64,000 nucleotides of DNA from a virus (lineage: Duplodnaviria; Caudoviricetes), in the IMG/VR virus record IMGVR_UViG_3300002220_000519, positions 21,407 through 85,406 of that record; one strand, given 5' to 3'. Shown piece after piece: positions 1 through 64,000 of this stretch (within the stretch, counting starts at the first letter, position 1; every line of letters begins with the position of its first letter). The notes beneath the pieces are model-generated. The model was not told the DNA's origin, searched no databases, and saw only the letters and a list, made by a program, of their open reading frames with translations. The position numbers and the translations under genes are program-made.

Positions 1-318
1 ATGTTGGCGCCATATACCGTCTGATGAGAGAGCATAGCCAGTGATGATAGCAAGACTCCTTTTGTTCTTAACCCATAAATGTGCAGAGTTAGAGTGACAA
101 GAGCATGGAAGTCCTTTTCTACGGAGAGCTCTTTTCTCTTTGAATAGCTCTCCTCGTTTTAGTAGGTTAATTAATTCCTCCTCGTATACAGGTGCAATAG
201 CTACTCCTTTTATCTTAAGGAGTAGTGTGTATAGGGTTTCAAGCAGTGGTTGTGTTCTGATAGCCCGTGCCTTTTGTGTTTCTAGGAACAGGGCTTGATC
301 ATAAGGTAGCTTTTTCAT
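1..318 (-). CDS. Hypothetical protein, truncated by the window edge (MKKLPYDQALFLETQK...CHSNSAHLW...)
   Basis: ATG at 318 directly follows the stop of the 320-526 gene; frame is open to base 1 (my translation). Confidence 0.5.
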   Translation of the reverse strand, partial: MKKLPYDQALFLETQKARAIRTQPLLETLYTLLLKIKGVAIAPVYEEELINLLKRGELFKEKRALRRKGLPCSCHSNSAHLWVKNKRSLAIITGYALSSDGIWRQH

Positions 319-319
319 A

Positions 320-526
320 TTAATCACAGTATTCATACATGTCGATGCAGTCATAATAGTCGTCTTCTGCTTCCCAGGCGCATTCATAAAGACGTTTACT
401 GCATCGTATTGGTAGTATGTTTTCGTATAGCCAGATAAGGTAGTTGGGGTCATCTCTTAGTATTTCCTGTGGTGTATGACCTTTATGCCTGCCAAATGTT
501 AGTGGGGTGTTGTCGATATCTGGCAT
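320..526 (-). CDS. Small protein with a DUF3820/ExoX-C-terminal-like motif
   Basis: LTFGRHKGHTPQEILRDDPNYLIWLYEN fits the FGK(H/Y)KG...P.YL.WL pattern. Confidence 0.6.
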   Translation of the reverse strand: MPDIDNTPLTFGRHKGHTPQEILRDDPNYLIWLYENILPIRCSKRLYECAWEAEDDYYDCIDMYEYCD

Positions 527-642
527 TGTTGTTCCTGTATATTTACGAGGGTTAGAGCTGTAGCTTTAGGCAGTTTAGGGCTGTTAGCTATTACCCTAAC
601 TAGCTTAAGCTGATTGTCATTAATCTCAATAATCATTACTAA

Positions 643-957
643 CTATGGTCTCTTCTTCTTATTGAACTTGATGTTATTAGTTACCCAAGGAGAGGTAGGT
701 ACTTTTGGTTTCTTGGTCTTTGCCTTAAGCTTTTTACCGCTCTTTATTACTTCAGATATGCTGCATGGCTTGAGCTTTAATGTCTGTTCTTTGCGCTGTA
801 TGCTTCTAAGTTCATATACCTTGCTAGCATCTACCGGTCTTCCAACCATACCAAAAGCGTATTCGTTGATGCTTAATAGATAGTTGCCATGTTTTATTAC
901 TTCGTCAGGTAGTAGTTTAACCCATGTCTTACCTTTAGGTGGTTTTGGTAGTGGCAT
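643..957 (-). CDS. Hypothetical basic protein
   Basis: 104-aa Lys-rich ORF in the minus-strand gene block. Confidence 0.5.
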   Translation of the reverse strand: MPLPKPPKGKTWVKLLPDEVIKHGNYLLSINEYAFGMVGRPVDASKVYELRSIQRKEQTLKLKPCSISEVIKSGKKLKAKTKKPKVPTSPWVTNNIKFNKKKRP

Positions 958-1167
958 CTTAGAACCTTATATTGTTTGTTACCCATTTAAGTATAGCTTC
1001 ATCACCAGCACCTGTACCAATAGGACGTAATCTATGAACAAGGTCTTCTTCTAGTGCACGAAGCCCAACCCATATCTTTTTCTCTCAGTTTTACGCTAGG
1101 GTTTAGTATGCCTGGGTGTGCTGCCTCTGGTCTAATTTGTCCTCTATTCCCATGTCCTAATCGTTCT

Positions 1168-1383
1168 CTACGTCTTGCTCCCCTCGATCTTATTGCTGTC
1201 GTTTAGCTGTGCTATTACTTCTTTGTTGTACTGTTTCATAGTGCTATTATTGGTTTCAGCATTATGTTTTGGTGTATTCCAATAGGGAGATTTGCAACTT
1301 GGACACAGTATAGTCTTATCTTTGCGAGGAAACCAAGTCCAGTTGCAACGACAACAGGTTTTACTTATTCTTTCCTTTTTCAT
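1168..1383 (-). CDS. Zn-ribbon protein (paralogue of 17298-17576)
   Basis: CCRCNWTWFPRKDKTILCPSCKSPYWN; two CxxC pairs. Confidence 0.65.
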   Translation of the reverse strand: MKKERISKTCCRCNWTWFPRKDKTILCPSCKSPYWNTPKHNAETNNSTMKQYNKEVIAQLNDSNKIEGSKT

Positions 1384-1619
1384 GGTATAATTAACCTATA
1401 GAAGTAAGTTTAAGGAGGTTGTACCAGGTGAAACGCATTGAATTCTTGTTTTTTGTAATTTTCCTGCGGCAAAACTGTAGGAGAGCCACAGAAACGGCCC
1501 AGACCCCATAGCAGGACCTTGAAAACTGATGCAGAGGCTGGAGAAGACCGAGGTTATTGACCTACGCCAGCCTATTATGTTGTTTCTATGTATTCAGCGC
1601 CTGTGACTCTCTTATAGCT

Positions 1620-1814
1620 TTACGTCTGTTTTGGCTTCTTGTGCCTTGTTTTGTCTTGGGTGTATGTACTCTTTCTCCTGGTTTTCGCTTCCATTTCACC
1701 CTTGGCAAATCTGGGAGCTTCTTCTTTTTCATTGAGTTCACATAGATGAGATAAGTTTAACTTCCGGAGGTTACAATCCTCCTTTTCATGACAGGTGGCA
1801 CAGGACTGGCTCAT
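1620..1814 (-). CDS. Small Cys-containing basic protein
   Basis: MSQSCATCHEKEDCNL...; ATG at 1814 overlaps the TGA of the upstream small ORF. Confidence 0.55.
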   Translation of the reverse strand: MSQSCATCHEKEDCNLRKLNLSHLCELNEKEEAPRFAKGEMEAKTRRKSTYTQDKTRHKKPKQT

Positions 1815-1915
1815 TTTGTCTTGTTCCTTGTTAAAAAGTATATCACTATGAATACCAGGATGAGTAAGACCCATTCAGCTGCACCAGACATTGACCATAA
1901 CCAGTGTAAAAACAC
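1811..1915 (-). CDS. 34-aa single-pass membrane peptide
   Basis: RBS AAAGGAG, GTG start; MFLHWLWSMSGAAEWVLLILVFIVIYFLTRNKTK. Confidence 0.5.
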   Translation of the reverse strand: MFLHWLWSMSGAAEWVLLILVFIVIYFLTRNKTK

Positions 1916-1942
1916 GGTTTTATCTCCTTTTGATGTATAATT

Positions 1943-2160
1943 CCCGTAACCTTGCGGTTACGGGCTAGGGTGCCACGTACCTGTAGGCCAGACCGACGGA
2001 ACCGCGGACCTACCTTGGGGGCCCCTGCTCCCCAAGGGGTAATTGCCTACGCCATAAACATTCTAGGTGACCCAACACCTAGTTCCGTTCCCTTGCGGGC
2101 CTACCAAACCAGGAGATGGTCTAGTAGGATTCAGCCGTGGCTTCGAGACACCGGAATGAT
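1943..2160 (-). ncRNA. Candidate structured non-coding RNA (unassigned)
   Basis: GC-rich intergenic region with at least six complementary helices and two GCAA tetraloops on the minus strand; no credible ORF. Confidence 0.55.
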
Positions 2161-2199
2161 GTCTAATTTTATATATGTAAGTTCCTTATCGCAAAGAAC

Positions 2200-2535
2200 T
2201 TAGGTTAAAACAGTTTGAACTGTATGATCAAAGGTCAGAGCATTCTTACAGTAGCTGAAGATCTCTTTTCTCCATAGAATAATAGAGACTACAGCGCTAC
2301 CGACAGAGCCAATCATAAATGAGTATAGACCGGCTCCAGCTAATAGAATGACAATAGCGGATAACGAGACGTCCATTAGGAACCTTCTCGTCTCTTCGGC
2401 TAGTGGTACAAAAGATTTAGCTGATCTCTTATGCGCAAAGCCTAAGAACGCTGCCATTATATTAGCGAGCTCTTTAAAGTAGAAGAAGACATTAATTAGT
2501 AATGCTGCTACTCCCAATAATATCATAGATATCAT
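2200..2535 (-). CDS. Membrane protein
   Basis: 111 aa with about three hydrophobic segments; RBS GGAGG upstream. Confidence 0.6.
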   Translation of the reverse strand: MISMILLGVAALLINVFFYFKELANIMAAFLGFAHKRSAKSFVPLAEETRRFLMDVSLSAIVILLAGAGLYSFMIGSVGSAVVSIILWRKEIFSYCKNALTFDHTVQTVLT

Positions 2536-2540
2536 AGTTT

Positions 2541-2981
2541 TTAACCTCCTTTCTGCGATTTACTCAGCCTATCTAGGACAGATTGGCTGTTCTCCTTATG
2601 CATTCCGGTAATCTTATGGGTATCCCAATTATCTACCTCGCACCGACAAACTGAACACCAGTTATTAGGACAACGCCCTTCGGTGTGTAAGTCTAAAGAT
2701 GCGTGGCACTTTGGACAATCGTCGTTTTCTTCTTCTGTGGCGGTGCCCCCCGCTTGCGCGGGGCCCCCCGCCCCATACCCGAAGTGAAAGAATTGTCTTA
2801 GTATGTATATTAGCAGGACCACCTTGAGTGGGACGAGTATAACATTGATCAATAGTACTCGTCCCACTGTTATAGGTTCACCCCAAAGGTTGATGAAGGC
2901 TCCCCCAGTGTCTAACGCAACGAATATGAGTGTACCTATGATGATTTCTACTGCCAATACTGAAGCAATTAACTGCTTCAT
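2541..2981 (-). CDS. Membrane protein with C-terminal Cys/His Zn-binding cluster
   Basis: Two hydrophobic helices followed by CPKCHASLDLHTEGRCPNNWCSVCRC. Confidence 0.6.
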   Translation of the reverse strand: MKQLIASVLAVEIIIGTLIFVALDTGGAFINLWGEPITVGRVLLINVILVPLKVVLLIYILRQFFHFGYGAGGPAQAGGTATEEENDDCPKCHASLDLHTEGRCPNNWCSVCRCEVDNWDTHKITGMHKENSQSVLDRLSKSQKGG

Positions 2982-3187
2982 TTTGCGGGCTGCATGCTGG
3001 GTTCGGGGTATGCCAGCCTATCATGCTGTTTCTCCAGGCGGGCTATACCTTTGTCGCAGGCTGTCTTGACCTTGTTGGCGCTGTCACGGACTGCGACCGC
3101 TGATACCTTGCCCAACTGAACGACAGCCAGGCCGGTGTACATTAAGGCCACTTTTCCCAGTGTGGCCAATTTTTTGGTCTCGGACAT
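2978..3187 (-). CDS. Small amphipathic helical protein (family with 3237-3545 and 6960-7286)
   Basis: RBS AAGGGAG; hydrophobic stretch followed by ANKVKTA. Confidence 0.65.
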   Translation of the reverse strand: MSETKKLATLGKVALMYTGLAVVQLGKVSAVAVRDSANKVKTACDKGIARLEKQHDRLAYPEPSMQPAK

Positions 3188-3236
3188 GATGGTCTCCCTT
3201 ATTAATGATCTGTTGATTATTTAAGTTAACCTGGGG

Positions 3237-3545
3237 TTAGGCTACGGCCGGGACGGGCTCTGGTTTCTTGAACGGGATCACATTGCCGAGCCTGGTCTTC
3301 AGGTCGGTTGCGATCTCCTTGGCGTCGGCGGCTAACTTCTTGTTGTCCAGTTTCTTCTCCGCCCTGATGCAGGCCTGGTTTAACTGCTCGGCTCTCTTCG
3401 CGACCTTGTTGGCGCCGTACCTGATGCCGATGAGGCCGATGCGAGCTGTGGCGTTCCCCATCAATATGGGGCCGACGATCGCGACGCTGGCGGAAATCCG
3501 GGCTGCGTCACGGAAGTCTTTGCTGGCTCTTTTCAGTTCTAACAT
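3237..3545 (-). CDS. Small amphipathic helical protein
   Basis: Start reassigned to ATG 3545 (RBS AAGGAG); contains ANKVAKRA. Confidence 0.65.
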   Translation of the reverse strand: MLELKRASKDFRDAARISASVAIVGPILMGNATARIGLIGIRYGANKVAKRAEQLNQACIRAEKKLDNKKLAADAKEIATDLKTRLGNVIPFKKPEPVPAVA

Positions 3546-3694
3546 CTGAGTAATCTCCTTGTTTTGTTCAATTTTTGTGGGTTTTCTCTTGTTTTTGGTG
3601 AATTTTTGAGAGGAGTGGTTCACCCCGAACCACCCCTCTTCTGGTTGTTGCGTAGGCACTTTGTTGCGACTCCTACGCTAGTCCCGGTAGGACA

Positions 3695-4015
3695 CTACTT
3701 GCCCTTGGCCTCTTCGAGCGGAACTTCCTGGGAGCTGGTGCCCACGGCTACGCCATTGATCTTGACTGAGTAGCGGGTGACCACGAATTTCCCTTCCAGT
3801 TCGAAAGTGGCGTCCTTCAGGGCTCCGGAGTTGACTGCCTTCCGGATGTTGCCGGCGAGGTTCCGATCCTGGAAGCTGAGAGGGTGGTTGGTCTCGGTGT
3901 TGTCCTTGGCGACCGAGACGGCTCTGAAGAAGCGGGGCTGGCCATCGCTTTGGGCGATACCGCTCAGCGGATCGGGGCGCAGGGATACCTGGAAACTGGT
4001 TTTCTGACCGTCCAT
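3695..4015 (-). CDS. RNAP-A-linked small beta-rich protein (paralogue of 7774-8112)
   Basis: RBS AAGGAGG; DPLSGIAQSDGQPRFFRA motif; directly downstream of RNAP-A. Confidence 0.75.
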   Translation of the reverse strand: MDGQKTSFQVSLRPDPLSGIAQSDGQPRFFRAVSVAKDNTETNHPLSFQDRNLAGNIRKAVNSGALKDATFELEGKFVVTRYSVKINGVAVGTSSQEVPLEEAKGK

Positions 4016-4034
4016 CGTATTATCCTCCTTTCTT

Positions 4035-6476
4035 CTAGGATTCCTGATTCATATGATCAGGTTTGTTTTCCAAGACAAGAGAGCATTCGGCAGGGGGAAG
4101 GACTGCGGGCAAGGGAGCGCTTAGATTATGCGCTAAGTAGTCGGACATACGCTCTATGGCTCCTGTGCAGGCGTAATGCCGAACGAGGCCCGGCAGGTTG
4201 TCTAAGGCCGTTCCGCCATATACCCTGTTCGCGAGTTCTCCCGGTCCGAGTGGTGCGATCAGTGTGAACAGGAAGTCGCTCATCTTGGATGTAGCTATGA
4301 CCTGTCCAAATCTCACTGCCACGGACACTCGATCTGTTACCGGTAGAGCGCGTACTTTAGCCGCAGCTTCGTAGACTGCTGTGAAGCTTGGCTTGCTTGG
4401 TTGGCGGCCGGTTAGGGCGTCCCCAGCTGCGTATGCAACTGCGTCTCGGAATGCGTCCATGAGGCCCTTGGCGATATCTTCTGTTACTGTGCTAAAGGCC
4501 ATCACGGGTTCTGCCATGATCTTTTGTGCGAAGCCGGCTCTGTCGAATGGTTGCTGCTCGACTATCTCGAAAGCGGGCAAGTTTCCGAGTAGGTTGTGCA
4601 CCCATCCAGTTAAGCATAGATCCCATGTCTTATCCGTATGGGAGACGTGTGATTTCCAGGTTGCGTCTATGCTGCTGTAGTGCTTTACTCGGGCGTTCCA
4701 GTCGAGTGCTGCCCGGCCCATTTCCTTGTGTAACCATGGCATTGTGGTTGGGAACCCCAGCGTCTTTAAATACCCTCTGACGCTACGCATGATACTTCTT
4801 GCGTCGAAGTCCCCGTTCTTGGTTGCCTGTATCGACATGTGGTAGGATTGGGCAAGGATATCTTCTGCATATGACAAGTCTACCCCTGTGCACTGAACGA
4901 TACAGCGTATAAGAGATAGCATGTTGCAGATGGTGCCGACTGATGCGCCACTGGCTTGTGTCTTGTAGGCATCTTCGTAGGCTGTGGTTACTACCCTGCC
5001 AGTTCCTTTGGTCATATCGAGGTGAGGCTTAGGTGAGGTTTTGAGTTTGAAATTGTAGATGAATATAGTGTCACCGTCGAAATCCCCGTTATGGAACTCT
5101 TTCCAGTCTTCGGGGTTAACGTAGGCCGCGTGATCTGGGGCGGTATTTGTTCTGAATGTGTAGTGAACCTTGTACTGCCTGATCTCCGACTTCTGATTGA
5201 TAGGGTACCGCACTACTGTGACGGTCTGGGGGCGACCAAATGCATTCCAGGCTTTGCGGGATAAGATGATGTCACCTCTCCTGCATTTGGCAGACGGAAG
5301 AGCCAGCGCGGTGTGGCCCTTCTCTGTGTAGAATCCTTTTCTTAATTGATTGGCATACCAATGGGCTGCCTGCCAGGTTGCTCTCTGACAGGTTGGGTGT
5401 GTATCGGCTGTGGCCCCGGCTGCGAATAAGAATTCAGCCTGCATACGAAGCTCACGATTAAGTCCGTCTTCGGTAGGGATGTTACCTGGTAATAGGTCGA
5501 ATGCATCGTGCACTTTTAGGATCTTTTGCATTGCGTAGCTGTCACCGAGGATAGCATCTTGTAAGTCCGTAACTAGAGGCACGAGTTCGGCTTCAACTAC
5601 TTCTCTCCAGTTGTCGCACAGGCCAAGCAGTTGATAGGAGAGATTACATCCTATGCGATAGAACCAGTCTGAAACAGAAACCAGGCGGAATTCGGAAATC
5701 TTGAAGGTGTGCTTGCCTGGCTTGCGTGGTTCTCCCTTGTCGTTGCCGTTCCAGTATAACAGCTCTCCTGGTTCATCGGTGTTGGGGTCAAGGTAGAAGA
5801 CTACCTTGCTTGAGTGTGGCCATATACCTGAAAGCTTGATGGCCGTGGGTAAATGGATAACTTGTCCTTCCTCGTTGATCATCTTGTCGAGATTATAGGC
5901 TGCTACCATATTGGCCATAATCTTCTTGCTTACGCGCATACAGCCGTCGAGACTCGGGTGTTCTTCGTCTGTAACGACTACATCGAATGCATACTCTGAT
6001 TGTGGTAATATGGCTGGTTGGTGAGAAACTCCGGCGGCTTTGGCATTTGACCATGGCACTTTGACTTGATCGTTGATGCCTACCAATAGTTTCCAGTCCA
6101 AGGCCATTTGCTTGGGGGTTGGTAGGATAACAGCGTTTGGGCCAACCTGTTTGTGGATCTGGTCCATTACATCTGTTGGCGTGTCGTTGTTGATCGGGGC
6201 TGGAACTTCATACCACCAGGAAACTTCAGGTTCGCCATTTGTATAGTTGAGCAGGCCGTTTGCGCCTCTCGTGTACCCGCTGTTCTTTCTGAGTACTGTG
6301 ACTACCTTAATTGTCTCCGAATGTTTAATTACATAGTCACGGACCCAAGAATCCCGTACACCCTTGATTTTTGCACGCTTATTTGAGTCTGGGTCGTTGA
6401 GCAGCACCAGAGGATCTTCTTCCCAAACCAAGTAGTTTGGGCTATCCTGTGTAGCCATAGGGATCTTCAGTCCCAT
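4035..6476 (-). CDS. Single-subunit two-barrel RNA polymerase A (YonO/QDE-1-like), 813 aa
   Basis: Ordered motifs LDGC, SKVVF, NDKG, NLSYQLL, TVTVVRYP, HNGDFDGD (5070-5090), VGTICN, MSIQATK; RBS AAAGGAG. Confidence 0.85.
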   Translation of the reverse strand: MGLKIPMATQDSPNYLVWEEDPLVLLNDPDSNKRAKIKGVRDSWVRDYVIKHSETIKVVTVLRKNSGYTRGANGLLNYTNGEPEVSWWYEVPAPINNDTPTDVMDQIHKQVGPNAVILPTPKQMALDWKLLVGINDQVKVPWSNAKAAGVSHQPAILPQSEYAFDVVVTDEEHPSLDGCMRVSKKIMANMVAAYNLDKMINEEGQVIHLPTAIKLSGIWPHSSKVVFYLDPNTDEPGELLYWNGNDKGEPRKPGKHTFKISEFRLVSVSDWFYRIGCNLSYQLLGLCDNWREVVEAELVPLVTDLQDAILGDSYAMQKILKVHDAFDLLPGNIPTEDGLNRELRMQAEFLFAAGATADTHPTCQRATWQAAHWYANQLRKGFYTEKGHTALALPSAKCRRGDIILSRKAWNAFGRPQTVTVVRYPINQKSEIRQYKVHYTFRTNTAPDHAAYVNPEDWKEFHNGDFDGDTIFIYNFKLKTSPKPHLDMTKGTGRVVTTAYEDAYKTQASGASVGTICNMLSLIRCIVQCTGVDLSYAEDILAQSYHMSIQATKNGDFDARSIMRSVRGYLKTLGFPTTMPWLHKEMGRAALDWNARVKHYSSIDATWKSHVSHTDKTWDLCLTGWVHNLLGNLPAFEIVEQQPFDRAGFAQKIMAEPVMAFSTVTEDIAKGLMDAFRDAVAYAAGDALTGRQPSKPSFTAVYEAAAKVRALPVTDRVSVAVRFGQVIATSKMSDFLFTLIAPLGPGELANRVYGGTALDNLPGLVRHYACTGAIERMSDYLAHNLSAPLPAVLPPAECSLVLENKPDHMNQES

Positions 6477-6548
6477 CGTTCACGCTCCTTTCACTAGTTG
6501 AATTAACGGTAAGATTCCTGCCAAAACAGGGAGAGAATTTGGCGAGGG

Positions 6549-6830
6549 TTATCGATCACTCGCAAGCTTCTCTGCTGCGTTAAGCTCCCTGTCCGCAGAT
6601 ATCTTCATCTGTTCTGCGTTACGGCCTGCTTCCCTGATGATGGTGGAGAGCGCGAACTCTAGGTGCTTGTAGGTGCCGACCTTCTGCCTGAGCCCGGCTA
6701 TGGTTGTTTCCTTGACTGCGACCTCGTTGGTTAGCAGTTTGTTGTCCTGTTCTAAAGCTGTGGTCTGCTCGGTAAGTTCGGCTATCTTCTTTTCGAGTTC
6801 CCTAATTCTGCGAAATGGATTTAACTTCAT
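6549..6830 (-). CDS. Coiled-coil protein
   Basis: Heptad pattern IRELEKKIAELTEQTTALEQDNKLL; RBS AAGGAGG. Confidence 0.65.
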   Translation of the reverse strand: MKLNPFRRIRELEKKIAELTEQTTALEQDNKLLTNEVAVKETTIAGLRQKVGTYKHLEFALSTIIREAGRNAEQMKISADRELNAAEKLASDR

Positions 6831-6959
6831 GTTTGTTCACCTCCTTTGCATAGTACTGGCGCTCCTTGCCTTCTAAGAAGCGGTTAACGTTTTGGGCTAG
6901 TTTCTGCCCGAAGTGTCCTGCGATGAGTGCGACTGCCATGCCGAACTTCATGCCGTTGT

Positions 6960-7286
6960 CTACGACGGCTTTTCCGGAGACGGCGGCACGGGCGGCTTGG
7001 AGTTGGAGTTCTGTTTGGGAGAGCACGGTTCCTCCTTTCCCTTGAGTTCGTCCATGGCCTGGTCTAAGGCCTGGTCTGCGGTTAAGTTTCCTTCTGCTTT
7101 GAGTTCGAGTGTGCGGTTGACCACTTGGTAGGTTAACTTGCCGGCCTCTATCTCGTTGTCTATCTTCTCCTTAGCACGCTTAGCTATTTTGGTTGCGCTC
7201 TTGGCTGCTTCGTCTCCGAGCCTTCCGAACACAGCGCCTATTGTGATGATGCCGGCTGCGATTTTCCGTTTGGTAGTGTCTTCCAT
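6960..7286 (-). CDS. Small amphipathic helical protein
   Basis: RBS AAGGAGG; KIAAGIITIGAVFG...TKIAKRA. Confidence 0.65.
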   Translation of the reverse strand: MEDTTKRKIAAGIITIGAVFGRLGDEAAKSATKIAKRAKEKIDNEIEAGKLTYQVVNRTLELKAEGNLTADQALDQAMDELKGKEEPCSPKQNSNSKPPVPPSPEKPS

Positions 7287-7728
7287 GACTGATCACCTCC
7301 TTTTAAATGGTTGTGTGGCCTTGTTCGATGCAGGGAGTTTGCGTCTTTCATTCCTTTCTCCTTATATTAATGGTTTAGTTGATTGCGAACGGCGCCAGCT
7401 TATTCACCCATGGCTTTACGCCTTTAAGTGGGAGTGGTGGGGCTGGCTACCAGGACGGTCAGTCACCACGACCGACACGGGCCTGGGCTGTTCAATCTCA
7501 CACCTGTGGAACCAGACCCTATATATGAATGTAAGTGTTTGCACCGCCCTCAATTAAGAGGACGGCGGAAAGGTTGCCAGGCCTAGCTTCGCTGTTGGGA
7601 AAAGGACAGCGCAAGCGTAGTTTTTACAACTACCCGGGTTGCAGGCAGTTAACCACGCGGGGAAGGCAACAGATTACTACCACCACAAGGGATATATGTT
7701 ATTGACACACATATCCTATATGAATTTT

Positions 7729-7765
7729 AAAAGACCGAAGGGAGCGTTAACTCCCCTCAGTCTTT
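7729..7765 (-). terminator. Intrinsic terminator after the RNAP-B partner gene
   Basis: AAAGACTGAGGGGAG-TTAACG-CTCCCTTCGGTCTTTT on the minus strand. Confidence 0.7.
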
Positions 7766-7773
7766 ATGAATGA

Positions 7774-8112
7774 TTATTCAGGCACGCAGGTGGCAGTCCC
7801 CCGACCCAGCACCAAATCCTGGCCGATATCGAAGACCTCGCGGACCTCGATGGCTTTCCTGGTGATCGGGATGGTGACGGTCTCACCCTTGGCCGACGCA
7901 GCGATCAGCTTGTCCCTGAGCTGGCCACCGATGGACTTGGCAGCGAAGCTGATGTGCAACCGGCGACCGTCCGGGAGCGTGGCCTGGAACAGGTAGGGCC
8001 GACCGTCTTTGAAGTTGATGCCGCTCATGGGATCGAAGGACAGAACGGCGTTTACGGACGCTTCGGCCAGCACCTGGGCGCCAGCCTGGAACTTCTTGGT
8101 GAAGTTGCTCAT
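7774..8112 (-). CDS. RNAP-B-linked small beta-rich protein (paralogue of 3695-4015)
   Basis: Start reassigned to ATG 8112 (RBS AGGAG); DPMSGINFKDGRPYLFQA motif. Confidence 0.75.
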   Translation of the reverse strand: MSNFTKKFQAGAQVLAEASVNAVLSFDPMSGINFKDGRPYLFQATLPDGRRLHISFAAKSIGGQLRDKLIAASAKGETVTIPITRKAIEVREVFDIGQDLVLGRGTATCVPE

Positions 8113-8351
8113 GGTAAGGTCTCCTAATAGAAGTTTAAAAGTTGACATACGCTCTGAGTGAGCTATGCCAAAACAAGTGAGTATTCGGCTAGGCTAGAGA
8201 CTTCGGCTAGGATAGACTGCAGGCTGGGGGGCCGGCAATCCTCTCCCTACGCATACGAGTTTAAATAGCTAGTGTATGACTACCTGGTTATAACCTAGTT
8301 GCGTTTAGTCTTCTAAATATGAGCGCCTGTCACGTTTGTTTTGTGTTGTTG

Positions 8352-10634
8352 TTACTTTTTGAATATGTTGTTAGCCAGAATGAACTGGTCAGGATAGGCC
8401 TCGACCAACTTCTCTGGGGTTAGTGTGTTGCAGGCTAAGCGTGCTAATCCCACGTGCCGCCAATCCATGAATGACCACATCTTTAATGTGTTACTCTTGG
8501 CCAGCTTGTAGCCCCACCTAAAGACGAGTTGCAAGTATACTTCGGGAGTAATGGTTACTTGTGTTAAGCCTGTAGCAACGCAGATTAGTCTATGGGTTTT
8601 GTGGTCTCTGGTCCACTTGCCAGGTACCCAGAATCTCCCGCCCTTACGTGCTGCTGCCTGTAGCCTGCGGAACTTGGAGAATGCCTTAGTGTTGTCGTGG
8701 TTCTCGAGTAGGTTCTGAGCAGCCTGACCAAAGATAGTATTGAAGAACTCGAATACTAGCTCTGCATCCTGATTGGGGGCCTTCAGGTACACACTATAGA
8801 AGCTCTTCGCCAGTATTGAGCGGGCCTGGTCTGTAATGCTTGGTATAGTTGGTAGGGCGGCAATCTTCTTCAACATATTGGTGCGCACGAAGTTGTCCCA
8901 CTCTTTACCAAGGTTAGCCATAGTCTTAGTCTCTGTTACCCTGGTGTTCCACGCCTCAAGGATGTTGTTCTTGGATACCTGCCACTTCTTTTGTCTCCAG
9001 AAGCAGCCTCTGATGTTGAAGTTCTTGCGCGCGTAGTCCCTAATGTCTCTAACGACATCATCACCACCTATGTCCATATGCTTGATGGCCTGGATGGACA
9101 TATTATAGGCGACCCCTGCGTTATTGATTAGCCCCTTAAGGTCAGCACGGTCAAAGGCCGTTTCTAACCCTATAGCTAGTTCCTGAGCTAAACACACACG
9201 CCCGATCTCCTTATATGCAGCCCGTGTTTCTAAGAACTCCTCATAAGGAGTGAGTGCCTCTTTGGCACCCTTCGCTATGGTTGGCATGGTCATCGTACCA
9301 AAATCCTTGGGCTTTAACGGCAGGTTAATGACAAAGATCAGATCCTTGTCAAAGTCCCCGTTATGATTGGTGCGCCATGAGTCAGGGTTAATACTTACTG
9401 TGTGCCAGCTAACCACCTTGTACTCAACTATTTCCTTCGGGCCATTGAGCGGGTAACGGACAACCCATACAGTGGCCGGGTTCCCCATTTTACGCTGGAC
9501 ATCAAGTGGCAGCCCTATTTCGTTGGGCTTTATAACGCGTGACGGTAGGGCTATCTCCATGAGTCCTACGTTCTTCGGCAGTGGAACCCCGCGAGATAGA
9601 TCTCTGGTTCTGATGCCCAGCAGTGTGACTGTGAAGTTGGCAAGTTCAGGTGAGAGCAACGGATTGCCGCCATTTTCGATGGCAAAGCGGGACATGGTCA
9701 GCCGATCCGCCCAGCGCGGGTTGACGAATGTATCGACTTCTGGATCGTAGTTTTCGTCGAACATAAACGTCTCACCGAGATCTATCAAGTCAAGTATGTC
9801 TGGTTGGATGTGTTCCATGTAATACTCCTGAATCTCCTCGGTCGTCCTGCCCGCTGGTACACCTGTTGACAGATAGTTTGCAACTGCTGTAATTTTGGTC
9901 ATCCAGGGCGCACCAAAGCGCTCGATAAGTTGTGTTCCATTTACTAGCAGCTGTGTTACCATGTGAGACAACCAGATACGATTAGTAGAGTAGTCATCAC
10001 CGAGTGCTACTAGCCTGAGGTCTCTGATGTCAAAGGTGATTGTACCCTGACGTTTGACACCCTTGTCGTTGCCCTTGAATGTAATTATGCTGCCCTCTAA
10101 GCCACGCTTGAAGACTATCTTTGTGCAGTTGGGCCAGATACCAGCAAACCCAGCAGCGTCTATGTTGCCTATTCTGTTCTGTGACACACCATACGCCTCC
10201 AAGATCTTGTCGAACAGGCCCTTTGGGATTGTGGTACAGCCGTCCTCGGCCCCTTCTTGCACGGTGTCTACTATCTCGGCGTCGAACTTGATTGGTACCT
10301 GGGTTGCGCGGCCAGGTTGTTGACTGACAGCTAAGGCTTTGCTACTGTCAATTGGGGCCTCTAGCGTTGGGTTCTTGGTAACCCAGACCAGCCCGGCCTT
10401 CATATCCGTCTTGCTCGTCCTCAGGAATCGTTCGCCTGGTTCCAAGACGCTCTCAGCTACATCCAGCGACACCTCAGTATGGTATTTGCTAATCTCTATA
10501 CCAACAGGTGTGTGGAAGAGCTCTTGTCCAGTTATACGTTCCCTAGTCACATGGTTAGCAACCAACCAGGCTGCCACGTGGCTGTTGACCGCGCCGAAGG
10601 GCTCAGTCTTGCGAGAGATATTAGTGTAGTTCAT
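8352..10634 (-). CDS. Single-subunit two-barrel RNA polymerase B (YonO/QDE-1-like), about 760 aa, DFDKD variant
   Basis: Motifs EDGC, TKIVF, NDKG, WLSHMVTQLL, TVWVVRYP, HNGDFDKD (9342-9362), MSIQAIK; probable start ATG 10634 (RBS AAAGGA); ORF is open to 10709. Confidence 0.8.
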   Translation of the reverse strand: MNYTNISRKTEPFGAVNSHVAAWLVANHVTRERITGQELFHTPVGIEISKYHTEVSLDVAESVLEPGERFLRTSKTDMKAGLVWVTKNPTLEAPIDSSKALAVSQQPGRATQVPIKFDAEIVDTVQEGAEDGCTTIPKGLFDKILEAYGVSQNRIGNIDAAGFAGIWPNCTKIVFKRGLEGSIITFKGNDKGVKRQGTITFDIRDLRLVALGDDYSTNRIWLSHMVTQLLVNGTQLIERFGAPWMTKITAVANYLSTGVPAGRTTEEIQEYYMEHIQPDILDLIDLGETFMFDENYDPEVDTFVNPRWADRLTMSRFAIENGGNPLLSPELANFTVTLLGIRTRDLSRGVPLPKNVGLMEIALPSRVIKPNEIGLPLDVQRKMGNPATVWVVRYPLNGPKEIVEYKVVSWHTVSINPDSWRTNHNGDFDKDLIFVINLPLKPKDFGTMTMPTIAKGAKEALTPYEEFLETRAAYKEIGRVCLAQELAIGLETAFDRADLKGLINNAGVAYNMSIQAIKHMDIGGDDVVRDIRDYARKNFNIRGCFWRQKKWQVSKNNILEAWNTRVTETKTMANLGKEWDNFVRTNMLKKIAALPTIPSITDQARSILAKSFYSVYLKAPNQDAELVFEFFNTIFGQAAQNLLENHDNTKAFSKFRRLQAAARKGGRFWVPGKWTRDHKTHRLICVATGLTQVTITPEVYLQLVFRWGYKLAKSNTLKMWSFMDWRHVGLARLACNTLTPEKLVEAYPDQFILANNIFKK

Positions 10635-10684
10635 TGGGTTCCTTTCGATTTGTTTGAAATTGTTTGTTTGAAGTTTAGATCTCT

Positions 10685-11068
10685 TTAGATCTCTTCTGCC
10701 GGATTCCAACCGTCTATGTTGAAATCCGGGGTGGTCATTGGTGCATCCAGTGTAGCCTCAGCCGTGCCGAGATAGCAGCACAATACCGAGTGCTGTATTT
10801 CGAACGCGGCCGGCCTATTGATGATGAGCCAGAAGGGCTCATACACACCAGCGGCTACCTGTCTATCGGCTGGTCTTAGGAACAGTCCATTCTGTCCATT
10901 GAGCAGTCGGCCGCCCTTCACGGCAAAGACGTTGTTAAAGGTCAGGTCTATTACGGCGACCTGTTTACCGATTGGTGTAGGCAGCCTTGTAATGGCCACC
11001 TCGGTCAACACTAGCCCCACTGGGAGACTAGTGATGGCCTTGCTTAGTCTGTGGATTTCTTTAGGCAT
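10685..11068 (-). CDS. spoVG: SpoVG-like nucleic-acid-binding protein
   Basis: LTEVAITRL...AVIDLTFNNVFAVKGGRLLNGQNGLFL...EIQHSVLCCY follows the SpoVG pattern, including GQNGLF; RBS AAGGAG. Confidence 0.7.
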   Translation of the reverse strand: MPKEIHRLSKAITSLPVGLVLTEVAITRLPTPIGKQVAVIDLTFNNVFAVKGGRLLNGQNGLFLRPADRQVAAGVYEPFWLIINRPAAFEIQHSVLCCYLGTAEATLDAPMTTPDFNIDGWNPAEEI

Positions 11069-11372
11069 GACCTTCTCCTTCAAAGATGTTTAATTGTTGT
11101 AATTTTTGTGGCTCCTGTCTGCTTCCTCCTGGTTTCCAGCCGGGTCGTGTTCTTCTTAGCACCATGGCCTTCTCCCAACTTGTGAGACCCCTAATGGAGA
11201 GCAGTTGGTAGTTCAGCCACGTTCCGTTCAACCACATCCCGTTCATCACTATGACCTTGTTTGTGACGTGGTTGACACTGACTTTGAAACTATAAGCGTC
11301 CCCCACCCTCTTGACTGCCCAGAACGACTCTATAGCCTCAAGTAGCAGGTGCCGGTATTCTATGACTGCCAT
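11061..11372 (-). CDS. Hypothetical protein
   Basis: Start reassigned to ATG 11372 (RBS GAGGAGG). Confidence 0.55.
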   Translation of the reverse strand: MAVIEYRHLLLEAIESFWAVKRVGDAYSFKVSVNHVTNKVIVMNGMWLNGTWLNYQLLSIRGLTSWEKAMVLRRTRPGWKPGGSRQEPQKLQQLNIFEGEGHA

Positions 11373-11566
11373 GATCTTATCCTCCTCATAAGTTTCTTCC
11401 AGTAGTATGGTATAATCACCACAATTAATGATAGTCCCACTATGGCGACAATTGATGCTAAAATGAGGTACCAACCTAGCCTACCAGCTGCGTTCGAATC
11501 GGTTGCGGCCAGAAAAGCACCGACCAAGAACGTGCAGAAAGCTCCGAGGGCCATGTTCTTATCCAT
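11360..11566 (-). CDS. Two-helix membrane protein
   Basis: Hydrophobic segments, basic C-terminal tail, RBS AGGAG. Confidence 0.55.
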   Translation of the reverse strand: MDKNMALGAFCTFLVGAFLAATDSNAAGRLGWYLILASIVAIVGLSLIVVIIPYYWKKLMRRIRSWQS

Positions 11567-11831
11567 TTATCTCTCCTTCTCTTTCTTTTAGGGCCAAGTC
11601 GACGACCCTGTTAATTACTGGGTTGAATATGCATGTACTGTTACTGTTGCAGCTCAGTTGATGATAGCACCCAGCACAGACCTTTTCTGCGTGGGTCTTG
11701 GCATCCTCAACCCACCCTATTCTTATCATGTTGTCCACTATTCTGGTTTGTGTTTGCAGCCACCTCACTCTCCTCATGGTAGCGGCTGTCACTCTCCTGG
11801 CCTCCCAGGACCTTGTTTCGTTCTTTGCCAT
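11559..11831 (-). CDS. Hypothetical protein with Cys cluster (CAGC...CNSNSTC)
   Basis: RBS GGAGG; overlaps the next gene in an operon-like way. Confidence 0.55.
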   Translation of the reverse strand: MAKNETRSWEARRVTAATMRRVRWLQTQTRIVDNMIRIGWVEDAKTHAEKVCAGCYHQLSCNSNSTCIFNPVINRVVDLALKEREGEING

Positions 11832-11944
11832 TATAATACCCTCCTAATTAATTTGTTGTTGTGGCACATGACGAGCACCACAATGTTACCGATGATTGGA
11901 AGTTGGGTCATTGCCAGTATTGCCTTTTTCATGGTCAGTCCTTT

Positions 11945-12160
11945 CTATTTATTGGTTGTTGTAAGATGAGCGTAAGCCTCTGCCGCGAAGTCCCTGTTGT
12001 TATCTTCTTCTTTCTCCTGCAACTCGTAAATTATGTCAAGGAAGTCCTGCGCCATCCCGACGATCTTTGGCTCCGGGCAGTGGGCTACTATGTGTTGCAA
12101 ACCCATGATGCTCCAGCTCTCTATTGAGAACTCTAGAGTTTCCATCCATGTTGCCCTCAT
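11945..12160 (-). CDS. Hypothetical acidic protein
   Basis: RBS AAAGGAG. Confidence 0.55.
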   Translation of the reverse strand: MRATWMETLEFSIESWSIMGLQHIVAHCPEPKIVGMAQDFLDIIYELQEKEEDNNRDFAAEAYAHLTTTNK

Positions 12161-12172
12161 TGTGGCTCCTTT

Positions 12173-12505
12173 CTAATAAGCCTCGTGATCAATAACGATA
12201 TCGAGGCGGTTTACCTGAACTCCCGCGGTGGGAATCCAAGTGTTAATGTAGGCTACGAGGCTGTTGGCTTCCTTTAGGACCTTGTTACAGTCCTGAATCC
12301 CCTTGTTCAGCCTCTCTAGCTGGGAGGTGGACTCTGTGCCCGCTCTCACTGCAATGTAGTCCCTTCGGGTCTTCTTCACAGTGACTAGTAGTACGGTTGC
12401 CAGTGCAAGTATCCGATCCTTGGTGCCTTGGGGCATGGGTGTGTTTGTTTCCTTCCAGTCCCAGACAAAGGACTGTAGGAGGTTGAGTAGTAACCTGTGT
12501 TCCAT
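12173..12505 (-). CDS. Hypothetical helical protein (first gene of the left arm)
   Basis: Probable start ATG 12505 (RBS AAAGGGG). Confidence 0.55.
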   Translation of the reverse strand: MEHRLLLNLLQSFVWDWKETNTPMPQGTKDRILALATVLLVTVKKTRRDYIAVRAGTESTSQLERLNKGIQDCNKVLKEANSLVAYINTWIPTAGVQVNRLDIVIDHEAY

Positions 12506-12574
12506 GATAGTTCCCCTTTCTTTGTAGTTACCTTTGCGTCCCTGTTTTTCAACCCTTTTCTCGCTCAGGGTCAT

Positions 12575-13380
12575 TTATGAACAGGCTATACAGCTCATGC
12601 ATCGACTAGGTTATGCGATCCTGTCGAAGTTAATGGCTGGCTGTATTAAGCACGCCACATGCTTACTGTCATAGTCTACTAGGGAGACCAGCTTCTTATG
12701 ACAGTGTCGTTGCCCAGCGGTACTAGCAGCCATGTGTCAGTTAAGATAGTATGGGATATGGCCTACAGATTTAGTGGTCTATGGTTGTGTCATAGCCACT
12801 CGTGATAAGGCATATAGATTACAAGGCTATATACCTGAGCTACACCTGATTATAGCATTACCGTCTATGATCGTTGGGCGTTTATCTCCCTCTTTTAGGG
12901 GTAACATTCGCACCTACTAGACCATGATTTATAGTGAGAGAATAAGGCTCACTATTGTTCATCAGCCTTTGAGGTTGCTATGCTCTATGACTGACGACGG
13001 AGTTATTATTGCTAGACATTATTAGGGAGGTTGTTACTACCTTATGACCTCGAGATCCCTTGGTCCTCTCCTCCTAAGATACCCTAGAATGTCACTCATG
13101 TTGAGACTACATCTTTCAAGGACATGTCTTCCTTGATTGATACCCATATGGGCCTGGCATACTTAAATGCTCAGCTGCATTTTAGGGACACCCGGGGGGC
13201 TCGAAACCCTAGGTTAATTCCCTTATTATTCTACTATGGTCTCAGCAAATCATTTCGTTTTTCCGGAAAATCCCTATAGAATTTTCCAAAAATCCCGGCA
13301 GCAGTCCCCAAAAAACCCCCAAAGTAATTCCAAGATTTCACCATTCCCTATCAGCTTACTTAGGTAGTCATATACTGTAG
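12575..13380. other. Long non-coding divergence region; possible genome end, packaging site or origin
   Basis: No ORF of 60 aa or more on either strand; CCCGGGGGG at about 13191-13199 followed by phased A/T/C runs at 13256-13325. Confidence 0.45.
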
Positions 13381-13385
13381 GCCTA

Positions 13386-13414
13386 TTGACTTTTAAGGTA
13401 AAATGTGGTATAAT
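13386..13414 (+). promoter_or_regulatory. Consensus sigma70/sigmaA promoter with extended -10
   Basis: TTGACT-17 bp-TATAAT preceded by TGG. Confidence 0.85.
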
Positions 13415-13439
13415 GTATATATAAATGAAAGGAAATAAA

Positions 13440-13580
13440 ATGACAGACCAAATGAAAACTAAGGTGTTTGATTGTCCTGTTCATGGGTGGGAAATACAGG
13501 CCTTCTGTTTTCGTAGTGAGCTTCCTGAAAATGCAGATCGGTGGCACAAAGCAACAATAACACTCGATGAGGAAAAATAA
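13440..13580 (+). CDS. 46-aa hypothetical protein
   Basis: RBS AAAGGA, first ORF after the promoter. Confidence 0.45.
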   Translation: MTDQMKTKVFDCPVHGWEIQAFCFRSELPENADRWHKATITLDEEK

Positions 13581-13643
13581 CTATGTTAAGTTCACTCCGG
13601 CGATTGCATAGACTTTAAATTAAAAGTATAAAGGGGGAGGGTA

Positions 13644-13820
13644 ATGATAACAGTTAAGAACCTAAGAGAGAGACTTGTAGGCCTTAATGATGATGACAGG
13701 GTGTATGCTTATGAGGGAGAGGCTACTGGGATAGTTATTGTAAGGAGAGACGAGGATGGGAAATATAACGAATTGTGCTTTATAGAAGCAGCTAATACTG
13801 TTAGAGATGAAAACAAATAA
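13644..13820 (+). CDS. 58-aa hypothetical protein
   Basis: RBS GGGAGG; MITVKNLRERLVGLNDDDRV... Confidence 0.55.
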   Translation: MITVKNLRERLVGLNDDDRVYAYEGEATGIVIVRRDEDGKYNELCFIEAANTVRDENK

Positions 13821-13835
13821 CTAAAAGGAGGGGAA

Positions 13836-14264
13836 ATGAGTAAACTAGGAACACTACTAAAGTACTTCCAAGCTACGAAGAAGGTCAATAATACTACAAC
13901 AACATACTGGAGTCCTGGTGGGGCTGACGCGCACGTATATATTGATGGTGAGGAGCAGCGTACTTGTACAGGTATAACGTACAGTATTGCGAATAAGGCT
14001 GGTCAGCTTGCGGCCAAAGGCTCACTCTTATATTCCCACCCTGATTCCCCTGGTACTTCTCGAATGAAGGGTATGCATAACATACGGCTCCAACTAAACA
14101 ACGAATGTGGAGACGCTGCACTGGTAATTGACTTCAATAAGGTGTCATTTACACTTATTGATAGTGGAATTGCAATTGATGATATAGCTATGGAAGAACT
14201 TCATTTTTTTGAAGCTAAGGGTGTTGTCTATACTAAGTCTGTTACATATAAATATTTGGATTAA
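13836..14264 (+). CDS. Displaced tail-tube-like paralogue 1
   Basis: GGADAHVYID..GITYSI..NNECG..IDDIAMEELHFFEAKGV aligns with tube 58244-58960 (SGADIILVIH..GISFSI..MNEYG..VDDITSETQMTWICRGI). Confidence 0.65.
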   Translation: MSKLGTLLKYFQATKKVNNTTTTYWSPGGADAHVYIDGEEQRTCTGITYSIANKAGQLAAKGSLLYSHPDSPGTSRMKGMHNIRLQLNNECGDAALVIDFNKVSFTLIDSGIAIDDIAMEELHFFEAKGVVYTKSVTYKYLD

Positions 14265-14486
14265 CGAGGACACATGAAAATTAAATACATGCCGGCCATC
14301 CTGCTAGTTATTACCCAGGTGAGCAGATCTGTTGGGGGCGCTCTAATAGAAGTAAGTATGGTGTGAAGCTAGTAGATACACTTAAGCAGATCAAGCAAGA
14401 GCAGCGAGCATCTATAAGTTGGAGAAAAAAGAGGGGTTACGGTGACTCTCATTTCAAATATGGCTACGTGAAGGTCGAGGTTTAAT

Positions 14487-14696
14487 ATGAAAAAGAACAT
14501 GACAATCTTTAAACTAGATGCTATAATCCAGGTTAAAGATAAGGAAGTGGCGGACAAGCTTATTAACCAAATTAGTGAGCTGCTTGAAGATGAAAGTAGA
14601 ACTGATATCGGTAGCAGCGTGGTTAACCTTCATTGGGTAGCAGATCAAGAGAAAGCCGCCAAGGAACTTAAAGCAGCATTAAAATTGTGGAGCTAA
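14487..14696 (+). CDS. Hypothetical protein
   Basis: RBS GAGG; 69-aa ORF. Confidence 0.55.
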   Translation: MKKNMTIFKLDAIIQVKDKEVADKLINQISELLEDESRTDIGSSVVNLHWVADQEKAAKELKAALKLWS

Positions 14697-14697
14697 T

Positions 14698-14901
14698 ATG
14701 ACTTGGTACCCTAAAGAAGATTTCCTATGGGATAAGGGCCTAGAAGAACAACTGCAGATAACGATAGACTCCTGTAGACTTCATTACACAAATGAAGAGA
14801 TCTATAATTACCTAGACTTATGTACGGAGCTTGGAGTTATCGCTGGCCATCATAAAACTTCGGTTAAACTACCAAGGACAGGAAGAAACGTAACTTTATA
14901 G
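14698..14901 (+). CDS. Hypothetical protein
   Basis: RBS GGAG; abuts the previous gene. Confidence 0.5.
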   Translation: MTWYPKEDFLWDKGLEEQLQITIDSCRLHYTNEEIYNYLDLCTELGVIAGHHKTSVKLPRTGRNVTL

Positions 14902-14915
14902 AAGGCGTTGCTAGG

Positions 14916-15092
14916 ATGAGTTATACAGATACCATAATGAAGATTACTGATACTGAGTCGATTGTTATTAGAGCCGAACCTGACTACGTTACAATCTTCG
15001 TAAATGATGGAGAAAACGATCAATACGCCACGGTTGTTCTAACAAAGGAACAACTGAAGGACTTGATTAGGAACCTTAATACTTTATTGTAA
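14916..15092 (+). CDS. 58-aa hypothetical protein
   Basis: Open frame filling the gap between neighbours (my translation). Confidence 0.45.
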   Translation: MSYTDTIMKITDTESIVIRAEPDYVTIFVNDGENDQYATVVLTKEQLKDLIRNLNTLL

Positions 15093-15102
15093 GGAGACTA
15101 AC

Positions 15103-15273
15103 ATGGCAAAACCAAACGGATTACCAGTACCAAAAGTACCAAAGATGAACATTAAAACAGTATCTAGTCCAAAATCAACCGGCGGTGGTTTAGCGGGGGA
15201 AAAGGCTACACTGTTAGGCGCCAAGGGTCTTAAGATACAAAAGCCACAAGAAGCATTCCCAAAAAAGAAGTAA
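15103..15273 (+). CDS. 56-aa Lys/Pro/Gly-rich basic peptide
   Basis: RBS AAGGAG; MAKPNGLPVPKVPKMNIK...PKKK. Confidence 0.55.
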   Translation: MAKPNGLPVPKVPKMNIKTVSSPKSTGGGLAGEKATLLGAKGLKIQKPQEAFPKKK

Positions 15274-15283
15274 GGAGATAAGT

Positions 15284-15745
15284 ATGAACTGGCTTAAGAA
15301 ACTGTTTAGACGGACGGTTGTGCCGGTGGCTACAGGGGGGCAAAAACCATTCCTATGCTCGGAAGATTGTCAGATATACCTGGATGGCGCCTTCATTGCA
15401 ACCATATTGAGCATACAGTTTGATGAGGATAGAATAGTATACGATGGTGGGACACTCGTGGGCTCCCATCTAGTTACGCGTAAAGCCAAAAAGACTGAAG
15501 CTGCGTTTGTTGTAACAGGAGATATTGATGAACTAATGTTTGTGCAGGTTGGTGATAATTTAGCACCGCAACTCCCAATAGATGACAAACCACGTAATAT
15601 GGAACTAAGGTTTACAATAGGAGATACGAGTCGGACTATTATATTAGAGGATTTTGTAATAGTTGGGCACTCGTATAGGTTTGACGTAGACCAATTGGTT
15701 ACAACACGAAGGCTAACCTTTAAAGCAAAAAGATTAATACTGTAG
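15284..15745 (+). CDS. Displaced tail-tube-like paralogue 2
   Basis: CSEDCQIYLDG..ILSIQF..IILEDFVIVGHSYRFDVDQLVTTRRLTFKAKRL resembles the tube-fold motifs of 58244 and 60172 (VVSIQF). Confidence 0.5.
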   Translation: MNWLKKLFRRTVVPVATGGQKPFLCSEDCQIYLDGAFIATILSIQFDEDRIVYDGGTLVGSHLVTRKAKKTEAAFVVTGDIDELMFVQVGDNLAPQLPIDDKPRNMELRFTIGDTSRTIILEDFVIVGHSYRFDVDQLVTTRRLTFKAKRLIL

Positions 15746-15752
15746 GAGGACT

Positions 15753-16070
15753 ATGGAAATCAACTTGGTCTTTCAAGAAGCCGGCAAAACCTATTCCTGT
15801 GAGTGGACAAAAACACTGTTGCCGCGTAAGGGTGATATTATACAACTACCAGACACACCATCTCTTGTTGTTAGAGTTATAGTTTTTGAAATGGATAAGG
15901 TTTTGGTTTACCTTGCAAATCCACTTGCCAAAGGTCGTGTAGTTGAGATGGTCCCAGACGGTGACTCTTTCCGCCCAGTTGCAATACAACACGTTACTAC
16001 GCTTGGTCCACTTTCACCACTTATGGAGATAAAAGATGAGTCCGATGCTACAAGCACTACTAGACCTTAA
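15753..16070 (+). CDS. Hypothetical protein
   Basis: RBS AGGAGG; LLPRKGDIIQL motif. Confidence 0.6.
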   Translation: MEINLVFQEAGKTYSCEWTKTLLPRKGDIIQLPDTPSLVVRVIVFEMDKVLVYLANPLAKGRVVEMVPDGDSFRPVAIQHVTTLGPLSPLMEIKDESDATSTTRP

Positions 16071-16344
16071 GGTACAGCTTAGTAACTTTATTGAGATGAA
16101 CCCACACCTAACCGCTGCGGAGCTTCTCCCCCTCCTAGAGTCGCAAGTAGAGGGTTGTACGGCTGTTGAGCGCTATTGTATTACAGAGACGTCACCACAC
16201 GAATATAAGATTAGCCTTTTAGCGGCCGTACCTAGTGTAACACCAACCAGCCTTAGCTTTATACTACTACCAAAGACAGAAACTGTAACACGAGAACAAC
16301 TATTCAAGAATAGACTTAAAGAGGGTAAAGGTTGGGATGATTAA
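16036..16344 (+). CDS. Hypothetical protein
   Basis: RBS GGAG; overlaps both neighbours. Confidence 0.5.
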   Translation: MSPMLQALLDLKVQLSNFIEMNPHLTAAELLPLLESQVEGCTAVERYCITETSPHEYKISLLAAVPSVTPTSLSFILLPKTETVTREQLFKNRLKEGKGWDD

Positions 16345-16984
16345 AGCCTTCCTACCAATATCTTTTGTAGACTGGGACGGGCATGTTGTCTCCGTGATAT
16401 TTATTGGCGGCTGTAATTATAATTGTCCATACTGCCATAATGAATGCCTTGCTCAAACTCCAGATAGACTTGAGACTATGGGGTTTGAGGACACAATAGA
16501 CCAACTTCAGAGATATGAAAAGTGGTTGGCTGGAGTAGTAATTACAGGTGGAGAGCCAACACATGACATAGGTCTTCCTGTTTTACTTAGAAAGATTAGA
16601 GAGCGCGTACCGGCCTGTCGTATTAAACTCGACACCAATGGATCGTATCCAGCTCGACTTAAGCTTCTAGTTGAACAAAGGTTGGTAGACTATATCGCGT
16701 TGGATGTGAAAGGGGACCGAAGTTACTATACTGAAGTGCTCGGTGTTGATGCTGAACCGGTCTTCGAAAGTATTAAGTATGTTATGAACTGCGGGCTATC
16801 ATATGAGTTTAGAACAACATATTACCCAGCTGTTAATCTTGAAAATGTTGGAAAGCTTATTAAAGGCGCCGAGCGTTGGTCTATACAGAGACTTGTGATT
16901 GAGCAGCATAGACAAGATTTTGTACCAGTAGAGAAACTAGAATCCGATAACGCACACTTTGTTAAAACACTAAAAATTAGATAA
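16337..16984 (+). CDS. nrdG: Anaerobic ribonucleotide reductase activating radical-SAM protein
   Basis: SFVDWDG..IFIGGCNYNCPYCHN (CxxxCxxC), VVITGGEPT, KLDTNGS, DYIALDVKG, YEFRTT. Confidence 0.9.
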   Translation: MIKAFLPISFVDWDGHVVSVIFIGGCNYNCPYCHNECLAQTPDRLETMGFEDTIDQLQRYEKWLAGVVITGGEPTHDIGLPVLLRKIRERVPACRIKLDTNGSYPARLKLLVEQRLVDYIALDVKGDRSYYTEVLGVDAEPVFESIKYVMNCGLSYEFRTTYYPAVNLENVGKLIKGAERWSIQRLVIEQHRQDFVPVEKLESDNAHFVKTLKIR

Positions 16985-16996
16985 GGATTAATTACT

Positions 16997-17296
16997 ATGG
17001 GCTTACCAACTACACTCAAAGTCAACGGGCATGTACTAAAAGTAGAGTATACAGACCTAGTTAAAGACCAAGGTATGGATAAAGTAGGCTATCTTCTTAT
17101 GGCGCAGAGTCTTATACGAATAGATAGAAACGTGAGCGAGCAGATACAGGAGCAAACTGTAGTTCATGAAGCTATGGAAGCAATCGACACAATGAATGAC
17201 TTGGGGCTAAACCACACACAAATTTCAGTAATAGCAGAGGCGTTTTATCAACTAATTAAAGACAACAAGCTAGAGTTTGGCCCAGGAAAGGAATAA
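16997..17296 (+). CDS. Small metallopeptidase-fold-like phage protein
   Basis: EQTVVHEAMEAI, a degenerate HExxH-like motif. Confidence 0.45.
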   Translation: MGLPTTLKVNGHVLKVEYTDLVKDQGMDKVGYLLMAQSLIRIDRNVSEQIQEQTVVHEAMEAIDTMNDLGLNHTQISVIAEAFYQLIKDNKLEFGPGKE

Positions 17297-17297
17297 A

Positions 17298-17576
17298 ATG
17301 AGGCAGCGCCTACATTGCAAACGTTGTACCTGGGACTGGTTCCCACGAAAGGAGCTAAGCCAAATCATACTTTGTCCTAATTGTAAGTCGCCATATTGGA
17401 ATAAAGATAGACTTGGTAGCCCAACGGCTGTATTAACAGTAAAAAGTAAGATTAAAGATGTTGTGTTAGAAGCCACTAAGCCGTTTTTAGGTATGACAGT
17501 TTCAGCACAAAATCTTATGGATCTACGCAACGCCTTGATTGTGGCGCTGTCAAAAGTAATAACAGACGATTCTTAA
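17298..17576 (+). CDS. Zn-ribbon protein (paralogue of 1168-1383)
   Basis: CKRCTWDWFPRK...ILCPNCKSPYWN; RBS AAAGGA. Confidence 0.65.
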   Translation: MRQRLHCKRCTWDWFPRKELSQIILCPNCKSPYWNKDRLGSPTAVLTVKSKIKDVVLEATKPFLGMTVSAQNLMDLRNALIVALSKVITDDS

Positions 17577-17588
17577 CATGGGAGCATT

Positions 17589-17618
17589 TTGTATTTAACC
17601 CCATGTCTGTGTTATAAT
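17589..17618 (+). promoter_or_regulatory. sigma70-type promoter for tRNA-Asp/Pro
   Basis: TTGTAT-18 bp-TATAAT with TGn, 13 nt before tRNA-Asp. Confidence 0.6.
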
Positions 17619-17631
17619 TATACATATAATA

Positions 17632-17711
<80 letters not shown>

Positions 17712-17784
17712 CGGGGTGTAGCACAGTTGGTAGCGCGTCTGGTTTGGGACCAGAAGGCCGTCCGTTCAAATCGGACCACCCCGA
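17712..17784 (+). tRNA. trnP: tRNA-Pro (TGG), no encoded CCA
   Basis: Acceptor CGGGGTG/CACCCCG, anticodon arm TCTGG-TTTGGGA-CCAGA, GTTCAAAT. Confidence 0.92.
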
Positions 17785-17795
17785 CATTTGAAAAG

Positions 17796-17883
17796 GCACG
17801 TTTCCGTTTTTACGGCGTGCAAGTGGCTCACGCCCGGTTCACCCGGGTATATCCCTTCACTGGTATATTACAATGAGCCACTT
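17796..17883 (+). ncRNA. Candidate structured RNA: hairpin plus three-way junction
   Basis: GCACG..CCGT/ACGG..CGTGC hairpin, then a 10-bp helix AAGTGGCTCA/TGAGCCACTT enclosing two stem-loops. Confidence 0.5.
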
Positions 17884-17915
17884 AGACTTACTTAAAATAT
17901 TATATATATATATAA

Positions 17916-18080
17916 ATGACAAGTGACCAAACTACATACTGCCCGGCCTGCGAGTGTCTACGGATTTCAGTTGTTGAGTCTGACATGCTTGGGTTTCAGC
18001 ACCATGTCTGTATTATCTGTCATGGTAAGCTTAACCCACAGTTAGTATCTCAAATCATCGATATCCCACATACCTGCTAA
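17916..18080 (+). CDS. 54-aa Zn-finger-like peptide
   Basis: CPAC...CIIC (my translation). Confidence 0.45.
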   Translation: MTSDQTTYCPACECLRISVVESDMLGFQHHVCIICHGKLNPQLVSQIIDIPHTC

Positions 18081-18251
18081 ATGATGACATGCTTACTTTG
18101 TCAACACTACTTTTATGATAGTATGAACCAAAAGCCATACTGTCGTAAAGTTGGTTGCGTTCTAAGTTTTAATTTTAATATAGACAATATATGTGAGCCT
18201 GATTGGTGCCCCCTAAAGGATAAGGATGAGCGACCAGAACACCAAAGATAA
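18081..18251 (+). CDS. 56-aa Cys-rich peptide
   Basis: CLLC..C..C..CEPDWCPL; follows the previous stop directly. Confidence 0.5.
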   Translation: MMTCLLCQHYFYDSMNQKPYCRKVGCVLSFNFNIDNICEPDWCPLKDKDERPEHQR

Positions 18252-19221
18252 TAAAGATACAAACATAGTCCCACCAACTGAACATACACAGCGGGTTATT
18301 CCTGCAATAGTTCTTGATCAGTTTGGTGGGCAGCGTGTTATTAATAATGGTAAGCTGGTTAAGAAATTAAATGCTGACCAGTTAGATGGAAAAGACGCTG
18401 ATGACTTCGCCACTAAAGATCACTCACACGAAATTCTCTCAGGAAAAGATGGTAAAGATGGAACAAAAGGAGAGAAAGGTGACAAGGGTGATAAGGGCGA
18501 GAAGGGCGATCGCGGGCCTATAGGCCCACAAGGCGCTAAGGGTGACAAAGGCGATAAAGGTGATCGTGGTGAGCACGGCCCAAAAGGCACTGATGGTAAA
18601 GATGGCACTGATGGTAAAGATGGTGCTACTGGTAAGACTGGTGTTCAGGGACCTAGGGGTAGTCAAGGACCACGCGGAGAAAAGGGAGACGGAGGGCCTG
18701 CTGGACAAGATGGTACAAACGGTAGGACAGGCCGCGAAGGTAAACCTGGTGTAAAAGGTGACCGTGGAGCCCGCGGTATAAGTATTGTTTGGCGCGGTGA
18801 GTGGGACCCAGATATTAAGTACCGTGTTAACGACGCTGTTGCACATAATGGCTCCTCATATATTTGTATTAAAGCCAATGAAGGCTTTGCACCACCAAAC
18901 GCAGAATACTGGGATCTACTAGCACAAAAGGGTAGATCTGGAAGTATGGGTATTGGCGCCGCCGGCCCACAAGGAACATCCGGTGCTGCTGGTAGAGACG
19001 GCGTTGATGGTACACCTGGATTGATTTGGCAGAGCGACTGGGACAACACAACAGGGTATGTAGTGGGTGACGCAGTAAGCTACAACGGTTCTTCGTATAT
19101 TTGCATTTATAGTCATACTAATAAACTTCCCACAAATGAAACATTCTGGGATACACTTGCCGAGGCCGGGACTGATGGTAGCGCTGATTCTAAAGCTTTA
19201 CTTTACGCAATGTTATTTTAG
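18226..19221 (+). CDS. Collagen-like fibre protein with two CBM5/12-like repeats
   Basis: About 37 consecutive Gly-X-Y triplets; WxxxxxYxVxDAVxxNGSSYICI twice; N-terminal LNADQLDG motif. Confidence 0.85.
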   Translation: MSDQNTKDNKDTNIVPPTEHTQRVIPAIVLDQFGGQRVINNGKLVKKLNADQLDGKDADDFATKDHSHEILSGKDGKDGTKGEKGDKGDKGEKGDRGPIGPQGAKGDKGDKGDRGEHGPKGTDGKDGTDGKDGATGKTGVQGPRGSQGPRGEKGDGGPAGQDGTNGRTGREGKPGVKGDRGARGISIVWRGEWDPDIKYRVNDAVAHNGSSYICIKANEGFAPPNAEYWDLLAQKGRSGSMGIGAAGPQGTSGAAGRDGVDGTPGLIWQSDWDNTTGYVVGDAVSYNGSSYICIYSHTNKLPTNETFWDTLAEAGTDGSADSKALLYAMLF

Positions 19222-19227
19222 GTAGTA

Positions 19228-19539
19228 ATGATAGCATCAACAATGATAACTAGTAACGATACAAACCTACTGGTGGTTCCTGTAGGTAAAGTATACGCTA
19301 TAGTGTCTTCTCACTTTTGTAATACGTCCCTTACTACTGAAAGTATTACTGTATATGTTGTGCCATCTGGTGGAAGTCCAAGTAGTACTAACATGATTCT
19401 TAAAAACCTGTCCATTATCAAAGAAGATACATACATTCCAGACTTTAGCAGGATGGTTCTGTCCGCCGGTGATAAAATAGTAGCAAGAGGTATTATGGGA
19501 AATATGGTTGCTTCTACCATCAGTTATCTGGAGGTATAA
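19228..19539 (+). CDS. Small putative virion structural protein
   Basis: FCNTS..ITVYVVPSGGS...MVLSAGDKIVA, a pattern I recognise from small phage virion proteins. Confidence 0.6.
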   Translation: MIASTMITSNDTNLLVVPVGKVYAIVSSHFCNTSLTTESITVYVVPSGGSPSSTNMILKNLSIIKEDTYIPDFSRMVLSAGDKIVARGIMGNMVASTISYLEV

Positions 19540-19541
19540 AA

Positions 19542-19787
19542 ATGCCATTATTTGTTAAAGAAGCGCTACTGGTAGCGCCAAAAGTCTTTGCAGTTCGATA
19601 CGAACAGGTTGATGACACTACTTCATATATTGGTGAAGGAGAGGTAGGAACCTTAGATAGCGCAACTACTTGGCGTATTAAAAAGATTGTCACAGACGTA
19701 GATGGAAATATTACAATAACTTGGGCCGGCGGTACAGCGTACTTTAACAAAGAATGGGATGAACGCCTAAACTATACATATAGTTAA
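19542..19787 (+). CDS. Conserved small phage protein
   Basis: YIGEG....SATTWRIKKI...TWAGG...FNKEWDER..Y pattern. Confidence 0.6.
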   Translation: MPLFVKEALLVAPKVFAVRYEQVDDTTSYIGEGEVGTLDSATTWRIKKIVTDVDGNITITWAGGTAYFNKEWDERLNYTYS

Positions 19788-19807
19788 CAACTTACAGTAG
19801 CTTAAAT

Positions 19808-20011
19808 ATGCTAGGAATAGTTTGCGCCATAGAGGACCAATGGAACTATACACTTACTGATAGGGATATTGATGTCTTACAGATGTATAGTGAATCCGCT
19901 GGAATTTTAGGAGCAGACTTCCTGGCAGTAATTGATAGGACCTCAGTCGGTATATTTCATAATGGTGACAACGATAGGATACCGTTTAGTGTGTATAGCT
20001 CACAAACATAA
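19808..20011 (+). CDS. Hypothetical protein
   Basis: 67-aa ORF in the operon. Confidence 0.45.
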   Translation: MLGIVCAIEDQWNYTLTDRDIDVLQMYSESAGILGADFLAVIDRTSVGIFHNGDNDRIPFSVYSSQT

Positions 20012-20026
20012 TATTGGAAATTTATA

Positions 20027-21615
20027 ATGGCTGGTACGGTAACAACAGACTTATTGTTTTTTACGGGGGCTACCACCGGCTCTTCGTCTTGTGATAATCT
20101 TACTGATTGGACTGGTACCCCAGCGCCCTCTCTAGATATAGCGCAGTTTGTTCAGGGGGCTGGTGCATTGCTAAGCTACAACGCTGCCTCTACCACATCG
20201 AGAACTTTTATATTTACGTCTGTAGCAACCAGCGTTCAGGGTAAGGCCGTATATTTTTGGTTTTCTGTCGGCAAGGTTAGCTTTCTTAATACAAGGGACG
20301 CCGGAGGACTTAGGATTACTCTTGAGAGCACGGTTGGTAATAATGCTACGTGGTACGTTGCTGGAAGCGATACACTACCACATAACGGGTTTATTTGCCA
20401 CGCGGTTGATACCTCAGTTACTCCAGACGCTACTACCGGTACTGTAAATTTAGCCTCTATCACAAAAGTTACTGTCACTGCCACTGGGGCGTTTCCTGGA
20501 AAAGCTAATTGCTGGGTAGATGCAATAAGAACTGGCACTAAAGTTATTATTGAGGCAGGTACGGCTGGAGCTCCCGCAACATTTGACGATATTATCGAGG
20601 CAGAAAAAACAACAGCAAATAGATGGGGAGTGGTAGAGGATGTTGGTGGTCTCTGCTCATCCAAGGTAAGATAGCTATTGGAAAAAGTACTCAAACTGCA
20701 ACAACGTACTTCTCTGATACAAACAAAGTACTTATCTTTAAAAACGCTAAGTTCTCGTCTTCGTTCTACTCCATCGGTATTGTAGGCGCATCTTCTTATG
20801 CAACGGTTGCGTACTTCGGAACAACCTCTGGTGATAGTGGGCTGTCTGGCTGTGTTTTTAGGCTAGCTAGCTTAACTCAAACCCCAATCTTTACATTTAC
20901 TGCTACAGACACATACATAACAAACTTTGGCTTATATGGCTGTTCATTTCTTGGGGCGGGAGCCATTTCTTTTCCCGAGTATAATACTAACAAGAAAGTA
21001 CTTAATAGTACTTTTGAGGCCTGCGCGGAAATAGTACCAAGTACCTGCACCGTAACTAACTGCAACTTCGTATCTGCAGCTGCTCATGCTATGCAAATGA
21101 GCTCTACATCTCACCAGGTTACATCCTCTAACTTTATTGGATGCTCTCGTGGTGTTCATCTTGATACGGCTGGCACATATACATTTAACGCACTTAAGTT
21201 TACTAGCAATACTTACGATATAACCAACTCTACGGCAAGCGCTCTTATCGTTAATGCTACTAATTTGGCTAACCCATCATCTGTTGAAAATACTGGCGGC
21301 GGCTCTGTAACAATTAATAACGCCGTTACTCTTGAGGTAAACGGTGTTAAGACTGGCTCAGAGCCGACAAACTACGTACGATGTCGTATAGAGAAGGTTA
21401 GCGATGGGGCCGCCCTGATGAACGAAGAAGCCCAAACTAGTTATGGCTCTGCGGGGTATTATAAAGCAACTGAGAGTTATAACTACGCTGGTGACCTTGA
21501 TGTAAGAATTATAGCTAGGTATAAAGGTTATTTACCGTTTACAACTACTGGCACCATCACTAGCGCTGGTTTAACAGTTACCGCCGTATGGATAGCGGAC
21601 CCAAATTATACTTAA
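20027..21615 (+). pseudogene. Beta-helix-like virion protein split by a 1-nt frameshift at about 20651 (pseudogene or assembly error)
   Basis: Frame 1 ends WGVVEDVGG; frame 2 continues LLIQGKIAIG; GGT GGT CT CTG CTC lacks one base. Confidence 0.65.
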
Positions 21616-21627
21616 TAGGAGAATCTT

Positions 21628-22047
21628 ATGAAAAACTGGAAGAAGAAAGAGCAAGTCAAGCAGGTTGTTCCTATTGAGTTGCCAAAAGAAGAACCAAAAA
21701 CAATAATTCCTCTAGCCACTGTTTATACAGAGGCAGAATTAGCTTCATTTCACGCAGAGATAGCTAAGCGTGGTTTTCTTGATAGCAAGAAACTTTTCTA
21801 CAAAGCCATTCAAAAGAACCCAGAAGTCTTAACTCCAGAAGAGGTAAGAGCACTTATATTCCGTATGGGCTTTCTAAGCGACACTGAAAGATACAAATTC
21901 AGAAATATATTGGTTTTGGAAAATCTTACTACTGAAGAAGAGAGTAGATTTAGAAAACTATATAATAAACAGCTATTCGAGAAATATTTCCCGCATAAGG
22001 ACAAAGTCGAAGAGCACTATAAAATTAATTTCCTGGCAGGAAGATAA
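21628..22047 (+). CDS. Hypothetical helical protein
   Basis: RBS AGGAG; 139 aa. Confidence 0.6.
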   Translation: MKNWKKKEQVKQVVPIELPKEEPKTIIPLATVYTEAELASFHAEIAKRGFLDSKKLFYKAIQKNPEVLTPEEVRALIFRMGFLSDTERYKFRNILVLENLTTEEESRFRKLYNKQLFEKYFPHKDKVEEHYKINFLAGR

Positions 22048-22074
22048 ACAAACTAACATCGGAGGATACCCCAA

Positions 22075-23742
22075 ATGGCCATAATTGATGATATTGCTAT
22101 TGATACGGTTAATAAGATTATTAGCCGGTCAGCTAGCCCATCTGCAACAGTATATAGCGTAAACGCGCTGTACTCTGTTCTGATGGACCAGTTTGATGAG
22201 TTGACAGCATTGGATGACACAGTGCCTATGTCAGCTCAGACTCCTACCTCATATACCATGACAAACGGTTGGTATATACAAGAAGCCTTAACCAAGTACC
22301 TTAATGGTGGTGCTATTCAGACCAGTGGCTATGATAACGTAATTCATACATTAGTTCTAGATGGTACCTACACCTCAGCAATTACCAGCGATATTGGAAA
22401 ACAAGTAACTGATGACGCTACCCCAGTTGGCGCTTTACTGGATTATGATAATACACTACAAAAGTGGTGGATTCGTACTGGTAGCGCAACTCCAATAGCC
22501 GACAACTCAGTTATGGCTATTGCAACTGGAACTGGAGCAGGAACTGCTCTTGGTGCTTCAGTTGAGGGTGAAACAATATTTGCTAACCCCTACACCCTAG
22601 GTACCCTAGAAGGAACTCCGCCAATCTATATTTTCCAGGCAGGCGAAAAGCTTACATCTTGGTGGTCAGATGGGCACTTTGACATTCTTGTTAAGGTTCG
22701 TGAGGCTAGTGTAGACATAGATAGCAAGAAAATCACTGTGTTCTCCCGTGTGTGGACTGACTTGTACGACAACTTCAATATCACACTAACAACAGCCGGC
22801 CAGAACGCCGTGCCTCTAGGTACGTTCAATGACCTGAACAACCAGAGTACTATCGGTGATGTAGAGGATTTACAAGATGGCACAGTAGCAGACATTGCTA
22901 TTGACTTTAGCTTCACTTCCCCATTCTCCTATGATATTGGAGACGGCGCCGGGCCACAGAACTATAACGTGCAGATTGACGCCGACGGCCGTAGATTATC
23001 TGACGTATATGAAGTCTGTAAATACTGGACTGCGGAGGATTCTACAAAGCAATTAGAGACCAACAGCGATGGAAACTTCGTTGATGGCGAAGAGTATCGT
23101 TATGCCAAAGATACCTACGCAGAAGTAAAGGCTTCTCCACTAGGTACATTCGCTGGCGGTAAGTTCTTCGGTGCTCGTGGTATATACTTTACAAATCTAC
23201 ATGCAGATGACGCTCAGTCATTTCAGCTGGTAGACGCAGCTGGCGTAACCCGCAACCCACCAAACTATCAGGCGTTTACCGTAACAGGTCTGGTAGCGGG
23301 TGACCGTGTTGCAGTATATCCAGCATCCGGTGGTGACGTAAGCAAGACTCAGTATTCGCTAAGCGGCTCAAACCCACTAAACAAGATTACTGTAAGCGTT
23401 GCAATTCCAGTAGACACTCCGGCTGCAGGAACAATTATTGTTGTAGATGACGATAGTACAGAAACTGCGTATGCTTATACATCATGGTCTGGAAGCGACT
23501 TCAACGTCACTATTTCTGCCGGTGTATACTCGGGAACAGAAACAGCCTATGTACCCTACATCTATGCTGAAGCTTCTGGCGCATCAGTGTCTGAAACAAC
23601 GACAATCTATGTATCAGACAAATCTGTTATTACAAAGGTGCGCAAGGCAGGCATTCTACCATTTACTACTACCGGTACTTATAGCGCAACTGGATACTCA
23701 GCAACCGCTATTCGTACTACAGACAGTATCTACACTCCGTAA
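22075..23742 (+). CDS. Putative virion structural protein, 555 aa
   Basis: Acidic and Thr-rich; C-terminal LPFTTTGT module shared with 20623-21615; RBS GGAGG. Confidence 0.65.
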   Translation: MAIIDDIAIDTVNKIISRSASPSATVYSVNALYSVLMDQFDELTALDDTVPMSAQTPTSYTMTNGWYIQEALTKYLNGGAIQTSGYDNVIHTLVLDGTYTSAITSDIGKQVTDDATPVGALLDYDNTLQKWWIRTGSATPIADNSVMAIATGTGAGTALGASVEGETIFANPYTLGTLEGTPPIYIFQAGEKLTSWWSDGHFDILVKVREASVDIDSKKITVFSRVWTDLYDNFNITLTTAGQNAVPLGTFNDLNNQSTIGDVEDLQDGTVADIAIDFSFTSPFSYDIGDGAGPQNYNVQIDADGRRLSDVYEVCKYWTAEDSTKQLETNSDGNFVDGEEYRYAKDTYAEVKASPLGTFAGGKFFGARGIYFTNLHADDAQSFQLVDAAGVTRNPPNYQAFTVTGLVAGDRVAVYPASGGDVSKTQYSLSGSNPLNKITVSVAIPVDTPAAGTIIVVDDDSTETAYAYTSWSGSDFNVTISAGVYSGTETAYVPYIYAEASGASVSETTTIYVSDKSVITKVRKAGILPFTTTGTYSATGYSATAIRTTDSIYTP

Positions 23743-23752
23743 GGAATAATCT

Positions 23753-25798
23753 GTGGCAATAACCTTTGACAGGTTAAATAAGCACATCGTAGTCGGTGCG
23801 CCTACCACAGAAGTGACAGTCCAGCAGTTGCTCAACGCTATTCGTGATTACGAGGACGAGTTGAGCAACCTGGACATTCACTATCTTGCTGATGCCTATG
23901 GGAAGCAGCCTCTTGGAGGAGACACTTATGTAGGCATCACGCTTGTTCTATTGGATGGATGGTTGATTAAGTTTGAGGATAGACTTGGGCCTGATTATAT
24001 CTCCTGTAAGATTTCTGGCGGTAATATTCTAGCCTATGATGAATTTGGTGTAGTTAGACAGGACCCAGTTACAAGCAGTGACTTTGTATTCGTAACGTAT
24101 ACCTCATCTTCATCTGCCACGCTTACTGAACAGGCGTCTATTCAATACGCTTCGTTTAATGGTGGTGTTACTATAGACATTTTAAACGGAGAACCTGGCA
24201 CTTCGTTTCCACACGGCACTCCTCAGCTCCCTGTAGACAATCTTGCAGATGCTATGACTATTGCTACGACTAGAGGATTCCCAACTATATTTGTAGTTGG
24301 AGACTTAGTTGTAGATAATGGTGGTGACTATAGTGGAATGCAGTTTATAGGGACATCTACCACTAAGAGTCACATTACAATCGACCCAGATGCTAATGTT
24401 TTAAACTGTGAGTTCTTTGAGGCTACTATAGACGGAACGCTTGATGGAAACGCCCAGCTTCGTGACTGTCGTATATTAGACCTTAACTACATCAACGGCG
24501 TAGTAGAGTCTTGTCTTCTTGGTCCTGGAACAATAGTACTTGGTGGTGGTTCAGAGGCTCACTTTATAGATTGCTGGTCTGGTATAGCTACTGATGTTTC
24601 TTATCCAACTATAGACTGCGGTGGAACCGGTCAGACTTTAGCTATGAGAAACTATAATGGTGAGATTAAGATTATAAACAAAACAGGTCCAGAGAACATA
24701 ACCATTGACTTAGTCGCAGGAAAAGTTATACTAGACTCAACTGTTACTGATGGAGACGTAGTAGTTCGCGGTATTGGAACCTTGATAGACAATAGTACTG
24801 CAAACACAGTTGACAGCACCACTCTTCTAAATAGTGCTCTTATCTCTGAGACTGTGTACCAGACTGTTGGAGAGGAAATACAGAGGGCGTCGTTTGCTGA
24901 TAAGATTTGTCTTGACGTAATAGACGGTGAGGCAGGGACCTCATTCCCGCACGGTACTGCCATCTTACCGGTAAATAATATAGAGGATGCCGTTGCTATT
25001 GCTGCCGCTCGTGGTATTAAGACAATTCATATCCACGGTGACTATACTTTTGGTGCAACTGTTTCACTGTCTCACTTGAATATTCGTGGAGATGGAAGAG
25101 AGCATTACACGCTTACCTTTACTACCGGGTGTATATTAGCTTATTGTACAGTTGAAAACGCCGAGTGTACTGGAGCTAGCTTTGGTATAGTTCACTATGA
25201 AAGGTGCAGTCTAACAAACTATGGTAGCAGCGGCTTAATCCCCAGCTCTGCACACGTTGTTTTAATAGACTGTGTTATTGGCGGAAACATGCCAATTCCA
25301 GCCAACTATACTGGCCGACTAGAAGCCATAAACTGCTCATCCGATAATGCTGTTCCTGCTGATGTTCCGACAATAGACTTTAACGGTAACGGTATGCAGT
25401 TCATCATAAGAAACTTCTCTGGATGTATAATGCTTAAAAACTGCACTAATTCAGCAGCAGAGGTAGCCTTAGATGTTCAGTCCGCTGGTATTCTAATAGA
25501 CAGTTCTTGTACTGCAGGAACAATATTAGCCCGCGGTGTTGGTATGATAGTAAATAATAGCTCACTTACAATTAATGATTATGGCTTTATATCTAACCCA
25601 AGTATTGCTAGCGCTGCCTGGGATTCTATGATAGCAGACCACTTAGACGCTGGTTCTACTGGTAAGGCTCTAAGTGATGCAGGGTCCGCAGGTAATCCAT
25701 GGGGTTCGCCTATTACAGGGAACACAAGCCCCGGTACGTTCGGAGAATTAGTAGCTAAGAAATTACTAAAATTTGCAACATGGATAGGACTAAAGTAG
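23753..25798 (+). CDS. Putative virion beta-helix protein with a 246-aa internal duplication
   Basis: GTG start, RBS AAGGA; GTSFPHGT at 24197 and 24935. Confidence 0.65.
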   Translation: MAITFDRLNKHIVVGAPTTEVTVQQLLNAIRDYEDELSNLDIHYLADAYGKQPLGGDTYVGITLVLLDGWLIKFEDRLGPDYISCKISGGNILAYDEFGVVRQDPVTSSDFVFVTYTSSSSATLTEQASIQYASFNGGVTIDILNGEPGTSFPHGTPQLPVDNLADAMTIATTRGFPTIFVVGDLVVDNGGDYSGMQFIGTSTTKSHITIDPDANVLNCEFFEATIDGTLDGNAQLRDCRILDLNYINGVVESCLLGPGTIVLGGGSEAHFIDCWSGIATDVSYPTIDCGGTGQTLAMRNYNGEIKIINKTGPENITIDLVAGKVILDSTVTDGDVVVRGIGTLIDNSTANTVDSTTLLNSALISETVYQTVGEEIQRASFADKICLDVIDGEAGTSFPHGTAILPVNNIEDAVAIAAARGIKTIHIHGDYTFGATVSLSHLNIRGDGREHYTLTFTTGCILAYCTVENAECTGASFGIVHYERCSLTNYGSSGLIPSSAHVVLIDCVIGGNMPIPANYTGRLEAINCSSDNAVPADVPTIDFNGNGMQFIIRNFSGCIMLKNCTNSAAEVALDVQSAGILIDSSCTAGTILARGVGMIVNNSSLTINDYGFISNPSIASAAWDSMIADHLDAGSTGKALSDAGSAGNPWGSPITGNTSPGTFGELVAKKLLKFATWIGLK

Positions 25799-25868
25799 GA
25801 CTGGTGGTGTAACGGCAGCGCGCGTCTCTGATAAGGACGTAGAGAAAGTTCGATTCTTTCCCGGTCCA
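25798..25868 (+). tRNA. trnI: tRNA-Ile (GAT), no encoded CCA
   Basis: Acceptor GGACTGG/CCGGTCC, loop CTGATAA, T-arm GAAAG-TTCGATT-CTTTC. Confidence 0.85.
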
Positions 25869-25876
25869 CACTAAAT

Positions 25877-26326
25877 ATGCCAACAATCGATAATATCATA
25901 GTAGTACAGCTCGCCAACGGGAAGCAGGTAACACTGAACGTTGGTCAGTTGGTTCGTAATCTTAATGCTGATAAGCTTGATGGTTACGACGCAAGTGCTT
26001 TTGCAGTCAAGGACCATACTCATGATGTTAGTGGCGGCGGTGGGCTTGGTGATAGTAACCTTATCTTTGAGATTCCAACTGGTGCGGTTAATAGTATAAA
26101 CCTGCTATACACTGTTAGCTATCGATATATTAGTGGCACTCTCATGGTATGGCTTAATGGGCTTAAATTACGACGTGGACTAGATTTTCTAGAAGACGAT
26201 GGACAACTTTCTTTTAGGATGACAGAGCCACCAAGTAACGTTGGTATGACGGACCTATTAGAGATAGCCTATATTATTTATCCCACTGACGAGCGCTATC
26301 TAATTCCTCTCACACAAACCAATTAG
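25877..26326 (+). CDS. Small fibre-associated virion protein
   Basis: LNADKLDG and EIPTGAVNSINLLYT..VWLNG modules shared with neighbouring fibre proteins. Confidence 0.65.
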   Translation: MPTIDNIIVVQLANGKQVTLNVGQLVRNLNADKLDGYDASAFAVKDHTHDVSGGGGLGDSNLIFEIPTGAVNSINLLYTVSYRYISGTLMVWLNGLKLRRGLDFLEDDGQLSFRMTEPPSNVGMTDLLEIAYIIYPTDERYLIPLTQTN

Positions 26327-26337
26327 GGGTATATATA

Positions 26338-28164
26338 ATGTCAATAACTAAAATTCGTTCAAGCGCACAGTTCTTTGTGGATGCAGACTTAGCTATAGGC
26401 ACCCATAAAATTACTGGTGTAACAGACCCAACAGCCGCACAAGATGCAGCTACTAAAGCCTATGTAGATAGTAAAGTACAGGGCGTAGAGTGGCAAGATT
26501 CTGTACTAGATAAAGACTTGCTAACTCCTCCTGTGACGCCGACTACTGGTAACCGTTATATTATTAATGGTACTGGAACAGATGCTTGGGCTGCACACGA
26601 TTATGATATAGCAGAGTGGAGTGGAACTGCCTGGGTATTTACTGCAGAGCGAGAAGGCCTTGCTGCGTGGGTAGAAGATGAAAACATCATATATATTTAC
26701 AATGGCACTACCTGGGTTAAGATGGCCGCGGTTTCTAACCACAATGACTTATCTGGCATATCAGGCGGCGCTTCTAATGACTACTACCACCTTACTCAAG
26801 TCCAGCACACTGACTTGACAGATGGCGGCAATACTACTCTACACGCCCACAATATATACCTCCCTCTTACAGGCGGGACAATGTCTGGTGATATCACTAT
26901 GGCTGAGGATGGTCATATTGGTCTTACAAATGCGCTAGTACATTTTAACTCTAGTAGTTCTGTAGTAGAAGTTAATAATGCTTTAAGTGTTGGTACGAGC
27001 CTTATAGTAAATGACGGCGGCGGTGACTACGATTCCCGTTTTGAGGGGCTCAATGACGAAAATTTAGTTTTTGTGGATGCTAGCGCAGATATGGTTGGTT
27101 TTGGTAAGAACAACCCAGGAACCAAAGTAGACGTCAATGGTACAATAACATCTACAGGGCTTGCTGTTACTGACTATATAAGATTTGATACCACTACAGA
27201 TACAACTACAGTTGGGTATCTTGCTGGAACTGTAAGTACAGGAAACGGCAATTCTTTCTTTGGTGAGAGGGCCGGTAATGCTAATACAACAGGAGAGGCT
27301 AATACAGCTATTGGTGTTGCGGCACTAGAGAACAACTCAGGTGGAAGTTATAATATAGGCATAGGCAGCAATTCAATTAACTCTAATATTTCCGGCAACA
27401 ATAACCTGGCAATAGGTGTAAATACGCTGCGCTATACTACTTCAAGTGATAATGTGTCTGTAGGTCACGCCTCTACTTATTTAACTAGCACCGGCTCTTC
27501 TAATACTGTAGTCGGTGTACAAGCTCTTTATTATAGCACAGTAGGCAGTAAAAATGCTATATTTGGTTATAGAGCGGGCCACGGTGTAACTAGCAACTCG
27601 TTTAGTAACAATGCATTATTTGGTTATGGCGCTGGTATCGCGTTGACAACAGGTTCTAATAATATTTTCTTAGGTTATCAGGCCGGTGATGCCACCACTG
27701 CTGGCTCTGGAAACATTGTAATAGGTTATGATATTGATACACCGCTGGCAACAGATAGCAATAAACTAAACATAGGCGGAGCTATAACAGGAGATTTAAG
27801 TACAGGCGCCCTTTCCATATTTGGACAACTTGCCTCAACCTTGGCTATTGGCACCTCCCCATTTTCAATTACATCTACTACAGTAAATACTAATCTTAAT
27901 GCTGATTTGCTAGACGGTAAACACGCAGCTGACCTTCTATTAGTAACAGGTTTTGTAAATCGTGAAGTTCCTTCTGGCCTTAAGAATGGCTCTAACGTAA
28001 CTTATACTTTAGCAAATACACCAACATCAGGTACCGAAATGCTTTACCTAAATGGTATTTTACAGAATGCGGGCGGAGAGGACTATACCATTACAACTAA
28101 TACAATTACAATGACATCGGCGCCTATATCTACTGATGTCTTACTATGCACTTATTGGAAGTAA
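26338..28164 (+). CDS. Tail fibre/spike-like protein
   Basis: KITGVTDPTAAQDAATKAYVD, a DUF2793-like WxGxxWxF segment, and YadA-like NTAIGxxAL..N..G repeats. Confidence 0.75.
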   Translation: MSITKIRSSAQFFVDADLAIGTHKITGVTDPTAAQDAATKAYVDSKVQGVEWQDSVLDKDLLTPPVTPTTGNRYIINGTGTDAWAAHDYDIAEWSGTAWVFTAEREGLAAWVEDENIIYIYNGTTWVKMAAVSNHNDLSGISGGASNDYYHLTQVQHTDLTDGGNTTLHAHNIYLPLTGGTMSGDITMAEDGHIGLTNALVHFNSSSSVVEVNNALSVGTSLIVNDGGGDYDSRFEGLNDENLVFVDASADMVGFGKNNPGTKVDVNGTITSTGLAVTDYIRFDTTTDTTTVGYLAGTVSTGNGNSFFGERAGNANTTGEANTAIGVAALENNSGGSYNIGIGSNSINSNISGNNNLAIGVNTLRYTTSSDNVSVGHASTYLTSTGSSNTVVGVQALYYSTVGSKNAIFGYRAGHGVTSNSFSNNALFGYGAGIALTTGSNNIFLGYQAGDATTAGSGNIVIGYDIDTPLATDSNKLNIGGAITGDLSTGALSIFGQLASTLAIGTSPFSITSTTVNTNLNADLLDGKHAADLLLVTGFVNREVPSGLKNGSNVTYTLANTPTSGTEMLYLNGILQNAGGEDYTITTNTITMTSAPISTDVLLCTYWK

Positions 28165-28168
28165 TACA

Positions 28169-30652
28169 ATGGCGATAACTAGACCAAGAGCAGACCAAAT
28201 AGGTTCTGGTAATATTGTAAATACAGAGTTCGAGTTTATTGATACTCTGGACCAGAACATAGGTAAAGATGATAGTGTACAGTTTGCTGGCCTTACCATC
28301 ACCCCCTCCAGTGGAACAACTGCAGCTATTATCAACTCTAATAGTGAAGATTACGATACTATCATCCGCGGAGATACAGATGACAATCTATTATTTGTCA
28401 ATGCTGGTACAGATAGAGTTGGCTTTGGCCTAAATAATCCGGCAGCAAAAGTTGACATCTACCACGCTACAACAGCCGATGCAGCCACTGTCTATGACAC
28501 AGTTTTACAATCTTCAGTAAACACCAACTCTATAAACGCTGGGGTTGCTAATAACTATGGTTTTACAGGACAAGCATATGGTGGTTCTGATGGTGCGGGT
28601 TCTTCTACAGTAAACATTGGTGGTAACTTTAATGCCTTTGGTGCTGTCGGAACAAATAGCGGTTTAGTATCAAACAGAGCAATACAATGTTGGGCTGCTA
28701 ATGGAGACTCAAACTACGCTATCTATGTATCTGCTGGCGATATTTACTCTGAGGCTGGAAATTTAAGTTTAGTGTCTGGTGGTATTAATGTAAGTACATC
28801 AGTAGTAGCTGGAACATACCTAAGAGCTCCTGACATTAACTCGGTAGGTAATACTAACTTAAAATTCAATATTGGTGGATACCCCAATGAAACATGGGTA
28901 TATACAGATGCGACAAACCACAACGATGAAGTACTGTGGACGCGTAGAACATGGAAAGGTGATGTTAGGGTTTCAAAGACAGACTCTATTGGAAGTATAA
29001 CTGAGTCTGCCGGAACTTGCTATGGGTACTACCCATACTTTAATGACTCTAGCTACTATGGTGGTGCTTATGATGGTGGCCAGCTGTATATTCCGCATAT
29101 AGCAAACGGACTAGTGTTCTGCGACAATGACAGCCCGTATAATATCTGGGCGGCATTTGATGGAACTACAGGGTACCTTCTACTAGATAATGACCCCTGG
29201 AACATGATTCACGCTAGGTATAAGCTAGATGTGAACGGTACGCTGCGCCTTCAAGGAACGAACCAACTAGCTTTCGGAGGAGATACAACCTCTGACCGCA
29301 GTTCCTATATCTATGACGATGGAACAGCCATAATAGTAAACAGTCACGGAACTGACCAAATAACTATGGGTGTTCCTGGCGAGCCGTTAAGAATCAAGGG
29401 TAGTGCCGGACAGTGTGTTGGATTTTGGAATAGTTCAGATGCCCTAATGGGGTTGATTGGAGACATCTGGAACAACGGGCAAATGACTGTACTGTCCAAC
29501 ACTGCGCCAATCGTACTATATACAACCGGGGCCAAATTAGAAGCTACCCCGGCTGGAAGTGTTGGGATAGGAACTGTAAACGAAGCAATACCTGCCGGCT
29601 TGTTTTGTGTGTTTCAGCCTACTGCCTGTGTTGGGACTGTCTCTACTGCCGAAACTACTGCCCTTATTGGCGTTGGAACCCACTTTGATACAACGTTAAA
29701 AGCCGGAGACACTATTACAGTTGACGGAGAGACCGTAAGAACGGTGGCCTCGGTAACTGACGCTACTAATCTGGACGTGACAGTTGCTTTCGATAATACC
29801 GCCTCAGATAAAACATATACTACTGGAGGCGGAATACGTTTTCAAGTAAATGGTAACGGGACTATATATGCTGGAGCTGCTGGCGCTCCTTTGTATACTT
29901 ACGGTTCTGCTGTATTTAATGAAAGCGGCGGAGATAACGACTTTACTGTTAAAGGAGATACAGACGACCACCTGCTCTGGTGCGATGCCGATGAAGACGC
30001 GGTATGGAGCGGAGCTACTAGCAATCCTTACGGCGGAACACAGAAGTGGTATATTCAGGAGTCCTCAAAAAACGCTTGCGTTAGGTGTGTTTGCACTTCT
30101 GACACTTGGGCTTATGGGCTATCAGCTTTAGCCGGGCACTCTAATGACGGTGTAACTGGTTACTGCGTTGGCTTTAACGCACAGGCTTCTTCACACGCCT
30201 CTAACTCTGGAGAAGGAAACAGCATTGGAGCGAATCTTGTTGCTAACGGTGTTGCTGATGGTTCTGGCTCTACAGTATATAATAAAGGTATAAGCGCTAC
30301 TGCAAACGGAGAGCCAACAAATAGCGGCACAATCGTCAACTACGGTGGTTATTTTTCGGCCACAGGTGGAACCACAAACTACGGCGTGTATATCCAAGCT
30401 GGCGGTCTTACGATTGAGTCTGGCGATATTGTCGTATCGTCTGGAGACGTTAAGTTATCTGGAGTCATAAAAATTGACAACGTTCAGATTCTAAAAGAAC
30501 AGCAGTCTCACATAGCTGACTTAAAGACCGACTACACTACTGGAGACTTGGATACAGAAGCTGAGTTAATAACTGCCCTTAACACAACTAACGGAAAAAT
30601 CAACGCTATTCTGGCCATGTTAGAAACTCACGGTCTGGTAGCGAGCTCTTAG
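28169..30652 (+). CDS. Tail fibre-like protein
   Basis: Gly/Asn/Thr-rich beta repeats; two N..xDxDxx.GDTDxxL modules; probable start ATG 28169. Confidence 0.7.
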   Translation: MAITRPRADQIGSGNIVNTEFEFIDTLDQNIGKDDSVQFAGLTITPSSGTTAAIINSNSEDYDTIIRGDTDDNLLFVNAGTDRVGFGLNNPAAKVDIYHATTADAATVYDTVLQSSVNTNSINAGVANNYGFTGQAYGGSDGAGSSTVNIGGNFNAFGAVGTNSGLVSNRAIQCWAANGDSNYAIYVSAGDIYSEAGNLSLVSGGINVSTSVVAGTYLRAPDINSVGNTNLKFNIGGYPNETWVYTDATNHNDEVLWTRRTWKGDVRVSKTDSIGSITESAGTCYGYYPYFNDSSYYGGAYDGGQLYIPHIANGLVFCDNDSPYNIWAAFDGTTGYLLLDNDPWNMIHARYKLDVNGTLRLQGTNQLAFGGDTTSDRSSYIYDDGTAIIVNSHGTDQITMGVPGEPLRIKGSAGQCVGFWNSSDALMGLIGDIWNNGQMTVLSNTAPIVLYTTGAKLEATPAGSVGIGTVNEAIPAGLFCVFQPTACVGTVSTAETTALIGVGTHFDTTLKAGDTITVDGETVRTVASVTDATNLDVTVAFDNTASDKTYTTGGGIRFQVNGNGTIYAGAAGAPLYTYGSAVFNESGGDNDFTVKGDTDDHLLWCDADEDAVWSGATSNPYGGTQKWYIQESSKNACVRCVCTSDTWAYGLSALAGHSNDGVTGYCVGFNAQASSHASNSGEGNSIGANLVANGVADGSGSTVYNKGISATANGEPTNSGTIVNYGGYFSATGGTTNYGVYIQAGGLTIESGDIVVSSGDVKLSGVIKIDNVQILKEQQSHIADLKTDYTTGDLDTEAELITALNTTNGKINAILAMLETHGLVASS

Positions 30653-30655
30653 GCC

Positions 30656-30684
30656 TTGACTTTAGTACAGATTTATGGTATAAT
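30656..30684 (+). promoter_or_regulatory. Consensus sigma70 promoter with extended -10
   Basis: TTGACT-17 bp-TATAAT with TGG. Confidence 0.8.
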
Positions 30685-30713
30685 TGGGTAACTTAATGAG
30701 GAGGAGGAGGAAC

Positions 30714-30893
30714 ATGGAGAACTTAGTAATTACAGGTAGCGAAAAGACAATTAAGAATGCTGTTCTATTCTTAGAGCGAGCATCCCTACACGGTAACGAA
30801 GTAGTAGCATTTAACGAAGTGCTTAATATGATACTGGCTGCCAAACCTTTATCTAAGTTTGTAGCAGAGTTACCAAAAGAACCAAAGGTATAG
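30714..30893 (+). CDS. Small protein after the fibre genes (possible fibre chaperone)
   Basis: RBS GAGGAGG; position after the fibre genes. Confidence 0.5.
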   Translation: MENLVITGSEKTIKNAVLFLERASLHGNEVVAFNEVLNMILAAKPLSKFVAELPKEPKV

Positions 30894-30900
30894 GTCTACT

Positions 30901-30974
30901 GCGGCCCTAGCACAATGGTAGTGCATTAGCTTGCCATGTTAACTACATGGGTTCGATTCCCATGGGCCGCTCCA
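30901..30974 (+). tRNA. trnG: tRNA-Gly (GCC), CCA encoded
   Basis: Acceptor GCGGCCC/GGGCCGC, loop TTGCCAT, U73 discriminator, CCA. Confidence 0.92.
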
Positions 30975-30991
30975 TAACTTAAGGAGCCGTA

Positions 30992-31192
30992 ATGTTTAAA
31001 CGTGCATCTGTAGACAAGAATAACGTACATTGGATAACTGTTACTTGCTCTGTTTGTCATAAAGAGGAAACATTTGGAACTACAGCCTCTTGGACAGATG
31101 AAGAGATAACTGGTCTTATATCAAGATTTGGCTGGTCACAAAACCCAGAAGTGTGTACTAGATGTAAGCGTAAACAAGAGCAGATACCATAA
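30992..31192 (+). CDS. Small Zn-finger protein
   Basis: CSVC...GW...CTRC; RBS AAGGAG. Confidence 0.6.
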   Translation: MFKRASVDKNNVHWITVTCSVCHKEETFGTTASWTDEEITGLISRFGWSQNPEVCTRCKRKQEQIP

Positions 31193-31205
31193 TTTAGGAC
31201 AGATT

Positions 31206-31691
31206 ATGCCAATTTGCAAAAAATGTGGTAGTCATTTTACATGGCGAATTATTATAGACGGAAAAAAGCGACTACTAGCAAAACGAAAATATTGTCTAGT
31301 ATGTTCACCTTTTGGCCAGCACAACACACGTCGACTATGTAACTGTAGTGAAACATCGTGTGGACTGCATACAGAGAGAATGTGCCCACAGTGTGGAAAG
31401 CCTACTCATAAACTGAGAGGGGTTTGTGGAAGTTGTGATGTAACCAATTTTAGAAAACGACGTCGCGAAGCTTCTATAGCGTATAAGGGCGGTAGATGTG
31501 TTGCATGTGGTTATGATAGATGTCACGATTCATTAGAGTTTCATCATCGAGACCCAAGTAAAAAGAGTTTTGGCCTTAGTGTTGGTATTCCACATACTGA
31601 AGAAAAGGAAATATCCCATATAATAAAGGACATAAGACTGGAAGACATAAGTCATGGGACATTAGCTACCCACTTGAGTCTGTTTTTGTAG
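31206..31691 (+). pseudogene. HNH endonuclease truncated after the first His motif
   Basis: YKGGRCVACGYDRCHDSLEFHHRDPSKKSFGLS; the expected LLCANCH half is missing. Confidence 0.65.
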
Positions 31692-31930
31692 AAAATTCCA
31701 CTTACCCGCGGCATAGTCTTAAAAAACGAATTATAGACAATAGTTTGCCACCAGTTCGTTGCGCTATTTGTGGTAGTGAGCCGCTGTGGCTAGGAAAACC
31801 AATGCCACTAATATTAGATCATATCAATGGAATAAACAACGACAATAGGTTAGAAAATCTACGATTCGTGTGTAGTAACTGTGACTCACAGTTACCAACA
31901 TACAAAGGCAAGAACAGAAAGTATAAGTAG
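31601..31930 (+). pseudogene. 5'-truncated second HNH endonuclease
   Basis: Frame open from 31601 after a TGA: KGNIPYNKG..NSTYPRHSLKKRII..CAICG..LILDHINGINNDNRLENLRFVCSNCDSQ. Confidence 0.7.
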
Positions 31931-31942
31931 GCACTCGTTAAT

Positions 31943-32033
31943 AGAAGCGTGGGTGAGTGGTTAAAACCAACGGCTTTGAAACCCGTAGGTCTCTTATTAA
32001 GACCCGAAAGTTCAAATCTTTCCGCTTCTGCCA
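31943..32033 (+). tRNA. trnS: tRNA-Ser (TGA), CCA encoded
   Basis: Acceptor AGAAGCG/CGCTTCT, G73, long variable arm GGTCT/AGACC. Confidence 0.9.
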
Positions 32034-32044
32034 ATAGAATCTTT

Positions 32045-32073
32045 TTGAAAATCACAAGTATTTGTGGTATAAT
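32045..32073 (+). promoter_or_regulatory. sigma70 promoter with extended -10
   Basis: TTGAAA-17 bp-TATAAT with TGG. Confidence 0.75.
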
Positions 32074-32098
32074 TAGATACAACAACTAAGGAGATAAA

Positions 32099-32587
32099 AT
32101 GGCTGTAACAACTACTCCAGTAGCGCTAAAGCCAAACACGCCAGACCGCCTAGCGCTAACCAACAAAGCAAAAGCTATAACACCGTGGCCAACCTTTTCT
32201 TGGAGATGTGCTGAACCTGATACAATTGAGTACTTTTCATTAAGAATACTTAGACTTGGACCACTGGACCCTATACTAGTTGCTGAGTATCAGATAACAG
32301 ATGGTGAGGTGCGCGTATATAAACCATTTGAGGCTATTCCTGCGTGTTTACCTCCAGCCTCATCTACCCCAGACTATCTGTCCAACTATTATTCTTGGTC
32401 AATATGTGCTAAAGCCACAGATAAAGACGAAAGTCCTTATAGTAATAGCCAGACATTCTATGTTAGTGACGCTATTACACTATTAGTTTCAAAAGAGACA
32501 CTTTCGAAAACTGTAACACGTGATGGTGAAACAAGAAGGCTAAAGAGTAAGAGCACAGTACGTAGGCCAGCTACTAGATCAGACTAA
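32099..32587 (+). CDS. Fibronectin-III/Ig-like domain protein
   Basis: PTFSW..Y.LRI..YYSWSICAK..ESPYSNSQTF pattern; RBS AAGGAG. Confidence 0.6.
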   Translation: MAVTTTPVALKPNTPDRLALTNKAKAITPWPTFSWRCAEPDTIEYFSLRILRLGPLDPILVAEYQITDGEVRVYKPFEAIPACLPPASSTPDYLSNYYSWSICAKATDKDESPYSNSQTFYVSDAITLLVSKETLSKTVTRDGETRRLKSKSTVRRPATRSD

Positions 32588-32772
32588 TGGATGAAGCAGA
32601 TAAACTAGCATTTGATATTTTCGCCATTGAATTCGCTATAGACGATATGCGACGCCAGGCTGTGCAGGCCCGCAAGGATAACCAGCCCTTCATCGTTACC
32701 TTATCTTGGGACGGTAATGATCTAGACAATAAATTTAAGCTTACAAAACGGTGGGATGGCCGAGAGGTTTAA
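32587..32772 (+). CDS. Hypothetical protein whose 3' end overlaps tRNA-Ser
   Basis: TAATG coupling with the upstream gene. Confidence 0.45.
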   Translation: MDEADKLAFDIFAIEFAIDDMRRQAVQARKDNQPFIVTLSWDGNDLDNKFKLTKRWDGREV

Positions 32773-32834
32773 GGCGCCGCTCTGCTAAGGCGGAAATCAT
32801 TCGTGATTCCAAAGTTCGAATCTTTGTCCCACCG
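32750..32834 (+). tRNA. trnS: tRNA-Ser (GCT), no encoded CCA
   Basis: Acceptor GGTGGGA/TCCCACC, loop CTGCTAA, variable arm AATCA-TTCG-TGATT. Confidence 0.9.
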
Positions 32835-32848
32835 CAGTTAGGAGAACT

Positions 32849-33400
32849 ACGGGGCAAGTACGCTGTGACATATGTAGATCTTTTGGGTCTAGTATAAAAG
32901 CATCATGTTTTACACTGTGTTCTAAGTGTATCAGTAGAGTAAAAGTTACAAAAGACTATGTTTACAGGACAAAGGTATATAATCGTAGTAAAACTCAAGC
33001 CTCTGCTAGAACTGCACTGAAGAAGCTTGTTTCACCTGTCTTAGAGGAAGTTTACTTTTCTTGGTCGCGAAACCCTGAGACACAAGCAATGCTACCATAT
33101 GATTTTTATCTACCATCTCTTAATTTAGTAATTGAAATACAAGGCGCAGAGCACTATGAGTTTATACCAGTATTTCATGGAACTGAACAGGGATTTATAA
33201 ATAGACAGCTAATAGACCATCTAAAAGAAAGCTTTGCTGAAGATAATGACTATAATTATCTTGCAGTTGATGGGAGACAAACCATAACAAAGCTATCCCT
33301 TGTACACCTATTAAAAGAGTGGACACAGCATGCTAAATTTAGACGAAGCTTACCAACTAGCCGAAAGACTGGACGACTCTACGGCGCCGAAATGGACTAA
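32849..33400 (+). CDS. PD-(D/E)XK (Vsr/DUF559-like) endonuclease with N-terminal Zn finger; ACG at the apparent start
   Basis: LPYDFYLPSLNLVIEIQGAEHY; frame open from ACG 32849 (after RBS AGGAG) encoding CDIC..CSKC. Confidence 0.65.
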   Translation, partial: TGQVRCDICRSFGSSIKASCFTLCSKCISRVKVTKDYVYRTKVYNRSKTQASARTALKKLVSPVLEEVYFSWSRNPETQAMLPYDFYLPSLNLVIEIQGAEHYEFIPVFHGTEQGFINRQLIDHLKESFAEDNDYNYLAVDGRQTITKLSLVHLLKEWTQHAKFRRSLPTSRKTGRLYGAEMD

Positions 33401-33527
33401 AGAAGGCGACTGTAGAAAACTACTAGATAATGTTAAGTTTTTTGTCGATCATTTTGGAAGGAACTGCCCAACAGCACAAAAATGCCTGACTTTATTAAAC
33501 CAAGAATTGAAACACTCGCAACAATAG
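33330..33527 (+). CDS. Hypothetical protein
   Basis: 65-aa ORF overlapping both neighbours. Confidence 0.35.
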   Translation: MLNLDEAYQLAERLDDSTAPKWTKEGDCRKLLDNVKFFVDHFGRNCPTAQKCLTLLNQELKHSQQ

Positions 33528-34300
33528 ACGGTGCCGAGGAGATTTCAAGGATAGCCGCAGATGAAGAGGAAATAACACTGATGCAGGCTGTCAAGGAGTT
33601 TCCTGGGCTTGCTGCATTTGAGTACCTCCCACCCGCGTACTTAGAAAACTATAGACTTCAGCGCTATGAGGCAAAGAAATTAGTTGATCAGATTACACTT
33701 CGGGTTGTACGTACTAGTAGTGCTGTACCAATGTTATGCACTGGCCCTGCGTGTCAAGTACGCCATATTTGTTCGTTGAGGGAAGTACGTGAGCCAAATA
33801 AGACCTTTGAGTTCCCAACTGGGTCTCCTTGCCCAGTTGAGGCTAGTCTAATAGAGCTATGGCGTACTGATTATTATAGAACGCTTAAAATTGATCTACA
33901 GGATAAGATAGAACGCGACCGGATTGAGGAACTTCTTGAGATTGACCTAACTATGTGGTATATAGCCGGTGTTGTTGCCGCAAAAGGGCATACAATAGAG
34001 AGTACAGTTGGAGCTACCAGTTCTGGTATGCCACTATTTAAAACAGAACTAAACCCTCTTCTTGACGCTAAGGATAGGGCAGCTAAGCGTAAAGATAAAA
34101 TATTAGATGAATTAATTGCAACTAGAGAAGCCAAAGAGAAATCCATGCTACGTAAAGCTAAAGCCCAACTAATGGATAAGACAAATAAGGATTGGTTTGC
34201 ACAATTAGAGAAAAAGGCGGTGGCTGGTGGGATTGAAATAGTTAAGTCACCCGTTGAAATAGCTGAGGCCGCCAAACAAATACCGGAGAAAACTGAATAA
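33482..34300 (+). CDS. Putative terminase small subunit
   Basis: Cys cluster (CTGPAC..C..CPVE) followed by helical NPLLDAKDRAAKRKDKILDELIATRE; position upstream of terL. Assignment rests on context. Confidence 0.45.
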   Translation: MPDFIKPRIETLATIDGAEEISRIAADEEEITLMQAVKEFPGLAAFEYLPPAYLENYRLQRYEAKKLVDQITLRVVRTSSAVPMLCTGPACQVRHICSLREVREPNKTFEFPTGSPCPVEASLIELWRTDYYRTLKIDLQDKIERDRIEELLEIDLTMWYIAGVVAAKGHTIESTVGATSSGMPLFKTELNPLLDAKDRAAKRKDKILDELIATREAKEKSMLRKAKAQLMDKTNKDWFAQLEKKAVAGGIEIVKSPVEIAEAAKQIPEKTE

Positions 34301-34962
34301 TGCCTAATACTAGTGGCATAGCTGGTAGTTGGTTTAGTGCATTTAGGCCAGCAAACTTTAAGCCGTTTCTTACCGACGTTGCTTCTAGGTGGGCTAATGA
34401 TGAAAGTAAAGCGTCGTTCTGGAAGTATGCTAAGGCGCGATCTATGAAGTGGCTTAGCGACGCAACCCATTTTGAAAAGTTTCTTGCGACTGAAGCTGCC
34501 ACTGCGTGGATGGGCCCCGTAGGTGAGGGTATTCAGTTAAACATGTTGCACAAACTTGGTGTAACTGGAACAAGTACCTCGTTAAAGGGGGCACAAGGTT
34601 TAGCTGTAGGAGCTTTAACCGCTACAGCATATGCAGGTGTTGGTTTAGGAATATATCGGGGTGTCCGTAGTGCTCTTGTAACCGAGGAAAAAGAACCCCC
34701 GCGCTACAATGCAATGTATAGCAAGATGCATGCTATGAATTATGGCCAACCGTTCTTTGGGTCTGGCGCTAAAACTAAAGATATATTAGAATATGGAGAG
34801 ATGGCACTACGACGATTATCGGGTGCCAGCAGTGCAAAGCGTACAGTTACAATTAACCCGCAACTTGGTGGTCTTCCACAGACGTTAAACCGAGACGCAA
34901 ACACCCATCATCTTATTGGCCGGGCAGCTCAAGACTTCAACGCCAGGTTATTTAGGTTTTAA
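34300..34962 (+). CDS. Gly/Ala-rich putative internal virion protein
   Basis: Amphipathic helices and one hydrophobic Gly/Ala segment. Confidence 0.55.
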   Translation: MPNTSGIAGSWFSAFRPANFKPFLTDVASRWANDESKASFWKYAKARSMKWLSDATHFEKFLATEAATAWMGPVGEGIQLNMLHKLGVTGTSTSLKGAQGLAVGALTATAYAGVGLGIYRGVRSALVTEEKEPPRYNAMYSKMHAMNYGQPFFGSGAKTKDILEYGEMALRRLSGASSAKRTVTINPQLGGLPQTLNRDANTHHLIGRAAQDFNARLFRF

Positions 34963-34964
34963 TT

Positions 34965-36119
34965 ATGGCTTATACTCAAGAGGAAAAGAGGAATAGCGGC
35001 GGCCTTGGTGCCGGTCTATCCCTTTTAGGGATTGCTGGACTAAGTGCGCACTATGGTGTACCCGCACTAGATAAGTGGGCGGCCGGTGGAAGAAGACGCA
35101 CTGTATCTTGGCCTGGTCTACGTAATTTGCCTCGAATGGCAAGAGACGCCGCTGTAGGTGGTGCTTTTGGTGCGAGAATGAATCTTGATTCAGCTACACG
35201 CTCTGCAATGGGAGCCGGGATCCGCGGCCGCGATTTTGCTATCGGGGTGGGCCGGAGCGCCGCCGCAGGTTATAGGCGCGCCGGAGAACTTGTAGGTGAT
35301 GTAGGGCGTGGAATCTATTCTGCTGGCCTTGGTGCCGCCAATATATATAATAGAGGAATGGAGCGCCTAGACGATGCGGGCCGGTGGGTCAATTACGCCG
35401 GTACTGGTGCTATAAACGCTGCTAGGGCGCTACCACAAAATACTATGCGGCTGGCTAGCCGTGTCGGTAAGCGTGCTTCAGCTGCCGCGAAAGGGAACTG
35501 GAAGTCGACCGTAACTGGTTGGAAAGCATCACTAAATAGAATTAAGGGGGTGCCTAGTTTAGCTAGTCGCGCTGTTCGTTCTGGAATTAGTAGTTTTGGT
35601 AGAGCAACTAGAGCAGCAGTAGCAGGACCGCAGTGGCCAACGACTGCACAGCTACGTAATGTAGCGTACTCTAGGGCAAATATGACTGGAGCTGGCGTAC
35701 TTAATAAAATAAGTGATAGTGTGGCTTCCGCCGGCCGGGGAGCAGTTAGTGCGTTTACTAAGTCAGCACTATGGAAAGGCGGCTCGTTTAGTTTCGGTGG
35801 CGGCGCAAATATTGGAAGACAACTCGTTTCTGGGGCAGCCAAGGCCCCACTAGCCGGGGTAGGCTTAATGGGTAGTAAGGGGTTTGCGATCGGTGGTGCT
35901 ATTGCAGCAGCCGGACTTGGTATTGTTGCTGGTGCATCCATGGCAATGTTGGCAGTAAACCCGCGTATGGGAAGAGGGACTGCATATTCTCCACCGATGC
36001 AATCTGTTGGCGCTGGTACTCCATTTTTTGCCGCAGCACGTGGCCCAATGCCATCAAATAATTTAGGTACTGCTGGTCTTACCCAGGCGTTGTACAACAC
36101 CCGCCACAAGCAGCACTAG
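34965..36119 (+). CDS. Gly/Ala/Arg-rich basic putative internal virion protein
   Basis: 384 aa, no Cys, few acidic residues, hydrophobic segments near both ends. Confidence 0.55.
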   Translation: MAYTQEEKRNSGGLGAGLSLLGIAGLSAHYGVPALDKWAAGGRRRTVSWPGLRNLPRMARDAAVGGAFGARMNLDSATRSAMGAGIRGRDFAIGVGRSAAAGYRRAGELVGDVGRGIYSAGLGAANIYNRGMERLDDAGRWVNYAGTGAINAARALPQNTMRLASRVGKRASAAAKGNWKSTVTGWKASLNRIKGVPSLASRAVRSGISSFGRATRAAVAGPQWPTTAQLRNVAYSRANMTGAGVLNKISDSVASAGRGAVSAFTKSALWKGGSFSFGGGANIGRQLVSGAAKAPLAGVGLMGSKGFAIGGAIAAAGLGIVAGASMAMLAVNPRMGRGTAYSPPMQSVGAGTPFFAAARGPMPSNNLGTAGLTQALYNTRHKQH

Positions 36120-36127
36120 GAGCATAG

Positions 36128-37183
36128 ATGGACTCAAGTTTAATACAAGGCCCAGGAGTTGGTGAAGCAGCAGGACAGATGATGGCTGCTCCTATGGAGC
36201 GTAAAGCTGGTATCGGGCGTCAAATTTTAGGGCAAGTGTATGGGCACCCAATTAGGAACCTGCTTTATGAATACGCCCTAACACCATGGAATGTATCTAA
36301 CTTTACACAGGGTTTTAACTATAAAGGTCTATTTGGTTACCGCGGCTTTGCTCGCAACACTGGCTCAGTCTTTTCTGCACCTACTGTTGCACTAAGACGC
36401 TTAATTGGTGGTGTGGGGGAACTAGCGAGCTTTGGTGGTGGTGCAGGCCAGCGCTTCTTTAGGGCATTTGGTAAAGGCGGGCTTGAAGGGGTTGCCAATC
36501 TCTATAAAGGCTCTCATAAGACTGCGTCAGGTATTTTTGACGCTCTTTCTGGAATGATAGGTGGCACTGGCAATACAAATATTGGGTTAGTTGGACACAC
36601 CCTACTAGGTAGGCCTAATGCCGCACTTATGAAGGCATTTAGTACTATTGGTGGTAACACGGTAGCACCAGGGCTAGCCGCGGCAGACGCAACTGCAGCA
36701 ATGCGCTCTATATCTACACGATATGGTGGCGAGGCTGGATTTCTTAAGGCCGTATTTACACCTGGTAGACATAGTCGTGGTGTTGCGCGGGCGATGATAA
36801 GAGAGGCAAGTGCTGCTGGTGGTACTTTAGCAACTGCCGACGCACTTAGTTCTGCAAAGCTCTGGTCTCGTAGCCTTGTTACAACTAGAGTTCTTGGTGG
36901 AATAATGACTGCTGCTCTAATCTACGACATAGGAAAGTTTGCGGCCACCAACACCTATAAAATTGCCAGGTATGGTATGGAAAAAGCAGATATAATGCTT
37001 AATTCAATGGGTAGGCAGAACTGGGGAGGAAACTTAAGTCAATCATTCTTAACTTCCGGCGCTACGTCAGAACGACAGCGGGCTCTTGATGAGATTAGCC
37101 GATCGTCTATGAATGCACGAAGTTTAGTTGGTAACGAAGCCCAACTAGCAGCACGAACCTTTTCTGGTGGACGCGTGTGGTAA
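36128..37183 (+). CDS. Gly/Ala-rich putative internal virion protein
   Basis: 351 aa; stop overlaps the terL start. Confidence 0.55.
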   Translation: MDSSLIQGPGVGEAAGQMMAAPMERKAGIGRQILGQVYGHPIRNLLYEYALTPWNVSNFTQGFNYKGLFGYRGFARNTGSVFSAPTVALRRLIGGVGELASFGGGAGQRFFRAFGKGGLEGVANLYKGSHKTASGIFDALSGMIGGTGNTNIGLVGHTLLGRPNAALMKAFSTIGGNTVAPGLAAADATAAMRSISTRYGGEAGFLKAVFTPGRHSRGVARAMIREASAAGGTLATADALSSAKLWSRSLVTTRVLGGIMTAALIYDIGKFAATNTYKIARYGMEKADIMLNSMGRQNWGGNLSQSFLTSGATSERQRALDEISRSSMNARSLVGNEAQLAARTFSGGRVW

Positions 37184-40100
37184 ACGAATCAGACATACAA
37201 TTATTTTTACAGGATAACTATAGTACGCTAGTTGAGGCTTCTGCGGATAAAGAGTGGGCGCAGAAAGTAGAGTCAACAGCCGTTACATTTGATGAGTGGC
37301 TTGGTACCCTAAAACAAGAAGAACTAGCTGGTCAGGTTAATATATGGAATACACCATCCGACTGGGCAGAAACATATCTTTGTCACCCAGACGATACATC
37401 AAAGCCACTAAAACTTAAGGACTTCCAGAAGACAGTAGTAAATGACTGGTACCCAAACGTTGCTGTTAGGATTGGAAGACAGCAGGGTAAGTGTAACTGC
37501 GGCAACGACTTAGTGCATTTAGCTGATGGAACACTTGAACGCGTTGAGGACCTCTTCAATAAAGGTGAGCAGTTTGACATTGTTGGGATGGACGCCCGAT
37601 TCAATCAAGTTGTCCGCAAGGCAGTTGTTCATGACAACGGCGTCAAACCTTGTGTAAAAGTAAAACTGCGTGGTGGACTACATACCGAAGTCACCACAAA
37701 TCACCGCCTTCTAACTATTAGCAAAACTACCGGGCTGCCAACTTCCGTATTTGCTGAAGACCTACAACCTGGTGACTATGTTGCTGTGCCAGACCAACAA
37801 CTTACTAATTCCTCGGAGTGTTTCTACACCGATGCCGAAGTAAAGCTTATTAGTTACTACACAGCTGAAGGCTCCCTAACTGGGCACAACCTCGGTTTTA
37901 CTAATTTCGACCCTATAATCATATCAGACTTTTTATCGGCATGCTCTAATTATGGTGAGTATAAAGACAGAGTTGATGCAAGCAATAGAGCCCACTATAT
38001 AAGCTACCCAACGCTGCCAAATAATCCTATTATGGATTTGATGTGTAAGGCCGGCCTTGCTGGAAAACACTCTCGTGATAAACAGTGCCCTACAGCATTA
38101 ATGCAGAGCTCGCCAGCACAAAAAGCTCTTTACCTCTCCTGCTTAATAGACTGTGATGGCTGGATTGGCAATGATAAAGCCGGTCAAGGTATAGGAATTA
38201 CCTTAGTCTCCAAAAGACTCATTTATGATATTCGCACATTGTTCTTACAACTAGGTATTCACGGCAACATAACGTTCTCCAAAAAGAAATGTTATAATAC
38301 TGGGGCCGTTTCGGACGCATGGACTTATTTTATAGCTGAAAAACAGGAAATACTTAAAGCCGCTGCTGTATTACACCTGCAACTAAAGGCGGATAAGTTG
38401 GCAACTGTTGTTGAAAAATTAGACAGCATTAAAACCAACAATAACCAAAACGTCCTTCCCCCACAATTACAGGAATATTGCAAACGGTATAAATATAGTC
38501 AACCAAAAGGTAGGCAGCTTTCTGATTTACCATTCCGCGTCTTTAAGAACAACAACGCGCCACAGAAGAACAAGATAAAAGCCCTTGGTGCGATATATGA
38601 AGACCAGTACCTTCAGGACATAGCCTCTGCCCCCATTCGCTGGAAAACTGTTGAGTCGGTAGAATTTATTGGAGAGCAGCAGACTTATGCCATAGAGATA
38701 CTTGGTGACCTGCCAGATGAGTTGCGCTACCTCATTGTTGACGGAATTTGGCAGCATAACTCGGTAGTATTGTGCATTAGAGCAGTCTGGTACTGTATGC
38801 GCTATGCACACAAGACGTTCCTGATAGCTACGCCTACACGCGCTCAGGTATGGAGACTATTCGAAGTTCTAACTAACACCGCCTCAAACTTAGTTGACCA
38901 GGGTCAGGTACATATTACTCGTGGTAACCCAATGATCGTTAGGTTTGCAAATGGTTCAAAGATTGTTGGGTTTACTGTAGGCACCAAGTCAGGGCGCAAA
39001 GCTTTCGGTGTACGTGGTCAGGCTGCTGACATCTTAGCTATGGACGAAGTTGACCACATGGGTGAGGGTGACGTCGGGACACTGCTTGGTATCAAGTTTG
39101 GTAAGAAGCAGAACATGCATATCTGGATGTCGTCAACTCCAACTGGGGAGAGGAAGCAGTTTTATACTGTGTGCACAAAGCCGGTAGAAAATGGCTTTCA
39201 TGCTTACCATTTTATTCCACAGACGATGTCAGATTTCGATCCACAGACTGACAACCTACTGCGCTCCCTAATGACCGCGGAGGAGTATGAACACGAAGTT
39301 TTGGCCGAGTTTGGGGCGATCGCATCTGGTGTGTTTAACCCAGACCTAATTGAGGCGGCACTTACTTCTGCAGAGCCCCCATTTATAGATGGAACAACAG
39401 TTACCGAAGCAACAGCCAAATATTTACCAGTCCGCGCTGATTGTTCATATACAATAGCCGCAGACTGGAATACTACAACTGTTGGGCAGTGTATTACTGT
39501 TATTGAGTGGGACCCTACAAAGCGTAAGGCTAAAGTCTGGTTGCAAGAAGAAACACCCAACAAAGAATTCTCACATACGGCCGCAGTCGAGAGAATTGTG
39601 TTTCTACTAAAGTTAACTGGTGCCGCCCATATATGTGTCGATTACGGTTTTGGTGATGCTGATATAGAATTACTGCGCCTAAAAGATAAAGCCGACCCCT
39701 CTCTAAATATAAAAGATAAACTTATTATTATTAACTTTGGTATAGACTTAGAAGTAGAAGACCCACTAAATGGCGACCTAATCAAGAAGGATACTAAGCC
39801 ATTTGTTATAAACACTGTAGTGAAGTTATTAGAAGATAAGTTACTAGAACTACCAATGATCTGGGATAGACAAAACAGGCTAGTAGAAGACATGCGCAAC
39901 TTTATGGTTATGCGTCGCTCTGAGGCTGGCGCCCCTGTCTATACAAGACTAAACGATCATAGAATTATCTCATTTAGCCTTGGCGTGTTTGCTGTAGCCC
40001 TAAAAGGTAATTTACTACTACCTGGAAAAAGCGGTGCTCTTGCCAAGGTCATCTTACGACAGAATGAACTATGGAGCTTAATGCTTGATAAGCACCCATC

Positions 40101-40329
40101 CCAGCAGCGTGTAAAAGCGATTGAACGTACTACCTACTTTAAGCACTCCTCTGTTGTTAATAAGCATTTTGACGAAGAGAAGTATGATGAGAATGCACTT
40201 TGGAAGCTAAAGCGTGGTCAGCAAATAAGACCTGTTGGTTTACGTCAAACAGGACAGCGCGCAGCAGGTGTTAAGAGTGCACTAATTCCTGGTAGGACGA
40301 CTGGGCCAAAGAGTAGACGGGGCTTCTAA
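37177..40329 (+). CDS. terL: Terminase large subunit with intein
   Basis: Walker A GRQQGK|S, Walker B ILAMDEVD, SSTPTG, nuclease motifs IAADW, ICVDYG and NDHRII. Confidence 0.92.
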   Translation: MVNESDIQLFLQDNYSTLVEASADKEWAQKVESTAVTFDEWLGTLKQEELAGQVNIWNTPSDWAETYLCHPDDTSKPLKLKDFQKTVVNDWYPNVAVRIGRQQGKCNCGNDLVHLADGTLERVEDLFNKGEQFDIVGMDARFNQVVRKAVVHDNGVKPCVKVKLRGGLHTEVTTNHRLLTISKTTGLPTSVFAEDLQPGDYVAVPDQQLTNSSECFYTDAEVKLISYYTAEGSLTGHNLGFTNFDPIIISDFLSACSNYGEYKDRVDASNRAHYISYPTLPNNPIMDLMCKAGLAGKHSRDKQCPTALMQSSPAQKALYLSCLIDCDGWIGNDKAGQGIGITLVSKRLIYDIRTLFLQLGIHGNITFSKKKCYNTGAVSDAWTYFIAEKQEILKAAAVLHLQLKADKLATVVEKLDSIKTNNNQNVLPPQLQEYCKRYKYSQPKGRQLSDLPFRVFKNNNAPQKNKIKALGAIYEDQYLQDIASAPIRWKTVESVEFIGEQQTYAIEILGDLPDELRYLIVDGIWQHNSVVLCIRAVWYCMRYAHKTFLIATPTRAQVWRLFEVLTNTASNLVDQGQVHITRGNPMIVRFANGSKIVGFTVGTKSGRKAFGVRGQAADILAMDEVDHMGEGDVGTLLGIKFGKKQNMHIWMSSTPTGERKQFYTVCTKPVENGFHAYHFIPQTMSDFDPQTDNLLRSLMTAEEYEHEVLAEFGAIASGVFNPDLIEAALTSAEPPFIDGTTVTEATAKYLPVRADCSYTIAADWNTTTVGQCITVIEWDPTKRKAKVWLQEETPNKEFSHTAAVERIVFLLKLTGAAHICVDYGFGDADIELLRLKDKADPSLNIKDKLIIINFGIDLEVEDPLNGDLIKKDTKPFVINTVVKLLEDKLLELPMIWDRQNRLVEDMRNFMVMRRSEAGAPVYTRLNDHRIISFSLGVFAVALKGNLLLPGKSGALAKVILRQNELWSLMLDKHPSQQRVKAIERTTYFKHSSVVNKHFDEEKYDENALWKLKRGQQIRPVGLRQTGQRAAGVKSALIPGRTTGPKSRRGF
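37492..38760 (+). mobile_element. 423-aa intein with LAGLIDADG homing endonuclease
   Basis: Starts at C (CNCGND), ends HN before S; TTNHRLL block B; LISYYTAEG and LYLSCLIDCDG. Confidence 0.92.
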
Positions 40330-42911
40330 TGAAAAATACTACACAACAGACATGGACACCTAGAAAAGTAGAGCTACCATCGCAGTTTGAAGGTCAGGAA
40401 GTAAAAGAAGAGCTGTCGCAAACTGAGTATGAACTTGCTATGGACATGTTAGAGCTGCGTGCGTTATTTGATGAGATAGATGACCTATTTTCTGGCGTCT
40501 ATGGAACACTTGACGAGCAACTAGCTAAGATGGCTATAATTCCAGACCCCTCAGACTCCAGACTAGCCCACGCCCTAGTTGCGTTTGACTCTCCTGGAGT
40601 TATTACAAAAGATGTAGTTGACAAGGCTATGTTGGTTTTGTCGGTTCCAAATGGTGTTATTATGAATGAGGTCTCCACGGATACAGATGGTACACCCTCA
40701 TTTATAACGTCTACCTCGCAAACCTACAAAAGCTGTGCCACATATGCCCAAGGAATAAAAGATTATTTAGCAGGAATGGCGGCTCCTAATACATGGGCCG
40801 CGGAAGCGCTGAGTAGCAACAATAGTAAGTTGCAGGAGTTGTCCAGGAAGAAAGCGCTTAAAATGATCTTCCTGGCGGTGCTAGAGCAGATCGTTGAACT
40901 AATTGCAAAAATGTTACGGCCTCTGCGCTGGACACCCGCCAGACCTGCCGTAAATAAGATTATAAGTTGGTTAAGAAAACAAGTTCGTGATGCACAGCGT
41001 AAGCTATTTAAAATAGATCCTATAGGAGCAACTAGACTAGCTGTTAATCCAACTACGCGCTATGAAATTTGGCTTAAGATAAAGACAATAGACTGGAACA
41101 ACACCAGTCCTGTGTTTGGTGTTGATTGGGAACTTGCTATGAACACTAGTTCTGGTCTGCCATACCAGCCTGGCACAATACCCCCGACGTATGTAACCAG
41201 TCTCCTACTTGAAGAGGGTATGGACGCTGACGGTAATAAGAAAAAGAACGTTACGTCGTCATACCGTGGGTGGACTCGTATGGAAGGTACGGTTGTTGTT
41301 TCGGAGTCGGTGTTTCCTATAAACCCACTCTTCCCATTCATTAAAGCTCAATATAAAGAGCCGCTCAGTATTGTTGTCCAGCAGTTCGTAGTCGATACTA
41401 CTATTCAATATATGGACCAGGATACATGGGTAATTAAACCACTTGGTACGCCGGCAACAGCAGACGACCTCGACCCAGACTTAAATACGACTGCAAATGA
41501 ATGTACTGCAAATGCTATGTCCATCCTGGGGGCAGCAGACCTCTACCACACAGGCGATAGTACACTTAATGGCTACCCAAACCAATCCTATATGATGTAT
41601 AGGTCCTTAGGGTCTATTAAAGAAGGTTACGATGGTACAAAAGCAGTAACTAAATCTTTATTTATCGCAACATCAGAACTAATGACAGTGGTTGGTGGAA
41701 CTGATACCGCTAAGTGGCTCGAAAAGGCCGGTAAAGCTACTGAGCATGGGTTTGGTTGGGTAGATAAAAGTCTGGAGTCTGTCTATAACGAATATCTGGA
41801 CTTCGTTAAGCAACTTAATGATGAACCAGTTAGCCCGCGCCAACAGTTAAACAATAGATATATAAAACTAGGTAAAAGTCTTCCAAAACTAAAGAAGCAA
41901 ACAGCTTTATACAAAGCCTTCCTTGGTGATCTTAAGAACTTCCTACTTATTCTGGCGGCCGACCTTAAGAACTGGATTAATGACCGTACTATACTATGTT
42001 GTTTTATTCAGAATTCAGCTGCAATTGGTTTAAGTTGGAGACCTTGGATCAAATTAATGTTGCTTATCATTGCCGTTCTCAAGAATCGTGGTAAAGCTCT
42101 GATAAAGGAATTTCTTGGGGGCTTACTAGATCTTGGTTTGTTACTTTATAATACAGCAGTTACCGTAGTAGTTGGTATTCTAGAGATGCTAGCAAAGTCA
42201 GGTATAGAGTGGGTACAGAATTGGTTAGAGGACCGCCTAGCACTTGAAAAAGAATCTAGCGTTATGAAGTGTACACCGTTTAAAGCCTTTGTATTTAGCC
42301 TTGCTGGTGGATTAGAGCTGTTCGCAGATGACCTGCTTGACTATATTAGAGATATGCTTTTGCTACAGAAAAGAAAGATTGATAAGACAAAGGAAATAAA
42401 CGAAACTTGTAAATTTAATGACTGGTTAGATCACGTTGCACGGATGTTAAAAGCACTAGACCACGCCCTATCACACCAAATTATCTGTAAGGATGGTATT
42501 GCTACTGATGCTAAGTTTTCTGGCTATCCTGGCGGGCCAATAATAGTCGGTGGTGACACAAATGGACCAATTGGTGGCGGAGTTATATTTGATGCTAGTA
42601 TCCCGTCTGCCCAAGTAATTGCAGCCAGAGCCTATCAACAAATAGCTACCTTTGGCCCTACTGGTCCGATCAGCGCGCAAGACTTAGTAGACTTTTATTC
42701 AAGTTACTTACATTATACACCAGACCAAATATCTGCTGCAATTAGTAGCACAGATGTACAATTAAATAACATGCGACAACTTGGTAAACTTGTTCCAGAC
42801 CTAGATGCCATGGCTGGTATCGGTACGTGTACAAGTAACCTAACGCCAGAGGAAAGAGCAGAGGTTGACGCCCGCCTAGCCCAAATTAAGTCTATTGAGG
42901 AGGTACGGTAA
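40329..42911 (+). CDS. 860-aa uncharacterised protein between terL and portal
   Basis: TAATG coupling; mostly helical; no motif recognised. Confidence 0.7.
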   Translation: MKNTTQQTWTPRKVELPSQFEGQEVKEELSQTEYELAMDMLELRALFDEIDDLFSGVYGTLDEQLAKMAIIPDPSDSRLAHALVAFDSPGVITKDVVDKAMLVLSVPNGVIMNEVSTDTDGTPSFITSTSQTYKSCATYAQGIKDYLAGMAAPNTWAAEALSSNNSKLQELSRKKALKMIFLAVLEQIVELIAKMLRPLRWTPARPAVNKIISWLRKQVRDAQRKLFKIDPIGATRLAVNPTTRYEIWLKIKTIDWNNTSPVFGVDWELAMNTSSGLPYQPGTIPPTYVTSLLLEEGMDADGNKKKNVTSSYRGWTRMEGTVVVSESVFPINPLFPFIKAQYKEPLSIVVQQFVVDTTIQYMDQDTWVIKPLGTPATADDLDPDLNTTANECTANAMSILGAADLYHTGDSTLNGYPNQSYMMYRSLGSIKEGYDGTKAVTKSLFIATSELMTVVGGTDTAKWLEKAGKATEHGFGWVDKSLESVYNEYLDFVKQLNDEPVSPRQQLNNRYIKLGKSLPKLKKQTALYKAFLGDLKNFLLILAADLKNWINDRTILCCFIQNSAAIGLSWRPWIKLMLLIIAVLKNRGKALIKEFLGGLLDLGLLLYNTAVTVVVGILEMLAKSGIEWVQNWLEDRLALEKESSVMKCTPFKAFVFSLAGGLELFADDLLDYIRDMLLLQKRKIDKTKEINETCKFNDWLDHVARMLKALDHALSHQIICKDGIATDAKFSGYPGGPIIVGGDTNGPIGGGVIFDASIPSAQVIAARAYQQIATFGPTGPISAQDLVDFYSSYLHYTPDQISAAISSTDVQLNNMRQLGKLVPDLDAMAGIGTCTSNLTPEERAEVDARLAQIKSIEEVR

Positions 42912-42912
42912 C

Positions 42913-44652
42913 ATGCCAGTTATTGGTGGATTCATAGCAGACGTTGCTGCTGAAGACGCAGCACTCGCTAAGCGCGCGCCACGTCCACGGAAAGTCGATG
43001 TTAGAGTAAAGCCTCTAAAGAAGGGCTTGCGTTATGATGGTGGTAGGACTGACAACCCAGATCAGTGGCCGATGCCCGCATTATACGATTATGATGCTGT
43101 GCGACAACTTCTTGACGTAGAATCAATATTTGCTAAAACATGCTGGAAGTACGTTGAACAAATCTGGAGTCGTGGCTGGGAAGTGACGTCGCGAGCTAAT
43201 AAATCATCTGAATATGTAAAGGCACGCTTTAAGCAGATAGCCTACGTATCAGGTATTCCTACTTTTGAATTGTTCTCTGACATAGCTATTCAGGCTGTTG
43301 TCTACTCTAATGTCTACATACAAAAGGTACGTAAAGCTACTGCCTCTGGGGGGCAAGTTAGATTTGTTGGTGGGCGTAGAATAGAACCTGTAGCAGCATA
43401 CGTTGTATTGGACACACCAACTGTCCGCACTGTTAGAAACCCATACGGTGTACCACTCAAGTACATCCAAGACATTCGTGGTAAGTTGGCGTATACCTCA
43501 GGTTGGGAAACCACGACAATTACTCCAACTATGGTGGAAATAGACCCGAAGGATATGATCCACCTGACCTTCCACAGACAAGCTGGCTTTAGTGAAGGTA
43601 CACCAATGGTTATCCCTGTAATAGATGATATTGCAGCATTACGGCGTATGGAGGAGACTGCCGAAATAATCGCATTTCAGGCCTCTATACCTATCTATCA
43701 TTTTACAGCTGGTACGCCAGAGCCAGGAATGGGTGGTACCCCTGCAGAAGTAGACGACCTAGAAGATCGCGTAAATAATATGCTGGCACACGGGTCCCTA
43801 GTTACAAATGAGCGCTGCGGTATTGAGATAAAGCAGGCCGATGCCGACATTACAACTATCCTAGAGTTTATCGACTATTATAAGCGACGTGTATTATCAG
43901 GGCTTGGCGTCTCACCTGTATTGATGGGTGAGTCTGGTACCTCAAATAGAGATACGTCGCTGGTAGTAGCCAATGAAATGCAGCAAACAACAAGGATGCT
44001 TCAACGTTGTATTGCTGAGATGATAAACTCACAAATTATAGATGAACTATTACTTGAAGGCGGCGTCGACATTTTTGACGACTACTACACAGTTAAGTTA
44101 TATATTCCAGAAATTGACGCGGCATCAGAGCGCGCAAACCAAATACACGGCCTAGCTCTTTACGAGGGCGGTGCTATTACTGAATCTGCTTTCCGCCATA
44201 CTTATCTAGGTACGGACCCTATTACTGATGAGGAGCGCGATGACATGTTTCTATCCCGTATTACAATACCAAAGATAGAGGCCCAGGGTTATGCTAAAGG
44301 GCTAGGTGACCCAGAAACAACCGCCGCCGCAGAGAAGAAAATTAAATCGGTGGTTAGACCACAAAACCAACATGGGTCATTCTCTAGGCCATCACGTATT
44401 GCTAAGCGGGATGAACTGCTAGCCCTTGCGCGCAAAGTGGTCACAACGGTAGAACCTGATATAAATGTCTGGTTAAGTAGCTTACAGGACGCACTTGGGG
44501 AAAACCTAACATATAATGATAGATTGACAACCTCATTACGCACCTCAGCGATAATACTCCGTAATAGTCAACTGAATGATGTTCGTAATATGACCTATGA
44601 TGATATTATTAATACAATTGCTGCTAACCTGATTATTGTAGAGGAGGAGTAG
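42913..44652 (+). CDS. Portal protein
   Basis: GFSEGTPMVIPVIDDIAALRRMEE..KRRVLSGLGVSPVLMGES..LQRCIAEMINSQIIDELL; RBS GAGGAGG. Confidence 0.82.
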   Translation: MPVIGGFIADVAAEDAALAKRAPRPRKVDVRVKPLKKGLRYDGGRTDNPDQWPMPALYDYDAVRQLLDVESIFAKTCWKYVEQIWSRGWEVTSRANKSSEYVKARFKQIAYVSGIPTFELFSDIAIQAVVYSNVYIQKVRKATASGGQVRFVGGRRIEPVAAYVVLDTPTVRTVRNPYGVPLKYIQDIRGKLAYTSGWETTTITPTMVEIDPKDMIHLTFHRQAGFSEGTPMVIPVIDDIAALRRMEETAEIIAFQASIPIYHFTAGTPEPGMGGTPAEVDDLEDRVNNMLAHGSLVTNERCGIEIKQADADITTILEFIDYYKRRVLSGLGVSPVLMGESGTSNRDTSLVVANEMQQTTRMLQRCIAEMINSQIIDELLLEGGVDIFDDYYTVKLYIPEIDAASERANQIHGLALYEGGAITESAFRHTYLGTDPITDEERDDMFLSRITIPKIEAQGYAKGLGDPETTAAAEKKIKSVVRPQNQHGSFSRPSRIAKRDELLALARKVVTTVEPDINVWLSSLQDALGENLTYNDRLTTSLRTSAIILRNSQLNDVRNMTYDDIINTIAANLIIVEEE

Positions 44653-44903
44653 TGGAACCAGTACCGTTCAAACCATTGCAGTTCCACCATCTATATTGGG
44701 GTATAATAATTGCAACCATAGGCGCGTATAAACTCTTTGAAAGCTCTAATAATTGGTGGTGGCTGCTTCTCGGTCTTGGAATCTTTACGATTCTAGATGA
44801 TGTAAATCAACATTTTGGAAACGGCTACAGCGTATTAAATAAATTGTTTCACTGGTTGTGGCCACGAATATTTGGTGGCTGGTGGCCATTTGGAACACTA
44901 TAA
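44652..44903 (+). CDS. Small membrane protein (HHLYWG...LDD); possible holin
   Basis: Two hydrophobic segments, Trp-rich. Confidence 0.55.
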   Translation: MEPVPFKPLQFHHLYWGIIIATIGAYKLFESSNNWWWLLLGLGIFTILDDVNQHFGNGYSVLNKLFHWLWPRIFGGWWPFGTL

Positions 44904-44913
44904 GGAGTTAAAC

Positions 44914-45225
44914 ATGAAACGTATTGCAATATTAATATTTATTATGCTTGTGTTTGCTGGTAGCCTATCGTCACAGAGCGCCACAGACATAAGACTACTT
45001 TTCTACGATACAAGTGACTCTACATGGGTAGCCGCAAACGGTACACCCGTTGAGAACACAGCCTGGGGTTTTGGTGTTCTAGCCCGTGCACATAATTATA
45101 ATGGTACTAGCTGGCAACCAGTGCCATTTGGTAGTGTTGACACTAGCAAAAGTGGGGACAGCCTGATAGTTATAATTGGTAAGCTACGTCTTGCTATTAA
45201 AGCCGACACAACTGTACTTCCATAG
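44914..45225 (+). CDS. Signal-peptide-bearing small protein
   Basis: MKRIAILIFIMLVFAGSLSSQS; RBS AAGGAG. Confidence 0.6.
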   Translation: MKRIAILIFIMLVFAGSLSSQSATDIRLLFYDTSDSTWVAANGTPVENTAWGFGVLARAHNYNGTSWQPVPFGSVDTSKSGDSLIVIIGKLRLAIKADTTVLP

Positions 45226-45232
45226 GTGTAAA

Positions 45233-45787
45233 ATGAAATATATAATAATGCACCACTCCTATACTGATTTAGGTAAAACAGTGAGCTGGGATGACATAAA
45301 GCGCTACCATACCTCCTATCGATACAATGACACTATTATTACACCAAAGCGCGCAAAAGAACTACAAGCCCAGGGTAAAAAAGTAGTGGAGCCGTGGTCT
45401 GATATCGGCTATCATATGGGGGTCGAAGAAGTGATCATGCCTAACCCTTGGTACGGTAATCCAGTATTTATACAATTCGGGCGACCAATTGACAAAGCTG
45501 GCGCCCACGCTGTAGACTTTAATAGCGTTGGTTATGGTGTTTGCATCATAGGTAACTTTGATCAGGCCGCCCCAGACGAAATTCAATGGCAAGCTGCACT
45601 TTCACTCGTAAGAGGCTTAATGGTCAGAGACGAGATTCCAGTCGAGAATGTATTAGGACACTGGGAAACATTCATTCGTAGAAAACAGGCCAAGGACCAA
45701 AAAGCCGCACAGAAAATAAAGTCCTGCCCAGGGTTAAAGTTTGACATGGTTCAGTTCCGCAAAGACCTTGGTATTTGGAAAGTATAA
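45233..45787 (+). CDS. N-acetylmuramoyl-L-alanine amidase (Amidase_2 endolysin)
   Basis: IIMHHS, WSDIGYH, GRPIDKAGAHA, GVCIIGNFD, VLGH, KSCPG. Confidence 0.92.
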   Translation: MKYIIMHHSYTDLGKTVSWDDIKRYHTSYRYNDTIITPKRAKELQAQGKKVVEPWSDIGYHMGVEEVIMPNPWYGNPVFIQFGRPIDKAGAHAVDFNSVGYGVCIIGNFDQAAPDEIQWQAALSLVRGLMVRDEIPVENVLGHWETFIRRKQAKDQKAAQKIKSCPGLKFDMVQFRKDLGIWKV

Positions 45788-45815
45788 ACAACACAATTCG
45801 TAAAAGGAGAAAGAA

Positions 45816-46166
45816 ATGTTAACAGTAATCATTGCGCTCTCGGCCGTACTGGGTGCTACAACCACCGCTCTTGTAGAGTTTTGTAAGAGGGCTGCAGCTT
45901 CTGGTAATGCTCTATTTGTTAAAATAGTGGGCGGCTGGAAGACAATAGTTTTAGCTATCGTTGTAGGTGGTATTGTTGGTGCTGCATATAAGGCAATGCT
46001 AGTACTCAATATAGCTGCCCTGCTTCTAACTGCTGAAAAAGTAACCGCACTGGCCGCATTTGCTGGTGTAACTTGGTTAGGTTTTATTGCTGCCGGCGTA
46101 TGGTCTGGGGCAATAATCTCTGGTATTATCGGGCTAATTTCTAGCTGGTTGAACCCAAAAAAGTAG
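45816..46166 (+). CDS. Holin-like multi-pass membrane protein
   Basis: 3-4 hydrophobic helices, basic C-terminus, next to the amidase. Confidence 0.65.
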   Translation: MLTVIIALSAVLGATTTALVEFCKRAAASGNALFVKIVGGWKTIVLAIVVGGIVGAAYKAMLVLNIAALLLTAEKVTALAAFAGVTWLGFIAAGVWSGAIISGIIGLISSWLNPKK

Positions 46167-46181
46167 AAAGTATAAGTCCAC

Positions 46182-46207
46182 CTCGCACATTAAGTTGTGA
46201 GCTTTTT
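46182..46207 (+). terminator. Probable intrinsic terminator after the lysis genes
   Basis: CTCGCA-8 nt-TGTGAG followed by CTTTTT. Confidence 0.5.
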
Positions 46208-46235
46208 GGGTAATCAGTACCTTTTATGGTATAAT
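46206..46235 (+). promoter_or_regulatory. Extended -10 promoter upstream of the protease/capsid genes
   Basis: TGGTATAAT at 46227-46235; weak -35 (TTGGGT, 18 bp). Confidence 0.5.
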
Positions 46236-46272
46236 TAAGACAATGAAAAAACCATCGTAGGAGTCTTTTAAG

Positions 46273-48333
46273 ATGATGAAATACGACCACAAGCGTGGGC
46301 TATGGACGTTTGAAGACGCCATTACTGTCTCTACTTCTGACATTACAACTACAGGCAAAAAGATATTAGTAGACGACACTGAATCGGGTCTTAAGGATGT
46401 TCTAGCTATTGAGATGGCAATTACACACTCAGACTTTGTCAATCTCAACCATCGGCTTTATCTAGGTTCAGCCATGAAAGACTCCGTAGAGTCCTGGCTT
46501 AAGCCCTACCCGAAACCAGTTATACGAACACACGACGAGCTCCAAGAACCAATAGGGCGTGTCTATGCTGCAGAGTTTAGAGCGGATCCTGGAATTGGTG
46601 CCTCTGAGAATATGCGCGGCGTAGACAAGGCTGATGTACTTCAGTTCTTAGAATCCTACTCACCTGGCAATAAACCGAGTGGTCATATTTATGCTGGTTT
46701 CTACGTCTCCGATCGCGATGCCATAAATAAGTGGTTAGATGGGCGCTACCAAACAGTATCGGTTGGTTTCAATACCAAGGAAGCCTTCTGTTCTAAGTGT
46801 GGAGCAAACTTCGCTACGATGTCTATGGATGAGGCACAGGACCACGAACATATTCCTGGAAAAGATGATTGTCATATTATAGTCGGTCATAAAAAGTATG
46901 AGCACCTTGCTGTTGTAAACCAGCCAGCTGATGAGTTTACCTATGTTGCTACTATGAAAATAGAGAAGCAAATGTATGGTGACTCGATTGCCCCAAAGAC
47001 GTTTATATTTAATTCAACTAAAGTAACATCACTTGGAGATGAAGCGGCCATGCCAATGACAAATCTATCTATTACCCCAACAGAGGTAAAGATAGTTTGG
47101 CCCGCAGAAGCAAAGCTCCTACTAGAAGATGCTAGACGCAAACAGTATATTACCGATACCGTTGCCGACCACAGTCACCGCGCCATACTAGACCCAGAAA
47201 CAAAGAACGGTTATACAGATTGGGTATTAGTGCACTCGCACTCTGTCGCAAACGATGTGTTGTCCACGGAACACACCTACGACTACGCCGCCCCAGTCGA
47301 CGAACACGGTAATTACCCAATTAAATTAGCAGATCACAGCCACGCACTTGGTAAGGAAGTAGAGCCACTAGTTGACTCAGCAGACACCAAGTATGTAGTG
47401 GAGTTTGTCTGCGACCAAGCAACTGACTTCTCTGAAAATGATACACTAGAAGCAATGGTTGCTATGGACGATGATTGGGACGCTATTGAACAAGAACTAG
47501 TAACAGAGGGCGAGCTAACAGAGGACGCAAAGTTATCAACTGCCAAGCGTAAAAGCTTGCCAGACTCTGTATTCTGTGGCCCCGGACGATCTTTTCCCGT
47601 AAATGACTGTGCACATTACACTGCTGCACTGCGTTTACTAAATAGGTACAAAGGTTCTGACTCTACCAAAGCAAAAATTCATTCATGCATTACTCGTAAA
47701 GGTAAGAGACTAGGTTGTGGAGCCGATAGTGTAGAGGAAGCGGCAACAACTGAACCAACAGACCTGGACACTATGTTAGCTCGTGAAGACGTTAAGACAC
47801 ACATTGATGGCCTATTGGGGCAAAAGGATGCTGTTATTAATAGTCTAAATGAGAAGTTAGTGATACTGGAGGCTGAGGTTAAGGAACTAAAGGCGACAGT
47901 TGAGCTACTAACAACAGAAGCCACCAAGAAAGACGAAGATTTAACAACTACCAAAAGTCTATTGGTTACAGAACAAGAGGCAAAATCTGCGCTGACCGAT
48001 CAGAATGTTAAATTCTTCAAGCTCTACAAGCTTTCTATTGTTGACGAAATCATACTACGTGCACAGTTATCAAATAAAGGCCCGGTGGCCGAGGCCCTCA
48101 TTCCAGCTGCAGGTGAGCAGCTGATAGATAAAATAGCCGTGATGCGGCAAACCCTATCAAAAGAATCCTTGGAAACTCTGAAGAGTAAACTGGATTCGGT
48201 TGATGGAGACCCAAGTACAGTACAGGTTCAGAAACTTGACCCAGTAGATTTTGGCAAAGGAAAGGATGAGCTTGCTACACAAGCACAAACCGCGCCACAA
48301 CCAAAAACCCTGGACCAGGTCTTCTCCACCTAA
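46273..48333 (+). CDS. Prohead protease-scaffold fusion
   Basis: KPVIRTHD..EPIGRV, DGRYQTVSVG, CSKCG, EHLAVVNQPAD; C-terminal coiled coil. Confidence 0.8.
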   Translation: MMKYDHKRGLWTFEDAITVSTSDITTTGKKILVDDTESGLKDVLAIEMAITHSDFVNLNHRLYLGSAMKDSVESWLKPYPKPVIRTHDELQEPIGRVYAAEFRADPGIGASENMRGVDKADVLQFLESYSPGNKPSGHIYAGFYVSDRDAINKWLDGRYQTVSVGFNTKEAFCSKCGANFATMSMDEAQDHEHIPGKDDCHIIVGHKKYEHLAVVNQPADEFTYVATMKIEKQMYGDSIAPKTFIFNSTKVTSLGDEAAMPMTNLSITPTEVKIVWPAEAKLLLEDARRKQYITDTVADHSHRAILDPETKNGYTDWVLVHSHSVANDVLSTEHTYDYAAPVDEHGNYPIKLADHSHALGKEVEPLVDSADTKYVVEFVCDQATDFSENDTLEAMVAMDDDWDAIEQELVTEGELTEDAKLSTAKRKSLPDSVFCGPGRSFPVNDCAHYTAALRLLNRYKGSDSTKAKIHSCITRKGKRLGCGADSVEEAATTEPTDLDTMLAREDVKTHIDGLLGQKDAVINSLNEKLVILEAEVKELKATVELLTTEATKKDEDLTTTKSLLVTEQEAKSALTDQNVKFFKLYKLSIVDEIILRAQLSNKGPVAEALIPAAGEQLIDKIAVMRQTLSKESLETLKSKLDSVDGDPSTVQVQKLDPVDFGKGKDELATQAQTAPQPKTLDQVFST

Positions 48334-48374
48334 GCAACAAAAACACACTCTAAGATCACGGAGGATAACAACCC

Positions 48375-49556
48375 ATGAGTGAACATTTCACAATCTCAGG
48401 TGCCATTCCTAAAATGCAGCTAAAGCAGCTGAGCGCCCAATGGTTGGAAGAGAACGTACGCGGACCACACGCTCTTTCCAGCGAAGAGGTGCCAGCTGTA
48501 CCTTACCTGCCATTTAGATTCCTTCCGGCCTTACAGTATTTCGATACTATAAACCGGATGCGCGAAGGAATAGTTCTGTTGAAAGGTACTATTGTAAGCA
48601 CTGTTAACCCATTGCAGACAGTTGCCGTACCAACAGACTCGTCTACCGCTAACGGAAACCAAGAAGTGTGGGACAGTGCACAGCAGTGGCCCCTATTCCT
48701 GGACAGAAACGGTGTACCAGTAAGCGTAACACTAGAGCAGAGTATTAATGGATATGGTTCAGATGTCCACGCTCTGTTACTACCAGCCACTGGTCCACAG
48801 TACGCTAGCGTAGCTACTGGTATTGACTACACTTATACCACAAACGATTCCAGCATGGGTCGTTTACGTGTAGACGGCTCTCTAATGGAAGCCGGCGACA
48901 CGGTAACAATGCTATGGAACAACCCAGTCGGCGTAGTGATGGACGATATCTACGTAGACTACAGAGGCCAGTTCCTGAACTACCATACAGAGGGCAGACT
49001 ATTAACCAATGTCTACAAGCAGATGGCTGTAGTGTATCCATATGTAGATATCACTAAGCTAACCGATGTGGCCAATGGTTACTTTGGTACTAACGTTGTA
49101 TGGACAGACCCCGGCGTCGGCGAAACTGCAATCAAGCCAACAATAGATAAGCTATATCGGTACCTGCATGGTCCGACAGCCAGTCTAGTAAACGGCGCAA
49201 AGATTGTATCAGACGAAGCCGGAAACCCAACAATTTACGCCCCAGTTTATACTTCAGGCTCAGAGACCGTTCTAGAAGCTATGAGAGATATAGCTGACGT
49301 AAACAAACAAGTTATTGGTTCGCTAGAAGGCCTAAACCCGAAGCAGCCACATAGCCTGAATGACCTAACAGATACCATGCTGGGCAGCATGATGACTGGT
49401 ACAGACACCATGGGGATCGAAAGTGAACTATTCTTGTTCACCAACGCGATACTAGGTCTAGCCAATCCAGCCGCAACAATTACCCGGACCGCAATCAAGA
49501 CAGCAATACGCAAGGGCCACTTTGGCTGGGCAACGCTGTGGATTAACGTTCGCTAG
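48375..49556 (+). CDS. Head structural/decoration protein
   Basis: Lies between protease and MCP; RBS GGAGG; codon usage similar to MCP. Confidence 0.6.
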   Translation: MSEHFTISGAIPKMQLKQLSAQWLEENVRGPHALSSEEVPAVPYLPFRFLPALQYFDTINRMREGIVLLKGTIVSTVNPLQTVAVPTDSSTANGNQEVWDSAQQWPLFLDRNGVPVSVTLEQSINGYGSDVHALLLPATGPQYASVATGIDYTYTTNDSSMGRLRVDGSLMEAGDTVTMLWNNPVGVVMDDIYVDYRGQFLNYHTEGRLLTNVYKQMAVVYPYVDITKLTDVANGYFGTNVVWTDPGVGETAIKPTIDKLYRYLHGPTASLVNGAKIVSDEAGNPTIYAPVYTSGSETVLEAMRDIADVNKQVIGSLEGLNPKQPHSLNDLTDTMLGSMMTGTDTMGIESELFLFTNAILGLANPAATITRTAIKTAIRKGHFGWATLWINVR

Positions 49557-49597
49557 TCTACCGAATAACAATCTCGAAAACGGAGGAATATAAACAC

Positions 49598-50983
49598 ATG
49601 CCAAACGGAAAAATGCTACTTTCCGAAGAGCAGGTAATGAGTCGCATAAACGAATTCGCGGGCCTGTTCCAAATGGACGAAGGGCAGCAAAAGGCGTGGA
49701 CCGAAAAGCGCAGAGTTTTTAATTTGGCCGATGCGTTCCAGAACCATGGTACAGCTCCTGACGGTGACGTGAAGCATTTAAAGGACGTAATCACCAGTGC
49801 AGAGCTAAAACCATTCATCGAGCCGGCTATACAGTACGTTATCGTATCCGCAATGCAGCCCAGACTCCTGATCTCTCAGTACCTATTTAGAGAGATCCAA
49901 ACCCAAAAAGAAATCCTCAAGATGGGGTTCGTAGGTCCTTTAAAGGCTGAAAGAATTCCAGAGGGCGGAAAATACCCGGACATTAACTTCGTGATGCGCG
50001 AAACAGGCGACACGGTAAACATCACACCGTACAAATACGGTTTGAAAATACCGATCACTGATGAAGCTGTACAGAAGTCTGAATGGGACATTATGGCATT
50101 CTGGTTCGAAAGAGCTGGATGGGCCCTAGCCGCTCGTAAGGAAGAGGAAGCAACCCAGCTGATTCAAGAGGCTGGTCACGTGTCTTTCGATAATAGTTCG
50201 CCAGCAGATAGCGTCCACGGATGCTGCACTGGTCGCGCTGTTACAGGAGCACAAAACGGTACCTGGACAATGAATGACCTGATTGCACAGTGGGCCGATC
50301 TTGCAATGATGGGCTTAACCCCAGACACCATTATTATGAACCCATTAGCTTGGGCAGTATTAATGGCAGACCCAGAACTGCAAACCATTGTTAAGCAGTC
50401 AAATATCACCTATGAATATATGCCTGGTGGAAAACCAGCTCCTGGTTTCCCAGAAAGCTACCACGGTGGCCTAGGTCTATGGTCTAAGGGTGTAGGTAAT
50501 GCATGGCCAGGCGGCGGAACTCCAGAGCTAAAGGCCGGTGCTGACCCATGGAGTTGGGGGCTAAACCCAATGGGCGCCAACTTCCTAATGAAGACTGACT
50601 TCTTCCCTGGACCAGTCCGCATTCTAGTAACCCCAACCGTAACAGTGGACACTGATGGTTTTGTAAACCCAACTGGAACCGGTGGTGGATTACCAGATAC
50701 CGGCGCTCTAGCAACTACAGACATCATCATGGCTTGCTCCAAGTATTGTGGCGTAATCGCAACACCATACGGCGCTGGCGTAAAGTTTGATGACTGGAGA
50801 GACCCAGAGCGGGACATCACAAACATAAAAGCTAGTTCAATTTGGGGTATGGGTATCCTGGCACAAGGTAAGGGTATCAATATCGCCAAGAGAATTGTCA
50901 TCGATCGCAATTATGCGTTTAACAACGTAAATAGCATCACCCTGACAAATCCACTAGCAGACGATATTACTTTTGCTACCTAA
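49598..50983 (+). CDS. Major capsid protein (HK97 fold)
   Basis: AERIPEGGKYP, KYGLKIPITDEAVQKSEWDIM..AGWALAARKEEEA, TIIMNPLAW. Confidence 0.88.
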   Translation: MPNGKMLLSEEQVMSRINEFAGLFQMDEGQQKAWTEKRRVFNLADAFQNHGTAPDGDVKHLKDVITSAELKPFIEPAIQYVIVSAMQPRLLISQYLFREIQTQKEILKMGFVGPLKAERIPEGGKYPDINFVMRETGDTVNITPYKYGLKIPITDEAVQKSEWDIMAFWFERAGWALAARKEEEATQLIQEAGHVSFDNSSPADSVHGCCTGRAVTGAQNGTWTMNDLIAQWADLAMMGLTPDTIIMNPLAWAVLMADPELQTIVKQSNITYEYMPGGKPAPGFPESYHGGLGLWSKGVGNAWPGGGTPELKAGADPWSWGLNPMGANFLMKTDFFPGPVRILVTPTVTVDTDGFVNPTGTGGGLPDTGALATTDIIMACSKYCGVIATPYGAGVKFDDWRDPERDITNIKASSIWGMGILAQGKGINIAKRIVIDRNYAFNNVNSITLTNPLADDITFAT

Positions 50984-51003
50984 TAATACTTAGATGCAAT
51001 AAC

Positions 51004-51029
51004 GGGGCGGGGTCGTAAGGCCCCGCCCC
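51004..51029 (+). terminator. Strong GNRA hairpin after MCP with no U-tract
   Basis: GGGGCGGGGTC-GTAA-GGCCCCGCCCC. Confidence 0.6.
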
Positions 51030-51057
51030 AAGAGAAACATGGGAGAGGGGAAAACAA

Positions 51058-51636
51058 ATGGCTGACGAAAAGAAAGTATCTGGGCACCCAGAGATAAAGG
51101 ATTACTTGATTTTACGAAATCAAGGAGTTTTTATAGATTCTAGAAGCGGTGTTCGCCTTAACTTGTTCAACTTGAGCAATTCATTCTGTAAAACACCACA
51201 AGCGTTTAAGGAAAAACCAGAGGCCTTTCCAATCCTACTTACAGCTCTTCATATTGGGCACTTGGTTACAGCTGATACGCCACCTACAGCAGGTGCGAAA
51301 AGAGTTAAGCTAACTGACAGCCCACTAGTAGAGCTGCTTAAGTTAGAGTATGACGCCTTCAAGGCAAGAGTTCTAGCAATAAGATCCATAGACTATTTGG
51401 ATCAAGTTGTTGCTGTAGAGGAAGGCCGTACACTTGAGCATGGTGGACCACGGCGTAATTTTCTAGGCTTACTTCTAGGACGTAGAGCTGATCTTCTAGA
51501 AAAGATGGAGGAAAAGAACACCGAGGCCTACTCAGATAATCAAGACCCGTTGAAAAGTGCCACCGTGGCCAAACAACCATTAGTCAAACAGGACGTACGC
51601 TTACCAAAAAAGCCATCAGTAAAACGTAAGAGATAA
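51058..51636 (+). CDS. Putative head-associated protein
   Basis: Position after MCP; 192 aa. Confidence 0.55.
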   Translation: MADEKKVSGHPEIKDYLILRNQGVFIDSRSGVRLNLFNLSNSFCKTPQAFKEKPEAFPILLTALHIGHLVTADTPPTAGAKRVKLTDSPLVELLKLEYDAFKARVLAIRSIDYLDQVVAVEEGRTLEHGGPRRNFLGLLLGRRADLLEKMEEKNTEAYSDNQDPLKSATVAKQPLVKQDVRLPKKPSVKRKR

Positions 51637-53375
51637 TGTCAAGGCCAGTAGTAATAGTAACTAGTCCAGTCGATGCTGCATTAGATGTGGCGGTTTCCGT
51701 TGCACCTTATGCTGTCTTCGACCAAGCACTAAACCCCGCCTCAGTAAACTTCCAGACTGTACAACTTCTAAACTCGTCAAATGTTCCACTAACTGGAGTT
51801 GTTGCATACGATAGTGTACTGCGTAAGGTTACTTTTACTCCTTCGGCCGTATTATCATATAGTAGTGTATATACCTTTAGATTAGTAGGATGGCGTAAAG
51901 GCATAGATGCTTTTGAACATGGGATAATGAACCTATATTCCGAAGCATTATATGGTATTATAGATATATCATTTACTACAATTGCGCCTCCTACCCCAGA
52001 TGACCCAGAAGCCCCAGCTACCCCAGAGAACACACAAGATGTTGTTGGGGTAGACCCAGCCAATGCAGAAATAATGGTGCCAGTAGAACTAGATAACCAT
52101 TATATGGCTCTTGAGTTCTTACTACCAGTTCCACTGACACAAGTTATTACAACCATCACGGGAAACGACGATGATGCGTTGGAAGATCTTATATTAGTTG
52201 GTGTGACAACAAGAAACTCGGCTGCTGGTGTTTTAAACTGGGTGCTACAGTCAGTTGATAATGCTGGAGTTTTAACCTACGACGTGGAACTATTAAATGG
52301 TGCCATCGTAGTTGCACACGGGACTGGGGTAGCTGGAAGTATAAGTCTAGATGAAGTTAGTGGTTCTGGAATTCATGGTTCTGTTACAGTAGGGGGCGAC
52401 GATGCAGCCACAGGAACAATTACCGTAAACCTAACCATCGTTCCTTTATACGACCACTTATCAATCACTGGGGTAAACTGCATTGGGCTTTATGGTGCAA
52501 ACTACCCAGAGATTAACTTTTCCTTTGAGTGGGAAGGCCTAATATATACAATTACGGAGGCTTCAGTAGCTAATACTTATATTGGCCGAGTTTCATATAG
52601 TGATACTGACCTAACAAACTCAACTGTATATATAGAAGTTGGTCACTATGTTATAGACGATCTTGGTGCTGTAATATGGGAACAACTGGACCTGCCATTC
52701 AGTTATCAGTTTGTTATTACTGTTGAAGCCGGCGTAGGTAGTACTAGTCTGCTAACAAACGGCCTCCCCACAGACCATATTTACTATTTCGTAACGGAGT
52801 TAGAGCCAATGTGGGCAACCATTACGATAATTAGATTAAACATAGGACCATACATCCGCGGTGTTCCAGACGACACAATAGCGCGTCTTATTTATGAATT
52901 ATCGTGGTTAGCTCGAAGACTATATTATGACCAATATGGTGTTTGGTTACCAATTGATGACATAGATAGAGTGCCAGCTGCAATTATCCAATATATTATT
53001 TGTAAAGCAAAGTTAGACGCGCTAGACGCAGCCTTTGCTGACTATACTGGTTCGGGTAGTGCAGTTAGTAAGACCCTTGGAGATTTTAAAGTAGACCGTG
53101 GATCTGTTGGCGGTAACCCACTAGCCTCGCTCCGTAAAAAGTATGAACAATGTATTCTGGACTCATCGCACGCAGCTGGAATAGACTTTAGACAACTAGT
53201 AGTTCGCGCAACAATAATAGCTGAGTTTGACCCCAGACGCCCAATCACAGACTACTCTTGGAGACGTTGGCCTGAAGTCCCAACAACAATGAATCAAAAT
53301 GGTCTATATCCAGAAACCAAAAGTTATATTGCTAGAAATTTAGAAACTAAAACACCGTATCCAAATGGCGTTTAA
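51636..53375 (+). CDS. Ig-like (Big_5) domain fused to a head-completion/neck domain
   Basis: N-terminal FDQALNPASV..RKVTFTPSAVLSYSSVYT; C-terminal QYIICKAKLDAL..SKTLGDFKV. Confidence 0.6.
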   Translation: MSRPVVIVTSPVDAALDVAVSVAPYAVFDQALNPASVNFQTVQLLNSSNVPLTGVVAYDSVLRKVTFTPSAVLSYSSVYTFRLVGWRKGIDAFEHGIMNLYSEALYGIIDISFTTIAPPTPDDPEAPATPENTQDVVGVDPANAEIMVPVELDNHYMALEFLLPVPLTQVITTITGNDDDALEDLILVGVTTRNSAAGVLNWVLQSVDNAGVLTYDVELLNGAIVVAHGTGVAGSISLDEVSGSGIHGSVTVGGDDAATGTITVNLTIVPLYDHLSITGVNCIGLYGANYPEINFSFEWEGLIYTITEASVANTYIGRVSYSDTDLTNSTVYIEVGHYVIDDLGAVIWEQLDLPFSYQFVITVEAGVGSTSLLTNGLPTDHIYYFVTELEPMWATITIIRLNIGPYIRGVPDDTIARLIYELSWLARRLYYDQYGVWLPIDDIDRVPAAIIQYIICKAKLDALDAAFADYTGSGSAVSKTLGDFKVDRGSVGGNPLASLRKKYEQCILDSSHAAGIDFRQLVVRATIIAEFDPRRPITDYSWRRWPEVPTTMNQNGLYPETKSYIARNLETKTPYPNGV

Positions 53376-53898
53376 CCCAGACTTCTATCCAACAGCCTCG
53401 GGCGACCAGGGCATCATGTTACGCGAAGAGTTGTATTTACTACTGCGCGGATTACAGGGCGACCCTGCTATGGGGAAGTGGGCAATACTACGGCACTTTG
53501 ACAAAACAAGGCGTAGTATTTACTGGGATGAAACAAGAAACGAGTCGATAGGTGGGCCTCCATGGGAATATGTAGACATACCAGCACTTTGTTTTCGAAC
53601 TAGATTTACAACTGGTAGACTTCTAAGGGACCAAGACATTCCAACACTAATCGGTTCTATGGCAAACCCTATAGATCTATGGTTCTTTGAGTGGAATGTT
53701 TTACCAGCTGGGCAAATGTTACAAGTTGATGATGAGATTCACCAGATCGATTACGAAAGTGCACTGGTCCCAACAGTACCATATAGCTATCTAGATAGGC
53801 ATAGGATAGTTTTAGTGGAGCCACATTACGGTGAAAAACACGGTAGGTTAGAATACTGGGGCGTATCAACCACAAGAGAAGTCGTTAGAGATGCTTAA
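53365..53898 (+). CDS. Neck/head-closure protein
   Basis: Position; beta-rich; ends GRLEYW. Confidence 0.55.
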   Translation: MAFNPDFYPTASGDQGIMLREELYLLLRGLQGDPAMGKWAILRHFDKTRRSIYWDETRNESIGGPPWEYVDIPALCFRTRFTTGRLLRDQDIPTLIGSMANPIDLWFFEWNVLPAGQMLQVDDEIHQIDYESALVPTVPYSYLDRHRIVLVEPHYGEKHGRLEYWGVSTTREVVRDA

Positions 53899-54691
53899 AT
53901 TCGGACAAAAAGATCTGTCATATGCTGGTCAAACAGCTGCCCAGTGGAAATCGGAAGTTTTAGAGCGATTTTTACTCAGCAACCCGGTGACCTTGGACTA
54001 TGACACGCTTCCAACCGATGGTTCTGTTCCACCACTTAGAGCGTTTGGAAATATTAGGCCAGCAAAGCTATTCGACTTATTTTCAGAAGTTTTTGCTGTA
54101 GAGCTTCCACAGATTGAACTGCGCTCTTTACAAGACCGGAACAGCACACTGCTTGGCAAAACAAGTTTCACATATGCTTATCCAGATGCCCTTATGGAAA
54201 ACGTCTATCCGACTCCAGGTATAGCACCACAGAGACTAGTTGATAATTATATAACGTATAGGCTTAAAGAGCCAATGTCATCTCTACAAGGACTGACTGG
54301 CCCTATCTTCCAAGGAAACCATGAGCAACGCCCAAGAGTGCGTGAGTCTATCAAAGATACCGACGGCAATACTTACGAAATACACGGCCAACGCCACATC
54401 TATGAACTTCATTTAGAAGTCTGGGCTCCTGGAAATAAGAAAGCCGATTATCTTGTAGACTGGGTTGAAGACGTTATAGCAATGTATGGTGGGTGGATGA
54501 TATCAAAAGGCGTACAAGACCTAGTTTATGGTTGGAGAGAGATGACGGGTTTTGAGGCCATGCCAAAGTCCCCAACGGGTAGAATTTTTCAAAGGGAATT
54601 AGTTTACTTAGTCGTGCTAGACAGACAATATATTATCAAGAAACCAGTAATCACTGCGATCGAAGTAGGTCGAGAACTCACAAACTCTTAA
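53891..54691 (+). CDS. Tail terminator-like protein
   Basis: ITYRL..RPRVRE..LHLEVWA..ADYLVDWVE..QRELVYLV directly before the sheath. Confidence 0.6.
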   Translation: MLKFGQKDLSYAGQTAAQWKSEVLERFLLSNPVTLDYDTLPTDGSVPPLRAFGNIRPAKLFDLFSEVFAVELPQIELRSLQDRNSTLLGKTSFTYAYPDALMENVYPTPGIAPQRLVDNYITYRLKEPMSSLQGLTGPIFQGNHEQRPRVRESIKDTDGNTYEIHGQRHIYELHLEVWAPGNKKADYLVDWVEDVIAMYGGWMISKGVQDLVYGWREMTGFEAMPKSPTGRIFQRELVYLVVLDRQYIIKKPVITAIEVGRELTNS

Positions 54692-54716
54692 GCCACGCAG
54701 TAAGGAGAACATAAAC

Positions 54717-57700
54717 ATGCCAAATTATCCTGGTGTAAACTTCTCATATCCTACTGGTGGCCTCGCTGTAGGGCCCCAGGAAGATCTACGTAATGAGAGT
54801 ATCCTAATAATCGGGACTGCCGAAGACGGACCAACTGACACTGTTGTTCGTATGCGGTCACCAGCCTTTGCCAGAGGTGCATATGGACGGCCAGGCGCTG
54901 GAGACCTATTAAGAAAAGCAGAAGAGGCTTGGTACGCACAAGGTGGTAAGCAAGATATCCGATTACTAAGAATCTCGAATGGTAGAAAGGCACAGCTTGC
55001 ATTAGCTGAAGCCTCTGGTCAGGGAGTAGCTACAGAGCAACCAACTGGAACATCCTTGTCGGGACAAACTATTCTGACAAGCCCAGCACTAACAGCCGAA
55101 ATGTTATATCCAGGAGCTAAATATAATCAGGCTACAGTTAGTATGGGGTTTGGGCCATCCGGGTCGCCATCTGTAATTTTCTACAACCCCAAGACCGGAA
55201 ACGATAGTTATTACAGCTATAACAATGATCCTAACGCTTATGCCGATGTGCATAATGTTAGAGAACTAGCCGCTGCAATGAATGCTGACCCAAATTTTTC
55301 ATCTATTGCGACTGCTGAGGCTGGCGCTCTAGCTGCACACACTGAACTGGTAGTCGACCCACAAGGTACTGATGCACTAGCAACAAATGACGATGGTATA
55401 TTAGCCTATATTGATCTTGGTTATGCTAAATCAATATGGGGTGCACCAGAAGCCGAACAGACAGATCCAACTGTACTTGCTACCACAGCTCCAGCAATAA
55501 CTGGGGGCGCAATACCAGCCGACTCCTACTGGTATACATACTCAGTAGTGACAGCTGTGGGCGAAACAAACGTAGAGCCAACTGGAATTATAGCTGTTGT
55601 TGGTGGCACTGTTTATGGACGTGTGGTCGTAACAATTCCAGACCAAACAGTTGTAAGTGGTAACTATGTATTAGGTTTTAACCTATATAGATCCATAGAC
55701 GACGGCGGCCCTGGAACTTACTATAAAGTAGCTTTTGTTCCATCACTAGGTGGTGATGAAGTGACCTATACTGATACTTCTGCAACCACAACTACTGTAA
55801 TTGTACCTGGTAGAAATACAACAGAATATGCCGCTTTACCAGCAAGTTCTGCAGGTGGAAATTATGCTTATACAGGAACAGACGTAACTACTGATGGTAG
55901 ACTACGTTTAGATCTTAGTGCGCGTGTAGACTATCTAACAAACGAAGCTGGCGCTCCTGTACTTATACCAACTGACAGTACGTGTAATGGTAGCTATGGT
56001 GGTGGATTCTTCAAGCACTATGACAACACCGCTTCCTATATATCACAGACTGCTGGGAATAGGCTTTCCGAGCTGTCAAAGGTTGGGGAGCTAGCTGCTA
56101 CACATACCCAAATTCTAAATTGTGCTGGCTTTAGTAAGCTAGACCTACCATACGCCCCAATTGTCCCACCAGCCCTGAGAACAGTTATTAGTGATGTAGA
56201 AGCTGTAACAACTTATACAACAAAGCTACGTCCACTATCCCTAGAAAGAGAAGCTGCTGATACATACAACTGGCGCTACAATAAAATCATGGGTCGTAGT
56301 GGCCCATCATACTTTACGGTTACTTCGCCAGGCGTTGGTGTAGAAACACTGGAATATTCTGCAGACGACCACGCTGACGCTATTCAAATAGTAACCCGCG
56401 GCTTCGTTGGAATATTACCACTATTACCAAGTACAGCCACCGAAGTTGAACTTGAGTTCTCTGCTTCACTCCCACCAGATTGTGGTTGGGATGGCGCGCA
56501 CACAAGAGATTTAATTGGTGAACGTTCAGATGCAACAACTAGATATGACTACTTATACCTTGATAGTATTACAGCCTATGGCGCTGACACTCTAAACAGA
56601 CTTGCTTACCATGCTGGACCGGATACTATAACTGTATATGAAGTACAATCCAATGGTTCATACTCGGATGCTAATGACCTAGGCCACTTATATGAAATAA
56701 GCTGGACCGATCTGGGAGACGGTACAGAACCAAAAGCAAAGATCACATTCTACGGTGCGAGCCGTAGTGCGTTACCAGCAGACGGAACATCTATCTATAT
56801 TACCTATAAGTCATTACCTGGGTTACTAACTCAGACTAATAACTTAATGGGTGTAATGAATAAGATAGGTTGGGACGCCTGGAAAACTTACTTTATTACT
56901 GGCCGTCGTGTATATTTTGCTGGTCCACTTCCATCACCAGTCCAATTATCCTACAACTATGAGAAAACTTGGAGTATCGGTAGTGATTGCATTGTTCTGG
57001 ATTATCTAAGTGGTACACTAGAGTGGTCAGATAGAGCAAATCAGCCTGGAACAGCGATGAACCTGGTTCCACCGATTGTTGTTCGCTCTGCTACGCAAGG
57101 CGCACTACCAGGCCCAGATTGGTCTACAGCCACTACACCGGTAGAGACCCCACCACAATGGTCACGTTTAATACTGTACTACGAATATGACCCAGAGTGG
57201 GTTGATCTAGGTGCAACAGCAAGAGCATTCCAAGGCGGCTCAGATGGTATAACCATGGACTCGGCAGCACTATACGTACAACTAAACACTGTATATAGTA
57301 TGCTATCCAACTATAAGGTTGATCACGTTGTACTACCAGATGGTGCATATCTAGACGCCATAAAGAGCGAGCCAAACCCAATCACTGGTCTATTCGAAAG
57401 TGTAAACGCTGGTTTCCAAACACAGTTAGGGGCCTTCTTAGACGAAGTACTTGAAAATGTGCACGAGACCATGGCTTACATGTCAGTAACACCACCAGTT
57501 GACAATAAACTTGCAACAATACAAAACTGGGTACAAAAACTAGTAACAGTTGATATGTCGGATCCAACCCGTGCTGCTAACTGGTACTCGATTTTAGCCC
57601 ATAGACTGATTCACGTATTTGCAATGCAGCCAATAGTAAGTAATGCGGCCGCAGCCAGATACCTATCAGATGGTATCCCATCATTCGTCGGTACATATGC

Positions 57701-58184
57701 AGAACTTCCGATAGATGAAGGTATGACCATGCATAAAGTTCCTGGATGGGTCGGCCTACGGTTTGAGTTGTCCCCTGGACAGCTAGAAGCCCTAACTGCT
57801 GCACGGTATGTTACTGCTAGAGTAGACCAGCACACTGGTGGAATAGTAGTAACAGATGTACCAACCGCGGCTGCTGTAGGTGATGACTATGCCAGGTCAA
57901 CCACATCGAAGATTGTCCGCAGGGTTTGCGACGAAGTAAGACGCGTGGTTTCACCGTTCTTGGGTAAACTATCTGAGGACTCAGTTTACAACGCGGCTGC
58001 AACAGCAATTTCAAATGTAATCAGAACTCACATAAACATCGGAAGTCTACGGCCTGGCAGCACATTCTCAGTGTTTGCGTCACCAGCTGATAGAGTTCGT
58101 GGTGTGATGAATGTACGGTTACAGCTTGCAGTCAACTTCGAGATCAGAATTATCAACGTAGTGGTAAATCTAGTAGCTCGGTAA
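54717..58184 (+). CDS. Tail sheath protein, 1155 aa, with large insertions
   Basis: N-terminal YPGV..LIIGTAEDGP; C-terminal LEALTAARYVT..VVTD..TTSKIVRRVCDEVR..V.LQLAVNFEIRIINV. Confidence 0.88.
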   Translation: MPNYPGVNFSYPTGGLAVGPQEDLRNESILIIGTAEDGPTDTVVRMRSPAFARGAYGRPGAGDLLRKAEEAWYAQGGKQDIRLLRISNGRKAQLALAEASGQGVATEQPTGTSLSGQTILTSPALTAEMLYPGAKYNQATVSMGFGPSGSPSVIFYNPKTGNDSYYSYNNDPNAYADVHNVRELAAAMNADPNFSSIATAEAGALAAHTELVVDPQGTDALATNDDGILAYIDLGYAKSIWGAPEAEQTDPTVLATTAPAITGGAIPADSYWYTYSVVTAVGETNVEPTGIIAVVGGTVYGRVVVTIPDQTVVSGNYVLGFNLYRSIDDGGPGTYYKVAFVPSLGGDEVTYTDTSATTTTVIVPGRNTTEYAALPASSAGGNYAYTGTDVTTDGRLRLDLSARVDYLTNEAGAPVLIPTDSTCNGSYGGGFFKHYDNTASYISQTAGNRLSELSKVGELAATHTQILNCAGFSKLDLPYAPIVPPALRTVISDVEAVTTYTTKLRPLSLEREAADTYNWRYNKIMGRSGPSYFTVTSPGVGVETLEYSADDHADAIQIVTRGFVGILPLLPSTATEVELEFSASLPPDCGWDGAHTRDLIGERSDATTRYDYLYLDSITAYGADTLNRLAYHAGPDTITVYEVQSNGSYSDANDLGHLYEISWTDLGDGTEPKAKITFYGASRSALPADGTSIYITYKSLPGLLTQTNNLMGVMNKIGWDAWKTYFITGRRVYFAGPLPSPVQLSYNYEKTWSIGSDCIVLDYLSGTLEWSDRANQPGTAMNLVPPIVVRSATQGALPGPDWSTATTPVETPPQWSRLILYYEYDPEWVDLGATARAFQGGSDGITMDSAALYVQLNTVYSMLSNYKVDHVVLPDGAYLDAIKSEPNPITGLFESVNAGFQTQLGAFLDEVLENVHETMAYMSVTPPVDNKLATIQNWVQKLVTVDMSDPTRAANWYSILAHRLIHVFAMQPIVSNAAAARYLSDGIPSFVGTYAELPIDEGMTMHKVPGWVGLRFELSPGQLEALTAARYVTARVDQHTGGIVVTDVPTAAAVGDDYARSTTSKIVRRVCDEVRRVVSPFLGKLSEDSVYNAAATAISNVIRTHINIGSLRPGSTFSVFASPADRVRGVMNVRLQLAVNFEIRIINVVVNLVAR

Positions 58185-58191
58185 CAAAGAC

Positions 58192-58219
58192 GGCTAGGTA
58201 GCTGCAAAGCTACCTAGCC
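58192..58219 (+). terminator. Perfect 12-bp GCAA hairpin after the sheath, with no U-tract
   Basis: GGCTAGGTAGCT-GCAA-AGCTACCTAGCC. Confidence 0.6.
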
Positions 58220-58243
58220 ATAAACTGTGGAGGACATAAAACA

Positions 58244-58960
58244 ATGGCGGAACAGCTAAACCTTTTAACTAGTCAATTTACTCGTACTTATGATACATTC
58301 TCGGGTGCTGACATTATACTAGTCATTCATGACATGATAATTGGCAACGCGAACGGCATAAGCTTTTCAATTACGAGAGAAAAGGCTCCGTTATATGCCC
58401 TCGGTAGTGTAGATCCGATCGCAGTATCACGCGGAAAACGTGGAATTGCTGGGTCTCTGATCATGTACAATACCGATCGGGCTGCTTTATATGATTACAT
58501 GTCTAGAGCGGTATATGCCGCGCATAGGACTGACCTACCAGCCTCTGGTGGGCGCCTAAGAGGTTATAGACCAACACCTACAGGCGCAGACAACTATACG
58601 ACAGCAACAGACTTTGCGTCTGGTGTTGCCGATATGCAAACTCATATGACACTTGAGCCACCCAACTATTCTGACCAAATCCCACCTTTTGATATTACAC
58701 TTACAGCAATGAACGAGTATGGAAATGCTTCGTCAATGGCTATTTTTGGTGTAGAAATATTGAATGAGGGTGAGGGTCATTCTGTTGATGACATCACATC
58801 TGAGACCCAAATGACATGGATCTGTAGAGGCATAACTCTGTGGACCCCAGCTCTTCCTGGGCTTGAGGATGGACTACCTGACTCAACATTCCAACCAACA
58901 CCACTGGGCGGTGACGCACTTGCCCAAGTAAATTATTTTGATCAGCTGTCCTCAACCTAA
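58244..58960 (+). CDS. Tail tube protein
   Basis: Follows the sheath; FSGADI..GISFSITREKAPLYALGS..RGKRGIAGSLI..FDITL..NEYG. Confidence 0.8.
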   Translation: MAEQLNLLTSQFTRTYDTFSGADIILVIHDMIIGNANGISFSITREKAPLYALGSVDPIAVSRGKRGIAGSLIMYNTDRAALYDYMSRAVYAAHRTDLPASGGRLRGYRPTPTGADNYTTATDFASGVADMQTHMTLEPPNYSDQIPPFDITLTAMNEYGNASSMAIFGVEILNEGEGHSVDDITSETQMTWICRGITLWTPALPGLEDGLPDSTFQPTPLGGDALAQVNYFDQLSST

Positions 58961-59009
58961 TTACGTGTAAATAGTGGGCCGGCTAACTACCGGCCCAACT
59001 TTAAACATT

Positions 59010-60026
59010 ATGCCGTATCCTTTACCAGATAAAGTAGAGTGGGGCGATCTAGGGGTAGAGTTTAAAAAATACCCGAATATAGATGCCACTACGCCCAATA
59101 TGTGGGAACCGACACAGCGAAGCTTTGCCGGTTGCGATATATTGGCCACAGCGTATATAGAGGGTAGACTTGTTGTATGTGATAATATAACAACTCTATC
59201 CTATTCAACGCACCGTGAGAAAGTAAATGTGCCCACTCTAGGCCGCGCGTATGCTAGGAGACGTACTCGTGGTATGCGGACAATTGCCGGAACTCTTATC
59301 TGGATTGTAAAAGACCGTGCCCCCCTCTGGCGCTTCCTTGGTCACTATAAGTATGACCAACGCGCTTTTATGCACCTACCCCTGTCTGACGCTCTTCCAC
59401 CGTTTGATCTAACCCTAACCTATGCAAACGAATACGGACATGTTTCTGTTATGCGTATCTATGGTATTGATATAACAGACGAGGGGCAGACACACTCCAT
59501 ACAAGACATGATTACAGAAAACGTTATGCAATATCAAGCATTTGATATGGATGTTATGATGCCTATGAATGCTGAAGATGGCGAACTTCCCTGGATACAA
59601 AACAAGGACGGCGTTTTCTATAGAGCTATTGGTAACCTTTCTACACCAGTTGTACAGGCTGACGGCTATGCTGACTACGCAAAAAATCAGCGCCTAACGA
59701 CATGGTTATCCATATTTCTATCTGACTATGACCGAGCAGCATACACATTTTGGAGTACAGGTGGTGGCACAGAAGCTGAGATTGCTAGTGCTACACTAGT
59801 ACCACCAGAAGAGGTTGCAAGTGTATTTAAGTCAATAGGTTACGATATAACCGGAGCGAAGTATGACCATATAGCTAGTATTCTACGAAGTGTACAACAA
59901 GAGATGTCAACCCTAATGACGACATATGGTTCTTACTGGAACGTAGAGGCTAACAGAGCTGCGATTATGGACGGTACAATTCCCTCAGCTAATCCTTATG
60001 ACTATACTATATATGGAAACTGGTAA
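59010..60026 (+). CDS. Tube-like paralogue (tube initiator/baseplate)
   Basis: FAGCDI..REKV..RGMRTIAGTLI..PPFDLTLTYANEYG; probable start ATG 59010. Confidence 0.7.
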   Translation: MPYPLPDKVEWGDLGVEFKKYPNIDATTPNMWEPTQRSFAGCDILATAYIEGRLVVCDNITTLSYSTHREKVNVPTLGRAYARRRTRGMRTIAGTLIWIVKDRAPLWRFLGHYKYDQRAFMHLPLSDALPPFDLTLTYANEYGHVSVMRIYGIDITDEGQTHSIQDMITENVMQYQAFDMDVMMPMNAEDGELPWIQNKDGVFYRAIGNLSTPVVQADGYADYAKNQRLTTWLSIFLSDYDRAAYTFWSTGGGTEAEIASATLVPPEEVASVFKSIGYDITGAKYDHIASILRSVQQEMSTLMTTYGSYWNVEANRAAIMDGTIPSANPYDYTIYGNW

Positions 60027-60067
60027 CGCCTGAGTCTCCTCTCCCCCCCCTCCCAGACTTAAGGCCG

Positions 60068-60107
60068 AGAGCCCACGTACCGAAAGGCAACGGGGCTCTT
60101 TTGTTTT
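60068..60107 (+). terminator. Intrinsic terminator
   Basis: AGAGCCC..CC-GAAA-GG..GGGCTCT followed by TTTGTTTT. Confidence 0.75.
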
Positions 60108-60118
60108 ATGTGAGTATT

Positions 60119-60147
60119 TTGTTTTTATAGTCTTTTTGTGTTATAAT
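60119..60147 (+). promoter_or_regulatory. sigma70-type promoter with extended -10
   Basis: TTGTTT-17 bp-TATAAT with TGn, directly after a terminator. Confidence 0.6.
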
Positions 60148-60171
60148 TGTATAGACGGTAAGGAGTAATTA

Positions 60172-61875
60172 ATGAGTGACATACCAGATATAATGGGGCC
60201 ACAGACACTAGGCGTCAATGAACAATCTCTAACATCTTATAAGTATGACTGCTTTGCAGGCGCACAGGTTTCAGTATTTGTAGATAATATATGGGTAGAC
60301 GATGTCGTCTCTATCCAGTTTACAGTTACGGAACCAAAGTCTCCTATATATGGTTATGCTAGCAGGTTCTACGATCTTGCTGCAAGTGGTAACAGGATTA
60401 TACAGGGACAGCTAGCAATTGCATATACCGAAGAGGGCTATCTAACTACTATTCTTAACCAACGTAGAAAAAATCTATATGGTTCTGACTCGGTAATAGA
60501 TAGAACTACTACTTCAGGAAGCCCACTGGCAACAATGTCTGAGGTCGGCGGCCCAACTGATTTATGGAAGACAGCGGATGGTGGGCTTGATAATACTAAG
60601 TTACAACAGGTTGGCGCCGAACGTAAGCGACTTCTTGGTCTTGCTGAGGGTGCACGCCCCGCAGACTACACTACACAACTCAAGCGCATAGAAGAAGAGT
60701 ACGCGCGGCTTATACAAATAAGTCTTGGAAAGCAGCCGGCAACTCAATCATACACAAGAAGTACTATAAGAGATTTACTTGGTGACGAGCGAGGACTTTC
60801 TAACTATGAAGATCTTGCAGAATTAATGGAAGACGCGCAGTTAGATCCAACAAAGCTTAAGGCGCTAAAAGAGGGAGTTAAGTGGTCTGTTGTTCGTGGT
60901 TATAAGGGAGAGTATAGATTACGTAAAGCCCTTGAGTTTGATCTAGAAGAAGGCCGTACAAAAGAATCTGTACCGTTTAACTATATTGGTGACGGCTTTG
61001 ACATGATAATTATGTATGGTGATTTTAGTATTGGTAGTGCAGAGCATACATTAAAGGTATTAAGTGATGTTCATTTTACATCAGAAGGTCAGGTTGTAGA
61101 AGCCAATGGTAACCCCATTATTGAAGTATATACATTTTTCGCCAGGGACATAGGAGACACGTCACACTTATATAATCCAAAAACTGGACTAGCTAATAGT
61201 ACTAATGTGGGTGGGAACGCTTCTGGAAAACCCGCAGAGAGCAGTGAGCTTGTTACAATGGTTGTACTAGAAGCATATAATAAACTAGCATCTGGTGCGC
61301 CTGGCCAAAAAGTATTAGAGCTTGAGTACCCAGTAAGAATGGCTACACCATCAGTTAGCTTAAGCCCGGTTGTAAAGTTGGACTCTTCGCTACCACAGTT
61401 AGCTTATACAGCGGATAGCTATGAGTCTGATGTTGAGGACATAACTTTCGAAAAGATAAGCTTTTCTACAGCATACAGAGCTGCCAAGTCTACACACGAC
61501 TCTATAGTAATACCTACTGCTGGTTTAATGAGAATTATAAAAGCCACCAACGGTCGTACCGAAAAGATAATGCTAAGTGATAGAACCCTTGCTGCACGCA
61601 CCATTACAAAATTCAGGGTAGTTGTAAGCTATACTGGTGGTATTACTAATGAAGAGACACTAGAGAACGACACACAATCACGAGACAAACAAATAACTTT
61701 TAACAACTATTTGGATACCTATTTGTGGGGTGATGTAAAAGACTACATGAAAGGTATCCGTAATAGTCAACCACTTAAACCGTACACCATTACTGTGTAT
61801 GCTCTATGGAAAGATGGAGCTGATGCTTATGGGTCTGAGCAAGAAAAGCAGATATACAGTAAAACCTACACGTAA
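60172..61875 (+). CDS. Tube-like paralogue with insertion and C-terminal extension
   Basis: FAGAQVSVFVD..SIQF..PIYGYAS..GNRIIQGQL..FDMII..EVYTFFARDI. Confidence 0.65.
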   Translation: MSDIPDIMGPQTLGVNEQSLTSYKYDCFAGAQVSVFVDNIWVDDVVSIQFTVTEPKSPIYGYASRFYDLAASGNRIIQGQLAIAYTEEGYLTTILNQRRKNLYGSDSVIDRTTTSGSPLATMSEVGGPTDLWKTADGGLDNTKLQQVGAERKRLLGLAEGARPADYTTQLKRIEEEYARLIQISLGKQPATQSYTRSTIRDLLGDERGLSNYEDLAELMEDAQLDPTKLKALKEGVKWSVVRGYKGEYRLRKALEFDLEEGRTKESVPFNYIGDGFDMIIMYGDFSIGSAEHTLKVLSDVHFTSEGQVVEANGNPIIEVYTFFARDIGDTSHLYNPKTGLANSTNVGGNASGKPAESSELVTMVVLEAYNKLASGAPGQKVLELEYPVRMATPSVSLSPVVKLDSSLPQLAYTADSYESDVEDITFEKISFSTAYRAAKSTHDSIVIPTAGLMRIIKATNGRTEKIMLSDRTLAARTITKFRVVVSYTGGITNEETLENDTQSRDKQITFNNYLDTYLWGDVKDYMKGIRNSQPLKPYTITVYALWKDGADAYGSEQEKQIYSKTYT

Positions 61876-61887
61876 GGAGAGGAGACC

Positions 61888-62313
61888 ATGAACGAGACAG
61901 ACAACGAAGTAACTACTGCAGTTACCACTGAGGTTGATGACCTATTGTGGGCAGATGGACCAAGCAAGGCTGCTATGGACACCATCAAGGAAGAACTAAA
62001 GACCAAGGGCTTTCCAGCTGAACTATACGTGGTTCCTGCTGGCCAAATCTCGGTGGTATGTCGCATTATACCACGGATCGAATACAACGAGATTGGAAAA
62101 GCAAAGTACCAAGAGGCTGTTACTAAGAAATTAGCACCACAAGCCGCAGATGATCTTTTTAATTTAGCGCTAATCAATGCTTCTATTATATGGAAGCCAG
62201 AAGGTTTTAGCTTCGATGATGAAAAGCAAACTGCCTGTGGTGTAGTTCCAACACTAGTCGAAAAGATTATGGAGCTAAATGGTTTCGACGCTACTCCGCC
62301 AAGACGCATATAA
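61888..62313 (+). CDS. Tail assembly chaperone-like protein
   Basis: VVCRIIPRIEY..GVVPTLVEKIMELNGF; position before the probable tape measure. Confidence 0.65.
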   Translation: MNETDNEVTTAVTTEVDDLLWADGPSKAAMDTIKEELKTKGFPAELYVVPAGQISVVCRIIPRIEYNEIGKAKYQEAVTKKLAPQAADDLFNLALINASIIWKPEGFSFDDEKQTACGVVPTLVEKIMELNGFDATPPRRI

Positions 62314-63115
62314 TCTACCAGAGTACTTGGCGCGGAAACTGTTAGCATGGAAGATACAGTACGGGGGCCTATATTTGGCCCCCTTCCGTGCTAAAACGCT
62401 AAATAGTCTCAATCAGCTTGTTAATAATGATGAGGCCCCTTGGACTATTTGTGTTTTACGTGAATTAGTACTTAAAGAGTATATAGCATATGCTGAGCTT
62501 ACTGAGTTCTCTCCGTCTGCCGCGGCCTATAGTCTTGTTCGTACTTGTCTATTGGTAGCTTATGACTATAGTGTTGGGCGTGAGATAGATATTTCTGATT
62601 CAAAAATAACACTCGACTTCTTATTCGGGCAGCTTATGGAAATAAGTGGGTTCTTTAAAGGTAACTCAATGATTGCACAAAGAAGTAGACGGGATAAGTA
62701 TGGGGCTGGTTACCATATTGGAGCAATAGATCGGCTAGTCGTAAATGTTGGGTATAAACCTGATGAATTAATGAACTTGACAGACACCGATCTAGCTGAG
62801 CGTTGGCTTGTCTATAACAAACAGTCCCGACAGATGCAGCAAATAACACGAACCGGTAACGCTGCACAAGATAGGCAAAACGCTAAGGCAGCATTAGTCC
62901 AAGCATCAGAACATGCGTCTACCGAGGCGCTTGCAGACCGGATGGCAAGAACACGGGATGGGCGCTCTGAGCGAATTAACCCAGACAGAGAGAATGTGGA
63001 ACTGCTAAGGGACTTTGCTGGAGATATTAAGCAGCGGCCAATTCCAGATGTAACTAAGTTAAAGCGATGGGATCGCAAAAAGGATGTGCCAGACTTCTCT
63101 GGTAAGAAACGCTAA
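62279..63115 (+). CDS. Second chaperone paralogue with C-terminal extension
   Basis: LYLAP..VLREL..KEY..LFGQLMEISGF parallels 61888-62313. Confidence 0.6.
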   Translation: MVSTLLRQDAYNLPEYLARKLLAWKIQYGGLYLAPFRAKTLNSLNQLVNNDEAPWTICVLRELVLKEYIAYAELTEFSPSAAAYSLVRTCLLVAYDYSVGREIDISDSKITLDFLFGQLMEISGFFKGNSMIAQRSRRDKYGAGYHIGAIDRLVVNVGYKPDELMNLTDTDLAERWLVYNKQSRQMQQITRTGNAAQDRQNAKAALVQASEHASTEALADRMARTRDGRSERINPDRENVELLRDFAGDIKQRPIPDVTKLKRWDRKKDVPDFSGKKR

Positions 63116-63801
63116 TGGCTCAACAGACACAACAACAGTATGAGAATGATAAACAAACTGGCCACAACCAATTAAAGGCTGTGGCCAAACCTCATAATAG
63201 GAAGCTATCTGAAGAAACTAAAGCTAAAATTCGTAAGGCACTTGTTGGTAGAAAGCACTCGTTGTCTCGCAAGAACAAGATAAGAAAAGCCATGCAAGGA
63301 AATAAGAATCGGCTTGGTGCTATATTATCTCAGGAGACGAAAATAAAGATTAGGCGCTCACTTGAAGGAAAGACCTTTATCACTAAGGAAGGTCGAGAGA
63401 AAATACGTAAAGCGAATGGTAGCAGAGTCGTGAAGGAAAGTACGCGGGCAAAGTTGAGTGGCAACAATAACCCTGCTTGGAAAGATGGTTTATATGCAGA
63501 GCGCCATGGTTTACGCCTCGCCATATGCAGCTCGTCTACCTATACTCGATGGAGAACTACTGTATATAAGCGAGATGGCTTTGTTTGCCAAAGGTGTGGT
63601 TTTTGTAAAGGTCATAGTCTTAACGTACACCATATTAAGCCATTTCAGCAAATAATTAAGCAATATAATATAACTAGTCTAGCACAAGCCATTAAGTGCG
63701 AAGAATTGTGGGATCCAAACAATGGCGTAACCCTATGTACTAATTGTCATAAGAAGACTCATAATGGCAGTACTTACCCAACAGCAGCAAGAGCAATATA
63801 G
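63115..63801 (+). mobile_element. Free-standing HNH homing endonuclease with NUMOD3 repeats
   Basis: LSEETKAKIRKA repeats; WRTTVYKRDGFVCQRCG, LNVHHIKP, NGVTLCTNCHKKTH. Confidence 0.9.
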
Positions 63802-64000
63802 TAACGAGCGCCGGCCAGCAGTAAATCAGTTAAAAGCCGTTGCAGGTATCGGTTTATCCATTGCTGCTTATGCTATACTAGATAAGCCTCTACGTGGTAT
63901 TGGCCGAGCTCTATCGCAAAGGGGCGGTCTACTTCTAAAGGGGTTAGGGCCTAGTTGGAAGAGTGCATGGGCCGCCGCAGCTGCAGGGACTGAAAAAGTT
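63764..64000 (+). CDS. 5' part of a Gly/Ala-rich gene (probable tape measure or large internal virion protein)
   Basis: ATG 63764, open to the window end (MAVLTQQQQEQYSNERRPAVNQLKAVAGIGLS...); position after the chaperones. Confidence 0.6.
   Translation, partial: MAVLTQQQQEQYSNERRPAVNQLKAVAGIGLSIAAYAILDKPLRGIGRALSQRGGLLLKGLGPSWKSAWAAAAAGTEKV

Follow-up and report, generated by a model that had tools for sequence, protein, structure and literature searches.

The DNA analyzed here (the window, 64,000 nucleotides; positions 21,407 to 85,406 of the IMG/VR record IMGVR_UViG_3300002220_000519) comes from an uncultured, large, contractile-tailed phage (myovirus), and its source contig of 85 kb has a CheckV completeness of 55%, i.e. 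about half of the genome or less. A preliminary description of the window had placed two polymerase genes in tandem, and both open reading frames were indeed present at those positions on the minus strand (Table 1). The two genes, designated polymerases A and B, are free-standing, similar in size, and 1.9 kb apart. They are located in a leftward arm of small genes outside the structural module, neither forms a fusion with a virion protein, and no replication genes adjoining A or B were found among the neighboring genes examined. The start of B is likely ATG 10634, with AAAGGAA as the ribosome-binding site, and the public copy of B (P0004) begins at the same ATG. Similarly, the public model of small B begins at the Met of ATG 8112.

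Table 1 Features of the two polymerase cassettes and of the adjoining SpoVG-like gene.
Feature	Position	Strand	Basis or remark
Small partner gene A, 106 aa	3695-4015	-	Start 19 nt past the A stop, strong RBS; homology to small B
Polymerase A, 813 aa	4035-6476	-	Single-chain two-barrel RNA polymerase (predicted fold), slower-evolving paralogue
Codons for NGDFDGD, metal-binding triad of A	5070-5090	-	Translation; D465, F466, D467, and D469 invariant in the family
Codons for GNDKG, first barrel of A	5733-5747	-	Translation and alignment
Strong 16-bp hairpin then U-rich run, terminator-like end of the B cassette	7730-7765	-	Minus-strand fold of 7330-7773
Small partner gene B, 112 aa	7774-8112	-	RBS AGGAG ahead of ATG 8112; homology to small A
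Polymerase B, 760 aa	8352-10634	-	Single-chain two-barrel RNA polymerase (predicted fold), faster-evolving paralogue
Codons for NGDFDKD, metal-binding triad of B	9342-9362	-	Translation; Lys replaces the usual Gly
Codons for GNDKG, first barrel of B	10059-10073	-	Translation and alignment
SpoVG-like gene, 127 aa	10685-11068	-	Directly upstream of B; RBS GAAGGAG ahead of ATG 11068

Neither the polymerases nor the small partners had a match in PADLOC, PHROG, Pfam, or NCBIfam. Each polymerase had been described as followed by a cognate small gene; homologous small genes of ~110 aa do follow both (E 2e-6), and the cognate role is presumed. Weak OB-fold-like structural neighbors were predicted for the small partners. 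The SpoVG-like product matched Pfam SpoVG (PF04026) with an E-value of 2.4e-5 over 77 of the 82 model positions, at 24.8 bits against a cut-off of 29.6, and matched NCBIfam SpoVG with an E-value of 3.3e-7.

Subsequently, A and B were compared with each other. BLASTP gave an E-value of 6e-37 with 27% identity over 471 columns, and hhalign of the A-clade and B-clade profiles gave a probability of 100 and an E-value of 6e-49 over 500 columns (A 116-657 versus B 69-616). Every motif quoted in the preliminary description was found in the translations or the alignment. The two proteins had been said to align along their length; this holds for the catalytic core (~500 columns), whereas no likeness was detectable in the first ~115 (A) and ~70 (B) or the last ~155 (A) and ~145 (B) residues, and "along their length" hence means the catalytic core. 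The proposal of strongly diverged, full-length paralogues agrees with the 27% identity and with the predicted folds, in which both are full-length single-chain two-barrel proteins. In the tree, the A and B clades were split with 100/100 support, and B evolved ~2.6 times faster than A when the same two genomes were compared.

Over nearly their whole length, the AlphaFold models of A and B matched single-chain two-barrel RNA polymerases, the matched span in these predicted structures being ~500-600 residues in A and ~380-420 in B, and the Foldseek searches agreed with the fold proposed at the outset. The models also matched the largest subunits of cellular enzymes over the second barrel and the helices after it. 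Confidence of the B model was middling (pLDDT 63). Both models contain two double-psi beta-barrels per chain with a connector, the barrel with the basic residues preceding the DxDxD barrel, and the long helical connector is kept in both. Helices of the bridge-helix/trigger-loop kind are present past the DxDxD barrel. The predicted order is accordingly a first barrel with the GN(D)KG basic motif, a helical connector, and a second barrel with RYP and NGDFD(G/K)D, followed by a long helix and helical elements that would stand at the place of the cellular bridge helix and trigger loop. The nearest folds were the Thermus phage gp64/gp62 and RDR2/QDE-1. In Foldseek, RDR2 and QDE-1 ranked highest for both models (E 6e-14 to 1e-8; TM by query 0.35-0.47), and the VIA ranking for A put the DNA-dependent gp64 first, with strong fold similarity. 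In sequence, no RNAP, gp64/gp62 included, was matched at E up to 10 (phmmer and hmmsearch, PDB sequences).

The catalytic residues are kept in both paralogues, as had been noticed from their motifs. None of the seven family members departs from DFDxD or RYP, and GN(D/F)KG with an Arg or Lys 3-4 residues later was found in every member having that region. GN(D/F)KG resembles the GNKG motif of the bacterial beta subunit. The B-type sequences (n = 3, down to 24% identical) keep the three Asp residues, RYP, GN(D/F)KG, and ~25 further invariant positions. The fourth position of the catalytic loop varies: A has DFDGD, B has DFDKD, and P0007, the A-type protein of a phage with a single copy, has DFDQD.

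The polymerase family is small: of 1.8 billion sequence representatives, seven belong to it. No further members came from a profile search of 5.8 billion proteins, two metagenome scans gave no further relatives, and when viral contigs were scanned with A, B, and the alignment of the A clade, only the single-copy phage, of 223 kb, was found. On the 85-kb contig, which is an incomplete genome, no other DxDxD protein of at least 300 aa was polymerase-like; an 860-aa ORF (40329-42911) was considered as a possible third copy and did not match the family profile.

The paired arrangement was sought in metagenomes and recurs on one distant contig, L002. On it, a B type occupies 5667-7844 and an A type 12786-15074, with the same order and strand, and directly upstream of its B type is a gene listed as SpoVG, the orthologue of the SpoVG-like gene here (pairwise E 1e-8). 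A homologue of small B is also present at 10293-10709 (tblastn 4e-7, also aligned). Identities between the window and L002 are 42% for A-A and 24% for B-B; hence, both copies have been retained over deep divergence. Judged from these sequences, the duplication of A and B is ancient, and a duplicated unit consisting of polymerase and small partner gene is supported. Beyond the three known small partners, no homologues were found, and an 85-aa gene after the B type of L002 was not homologous to them.

The 223-kb relative (94% complete) has an A type only. Its SpoVG-like gene is ~100 kb from the polymerase, and no match to the small partners was obtained anywhere in that genome; a 106-aa gene downstream of its polymerase was not homologous to them. 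These results indicate that the family can do without the second enzyme and the partners.

With respect to transcription signals, we observed at 13386-13414 an extended -10 sigma-70 promoter close to the consensus, and five copies of the word GTGGTATAAT were counted on the contig. The contig also has a sigma-70 family gene, 7.6 kb beyond A. When the 85-kb contig was searched by exact k-mer counts and by 9-mers with one mismatch, with enrichment upstream of 55 gene starts, neither a recurrent phage-specific promoter motif nor two classes of motif emerged. Apart from RBS/start words and shared catalytic codons, no local repeats were seen.

The preliminary description called the two proteins YonO-like. 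As family membership, this label is unsupported, because hhalign of the family profile against SPbeta YonO gave a probability of 0.1 and no tblastn match was obtained in 50,697 phage records. YonO (PMC5467207) is, like A and B, a phage single-chain two-barrel RNAP (~800-840 aa); it is DNA-dependent, and its locus has a gene for a small DNA-binding protein, yonN, downstream, which is also where the small partner genes are located here. SPbeta has the one copy, whereas the present phage has two of a separate family. In addition, the statement that no characterized phage is known to have two such full-length paralogues no longer holds. In P23-45, an ancient duplication gave rise to two single-chain two-barrel RNAPs that are paralogues (PMC10770324), and two multisubunit RNAPs are found in phiKZ-like phages (PMC7824862).

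In the Thermus phages P23-45/P74-26/P32, a non-virion RNAP, gp64/gp62, is accompanied by a paralogous virion RNAP fused to the tape measure, gp96 (PDB 8f72, 8f5m, 8h2m; PMC10770324). In contrast, the copies described here are free-standing, of similar size, 1.9 kb apart, and outside the structural module, each with a small partner gene, and the phage is a large myovirus with its own sigma factor. The phiKZ-like/AR9 jumbo phages (PMC7824862, PMC7598289) are likewise large phages with two paralogous sets of two-barrel RNAPs; theirs are multi-subunit enzymes of the cellular-type clade in phages without sigma factors, whereas single chains and a sigma factor are found here. QDE-1/RDR2 (PDB 2j7n, 7w82, 7rqs) share with A and B the order of the barrels and the DxDxD loop, but the identity is 10-14%, and they are eukaryotic, RNA-dependent (QDE-1 dual), and have large extra N-terminal domains. 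The crAss-like phi14:2 gp66 (PDB 6vr4; bioRxiv 10.1101/2020.03.07.982082) belongs to the same two-barrel clade and has a non-Gly loop, DFDID, like DFDKD of B and DFDQD of P0007; however, it is a virion protein of 2,180 aa and the fold match is weak (E 8e-4).

Taken together, these findings lead us to favor, by a modest balance of probability, the following explanation as a whole. The product of each gene would be a catalytically competent, single-chain two-barrel RNA polymerase, and the cassette of polymerase and small partner gene would have been duplicated anciently. Transcription would be split between the paralogues, each transcribing, from DNA, phage genes of a separate promoter class or time class; A and B are most likely two sub-functionalized DNA-dependent transcription enzymes for different gene classes. 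In P23-45, gp96 reads AT-rich and gp64 GC-rich promoters (PMC10770324), and the late genes of SPbeta are transcribed by YonO (PMC5467207). The host polymerase would probably be used too, for the earliest genes and/or via the phage-encoded sigma factor. The SpoVG-like protein encoded upstream of B and the small partners, which may be small nucleic-acid-binding barrels, would most likely be template-loading or specificity factors. Weighing against this explanation, the k-mer searches gave no phage-specific promoter motif, the best Foldseek matches are RNA-dependent, the 94%-complete relative has one A-type copy and no small partner, the B model is of middling confidence, and the contig covers about half of the genome or less.

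The paralogues may instead be a virion/non-virion pair, one packaged and injected for the first genes and the other made post-infection for later classes, which we regard as unlikely. B would be the likelier packaged copy from its faster evolution (~2.6 times that of A between the same two genomes) and its non-Gly DFDKD loop, since the loop of the crAss-like virion RNAP is DFDID, without the Gly of the RNAPs studied earlier (bioRxiv 10.1101/2020.03.07.982082). Such pairs have precedent in P23-45 and phiKZ-like phages (PMC10770324, PMC7824862), and N4 is also cited as a like case. However, B is not alone in having a non-Gly loop, as the A-type P0007 has DFDQD, and both models keep the long helical connector, whereas P23-45 gp96 is without the clamp. 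Furthermore, the location of both genes in the small-gene arm, outside the structural module and without fusion to a virion protein, argues against packaging, and the strong sigma-70 promoter and the phage sigma factor suggest that the host enzyme can start the program.

It is improbable that one paralogue is not a transcriptase and is RNA-templated like QDE-1/RDR2, or makes replication primers, while the other transcribes. The best Foldseek matches of both models, RDR2 and QDE-1, are RNA-dependent, so the template type is not readable from the fold; QDE-1 is both RNA- and DNA-dependent (PMC9508822), and OB-fold-like neighbors such as those of the small partners occur in single-strand binders. 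On the other hand, the phage members of the clade tested so far are all DNA-dependent transcriptases (PMC5467207, PMC10770324), VIA places the DNA-dependent gp64 first for A, and no replication genes adjoin either copy. Slightly more doubtful again is a self-contained two-enzyme system of a novel polymerase family, whose paralogues differ in chemistry, one being a DNA-dependent transcriptase and the other RNA-templated or primer-making (QDE-1/RDR type), each loaded on a single-stranded template by its own small, barrel-like partner. If true, a two-barrel enzyme of a phage would for the first time have an RdRP-like or primase role.

We give still less credence to A and B forming a heterodimer, or one regulating the other, instead of being independent enzymes. 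QDE-1 crystallizes as a dimer (PDB 2J7N), which was counted in its favor together with the conservation of the pair in two distant genomes; against it, the 94%-complete relative has an A type only, and the two separate cassettes, each with its partner gene, and the terminator-like hairpin between them suggest separate expression. Very improbable, finally, is a decaying or catalytically dead copy, probably B, to which its long branches and the Gly-to-Lys change in the catalytic loop might point, since B is an intact 760-aa frame, the Asp triad, RYP, GN(D/F)KG, and ~25 further positions are kept in three B types, and the crAss-like enzyme is active with a DFDID loop (bioRxiv 10.1101/2020.03.07.982082).

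Single-chain two-barrel polymerases are minimal relatives of cellular RNA polymerase, and a handful have been characterized, namely YonO, crAss gp66, P23-45 gp64 and gp96, and QDE-1/RDR. The two-polymerase strategy itself is already known, whereas the family described here is unannotated; since P23-45 and the phiKZ-like phages had already set this strategy, our finding extends the picture and does not overturn it. The large phage encodes a sigma factor as well as polymerases, a combination not reported in the 2021 survey of 224 jumbo phages (PMC7824862). With two transcription enzymes that have most likely divided the phage genes between them, the locus adds an unannotated, very rare family in the form of a natural compact paralogue pair with candidate accessory factors, and it would be a convenient system for studying how minimal enzymes gain promoter specificity and how duplicated polymerases share labor.

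The source record of the window, from IMG/VR, is 85.4 kb long, covers at most about half of the genome and contributes its right-hand 64 kb; a 211-kb contig on record carries the identical polymerase protein. The phage is of the contractile-tailed type (portal, sheath, capsid protein and intein-containing terminase in the record). The intein, with a LAGLIDADG homing endonuclease domain, splits the large terminase gene (37177-40329, plus strand). A leftward arm of about 33 kb, mainly of small genes, meets the rightward arm at about 12.6-13.6 kb, and six tRNA genes (Asp, Pro, Ile, Gly and two Ser) are spread over the latter (17632-32835, plus strand). Two genes located before the window (G000:C1:9461-12279 of the full record, minus strand) may be auxiliary metabolic genes: one resembles an ABC-transporter permease, and the other encodes a substrate-binding protein with a fused OmpA domain. 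The two polymerase genes, A and B, lie in the leftward arm.

Polymerase loci in the window (in transcription order) and on metagenome contig L002
Sequence	Feature	Position	Strand	Remark
Window	SpoVG-like gene	10685-11068	minus	first in order, leftward arm
Window	Polymerase B	8352-10634	minus	
Window	Small gene B	7774-8112	minus	
Window	Terminator-like hairpin	7730-7765	minus	16 bp
Window	Non-coding stretch	7330-7773	minus	~440 nt, strongly structured, between B and A cassettes
Window	Three small ORFs			between non-coding stretch and A; at least one coiled-coil-like
Window	Polymerase A	4035-6476	minus	
Window	Small gene A	3695-4015	minus	starts 19 nt past end of A
L002 (15 kb)	B type	5667-7844		SpoVG gene directly upstream
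L002	Small-partner homologue	10293-10709		
L002	A type	12786-15074		order and strand as in window

The gene-free 444 nt between the cassettes folded at -160 kcal/mol (z -6.3 against shuffles), with several long hairpins besides the terminator-like one, and an Rfam search gave no family match for it; the stretch may represent either a non-coding RNA or several hairpin signals grouped together. A tandem 18-nt direct repeat (8179-8214; minus strand ..CCTAGCCGAA.. twice), which may be an operator or promoter, was found in the 239-nt spacer between B and its small gene, where folding was modest (z -2.6).

Neither polymerase was recognized by Pfam, PHROGs, NCBIfam, PADLOC or PDB sequences, and tblastn against 50,697 phage records gave no match. 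AlphaFold2 models were built on the seven-member family alignment and were usable as predictions (A, pLDDT 72, pTM 0.69; B, pLDDT 63, pTM 0.56). When these were compared with the PDB by Foldseek, the top matches of both were single-chain two-barrel polymerases, as the preliminary description had proposed. Model A matched RDR2 (E 6e-14), QDE-1 (4e-12) and Thermus phage gp62/gp64 (~1e-8), followed further down by gp96, crAss gp66 and the largest subunits of cellular and poxvirus enzymes; model B gave the same list. In BFVD, the matches were P23-45 gp64 and phage proteins that are uncharacterised, some of them annotated as RNA-dependent RNA polymerase.

The motifs agree with the predicted fold. 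The bacterial beta-prime motif is NADFDGD, nearly identical to NGDFDGD of A, which has RYP ahead of it. GNDKG, which recalls the GNKG motif of the beta subunit, and a subsequent basic residue were located in the predicted first barrel. The catalytic-motif positions are kept in every family member having the region. The catalytic loop reads DFDKD in B and DFDQD in P0007, the A-type protein of a single-copy phage; a non-glycine residue is likewise present there (DFDID) in the active crAss-like virion enzyme (bioRxiv 10.1101/2020.03.07.982082).

A and B were 27% identical over 471 columns (BLASTP, E 6e-37), and the A-type and B-type clade profiles aligned with a probability of 100 (E 6e-49, 500 columns), so that their homology by sequence is well beyond chance. 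They had been described as aligning along their length. This holds for the catalytic core (A 116-657, B 69-616), whereas the profile alignment detected no relationship between the N- and C-terminal parts. The small genes that follow each polymerase were related (E 2e-6); hence, the duplicated unit was a cassette of polymerase and partner. Public models of the partners were of low confidence (pLDDT 0.44 and 0.49), and their nearest structural neighbours, at TM 0.45-0.52, were the RecG wedge, TRAM and DUF3465 (OB-type) for small B and a DNA ligase OB domain for small A. Coliphage N4 gp2 is a template-binding cofactor for RNAP II, and a similar role for the partners is offered only as a lead. SpoVG proteins are site-specific nucleic-acid binders; the position directly upstream of B, kept in two distant genomes, suggests that the SpoVG-like protein is a B-specific factor.

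When 1.84 billion representatives were searched exhaustively with HMMER, six family proteins were obtained; the seventh member is the A-type gene clipped by the end of L002. The tree separated A and B clades with full support, and L002 provided the second pair sought in metagenomes. Identity of the window copies to those of L002 was 42% for A and 24% for B, with path lengths on the tree of 1.47 and 3.78 changes per site, respectively. Accordingly, the duplication is old, both copies have been retained and B has evolved about 2.6 times faster. An IMG/VR phage of about 223-224 kb (L003, estimated 94% complete) carries a single polymerase, of A type, and lacks a small-partner homologue; the sole SpoVG-like match in this genome lies ~100 kb from the polymerase. 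In this lineage, the core enzyme is the A type; B was either added or lost jointly with the partners and the neighbouring SpoVG-like gene.

Several further features of these loci were observed. In the window (3000-12500), L002 (3000-15074) and L003 (9000-14000) alike, the polymerase genes lie in an island locally richer in G+C (0.50-0.56) than its flanks (0.40-0.44), while the proteins are just 30-42% identical; the island is either a mobile module of foreign origin or a maintained composition. The gene at 11559-11831 (minus strand), upstream of the B cassette, encodes a Cys-rich protein of 90 aa; L003 has a homologue (5276-5536; 41% identity, tblastn 1.6e-12) 4.5 kb upstream of its polymerase, and the gene belongs to the shared neighbourhood. 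In L003, an RNase H gene (9099-9629) precedes the A-type polymerase by ~0.4 kb, with a 91-aa gene between, and a PcfJ-like 587-aa gene (L002 8438-10201) separates the B and A types.

The family belongs to the single-chain clade, which comprises phage and plasmid enzymes and eukaryotic RdRPs (PMC10770324). By sequence, however, the polymerases are of neither the YonO nor the gp64 family, and "YonO-like" does not hold as family membership. Nor is a phage with two polymerases unprecedented: N4 is one example. The theme is established in P23-45 (PMC10770324) and phiKZ-like phages (PMC7824862). What is new is the family itself, the side-by-side free-standing paralogues of similar size, the duplicated small partner, the conserved SpoVG-like neighbour and the co-occurrence with a phage sigma factor. 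Because the record represents only part of the genome, a further polymerase copy elsewhere is possible.

The host RNA polymerase probably also takes part, judging from a near-consensus sigma-70 promoter heading the rightward arm (13386-13414, plus strand; TTGACT-17-TATAAT with a TG extension, i.e. extended -10), the word GTGGTATAAT, found five times on the contig, and a phage sigma-70 family gene. The latter (235 aa; G000:C1:17137-17844, minus strand) is in the same leftward arm, 7.6 kb beyond A and 3.6-4.3 kb before the window start; its product has Sigma70_r2 and r4 domains, scores above the TIGR02937 cut-off and matches phrog_351. Among 224 jumbo phages surveyed in 2021, no RNAP was found in the group that encodes sigma factors and no sigma factor in the multisubunit-RNAP group (PMC7824862), whereas the present phage combines a sigma factor with its own polymerases.

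The main alternative to two transcription enzymes for different gene classes, a virion/non-virion split, is mildly favoured by the faster evolution and loop variant of B; it is made unlikely by the gene position, by the sigma-70 signals and because neither copy is fused to a virion protein. That one copy performs RNA-templated synthesis or priming, in line with RDR2 and QDE-1 as top matches, appears distinctly improbable. A heterodimer of A and B is very improbable given the single-copy relative. Least credible is a dead copy, since A and B have each kept the full catalytic set despite deep divergence.

Late genes are the targets of YonO in SPbeta (PMC5467207) and early genes those of crAss gp66 (bioRxiv 10.1101/2020.03.07.982082), and P23-45 gp96 and gp64, products of an ancient duplication, use AT-rich and GC-rich promoters, respectively (PMC10770324). 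The tested phage members of the clade are DNA-dependent transcriptases (PMC5467207, PMC10770324). Taken together, this analogy and the preserved catalytic set suggest, as the best reading, that A and B would be two transcription enzymes serving separate promoter or time classes.

Follow-up and report, generated by a model that had tools for sequence, protein, structure and literature searches.

Small paralogous orphan genes downstream of two single-chain two-barrel RNA polymerase-like genes of a jumbo phage: candidate polymerase accessory factors

Single-chain two-barrel RNA polymerases (RNAPs), e.g., YonO, gp66 of crAss-like phages and the enzymes of phage P23-45, are minimal relatives of the cellular RNA polymerases, and on a two-barrel polymerase the OB-containing accessory subunit Rpb7/RpoE binds nascent RNA. 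How the single-chain enzymes recognize their promoters, and whether they need helpers in doing so, is still open (PMC5467207), the need of YonO for a phage factor having been explicitly stated as an open question (PMC5467207). Phage P23-45 encodes two diverged paralogous enzymes of this kind, gp96 and gp64, which stem from an ancient duplication and use different promoters, one of them being fused to the tape measure protein (PMC10770324). Small helpers are on record in other phages: N4 gp2 and LUZ7 Drc (gp14) are small orphan ssDNA-binding proteins of the early or middle class that recruit the phage RNAPII (PMC7145618; reviewed in PMC4496689), Drc being ~100 aa long, with a pI of 9.16 and a fold distinct from those of other SSBs (PMC7145618), and such cofactors are diverse in both sequence and fold (PMC7145618; PMC4496689).

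The window analyzed here (a 64,000-nt stretch of an uncultivated jumbo phage, IMGVR_UViG_3300002220_000519:21407-85406) resembles P23-45 in encoding a pair of diverged, paralogous polymerase-like proteins of the single-chain two-barrel kind, and differs from it in the small partner gene that accompanies each of them (Table 1), no cofactor or small partner being mentioned in PMC10770324; PDB sequence searches revealed no sequence similarity of the window polymerases to gp64/gp96. The claim of an earlier note on this DNA that each small gene is the first one downstream of its large DFDGD/DFDKD protein was borne out, with gaps of 19 nt between RNAP-A and small-A and 239 nt between RNAP-B and small-B. 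A small protein gene is likewise the first after the single-chain two-barrel polymerase gene in SPbeta, where yonO is followed, after a stem-loop and a gap of ~240 nt, by yonN, encoding a 92-aa DNA-binding protein; YonN, however, is annotated as a member of the HU (histone-like) family and not as an OB-type protein, and the window polymerases show no detectable sequence similarity to YonO. We know of no report linking yonN and yonO functionally.

Table 1. Coordinates of the features discussed, counted from the first letter of the window.
Feature	Position	Strand	Description
Hairpin 3' of small-A	3609..3639	(-)	13 bp, GC-rich, without U tract
Small-A gene	3695..4015	(-)	P0001, 106 aa; orphan family, A type
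Shine-Dalgarno AAGGAGG	4024..4030	(-)	8 nt 5' of the small-A ATG; read directly
RNAP-A	4035..6476	(-)	813 aa, P0003; NGDFDGD and GNDKG motifs; single-chain two-barrel RNA-polymerase-like
Intrinsic-terminator-like hairpin 3' of small-B	7722..7765	(-)	16-bp stem, then UUUUAAAA
Small-B gene	7774..8112	(-)	P0005, 112 aa; orphan family, B type
Shine-Dalgarno AGGAGA	8120..8125	(-)	AGGAG 8 nt 5' of the small-B ATG (8112); read directly
Conserved non-coding element GCGTAGGGAGAGGATTGC	8235..8252	(-)	Within the 239-nt leader of small-B
RNAP-B	8352..10634	(-)	760 aa from ATG 10634, P0004; NGDFDKD; paralog of RNAP-A

The two large proteins (each ~800 aa) are paralogous to one another (E 6e-37), and the check for the DxDGD metal-binding motif returned NGDFDGD in P0003, NGDFDKD in P0004 and NADFDGD in P0014, the RNAP-B orthologue of another phage contig (L009), the N, D, F, D and D of the motif being invariant in the four-sequence RNAP alignment. 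The ESM Atlas clusters nearest to RNAP-A carry PF05183 RdRP (feature score 0.96-0.97, TM 0.54-0.61); no direct Pfam, PHROG or PDB sequence match was found for the large proteins, and the “YonO-like” label previously attached to them has no backing at the sequence level (hhalign against YonO, 0.1%). The open frame of RNAP-B reaches 10709, and P0014 aligns from the MNYTNIS start. As the RNAP tree splits into (A,A)|(B,B) with a support of 100/100, the polymerases must have duplicated before the two phages diverged.

The ribosome-binding sites that the earlier note claimed for both small genes are present, that of small-A sitting inside the short gap after the RNAP-A stop codon, and a 124-aa reading of small-B from 8148 was discarded, having no ribosome-binding site, with gene callers elsewhere also choosing the 112-aa start. 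Strand folding gave -40.9 kcal/mol over a 96-nt stretch (z -4.3) for the hairpin 3' of small-A, at which transcription of the RNAP-A/small-A unit probably ends, and -26.5 kcal/mol (z -6.8) for the one 3' of small-B; a strong hairpin follows four of the five family genes (with a U tract in three), P0016 of L009 being the one that is not followed by any. The element GCGTAGGGAGAGGATTGC is also found 5' of the corresponding small gene in L009 and in a third phage (L011), its single occurrence per genome (once in the 85-kb record) ruling it out as a general phage promoter, and scans with sigma-70 promoter and terminator consensus sequences showed no enrichment within 3000-12800.

Judged by sequence comparison, small-A and small-B are real genes and true paralogs, as had been proposed: BLASTP aligns 85 aa of them at 26% identity (E 2e-6), their Smith-Waterman score of 71 compares with 26.2 +/- 4.6 for shuffled sequences (z 9.8; none of 2000 shuffles as good), and the profile-profile alignment, whose failure would have refuted the proposal of the earlier note, is significant (hhalign 93.9%, E 1.5e-7). 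The first of the shared motifs noted before, DP(L/M)SGI-x3-DGxPxxFxA, is present in both proteins and coincides with the strongest conservation of the whole family (D-P-x-S-G...D-G-x-P-x-x-F-x-A), whereas the spacing of the second needs correction, being SF-x6-G-x-(I/L)R and not x5. An all-against-all comparison of 15 early small ORFs recovered small-A/small-B as the only paralogous pair, which implies that the duplicated unit retained consists of the polymerase and the small gene. A three-gene duplicated cassette was considered, given that the ORFs following small-A (3237-3545) and small-B (6960-7286) are both membrane or helical ones and vaguely alike, and was rejected, the likeness not being significant (BLASTP E 0.042 or no match between the two).

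Searches of 1.84 billion protein representatives, IMG/VR and metagenomes bring the family to five members in three phages. The L009 contig repeats the layout of the window, including a small copy missed by gene callers: there, the small-A orthologue P0012 comes 62 nt after the RNAP-A orthologue (42% identity), and the RNAP-B orthologue P0014 is succeeded by a 70-aa ORF and then by P0016, the missed copy, which has an AAAGGAG site, so that the gene-neighbourhood check proposed earlier finds a family member after both polymerase paralogs again. The HMMER search of the 1.84 billion representatives yielded P0010 only, which is 44% identical to small-B and lies on a 915-bp contig (L011); a 29-aa ORF end 5' of it resembles no polymerase. 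As to homologues living independently of RNAP genes, which the earlier note regarded as telling against its proposal, none turned up among the family members, readable gene context beyond the window being confined to L009.

No close relative was found in INPHARED (megablast, tblastn), and no relative in IMG/VR scans with P0003, P0004, P0006 and the alignments A2 and A4; the RNAP alignment, run against metagenomes and genomes, gave pattern matches only, with none confirmed, and neither word searches nor DNA motif scans brought up a genuine further family member in IMG/VR or metagenomes. The degenerate DNA motif DPxSG-x4-DGxPxxFxA was not matched in IMG/VR, its 86 metagenome matches being chance ones inside unrelated larger proteins, and the single IMG/VR match of the x3 variant (L101) lies antisense within a 777-aa ORF and is likewise due to chance. 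The 1809-aa RHS protein P0011, picked up by the profile search (E 1.2e-6) through seven weak repeat matches, was ruled out, the repeats being CarboxypepD_reg domains (hhalign 0.2%).

Between the two phages, the A-type RNAP orthologues are 42% and the small ones 33% identical, while for the B-type the RNAP orthologues are 24% identical and the small genes in the B position barely alignable, i.e., the rates of the polymerases and the small genes run in parallel. The small-protein tree, however, contains a single resolved split, that of (P0005,P0010) from the rest, and P0016, although adjoining RNAP-B, carries the A-type motif AQ-DGQPRFF, so that strict co-duplication with the polymerases is not demonstrated. 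The early regions of the window and L009 are syntenic at large, with a SpoVG-like gene, the membrane protein after small-A and a 111-aa ORF being conserved as well; with so small a family (five members, three related phages) and synteny throughout the region, the conserved adjacency is weak evidence. The linkage of polymerase and small gene may thus have been inherited and not selected.

The very GC-rich coding sequence remarked upon before is confirmed by an overall GC of 0.60 (small-A) and 0.61 (small-B) and a GC3 of 0.785 and 0.823, respectively, so that both rank within the top three of the real genes of the window (cf. 0.55-0.59 for the RNAP genes and 0.30-0.40 for the structural genes). 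GC3 is 0.78-0.84 in all five family members from the three phages, and C-ending codons are nearly exclusive (ATC 100%, TTC 100%, ACC 77%), as is CAG (91%). Taken with the Shine-Dalgarno sites and the 3' hairpins, this extreme GC3 suggests that the small genes are highly expressed, the codon bias being compatible with the abundance that the earlier note had claimed for their products.

Both small proteins are predicted by AlphaFold (pLDDT 86.9 for small-A and 79.5 for small-B) to share the order b1-b2-b3-helix-b4-b5-b6, i.e., to form an OB-like barrel with the b1-b2-b3-helix-b4-b5 order seen in such OB binders as bacterial and mitochondrial SSB, the eIF5A C-terminal domain, S1 and cold-shock domains and the S1 domain of Rpb7/RpoE. 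Unlike these, the models have an extra sixth strand forming a hairpin, and the conserved residues are not the usual aromatic/basic set. The structural matches, albeit weak, are mostly OB domains (eIF5A C-terminal OB, SSBs, ligase OB, EF-P, IF1A, K3L), the eIF5A one ranking first with either model (Z 3.7 and 5.6; the best match spans 61 residues with an rmsd of 2.8); nothing in the structure searches with either model was significant, though (Foldseek E > 0.09; VIA Z <= 5.6, below the usual chance level of the tool). The earlier guess of an OB fold thus holds for the strand/helix order and the kind of matches but not at the level of a statistically significant structural match. An ESM feature search points elsewhere, to LEA_2-like beta-sandwich clusters (0.92), no Pfam, NCBIfam or PHROGs family (SSB, S1 and CSD profiles included) matched any of the five members at E <= 0.01, and the family profile had no match among PDB sequences even at E <= 10. 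In the models, the conserved block forms a long strand 1-2 loop and then strand 2, i.e., the region where OB folds usually bind their ligands. Apart from one F and one R, the residues that never vary are mainly D, S, G and P; such a set is unlike a typical aromatic/basic nucleic-acid-binding signature and counts against a cofactor role.

Our tentative explanation, possible if somewhat short of probable, is that a two-gene module, encoding a ~100-aa protein beside a single-chain two-barrel RNA polymerase, was duplicated in an ancestor of this phage clade, with both copies kept. The small protein would be an OB-like barrel of five or six strands, strand 3 being separated from strand 4 by a helix, and would be made at a high level early in infection (as suggested by the codon usage, the Shine-Dalgarno site and the gene's place as the last one of a transcription unit). 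By analogy, it would bind single-stranded nucleic acid (melted promoter, non-template DNA or nascent RNA) and assist the polymerase of the gene directly 5' of its own, as an accessory factor specific to that paralog, in recruitment, activation or processivity, like N4 gp2 and LUZ7 Drc do for the N4-type RNAPII. Such a cofactor role is plausible, the likeness to gp2/Drc consisting of small orphan phage proteins that serve (here putatively) a phage polymerase and of a pI of ~9.1 in three of the five members (~6.6 in the other two), close to that of Drc. No homology to gp2/Drc was detected in the PDB-sequence profile search (which should include the published Drc structure) or PHROGs, and the differences are considerable: the polymerases of N4 and LUZ7 are T7-like right-hand enzymes, whereas those of the window are two-barrel ones; the fold of Drc sets it apart from other SSBs, that of the present family being predicted as OB-like; the small factor is apparently duplicated here along with the enzyme; and binding of ssDNA and polymerase, known for theirs, is putative here.

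Could the ORFs and their similarity be artefacts, i.e., chance motifs in GC-rich non-coding DNA or spurious reading frames? Long spurious ORFs do arise in GC-rich stretches, and an automatic gene caller even chose an antisense ORF over one of the L009 family members, yet the pairwise and profile statistics are significant, the homologues from three phages show conserved residues and similar-residue substitutions, both window genes and P0016 have well-spaced Shine-Dalgarno sites, the AlphaFold models are confident despite an input of five sequences, and GC concentrates at the third codon positions of the proposed frame. This explanation is effectively already refuted and retains next to no credibility. 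A far more serious contender, doubtful but to be reckoned with, is that these are abundant early proteins whose job has nothing to do with polymerases (a general SSB or RNA chaperone serving replication/recombination, a host-takeover or an anti-defence protein), their adjacency going back to one segmental duplication and an inherited gene order. With the early region syntenic in both phages, adjacency carries little information; small-B, having its own 239-nt leader, conserved element and terminator, looks like an independent transcription unit; a 70-aa ORF separates the small gene from RNAP-B in L009; the extreme codon bias suits a stoichiometric abundant protein better than a 1:1 enzyme subunit; and congruence of the small-protein tree with the RNAP tree is not resolved. 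Against such an unrelated job speaks that no early genes other than those of the polymerase and the small protein survive as recognizable duplicates, that both copies are kept in both phages, that no member lacking a polymerase turned up in any database searched, and that small-A, just 19 nt from RNAP-A, appears co-transcribed with it.

The small proteins might also be negative regulators, or switches timing the hand-over among RNAP-B, RNAP-A and the host or a sigma-directed polymerase, e.g., by the conserved acidic loop (D15...D24), which might enter the enzyme channel. The invariant residues are indeed of the acidic or turn-forming sort and occupy an exposed, long loop, the phage has several transcription systems to coordinate, as a sigma-70-like protein is encoded further downstream, and the codon bias suggests an excess over the enzyme; OB-like folds, however, are commoner as nucleic-acid binders, and an inhibitor encoded directly after its enzyme in the same operon would be unusual. 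Regulation of this sort is quite improbable. Returning to an accessory factor, the small proteins may be the first such candidate for this polymerase class, the link resting on gene order. A stricter version, which we deem unlikely, would make the window enzymes the first two-barrel single-chain RNAPs with a dedicated paralog-specific small subunit, either as a heterodimer or as an enzyme coated by the OB-like factor; it is no easier to credit that this factor would confer promoter/template choice or RNA handling, the two pairs then accounting for two transcription classes of a jumbo phage.

A small, predictedly OB-like and apparently strongly expressed protein kept beside each polymerase paralog is a concrete helper candidate, and cloning and in vitro assays of the four proteins are feasible even though the host of the phage is not at hand. 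Should the link to the polymerases prove false, a new orphan protein family with an unusual codon bias would still have been found in an uncultivated jumbo phage. Should it prove true, the principle of N4 gp2/Drc, whereby orphan single-strand binders recruit the polymerase, would extend to an unrelated polymerase class, and, if the factor is a dedicated subunit, how YonO-class enzymes find promoters without sigma would be answered for one clade.

Exactly two polymerases and exactly two of the small genes are encoded in the 85.4-kb IMG/VR virus record of which the window is part, small-A (P0001) being placed behind RNAP-A (P0003) and small-B (P0005) behind RNAP-B (P0004). The paralogy of this small pair, proposed in the earlier note, which described shared motifs, strong ribosome-binding sites and GC-rich coding sequence, was borne out by BLASTP (26% identity across 85 residues, E 2e-6), by a Smith-Waterman score of 71 that none of 2000 shuffles (26.2 +/- 4.6) reached, and by an hhalign comparison of one profile per type, relatives from other phages included (93.9% probability, E 1.5e-7); the outcome that the note had named as refuting, a non-significant profile alignment, thus did not occur. 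The motif DP(L/M)SGI-x3-DGxPxxFxA reads as had been described, whereas the other one is SF-x6-G-x-(I/L)R, its spacing being six residues and not five. Both genes have a Shine-Dalgarno sequence 8 nt upstream of the ATG, and their GC3 (0.785 for small-A, 0.823 for small-B, among the three highest of the real genes in the window) compares with 0.55-0.59 in the RNAP genes and 0.30-0.40 in the structural ones. They are the only recognisable paralogs among 15 small early ORFs.

Features of the window and of related contigs (L009, second phage contig; L011, contig with P0010; L003, 211-kb contig)
Feature	Location	Strand	Remarks
SpoVG-like gene (weak)	window 10685-11068	minus	first in minus-strand order
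RNAP-B (P0004)	window 8352-10634	minus	760 aa
small-B leader	between RNAP-B and small-B	minus	239 nt
non-coding leader element	window 8235-8252; L011:321-335; L009:8256-8270	minus in window	(GCG)TAGGGAGAG-N2-TTGC, then G/C-rich stretch; leader of small gene behind RNAP-B
small-B (P0005)	window 7774-8112	minus	112 aa
two small ORFs	between small-B and RNAP-A	minus	
RNAP-A (P0003)	window 4035-6476	minus	813 aa
gap	between RNAP-A and small-A	minus	19 nt
small-A (P0001)	window 3695-4015	minus	106 aa
P0017	window 3237-3545	minus	102 aa; immediately after small-A
SpoVG-like gene	L009:5543-5815		first in shared layout
P0014, RNAP-B orthologue	L009		E 1e-29 to RNAP-B vs 5e-15 to RNAP-A
P0016, small gene	L009:8407-8670	plus	87 aa; AAAGGAG site; exposed by tblastn
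RNAP-A orthologue	L009, beyond P0014		
P0012, small-A orthologue	L009, 62 nt past RNAP-A orthologue		tblastn E 7e-12
P0018, P0017 counterpart	L009:12977-13258		position kept
sigma-70-like gene	L003:17578-18285, past left end of window		235 aa; Sigma70_r2, weak r4

This phage also occurs on an ENA contig of 211 kb and was met in several further samples, and is therefore probably a jumbo phage. From base 1 to about base 12600, the window consists of small minus-strand genes whose GC is raised; the remainder is plus-strand, with genes of structural size and six tRNAs. Codon usage is split likewise (GC3 0.5-0.8 in the minus-strand early genes, window 1-12600, vs 0.30-0.40 in the plus-strand structural genes, 13800-64000), a gradient that is also displayed by L009; this may mean that early genes are adapted to the tRNAs of the host, late genes to those that the phage itself encodes. 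Because a sigma-70-like gene lies on the same strand some 7 kb downstream of small-A, the phage may also use the host polymerase with a sigma of its own, besides its two single-chain polymerases.

Word-based searches with the small proteins returned only the queries themselves, and an exhaustive profile search (HMMER, 1.84 billion representatives) added a single protein, P0010 (107 aa, E 9e-12, 44% identical to small-B), whose gene context is unreadable because its contig is 915 bp long. The search with RNAP-A led to one cluster of relatives (42% identity) on a 35.8-kb contig, L009, which stems from the sample that also yielded the 211-kb contig and matches the window in architecture. Its small gene P0016, 418 nt beyond the RNAP-B orthologue with a 70-aa ORF intervening, had been overlooked by gene callers, since a longer antisense ORF (193 aa, 8215-8796) covers it and was called instead; protein databases may lack some GC-rich small genes of this family and so understate how common it is. 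Scanning IMG/VR and metagenomes with DNA motifs of the family gave chance matches only. The small proteins are a new orphan family, and a polymerase paralog lies just upstream of all four members with a readable context.

Other neighbours recur as well. SpoVG-like genes lie directly upstream of RNAP-B in both phages, the one in the window matching PF04026 below the Pfam cut-off (E 2.2e-5); as SpoVG proteins are nucleic-acid binders, this gene is another candidate transcription accessory. P0017, a protein with a hydrophobic segment (GC3 0.796), has no Pfam match; the ORF behind small-B (6960-7286), considered as its relative, was rejected, the likeness being vague and not significant (E 0.042).

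All five family members have a GC3 of 0.78-0.84, their codons being nearly all C-ending, and a strong hairpin lies 3' of four, with a U tract in three of these; P0016 has no comparable stem directly past its stop codon. RNAP-A and small-A appear to be co-transcribed. Small-B has a leader of its own, which carries GCGTAGGGAGAGGATTGC; its element GCGTAGGGAGAG-N2-TTGC occurs once per genome and is kept ahead of the matching small gene in each of the three phages. This element might act as a dedicated promoter or operator, or at the RNA level as a leader signal; its TAGGGAGA resembles the initiation region of T7 promoters.

The two polymerases are themselves paralogs (27% identity across 471 residues, E 6e-37), with NGDFDGD in P0003, NGDFDKD in P0004 and GNDKG conserved in both, and neither has a match in Pfam, PHROGs or PDB sequences. 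The label "YonO-like", as used before, has no backing in their sequence, similarity to YonO being undetectable (hhalign 0.1%). In the ESM Atlas, P0003 adjoins clusters of PF05183 (feature score 0.96-0.97, TM 0.54-0.61), the eukaryotic-type RdRP/QDE-1 class, as well as viral clusters whose members combine a body of similar shape with HTH or sigma-region-4 domains; such viral relatives may carry a fused DNA-binding module that is absent in this phage. Because of this placement and the undetectable YonO similarity, P0003 and P0004 are here called single-chain two-barrel RNA-polymerase-like proteins of an RdRP/phage clade, outside the strict YonO family.

AlphaFold2, given only the five-sequence alignment, produced confident models of both small proteins (pLDDT 86.9 for P0001, 79.5 for P0005), in which the predicted order of elements (b1, b2, b3, helix, b4, b5, b6) is that of an OB fold, with the best-conserved stretch of the family mapping to the b1-b2 loop and strand 2. 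Foldseek gave no significant structural match (E > 0.09) and VIA none either (best Z 3.7 for P0001, 5.6 for P0005). The weak match lists consist mostly of OB domains (SSBs, DNA-ligase OB, EF-P, IF1A, K3L, PAN and Mpa OB rings), headed for both proteins by the C-terminal OB domain of eIF5A, again non-significant. The Atlas feature search points elsewhere, to LEA_2-like clusters (0.92); for the Atlas's own model, which is weak, the match was a ligase OB domain (TM 0.52). The OB fold guessed in the earlier note thus finds backing in element order and in the company of weak matches, but not in a significant structural match, and an OB-like barrel is probable, not established.

What was observed about the pair is confirmed, its interpretation as an abundant, co-duplicated cofactor partly supported. 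The duplication of the polymerases predates the two phages, (A,A)|(B,B) being a fully supported split of the polymerase tree. The small-protein tree resolves just (P0005,P0010) against the other three, and P0016 lies behind RNAP-B, yet bears an A-type motif; co-duplication, gene conversion at a later stage and rates that differ are all possible. The A-type orthologues are 42% (RNAP) and 33% (small) identical, the B-type RNAP orthologues 24%, with the B-position small genes barely alignable; the rates of polymerase and small gene thus run loosely in parallel. The best reading seems to be that a polymerase and a small OB-like protein form one module that was duplicated, in which the small protein would be an abundant nucleic-acid-binding accessory factor for its polymerase, a functional link suggested by gene order, the retention of both copies and analogy. 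Almost as likely is the chief rival, under which the small protein would be made early and in abundance, have no part in the work of the polymerases and owe its place beside them to the duplication.

Precedents for the proposed accessory role are N4 gp2 and LUZ7 Drc, orphan ssDNA-binding proteins of small size, which bind phage RNAPII and recruit it (PMC7145618). In SPbeta (AF020713: 60834-63875), the gene next in line behind yonO is yonN, encoding a 92-aa HU-family DNA-binding protein and preceded by a stem-loop and a gap of ~240 nt, a layout that matches that of RNAP-B and small-B, although the proteins are unrelated. Phage P23-45 also has two paralogous single-chain two-barrel polymerases, with no partner reported (PMC10770324); a possible need of YonO for a helper is raised as an open question in PMC5467207. 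The small proteins are a testable candidate cofactor for a class of polymerases that has had no known cofactor.

Follow-up and report, generated by a model that had tools for sequence, protein, structure and literature searches.

A lysine in the catalytic loop of one of two paralogous, predicted single-chain RNA polymerases of an uncultured phage

Introduction

No element of the polymerases by which all cellular genomes are transcribed is more conserved than the DFDGD loop, and according to the authors who described gp66 of phage phi14:2, all RNA polymerases (RNAPs) studied before it have Gly at the fourth position (Drobysheva et al.). A 64,000-nt stretch of DNA (the window) from an uncultured tailed phage of ~211 kb encodes two putative RNAPs, here termed RNAP-A and RNAP-B, of which the latter reads DFDKD. 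This raises the question of what a Lys at so conserved a position stands for: a tolerated replacement in a working enzyme, a new chemistry, a conditionally active enzyme such as one delivered with the virion, or a polymerase that is being lost.

Results

Two paralogous genes with different loops

The genes and loops in question are the following.

8352..10634, minus strand: RNAP-B gene, 760 aa from the ATG at 10634 (ORF list and translation)
4035..6476, minus strand: RNAP-A gene, paralogue of RNAP-B, 813 aa (ORF list and translation)
9342..9362, minus strand: catalytic loop NGDFDKD of RNAP-B, residues 450-456 in the 785-aa numbering
5070..5090, minus strand: catalytic loop NGDFDGD of RNAP-A, residues 463-469

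Both loops were read from the minus strand as the initial annotation had reported them. The reverse complement of 9342-9362 gives the codons AAC GGG GAC TTT GAC AAG GAT, with the Lys455 codon AAG at 9345-9347, while that of 5070-5090 gives AAC GGG GAT TTC GAC GGT GAC. All three aspartates of the RNAP-B loop (D452, D454 and D456) are indeed retained. Since the two ORFs are paralogous (27% identity over about 470 residues, E 6e-37) and their loop motifs match column for column in the alignment, the likeness of the loops is not a matter of chance. Nor is the Lys a sequencing error: the region is 100% identical in DNA on three further contigs, each from different samples, the exchange of Gly (GGN) for Lys (AAG) takes two base changes, and an orthologue of RNAP-B from another metagenome, 47% identical, also carries DFDKD. 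The RNAP-B frame stays open back to a TTG at 10709 (8352-10709, minus strand), which would give 785 aa. However, the ATG at 10634 is the more probable start because it is preceded by the ribosome-binding site GAAAGGAA and is used in public assemblies, where gene calls begin RNAP-B at M26 of the 785-aa numbering.

Predicted fold and superfamily membership

Neither RNAP-A nor RNAP-B gave a sequence match in Pfam (E <= 1), PHROG, NCBIfam or the PDB. The PF05183 profile (RdRP, eukaryotic-type) did not match either of them at E <= 1; in clusters neighbouring them in the ESM Atlas, 15-100% of the members have PF05183. AF2 models were compared with solved structures. The RNAP-A model has a pLDDT of 72; that of RNAP-B, in which we are only moderately confident, has a mean pLDDT of 59 with 70-90 in the core. 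In Foldseek, the RNAP-A model matched maize RDR2 (E 6e-14) and QDE-1 (4e-12), QDE-1/RDR2-type matches ranging from 6e-14 to 1e-10. The RNAP-B model matched RDR2 (5e-9) and QDE-1 (2e-7), with a range of 5e-9 to 2e-6 for this type, as well as P74 gp62, P23-45 gp96 and phi14:2 gp66. VIA aligned RNAP-A with the P23-45-type non-virion RNAP gp64 (Z 17.9 over 516 of 595 residues) and RNAP-B with RDR2 (Z 13.7 over 389 aligned), QDE-1 (Z 12.5 over 301) and P23-45 gp96 (Z 12.2, rmsd 3.1). In the model, residues 374-467 of RNAP-B resemble the msRNAP beta-prime barrel (Z about 11). Thus both proteins match the same set of structures, RNAP-A with the stronger scores. The predicted folds bear out the initial view that both are two-barrel RNAPs and identify them as single-chain enzymes with two double-psi beta-barrels in one active centre.

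Three further elements of RNAP-B are relevant to this assignment.

9444..9461, minus strand: VRYPLN in the second (beta-prime-like) barrel, with the R-x-P motif formed by the family-invariant R418 and P420
10050..10073, minus strand: GNDKGVKR, by motif and position a candidate for the basic loop in the first (beta-like) barrel
9072..9098, minus strand: SIQAIKHMD, helix that follows the catalytic barrel and contains Q540 and K543, both invariant across 8 of 8 sequences

The Mg-binding DxDxD triad (D1007, D1009 and D1011 in QDE-1) corresponds to D452, D454 and D456 and is invariant in all eight family sequences. The R-x-P motif (R962 and P964 in QDE-1) corresponds to R418-Y-P420, 32 residues before the triad, its Arg and Pro being invariant in the same eight. 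RNAP-B possesses every family-invariant residue (R418, P420, D452, F453, D454, D456, Q540 and K543) and lacks the Gly at the fourth loop position, where Lys is found instead. The eight residues that are invariant in two-barrel RNAPs include R-x-P, whereas the Gly of DFDGD is not among them (PMC2919709), so that the Lys leaves the membership of RNAP-B in the superfamily unaffected. A G-N-x-K-G-x-x-(K/R) pattern is kept across the family and falls in the first-barrel region of the RNAP-B model. One A-clade sequence has Asn in place of the candidate first-barrel Asp (DGC motif); in QDE-1, the invariant Asp and the two basic residues of this barrel are D709, R738 and K743. The model also shows a long helix at 522-541, and the SIQAIKHMD helix is a possible bridge-helix equivalent.

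Gene neighbourhood and promoters

The gene context was read from 85 kb of this phage's ~211 kb and includes the following features.

10685..11083, minus strand: SpoVG-like small gene directly upstream of RNAP-B (weak PF04026 hits on public gene calls)
7774..8148, minus strand: first gene downstream of RNAP-B, about 124 aa, orthologue of L007:10293-10709, no PHROG hit
3695..4015, minus strand: first gene downstream of RNAP-A, 106 aa, weak paralogue of 7774-8148
12849..12857, minus strand: TGCTATAAT, extended -10 sigma-70-type site, the putative head of a leftward block with RNAP-B and then RNAP-A

The SpoVG-like gene is 30% identical to L007:5270-5563 and has the same arrangement in two other phages. 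The genes that follow RNAP-B and RNAP-A share 26% identity over 85 aa (E 2e-6). Both RNAP genes are co-oriented and free-standing, lie among small non-structural genes and are situated downstream of the extended -10 site. Promoters were sought by exact and 2-mismatch k-mer enrichment. The motif TGNTATAAT occurred 13 times versus 3.5 expected, a count reached in 0 of 100 shuffles. As for a phage-specific promoter motif for RNAP-A or RNAP-B, k-mer enrichment in the intergenic DNA of the 85-kb record returned only the sigma-70 extended -10 element.

Family, tree and the fourth loop position

The family is very rare, with eight distinct sequences recovered. An exhaustive phmmer search gave six clusters and missed one member (L016B), which indicates that the family is larger than listed. 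No match was obtained by tblastn of RNAP-A and RNAP-B against INPHARED (50,697 phage records, E 1e-3). Scans of IMG/VR returned solely the record of the phage with a DFDQD loop described below, and scans of JGI metagenomes, a word-based profile search and a short-fragment search yielded no additional members.

In the tree of the eight sequences, the split between A and B is supported at 100/100. Within the B clade, RNAP-B of the window and its Lys-bearing orthologue (100/99) stand against L007B and L016B (100/98). The fourth loop position reads K, K, G, G in the B clade and G, G, G, Q in the A clade. The deeper orthologues L007B and L016B both carry DFDGD, one of them as NADFDGD, and their positional orthology is supported by a SpoVG-like gene upstream and by the collinearity of the flanks; the order SpoVG-like gene, RNAP-B, RNAP-A is kept in three phages, L007 and L016 included. 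The tree thus indicates that Lys arose in one B subclade and Gln independently in an A lineage. The initial annotation had raised the question of whether DFDKD is conserved across the RNAP-B clade; Lys was found in two of the four B sequences, both of one subclade, and is on this distribution a late, lineage-specific change and not a hallmark of RNAP-B. The accompanying description of RNAP-A as conventional applies to the window, where RNAP-A reads DFDGD, but does not extend to the whole clade, as one A-type enzyme reads DFDQD.

The DFDQD enzyme comes from a 223-kb record that is 94% complete and contains a single detected family member and no RNAP-B. The msRNAP beta-prime domain was absent from this record, while 14 of 14 positive controls matched. 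Taken together, the only detectable RNAP of this phage's own lacks the Gly. A search with PF00940 (T7-like) was uninformative, as the control genomes gave no match. The sole other D[FY]DxD motif of the record, DYDPD in an 830-aa ORF, was considered as a second RNAP and judged a chance occurrence; an R-N-P lies only 12 residues upstream of it, and the ORF gave no family-profile match at E <= 10 and no PHROG hit.

Selection on the loop

Comparison of the two Lys-bearing orthologues over 13 codons (NHNGDFDKDLIFV) revealed four synonymous and no non-synonymous differences. Lys is kept at an overall identity of 47%, and local identity peaks at the loop, at 73%. Judging from this one comparison of two sequences, the loop of the K subclade appears to be under purifying selection. 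The initial annotation had also considered random substitution under relaxed selection; the position does vary between G, K and Q across the family, but the K-subclade loop does not behave in this way. Tree path lengths between the same phage pairs showed that RNAP-B evolves about 2.6 times faster than RNAP-A, which is also expected of a decaying or neofunctionalised copy. Within this phage, dN/dS gave no signal, the four copies being 100% identical in DNA. No second-site change correlated with the Lys was visible among the eight sequences.

Discussion

On balance we lean towards the view that RNAP-B is an active, non-virion second phage RNAP in which the ancestral Gly was replaced by a tolerated and possibly modulatory Lys, and which serves a gene set different from that of RNAP-A. 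RNAP-B would be a catalytically competent single-chain two-barrel enzyme of the QDE-1, RDR, YonO and P23-45 gp64 kind. RNAP-A and RNAP-B derive from an old duplication, of which three or more related phages have kept both products, RNAP-B being the faster-evolving copy. Lys would have replaced Gly on the branch to one B subclade and, once fixed, would have been held by purifying selection. The fourth position seems to be non-essential in the family: G, K and Q all occur there, in contrast to the Asp triad, R-x-P and the remaining invariants, which never change. Tolerance of a non-Gly residue is further suggested by the DFDQD phage, which has no other detectable RNAP, and by phi14:2 gp66, which is active in vitro. 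The effect of the Lys is most likely modulatory, through altered loop geometry or local charge beside Mg-A, and would shift metal or NTP affinity rather than inactivate the enzyme. Most likely, the host RNA polymerase reads an early-type block from which both enzymes are produced inside the infected cell, and they may then transcribe different sets of phage genes.

Other readings have to be weighed against this one. The initial annotation had proposed that RNAP-B is conditionally activated, for instance packaged in the virion and injected, with the non-Gly loop holding the Asp triad inactive until release, a conformation that has been proposed for the crAss-like phi14:2 gp66. Besides the DFDID of gp66, this analogy draws on phages with two RNAPs of their own: N4, phiKZ, AR9 and P23-45 each package one of them (PMC7598289), the two of P23-45 being paralogous, and on this precedent packaging of RNAP-B still has to be reckoned with. 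However, two of the four B-clade enzymes read DFDGD, so that whatever the B paralogue does is independent of the non-Gly residue, and, with the virion RNAP of P23-45 itself reading DFDGD, a non-Gly residue cannot serve to mark out virion enzymes. RNAP-B measures about 760 aa compared with 2,180 aa for gp66, no counterpart of the gp66 cleft-blocking domain was identified in it, and the gene is missing from the related, 94%-complete phage. Known virion RNAP genes lie in the structural module. That of RNAP-B is neither fused to nor adjoining virion genes and sits in the non-structural small-gene block, co-oriented with and next to RNAP-A, behind the sigma-70-type site; this context argues weakly against packaging. 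Virion delivery thus found no support here, and we regard it as quite unlikely. Loss of activity, by which RNAP-B would either be heading to loss or persist as a pseudo-enzyme in a structural or regulatory capacity, would agree with the faster rate, with the existence of a related phage without RNAP-B and with the near absence of non-Gly residues at this position elsewhere. It strikes us as very improbable in view of an intact frame of about 760 aa, the preservation of every family-invariant residue including the Asp triad, a gene that holds the same position in three phages and an active-site loop that is the best-conserved part between the Lys-bearing orthologues, with synonymous changes only.

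A rather unlikely alternative is that the Lys confers altered chemistry or substrate use, be it metal preference or affinity, primer-dependent or RNA-templated synthesis, or NTP selection. The Lys would place a positive charge beside the Mg-A carboxylates, it is conserved amid synonymous changes, and the nearest solved folds, QDE-1 and RDR2, use both RNA and DNA templates according to PMC9508822. Yet another lineage has Gln here, and the deeper orthologues of RNAP-B have Gly, which argues for tolerance rather than a designed new chemistry, and the eight sequences show no visible correlated second-site change. More speculatively, and with little likelihood, the Lys, and the Gln of the sister lineage, might create a distinct catalytic regime in which the side chain pairs with the Asp triad and replaces or gates Mg-A, leaving the enzymes self-inhibited until relieved by a partner. 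If true, this would amount to a built-in switch in a small free-standing two-barrel RNAP that can be expressed and studied. Candidates for such relief would be the conserved SpoVG-like gene, the paralogous gene of ~110 aa that lies downstream, or else the template.

Returning to the preferred reading of an active enzyme with a tolerated Lys, its interest lies in the material it offers. The only non-Gly lineage described is a giant crAss-like virion RNAP that is hard to handle. Lys and Gln now add two more natural replacements, both in enzymes as small as about 760-850 residues, and because close Gly-bearing paralogues and orthologues serve as built-in controls, the role of the Gly is directly testable by swap mutants. 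The family itself is a very rare, unannotated one of paired single-chain RNAPs in uncultured ~210-225-kb phages, and a non-Gly loop turns out to be unreliable as a sign of a virion enzyme.

Comparison with known systems

Two non-Gly loops in Supplementary Data 4 of PMC10770324, listed under a non-virion RNAP profile, were set aside: DFDED of Erwinia phage PhiEaH1 (AGX01743.1) and DFDTD of Vibrio phage pTD1 (BAW98338.1). They occupy residues 9-13 and 90-94, respectively, just before the N-terminal Cys-rich zinc motif. Lying outside the catalytic loop, these phiKZ-like motifs are regular-expression artefacts.

The only described two-barrel lineage with a non-Gly residue is that of phi14:2 gp66 (PDB 6VR4). 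Its DFDID loop, cited in the initial annotation, was confirmed from its paper (Drobysheva et al.), and DFDxD extends across its family. gp66 is active and depends on all three Asp. Its fold matches that of RNAP-B weakly (E 2.9e-4, Z 7.4, rmsd 7.6), and gp66 differs in having a cleft-blocking domain, in being a virion-packaged protein and in the place of its gene among structural genes, whereas RNAP-B (760-785 aa) belongs to a non-structural block. Moreover, non-Gly is general in the gp66 family but confined to sublineages in the A/B family.

Neurospora QDE-1 and plant RDR2 (PF05183), the top Foldseek hits of RNAP-A and RNAP-B, share with them the order of the barrels, with R-x-P followed by DxDxD, at 10-14% sequence identity. 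Where RNAP-B has Lys, these two eukaryotic enzymes have Gly (Drobysheva et al.). As enzymes of a dsDNA phage, RNAP-A and RNAP-B would be expected to carry out DNA-dependent transcription, unlike the eukaryotic RdRPs.

The RNAPs of the Thermus phages P23-45 and P74-26 (the non-virion gp64/gp62, PDB 8F72, 8F5M, and the virion enzyme gp96, PDB 8H2M) are likewise single-chain two-barrel phage enzymes. The gp64 type is the best structural match to RNAP-A, and RNAP-B matches the P23-45 set too, although sequence similarity to RNAP-A or RNAP-B was not detectable. P23-45 also has two paralogous RNAPs from an old duplication, but its virion enzyme, with DFDGD, is fused to the tape-measure protein, whereas RNAP-A and RNAP-B are free-standing, about 760-813 aa long and adjacent. 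YonO of SPbeta, a roughly 100-kDa single-chain two-barrel phage RNAP, keeps the Asp triad like RNAP-A and RNAP-B. It is not packaged in the virion and transcribes late genes, thus offering a precedent for a non-virion role; SPbeta has one such RNAP gene, in contrast to the pair present here.

Two polymerases with different catalytic loops

The window phage carries two paralogous polymerase genes, A and B, whose products differ at the fourth position of the metal-binding DFDxD loop. The divergence reported in the initial annotation, NGDFDKD in B versus NGDFDGD in A, is real, and both loops are read on the minus strand.

9342-9362, minus strand: catalytic loop of B, AAC GGG GAC TTT GAC AAG GAT (NGDFDKD)
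5070-5090, minus strand: catalytic loop of A, AAC GGG GAT TTC GAC GGT GAC (NGDFDGD)
8352-10709, minus strand: ORF of B, containing NGDFDKD
4035-6476, minus strand: ORF of A, containing NGDFDGD

The likelier start of B is ATG 10634 (760 aa), since GAAAGGAA lies just before it and public gene calls start there; residue numbers of B (e.g., K455, the loop Lys) follow a 785-aa version of the protein. The paralogues share 27% identity over ~470 residues (E 6e-37). The Lys is not an error, because the DNA of the B region is 100% identical in three contigs from other samples, a Gly-to-Lys codon change requires two base changes, and DFDKD recurs in B2, an independent orthologue with 47% identity to B.

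Neither protein matched Pfam, PHROGs, NCBIfam or any PDB sequence, and none of 50,697 phage genome records contained a match. The model of B had a moderate overall pLDDT of 59 (70-90 at residues 130-310 and 340-470), and its top Foldseek matches were RDR2 of maize and Arabidopsis (E 5e-9) and QDE-1 (2e-7), with further matches to P74-26 gp62, P23-45 gp64 and gp96, and phi14:2 gp66. An aligner independent of Foldseek gave Z 13.7 for RDR2 (389 aligned), 12.5 for QDE-1, 12.2 for gp96 (rmsd 3.1) and ~11 for residues 374-467 against the beta-prime barrel of cellular RNA polymerases (RNAPs). The better model of A (pLDDT 72, pTM 0.69) matched the same fold families with stronger scores (RDR2 E 6e-14; Z 17.9 over 516/595 residues with a gp64-type non-virion RNAP), and BFVD and ESM Atlas searches were concordant with a two-barrel RNAP fold. 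The predicted folds thus support assigning A and B to the QDE-1/RDR/phage clade of single-chain two-barrel RNAPs. Sequence features fit this identity: R418-Y-P420 sits 32 residues N-terminal to D452-F-D454-x-D456, the first barrel carries a G-N-x-K-G-x-x-(K/R) loop, and the helix that follows the catalytic barrel has Q540 and K543 as invariant residues. The eight residues invariant across all two-barrel RNAPs include R-x-P and the three Asp; the Gly of DFDGD lies outside this set (PMC2919709).

Distribution and selection of the loop residue

Searching 1.84 billion representatives exhaustively with phmmer yielded only six clusters of this family, and reading the contigs around them recovered two further members. 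When the eight distinct sequences were placed in a maximum-likelihood tree, A and B clades separated with 100/100 support, the B clade comprising (window B, B2) and (L007B, L016B), the latter from the related phages L007 and L016. DFDKD is not common to the whole B clade, being found in window B and B2 versus DFDGD in L007B and NADFDGD in L016B; A-type loops are DFDGD (3/4) or DFDQD (1/4). By parsimony, Gly is ancestral in both clades, with a single origin of Lys within B and a separate origin of Gln within A.

The two Lys-bearing orthologues, 47% identical overall, reach 73% in a 41-residue window around the loop, the identity maximum of the whole protein, and the 13 codons for NHNGDFDKDLIFV show four synonymous and no non-synonymous differences. 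This single comparison points to purifying selection on the loop, Lys included. B evolves ~2.6 times faster than A across the same phage pairs (tree path lengths 3.25 vs 1.22 for L007-L016; 3.86 vs 1.47 for window-L007).

The DFDQD enzyme, A-type on a long branch (1.29), belongs to IMGVR_UViG_3300001580_000006 (L008/L019/G001; 223,464 bp, 94% complete). There the genes flanking B are kept without B between them, so that B was lost or never present at the syntenic site, which is occupied by an RNase H-like and a DUF488 gene. The family profile found no second copy in this record even at E <= 10, and no beta-prime domain was detected although positive controls were. Apart from the DFDQD loop, the record contains just one D[FY]DxD, a DYDPD that looks like a chance occurrence in an unrelated ORF:

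L021:1818-4310 (G001:C1:69317-71809): 830 aa, Ser/Thr-rich, R-N-P-Y-P followed 12 residues on by DYDPD

This ORF matched neither the polymerase profile nor PHROGs, the 85-kb record that holds the window lacks a homologue of it, and the motif is probably a chance match within a structural protein. The sole detectable RNAP of this phage's own therefore lacks the Gly, which argues that non-Gly enzymes of the family can function.

Gene order and expression

The window's parent IMG/VR record (85 kb, 55% complete) is from a phage that also occurs as a 210,996-bp contig and whose genes include portal, sheath and capsid-like ones. Genes run leftward to ~12,600 and rightward from ~13,650; B is gene 7 of the leftward block, followed by three small genes and A. 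The order SpoVG-like, B-type, A-type is common to the window phage, L007 and L016, and as the SpoVG-like gene lies immediately upstream in 3/3 phages with B, its product is a candidate B-specific factor.

10685-11083, minus strand (L007:5270-5563; L016:5543-5815): SpoVG-like small gene, weak PF04026, directly 5' of the B-type gene
3695-4015, minus strand: first gene 3' of A, ~106 aa
7774-8148, minus strand: first gene 3' of B, ~124 aa
16337-16984, plus strand: radical SAM gene (PF04055/PF13353, public gene call), among small genes opening the rightward block
12849-12857, minus strand: TGNTATAAT at the head of the leftward block containing B and A
13406, 14519, 30676, 32065, 46227, 60139, plus strand: further TGNTATAAT examples

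The products of the two genes downstream of A and B lack PHROG matches and are weak paralogues (26% identity, 85 aa, E 2e-6), so the duplication may have copied a two-gene cassette of polymerase and downstream gene; the 106-aa product following the DFDQD enzyme has no similarity to them. In L007, a 587-aa PcfJ-like gene (PF14284; 8438-10201) separates the two polymerase genes and has no counterpart between B and A in the window phage.

The extended -10 motif TGNTATAAT occurs 13 times in the window versus 3.5 expected (~3.7-fold; 0/100 shuffles reach it). Several copies have a good -35 element and lie 25-40 nt upstream of gene starts, a capsid-like gene at 60172 being among the genes so preceded. 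Host sigma-70 RNAP thus seems to serve many genes despite two phage polymerases, and the copy heading the leftward block suggests that it transcribes A and B as well. No second promoter-like motif assignable to A or B was found.

Interpretation and comparison with known enzymes

The sequence comparisons indicate that the Lys of B is derived, selected and lineage-specific; of the two paralogues in this rare pair of phage RNAPs, B, which carries it, evolves faster. We lean slightly towards B being a predicted active second polymerase in which the change from Gly is tolerated and possibly modulatory. Altered chemistry in B appears unlikely, and that B is a dead copy is the least probable of the readings weighed.

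The proposal that B is virion-delivered or conditionally activated, which we regard as improbable, draws on the virion RNAP of crAss-like phi14:2. As the initial annotation stated, gp66 has a non-Gly loop (DFDID); all three Asp are needed, the crystal shows the loop held inactive by a cleft-blocking domain, and its authors state that Gly was present here in all RNAPs studied earlier. However, the analogy is weak because the P23-45 virion enzyme has DFDGD, Gly occurs in half of the B clade (2/4), B is small and free-standing among small non-structural genes, and one related phage lacks B. The near-invariance of Gly also stands: DFDED (KF623294.1 21854-21868) and DFDTD (AP017972.1 137600-137614), listed as candidate catalytic motifs of phiKZ-like non-virion RNAP subunits (Supplementary Data 4, PMC10770324), are not catalytic loops but N-terminal chance matches at the extreme N-terminus, beside a zinc motif. 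Neither Lys nor Gln appears at the fourth position in that table.

The value of the case lies in a natural Gly/Lys/Gln series in small, expressible two-barrel polymerases. Transcription of the block by host RNAP would be compatible with synthesis of A and B after infection, and with packaging too; the former fits the pattern of YonO, an enzyme made after infection.

Follow-up and report, generated by a model that had tools for sequence, protein, structure and literature searches.

A shortened tail-tube paralogue without the ring-stacking hairpin tip, and a second small candidate tube-fold protein, encoded ahead of the virion module of an uncultured contractile-tailed phage

We analysed a 64,000-nt window from the genome (~211 kb) of an uncultured contractile-tailed phage that encodes its own RNA polymerases. 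An initial annotation had singled out two short genes, here called ORF-A and ORF-B, as paralogues of the tail-tube protein. Both reading frames exist at the coordinates it gave, and both are preceded by strong Shine-Dalgarno sites (AAGGAGG ahead of the ATG at 13836 for ORF-A, TAAGGAG ahead of the ATG at 15284 for ORF-B). They belong to a cluster of about 11 small orphan ORFs, the gene for NrdG2 and two tRNA genes, and none of the small ORFs of this cluster matched a PHROG family. The features of interest are the following.

13386..13414, + strand: sigma-70/sigma-A-type promoter-like site (TTGACT, 17 nt, TGgTATAAT) at the start of the rightward block
13425..17785, + strand: cluster that holds ORF-A and ORF-B, with other ORFs, tRNAs and NrdG2
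13836..14264, + strand: ORF-A, 142 aa, diverged and shortened tube paralogue and gp108 homologue
14499..14527, + strand: another full promoter-like site (ATGACA, 17 nt, TGcTATAAT), located after ORF-A and before ORF-B
15284..15745, + strand: ORF-B, 153 aa, orphan, with tube likeness only in its ESM Atlas features and model
16337-16984: NrdG2, anaerobic ribonucleotide reductase activase (159 bits, cut-off 131)
17632-17785: tRNA-Asp and tRNA-Pro, in the cluster of ORF-A and ORF-B
54717-58184: sheath gene, directly before T1 (sheath PHROGs)
58244..58960, + strand: T1, the true tail tube, 238 aa, of the 0305phi8-36 gp140 type (phrog_9206 match)
58974..60026, + strand: T2, tube paralogue, 350 aa, gp141-like, long hairpin kept
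60172..61875, + strand: T3, tube-derived protein, 567 aa, gp142-like, long hairpin kept

T1 is 34–43% identical to the annotated tubes of phages 0305phi8-36 and KLEB27-3 (34% for the former) and has more than 1100 relatives. It holds the sheath-adjoining slot of the tail module, which neither ORF-A nor ORF-B does. The three tail-module proteins are acidic (pI 4.4–5.0), whereas ORF-A (6.4) and ORF-B (6.7) are near neutral. When further profiles were run against the phage's own record, T1 was the sole, weak match of PF18906, and PF09393, PF06841 and phrog_2756 matched nothing. The phrog_9206 family, which comprises tail tubes of the 0305phi8-36 type, is mislabelled 'major head protein'.

We built a tube-family HMM from 42 proteins and ran it on all 180 ORFs of the window of at least 60 aa. 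ORF-A ranked fourth, directly after T1–T3 (23.3 bits, E 4.5e–7), with two collinear domains at residues 15–54 and 82–135. The first ORF below it scored E 0.46, and the best of 500 shuffled versions of ORF-A reached 5.3 bits. BLASTP between ORF-A and the tube gave two weak collinear HSPs (E 0.011 and 0.07). In the MAFFT alignment ORF-A keeps eight family-invariant residues (G29, D31, N89, E90, G92, G111, D115 and D116); it retains the N-terminal strand motif SGxD...GI.YS, followed in tube order by the C-terminal core motifs NExG and G...DDI. The tube motifs first noticed in ORF-A are thereby borne out, and the comparison shows that ORF-A is a diverged paralogue of the phage's own 0305phi8-36-type tail tube. 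Compared with that family it is short (142 aa versus 190–260 aa), near neutral and not adjacent to a sheath gene; ORF-B has no detectable similarity to the family.

General searches found no relatives at this level. In Pfam, PHROG, NCBIfam and PDB sequence searches neither ORF matched a tube family (in the scan of the PHROG library ORF-A stayed below threshold, with nothing as good as E 0.1), a word-index search of 5.8 billion proteins matched each ORF only to itself, and tblastn against 50,697 phage records retrieved no relative of either. At E up to 10 tblastn gave one podophage match for ORF-B, which was irrelevant. An HMMER search of 1.84 billion representatives with ORF-B yielded two tandem-repeat proteins and no others, both spurious, since their scores add up weak repeats. 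Since these 5.8 billion and 1.84 billion proteins hold no relatives of ORF-A or ORF-B, as against more than 1100 for T1, both genes appear to evolve fast. Six related phage genomes gave no match to ORF-A, ORF-B or an ORF-A/gp108 profile, and neither RNAP-B nor the ORF-A/gp108 alignment retrieved related loci.

The one homologue that we report here for ORF-A is gp108 of Bacillus phage 0305phi8-36 (ABS83666.1, hypothetical protein, 204 aa). Alignment statistics show homology at z about 6: BLASTP gave E 7e–5, the local z was 6.4 (0 of 2000 shuffles equalled the score) and the global z 6.0 (0 of 500). Over the whole length MAFFT aligned the two with 30% identity and 38 shared columns. A further candidate, gp101 (z 4.4), was dropped after inspection and an HMM test. 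The gp108 gene is the first rightward gene past the strand switch, beside the virion arm and upstream of gp112, the virion genes and the terminase; ORF-A is likewise among the first rightward genes after a strand switch. Gene order is also kept, with gp112 corresponding to 33482-34300 of the window, followed by the terminase. ORF-A and gp108 thus form a small family, defined here, whose two members occupy corresponding genome positions. Because 0305phi8-36 has a tube only 34% identical to T1, this shared location implies long retention of the gene. ORF-A arose by an old duplication of the phage's tail-tube gene and has evolved fast, with the β-sandwich core kept. The tube relationship is visible from ORF-A rather than from gp108: gp108 had no detectable match to the tube HMM, and the joint ORF-A/gp108 profile compared with the tube profile at 3% probability, weaker than ORF-A alone.

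One change in ORF-A concerns the long hairpin. In the MAFFT alignment a gap of 16–18 columns falls at the hairpin tip, and the hairpin segment has 20 residues in ORF-A versus 37 in T1. The replacement of REKAPLYALGSVDPIAVSRGKRGI of the true tube by ANKAGQLAAK, as originally described, is exactly what this alignment gives. The hairpin motif REKAP...RGKRGIAG is represented in ORF-A by ANKAGQLAAK and is absent from ORF-B. Besides REK and RGKRGIAG, ORF-A lacks the DQIPPFD motif, the helix and the variable insert; a 15-residue loop stands for ~90 alignment columns (helix, variable insert and DQIPPFD region). ORF-A has therefore lost the ring-stacking hairpin tip and every family-invariant motif around the hairpin. 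In the alignment all three tail-module paralogues keep the long hairpin, so that its loss is specific to ORF-A among the tube proteins of this phage. The loss does not, however, define the ORF-A/gp108 family, because the corresponding segment of gp108 has 32 residues; gp108 further differs from ORF-A in having N- and C-terminal extensions.

In tube proteins of solved structure the hairpin is the ring-stacking element and is contacted by the immune sensors DSR2 and Avs16 (PMC11850899, PMC12803255); the ring-stacking role agrees with the background given in the initial annotation. In the SPR tube the hairpin β-h1 is pivotal for ring-to-ring assembly (PMC11850899). A protein that keeps the β-sandwich core, NExG and DDI while the stacking hairpin is cut could regulate the phage's own tail assembly: ORF-A and ORF-B might cap tubes or hold monomers, chaperones or the tape measure, thereby keeping tubes from polymerising prematurely or aberrantly, or else poisoning the tails of related phages in the same cell. 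We regard this explanation as quite improbable. Although the pivotal role of β-h1 speaks for it, the two genes are unlinked to tail genes, the hairpin segment of gp108 is longer, and the relatives KLEB27-3, MTATph1 and ME3 have no such gene at the sensitivity used.

Structure prediction agrees with the sequence comparison for ORF-A. Its AlphaFold2 model has a pLDDT of 67, with residues 30–138 mostly at 70–83, and the best Foldseek and VIA matches of the model are nearly all tube or Hcp proteins (Z 5–6.9). The AlphaFold2 alignment included tube proteins, so the model is not fully independent, and all Z values are below 8. Built independently of that alignment, the model in the ESM Atlas gave TM 0.63–0.73. 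The Foldseek check that had been proposed for the fold thus returned tube and Hcp matches, of weak score, and ORF-A is predicted to adopt a tube/Hcp β-sandwich fold. Its best structural neighbours are Afp1 (6RAO/6RAP), Pvc1 (6J0B), Hcp1 (1Y12) and the phage 812 tube (8Q01), with VIA Z 5.6–6.9 over 84–104 residues and Foldseek probability 0.80–1.0 where listed. Identity to these tubes of contractile injection systems, T6SS and phage 812 is just 5–16%, and the match is moderate (Z < 8). Moreover, these proteins are structural or secreted parts of machines, whereas ORF-A and ORF-B are not accompanied by sheath, baseplate or secretion genes. The BFVD entry A7KUN1, which matched the ORF-A model, is probably gp108, judging from its length and accession series.

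The evidence for ORF-B is of another kind. BLASTP against the tube found nothing, hhalign gave 0.5% probability, and the tube HMM scored –0.5 bits, a value reached by at least 25 of 500 shuffles. Comparison with all left-arm proteins of 0305phi8-36 yielded nothing significant. The protein has a segment of hairpin length. Its ESM Atlas feature score is 0.96 with 183 shared features (shuffled proteins reach 0.96 about once in 100), and its ESM Atlas model has TM 0.58–0.60 to the Phi812_tail_tube and Phage_tube_2 clusters; single-sequence AlphaFold2 was unusable (pLDDT 34). The tube-likeness of ORF-B comes from one kind of prediction, ESM Atlas features plus model, by which it is likely another small protein with the tube fold, of untraceable ancestry. 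Hence the earlier observation of paired paralogues holds for one half, ORF-A. As for the interpretation attached to it, the paralogy of ORF-A, the cut hairpin and the predicted tube/Hcp fold stand, while ORF-B as a paralogue shows no sequence signal above chance.

One could suppose that the two genes are decaying duplicates or chance ORFs without function, and that ORF-B especially is not related to the tube at all. Both are orphans, and for ORF-B the chance-level sequence signal and the poor AlphaFold2 model would fit. We consider this very unlikely. Both frames are intact and their ribosome-binding sites strong, ORF-A keeps the eight family-invariant residues, the homologue at the corresponding place in 0305phi8-36 argues for long retention, and the feature score of ORF-B is uncommon among shuffled proteins.

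With respect to expression, the strong promoter claimed for this region is real as a motif: the site at 13386..13414 combines a –35 element TTGACT with an extended –10 element TGgTATAAT. Counting ORFs from this site, ORF-A comes third and ORF-B about eighth. Sites whose –35 element matches at 5/6 positions are confined to the ORF-A/ORF-B cluster and the tRNA island; ahead of T3 and of the head gene at 46273, the extended –10 sites are paired with a –35 match of only 3/6. In 0305phi8-36 the region upstream of orf108 contains a weak promoter match only. The promoter motif suggests that ORF-A and ORF-B may be expressed early. However, as the phage has RNA polymerases of its own, early transcription does not necessarily follow from a host-type promoter; in P23-45, a comparable phage, it is the middle and late genes that the host RNA polymerase transcribes (PMC10770324). 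The sequence is carried only by DNA runs of one hydrocarbon metagenome study, with no RNA runs listed, and those DNA runs contain no variants in ORF-A or ORF-B.

The surroundings of the two genes can be read in favour of a structural role. The tube gene lies 44 kb downstream of ORF-A (44.4 kb to the T1 start at 58244, as had been noted) and 43 kb downstream of ORF-B. The statement that the pair is far from the tail operon is correct for the tube gene but misleading otherwise, since the virion module (fibre, head, tail) begins at 18226 on the same strand, only 2.5–4.4 kb downstream of ORF-B and ORF-A. At the left edge of a virion arm, genes for low-copy virion or tail-assembly parts would be unremarkable, and ORF-A and ORF-B could be ring-forming tube-fold adaptors such as an initiator, a terminator-side ring or a fibre-anchoring collar. 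Baseplate-tube and tail-completion proteins also make use of the tube fold and are represented among the BFVD matches, and late genes are also preceded by extended –10 promoters. There is also a precedent: orf209 of 0305phi8-36 is a distally encoded tail-protein paralogue that is itself a virion protein (PMC2147016). On the other hand, the gp141 and gp142 paralogue slots are already taken by T2 and T3 beside the tube gene, the family-invariant assembly motifs are gone from ORF-A, structural paralogues are conserved whereas ORF-A and ORF-B are orphans, and their neighbours are NrdG and tRNAs. In the 0305phi8-36 record a virion mass-spectrometry note is attached to many neighbours of gp108 but not to gp108 itself; this speaks weakly against virion membership of ORF-A and is compatible with a low-copy virion protein. 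Overall, we consider a minor virion or assembly part unlikely, and yet a serious rival.

The explanation that we tentatively favour, as possible rather than probable, is that ORF-A and ORF-B are non-stacking mimics of the tube subunit. Both genes would be transcribed from full sigma-A-type promoters together with NrdG and the tRNAs. Their products would be soluble non-virion proteins, unable to extend a tube, that imitate the unassembled tube subunit and occupy its usual binding partner. The likeliest partner would be a DSR2- or Avs16-like host protein that senses tube monomers; alternatively, it could be the phage's own tail-assembly machinery. This mimicry is supported by the homology and predicted fold of ORF-A, the hairpin loss specific to it and the role of the hairpin, by the near-neutral pI, fast evolution, long retention and the absence of a virion note for gp108, and by the 5/6 –35 promoters, the non-structural neighbours and a parallel in phages WH1 and Edson (see below). 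Against it, a sensor that grips the hairpin might overlook a hairpin-less copy, which would then not block it; the proximity of the virion module, the phage's own RNA polymerases, the orf209 precedent and the longer hairpin of gp108 count in the same direction, as do the mediocre quality of the ORF-A model and the single source behind the fold of ORF-B.

Small tube-derived genes remote from the tail module are also found in the same phage group, as gp277 of Bacillus phage vB_BceM_WH1 and its Edson orthologue. The neighbours of WH1 gp277 are non-structural (RNR, thioredoxin, SSB and RecA), in parallel to the setting of ORF-A. Unlike ORF-A, WH1 gp277 is of independent origin: only its N-terminal 50 residues are tube-like (hhalign 98%), including the first hairpin arm, and the remainder is unrelated. 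Neither gp277 nor the Edson orthologue has significant similarity to ORF-A or ORF-B. A functional likeness, which applies only if ORF-A acts as a decoy, is to DSAD1 of phage SPbeta, an anti-DSR2 protein with which that phage blocks the sensing of tail-tube monomers (PMC10981675, PMC11087589); the DSAD1 papers that we found do not present it as a relative of tube proteins. A wider proposal, which we hold to be improbable, is that ORF-A, gp108 and perhaps ORF-B represent a recurrent, undescribed class of soluble non-stacking tube copies, made from host-type promoters and arisen independently in many lineages, that would serve as decoys or competitive inhibitors of tube sensors of the DSR2/Avs16 type.

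Tail-tube protein triggers bacterial immunity through DSR2 and Avs16, and ORF-A lacks the hairpin surface that these sensors contact. A tube copy that does not stack and has long been kept at one fixed place in the genome would be an obvious candidate mimic of a structural protein, and could serve either in conflict between phage and host or in controlling how tails are assembled. Both 0305phi8-36 and its host Bacillus thuringiensis can be cultivated, and the link to gp108 thus makes the question testable.

The tail genes of the window phage stand in the same order as in Bacillus phage 0305phi8-36:

54717-58184, rightward: sheath, 1155 aa
58244-58960, rightward: tail tube gene T1, after the sheath
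58974-60026, rightward: tube paralogue T2
60172-61875, rightward: tube paralogue T3
after T3 in the tail gene order: two overlapping chaperone-like genes

The sheath is about double the usual size and matches sheath families only at its ends (29-264 and 855-1154), pointing to a large insertion in between.

Two small rightward genes far from this module, ORF-A (13836-14264, 142 aa) and ORF-B (15284-15745, 153 aa), were described as tube-like in the initial annotation. For ORF-A, sequence comparison bears this out and identifies it as a genuine tube paralogue. When 180 window ORFs of at least 60 aa were searched with an HMM of 42 diverse tube-family proteins, ORF-A ranked fourth after T1, T2 and T3 (23.3 bits, E 4.5e-7; next ORF, E 0.46), above all of 500 shuffles (best ≤5.3 bits). 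The match is collinear, in two ordered parts (residues 15-54 on HMM 4-43 and 82-135 on 139-191), and pairwise BLASTP against T1 likewise gave two weak, collinear matches. In the MAFFT alignment ORF-A retains eight family-invariant residues (G29, D31, N89, E90, G92, G111, D115, D116) and lacks REK and RGKRGIAG (both invariant), DQIPPFD, and ~90 alignment columns that span the helix and the variable insert. The long beta-hairpin through which tube rings stack is reduced exactly as first claimed: its tip is absent and the segment measures 20 residues versus 37 in T1 (MAFFT). T2 and T3 retain the hairpin. ORF-A is near neutral; T1-T3 are acidic.

The tube family, phrog_9206, is labeled 'major head protein' in PHROG; the 0305phi8-36 and KLEB27-3 records say tail tube. 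The PHROG label has spread to RefSeq and newer phage records (NC_009760.1 ORF140; MTATph1 CDS0020, CDS0022). In the tail module of Moorella phage MTATph1, a gene annotated as S-adenosylmethionine decarboxylase (22048-22404) lies between the tube gene and a tube paralogue.

Structure prediction also points to a tube fold for ORF-A. An AlphaFold2 model built from the tube-family MAFFT alignment had a mean pLDDT of 67 (mostly 70-83 across residues 30-138). Its Foldseek matches in the PDB were nearly all tube or Hcp proteins, including AFP, PVC, diffocin, Mu and phage 812 tubes and T6SS Hcp (E from 3e-3, TM just 0.35-0.40), and VIA-align returned tube/Hcp in nearly all of 50 rows (Z 5.0-6.9). We regard this predicted structural match as moderate, and the test is not fully independent since the input alignment contained tube proteins. 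The independent single-sequence ESM Atlas model agrees with it (TM 0.63-0.73 to tube clusters).

In a Foldseek search of BFVD, A7KUN1 (204 aa) had the top identity to the ORF-A model among the matches listed. Judging from protein length and accession series, this entry would be gp108, a hypothetical protein of 0305phi8-36 (ABS83666.1). ORF-A and gp108 are related by BLASTP (E 7e-5), by local alignment (z 6.4, score reached by 0 of 2000 shuffles) and by global alignment (z 6.0, 0 of 500 shuffles), with 30% MAFFT identity and 38 common columns spread over the full length. Since gp108 has no detectable match of its own to the tube HMM, it is through ORF-A that gp108 connects to the tube family. 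The gp108 gene, orf108 (6671-7285), opens the rightward genes of 0305phi8-36 after the strand switch and left terminal repeat; gp112, several virion proteins and terminase lie downstream of it. Gene order is conserved: the ORF at 33482-34300 of the window is homologous to gp112 (orf112; E 3e-15) and lies immediately upstream of the terminase region. In the window phage the gp108-like gene and the gp112 homologue are ~18 kb further apart than in 0305phi8-36; the additional DNA holds NrdG, six tRNAs and fibre-like genes (collagen-like, DUF2793, CBM5/12). ORF-A is fast-evolving, yet it has kept its place in the genome since its lineage and that of 0305phi8-36 diverged. No other members of the ORF-A/gp108 family were found in WH1, Edson, KLEB27-3, MTATph1, ME3 or IMG/VR at the sensitivity used. 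The case contributes one confirmed tube paralogue outside the tail genes and, through gp108, ties it to a phage that can be cultivated.

The window makes up the final 64 kb of an IMG/VR record 85 kb long, which derives from a hydrocarbon metagenome; the window's proteins are present also on a 210,996-bp contig. Genes at 1-12574, including two single-chain RNA polymerases, run leftward; rightward genes extend from 13425 to the window end. The cluster at 13425-17785 comprises ~11 small orphan ORFs, ORF-A, ORF-B, two tRNAs and NrdG2, an anaerobic ribonucleotide reductase activase (16337-16984; 159 bits versus a cut-off of 131). NrdG2, which has no adjacent nrdD, is consistent with an anaerobic host living in a hydrocarbon habitat. 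Directly downstream, on the same strand, lies the virion module:

18226, rightward: collagen-like fibre gene, start of the module
between 18226 and terminase, rightward: further fibre-like genes, then a tRNA island
37177, rightward: terminase
42895, rightward: portal
49598, rightward: major capsid protein

The reported distance of 44 kb to the tail operon is correct, but the intervening DNA is mostly virion genes (fibre, terminase, portal, capsid, sheath), and ORF-A and ORF-B lie at the left margin of this virion arm. This adjacency favors the main rival explanation, that the two proteins are low-copy virion or assembly parts. So does the precedent of orf209 in 0305phi8-36, a distal gene for a gp142 (tail protein) paralogue whose product is found in the virion (PMC2147016). 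The GenBank note 'identified as virion protein by mass spectrometry' stands on gp113, gp114, gp116 and many others and is absent from gp108.

In the solved SPR tube the first long hairpin, beta-h1, reaches far inside the next ring down and is called pivotal for ring-to-ring assembly (PMC11850899). The bacterial sensor DSR2 grips the monomeric tube core while the hairpin threads a hole in the sensor; DSR2 activation falls by half when the hairpin's tip loop is deleted and is lost altogether with other deletions (PMC11850899). A second sensor, Avs16, has been modeled in contact with the same conserved hairpin (PMC12803255). Lacking the hairpin and the surrounding invariant residues, ORF-A would be unable to stack, and of the readings weighed we favor that of a putative soluble, non-virion mimic of unassembled tube protein. 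Such a mimic would bind either a sensor of the host or assembly factors of the phage itself. As a decoy, ORF-A would occupy a host sensor, but a hairpin-requiring sensor may fail to bind a copy without the hairpin, and gp108 has kept a longer hairpin segment than ORF-A. Our literature search found no paper linking tube paralogues to anti-defence.

The window has 13 copies of the extended -10 motif TGnTATAAT versus 3.5 ± 1.8 expected, including:

13386-14, rightward: 5/6 match at -35
14499-527, rightward: 5/6 match at -35
30656-84, rightward: 5/6 match at -35
32045-73, rightward: 5/6 match at -35
17610-18, rightward: -35 match just 3/6, before tRNA-Asp
46227-35, rightward: -35 match just 3/6, before head-region gene 46273
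60139-47, rightward: -35 match just 3/6, before T3
12849-57, minus strand

All four 5/6 sites fall within the region of the small-gene cluster or the tRNA island. These sites may mark two classes of host-polymerase promoter that differ in timing, and the motifs are consistent with the ORF-A cluster being read by unmodified host polymerase. The window phage carries its own RNA polymerases; in P23-45, phage polymerases transcribe early genes and the host polymerase middle and late ones (PMC10770324). The sequence was found in DNA runs of one hydrocarbon metagenome study and in no RNA run. At 17577-17915, tRNA-Asp and tRNA-Pro lie between an extended -10 site and, downstream, a 10-bp helix (17821-30 with 17874-83) without a U-tract.

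The claim that ORF-B is a second tube paralogue was not confirmed. BLASTP, hhalign and phmmer gave noise against tube proteins, as did the tube HMM and a version of it to which ORF-A and T2 had been added, and at least 25 of 500 shuffles equaled its tube-HMM score. Full HMMER against 1.84 billion representatives returned two tandem-repeat proteins and no others; both were rejected as artefacts. Single-sequence AlphaFold2 gave an unusable model (pLDDT 34). The sole line of evidence is ESM Atlas, a good lead by the tool's own calibration: a feature score of 0.96, 178-183 features common to phage clusters (one 90% Phi812_tail_tube), and a structure at TM 0.58-0.60 to tube clusters. A tube-like fold is probable for ORF-B, which keeps a hairpin-length segment when aligned by eye.

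WH1 gp277 (6764-7285 of the stretch examined) and its Edson orthologue (PV796108.1 219367-219864), 59% identical to each other, form a parallel case: by sequence they are separate distal tube derivatives encoded by chimeric genes. Similarity to the tube profile covers the first 50 residues (98% probability; 62% identity to the true tube of KLEB27-3), and the remaining 120 are unrelated. Neighbouring genes encode RNR, thioredoxin, SSB and RecA, and the tail module is ~105 kb away.

Two further small ORFs lie between ORF-A and ORF-B. Directly 3' of ORF-A, a 30-codon ORF absent from the ORF listing (14275-14367, GAGGA ribosome-binding site) encodes a hydrophobic peptide (MKIKYMPAILLVITQV...). Directly 5' of ORF-B, 15103-15273 encodes a 56-aa basic, Lys/Pro/Gly-rich, probably disordered protein, and its stop codon adjoins the ribosome-binding site of ORF-B.
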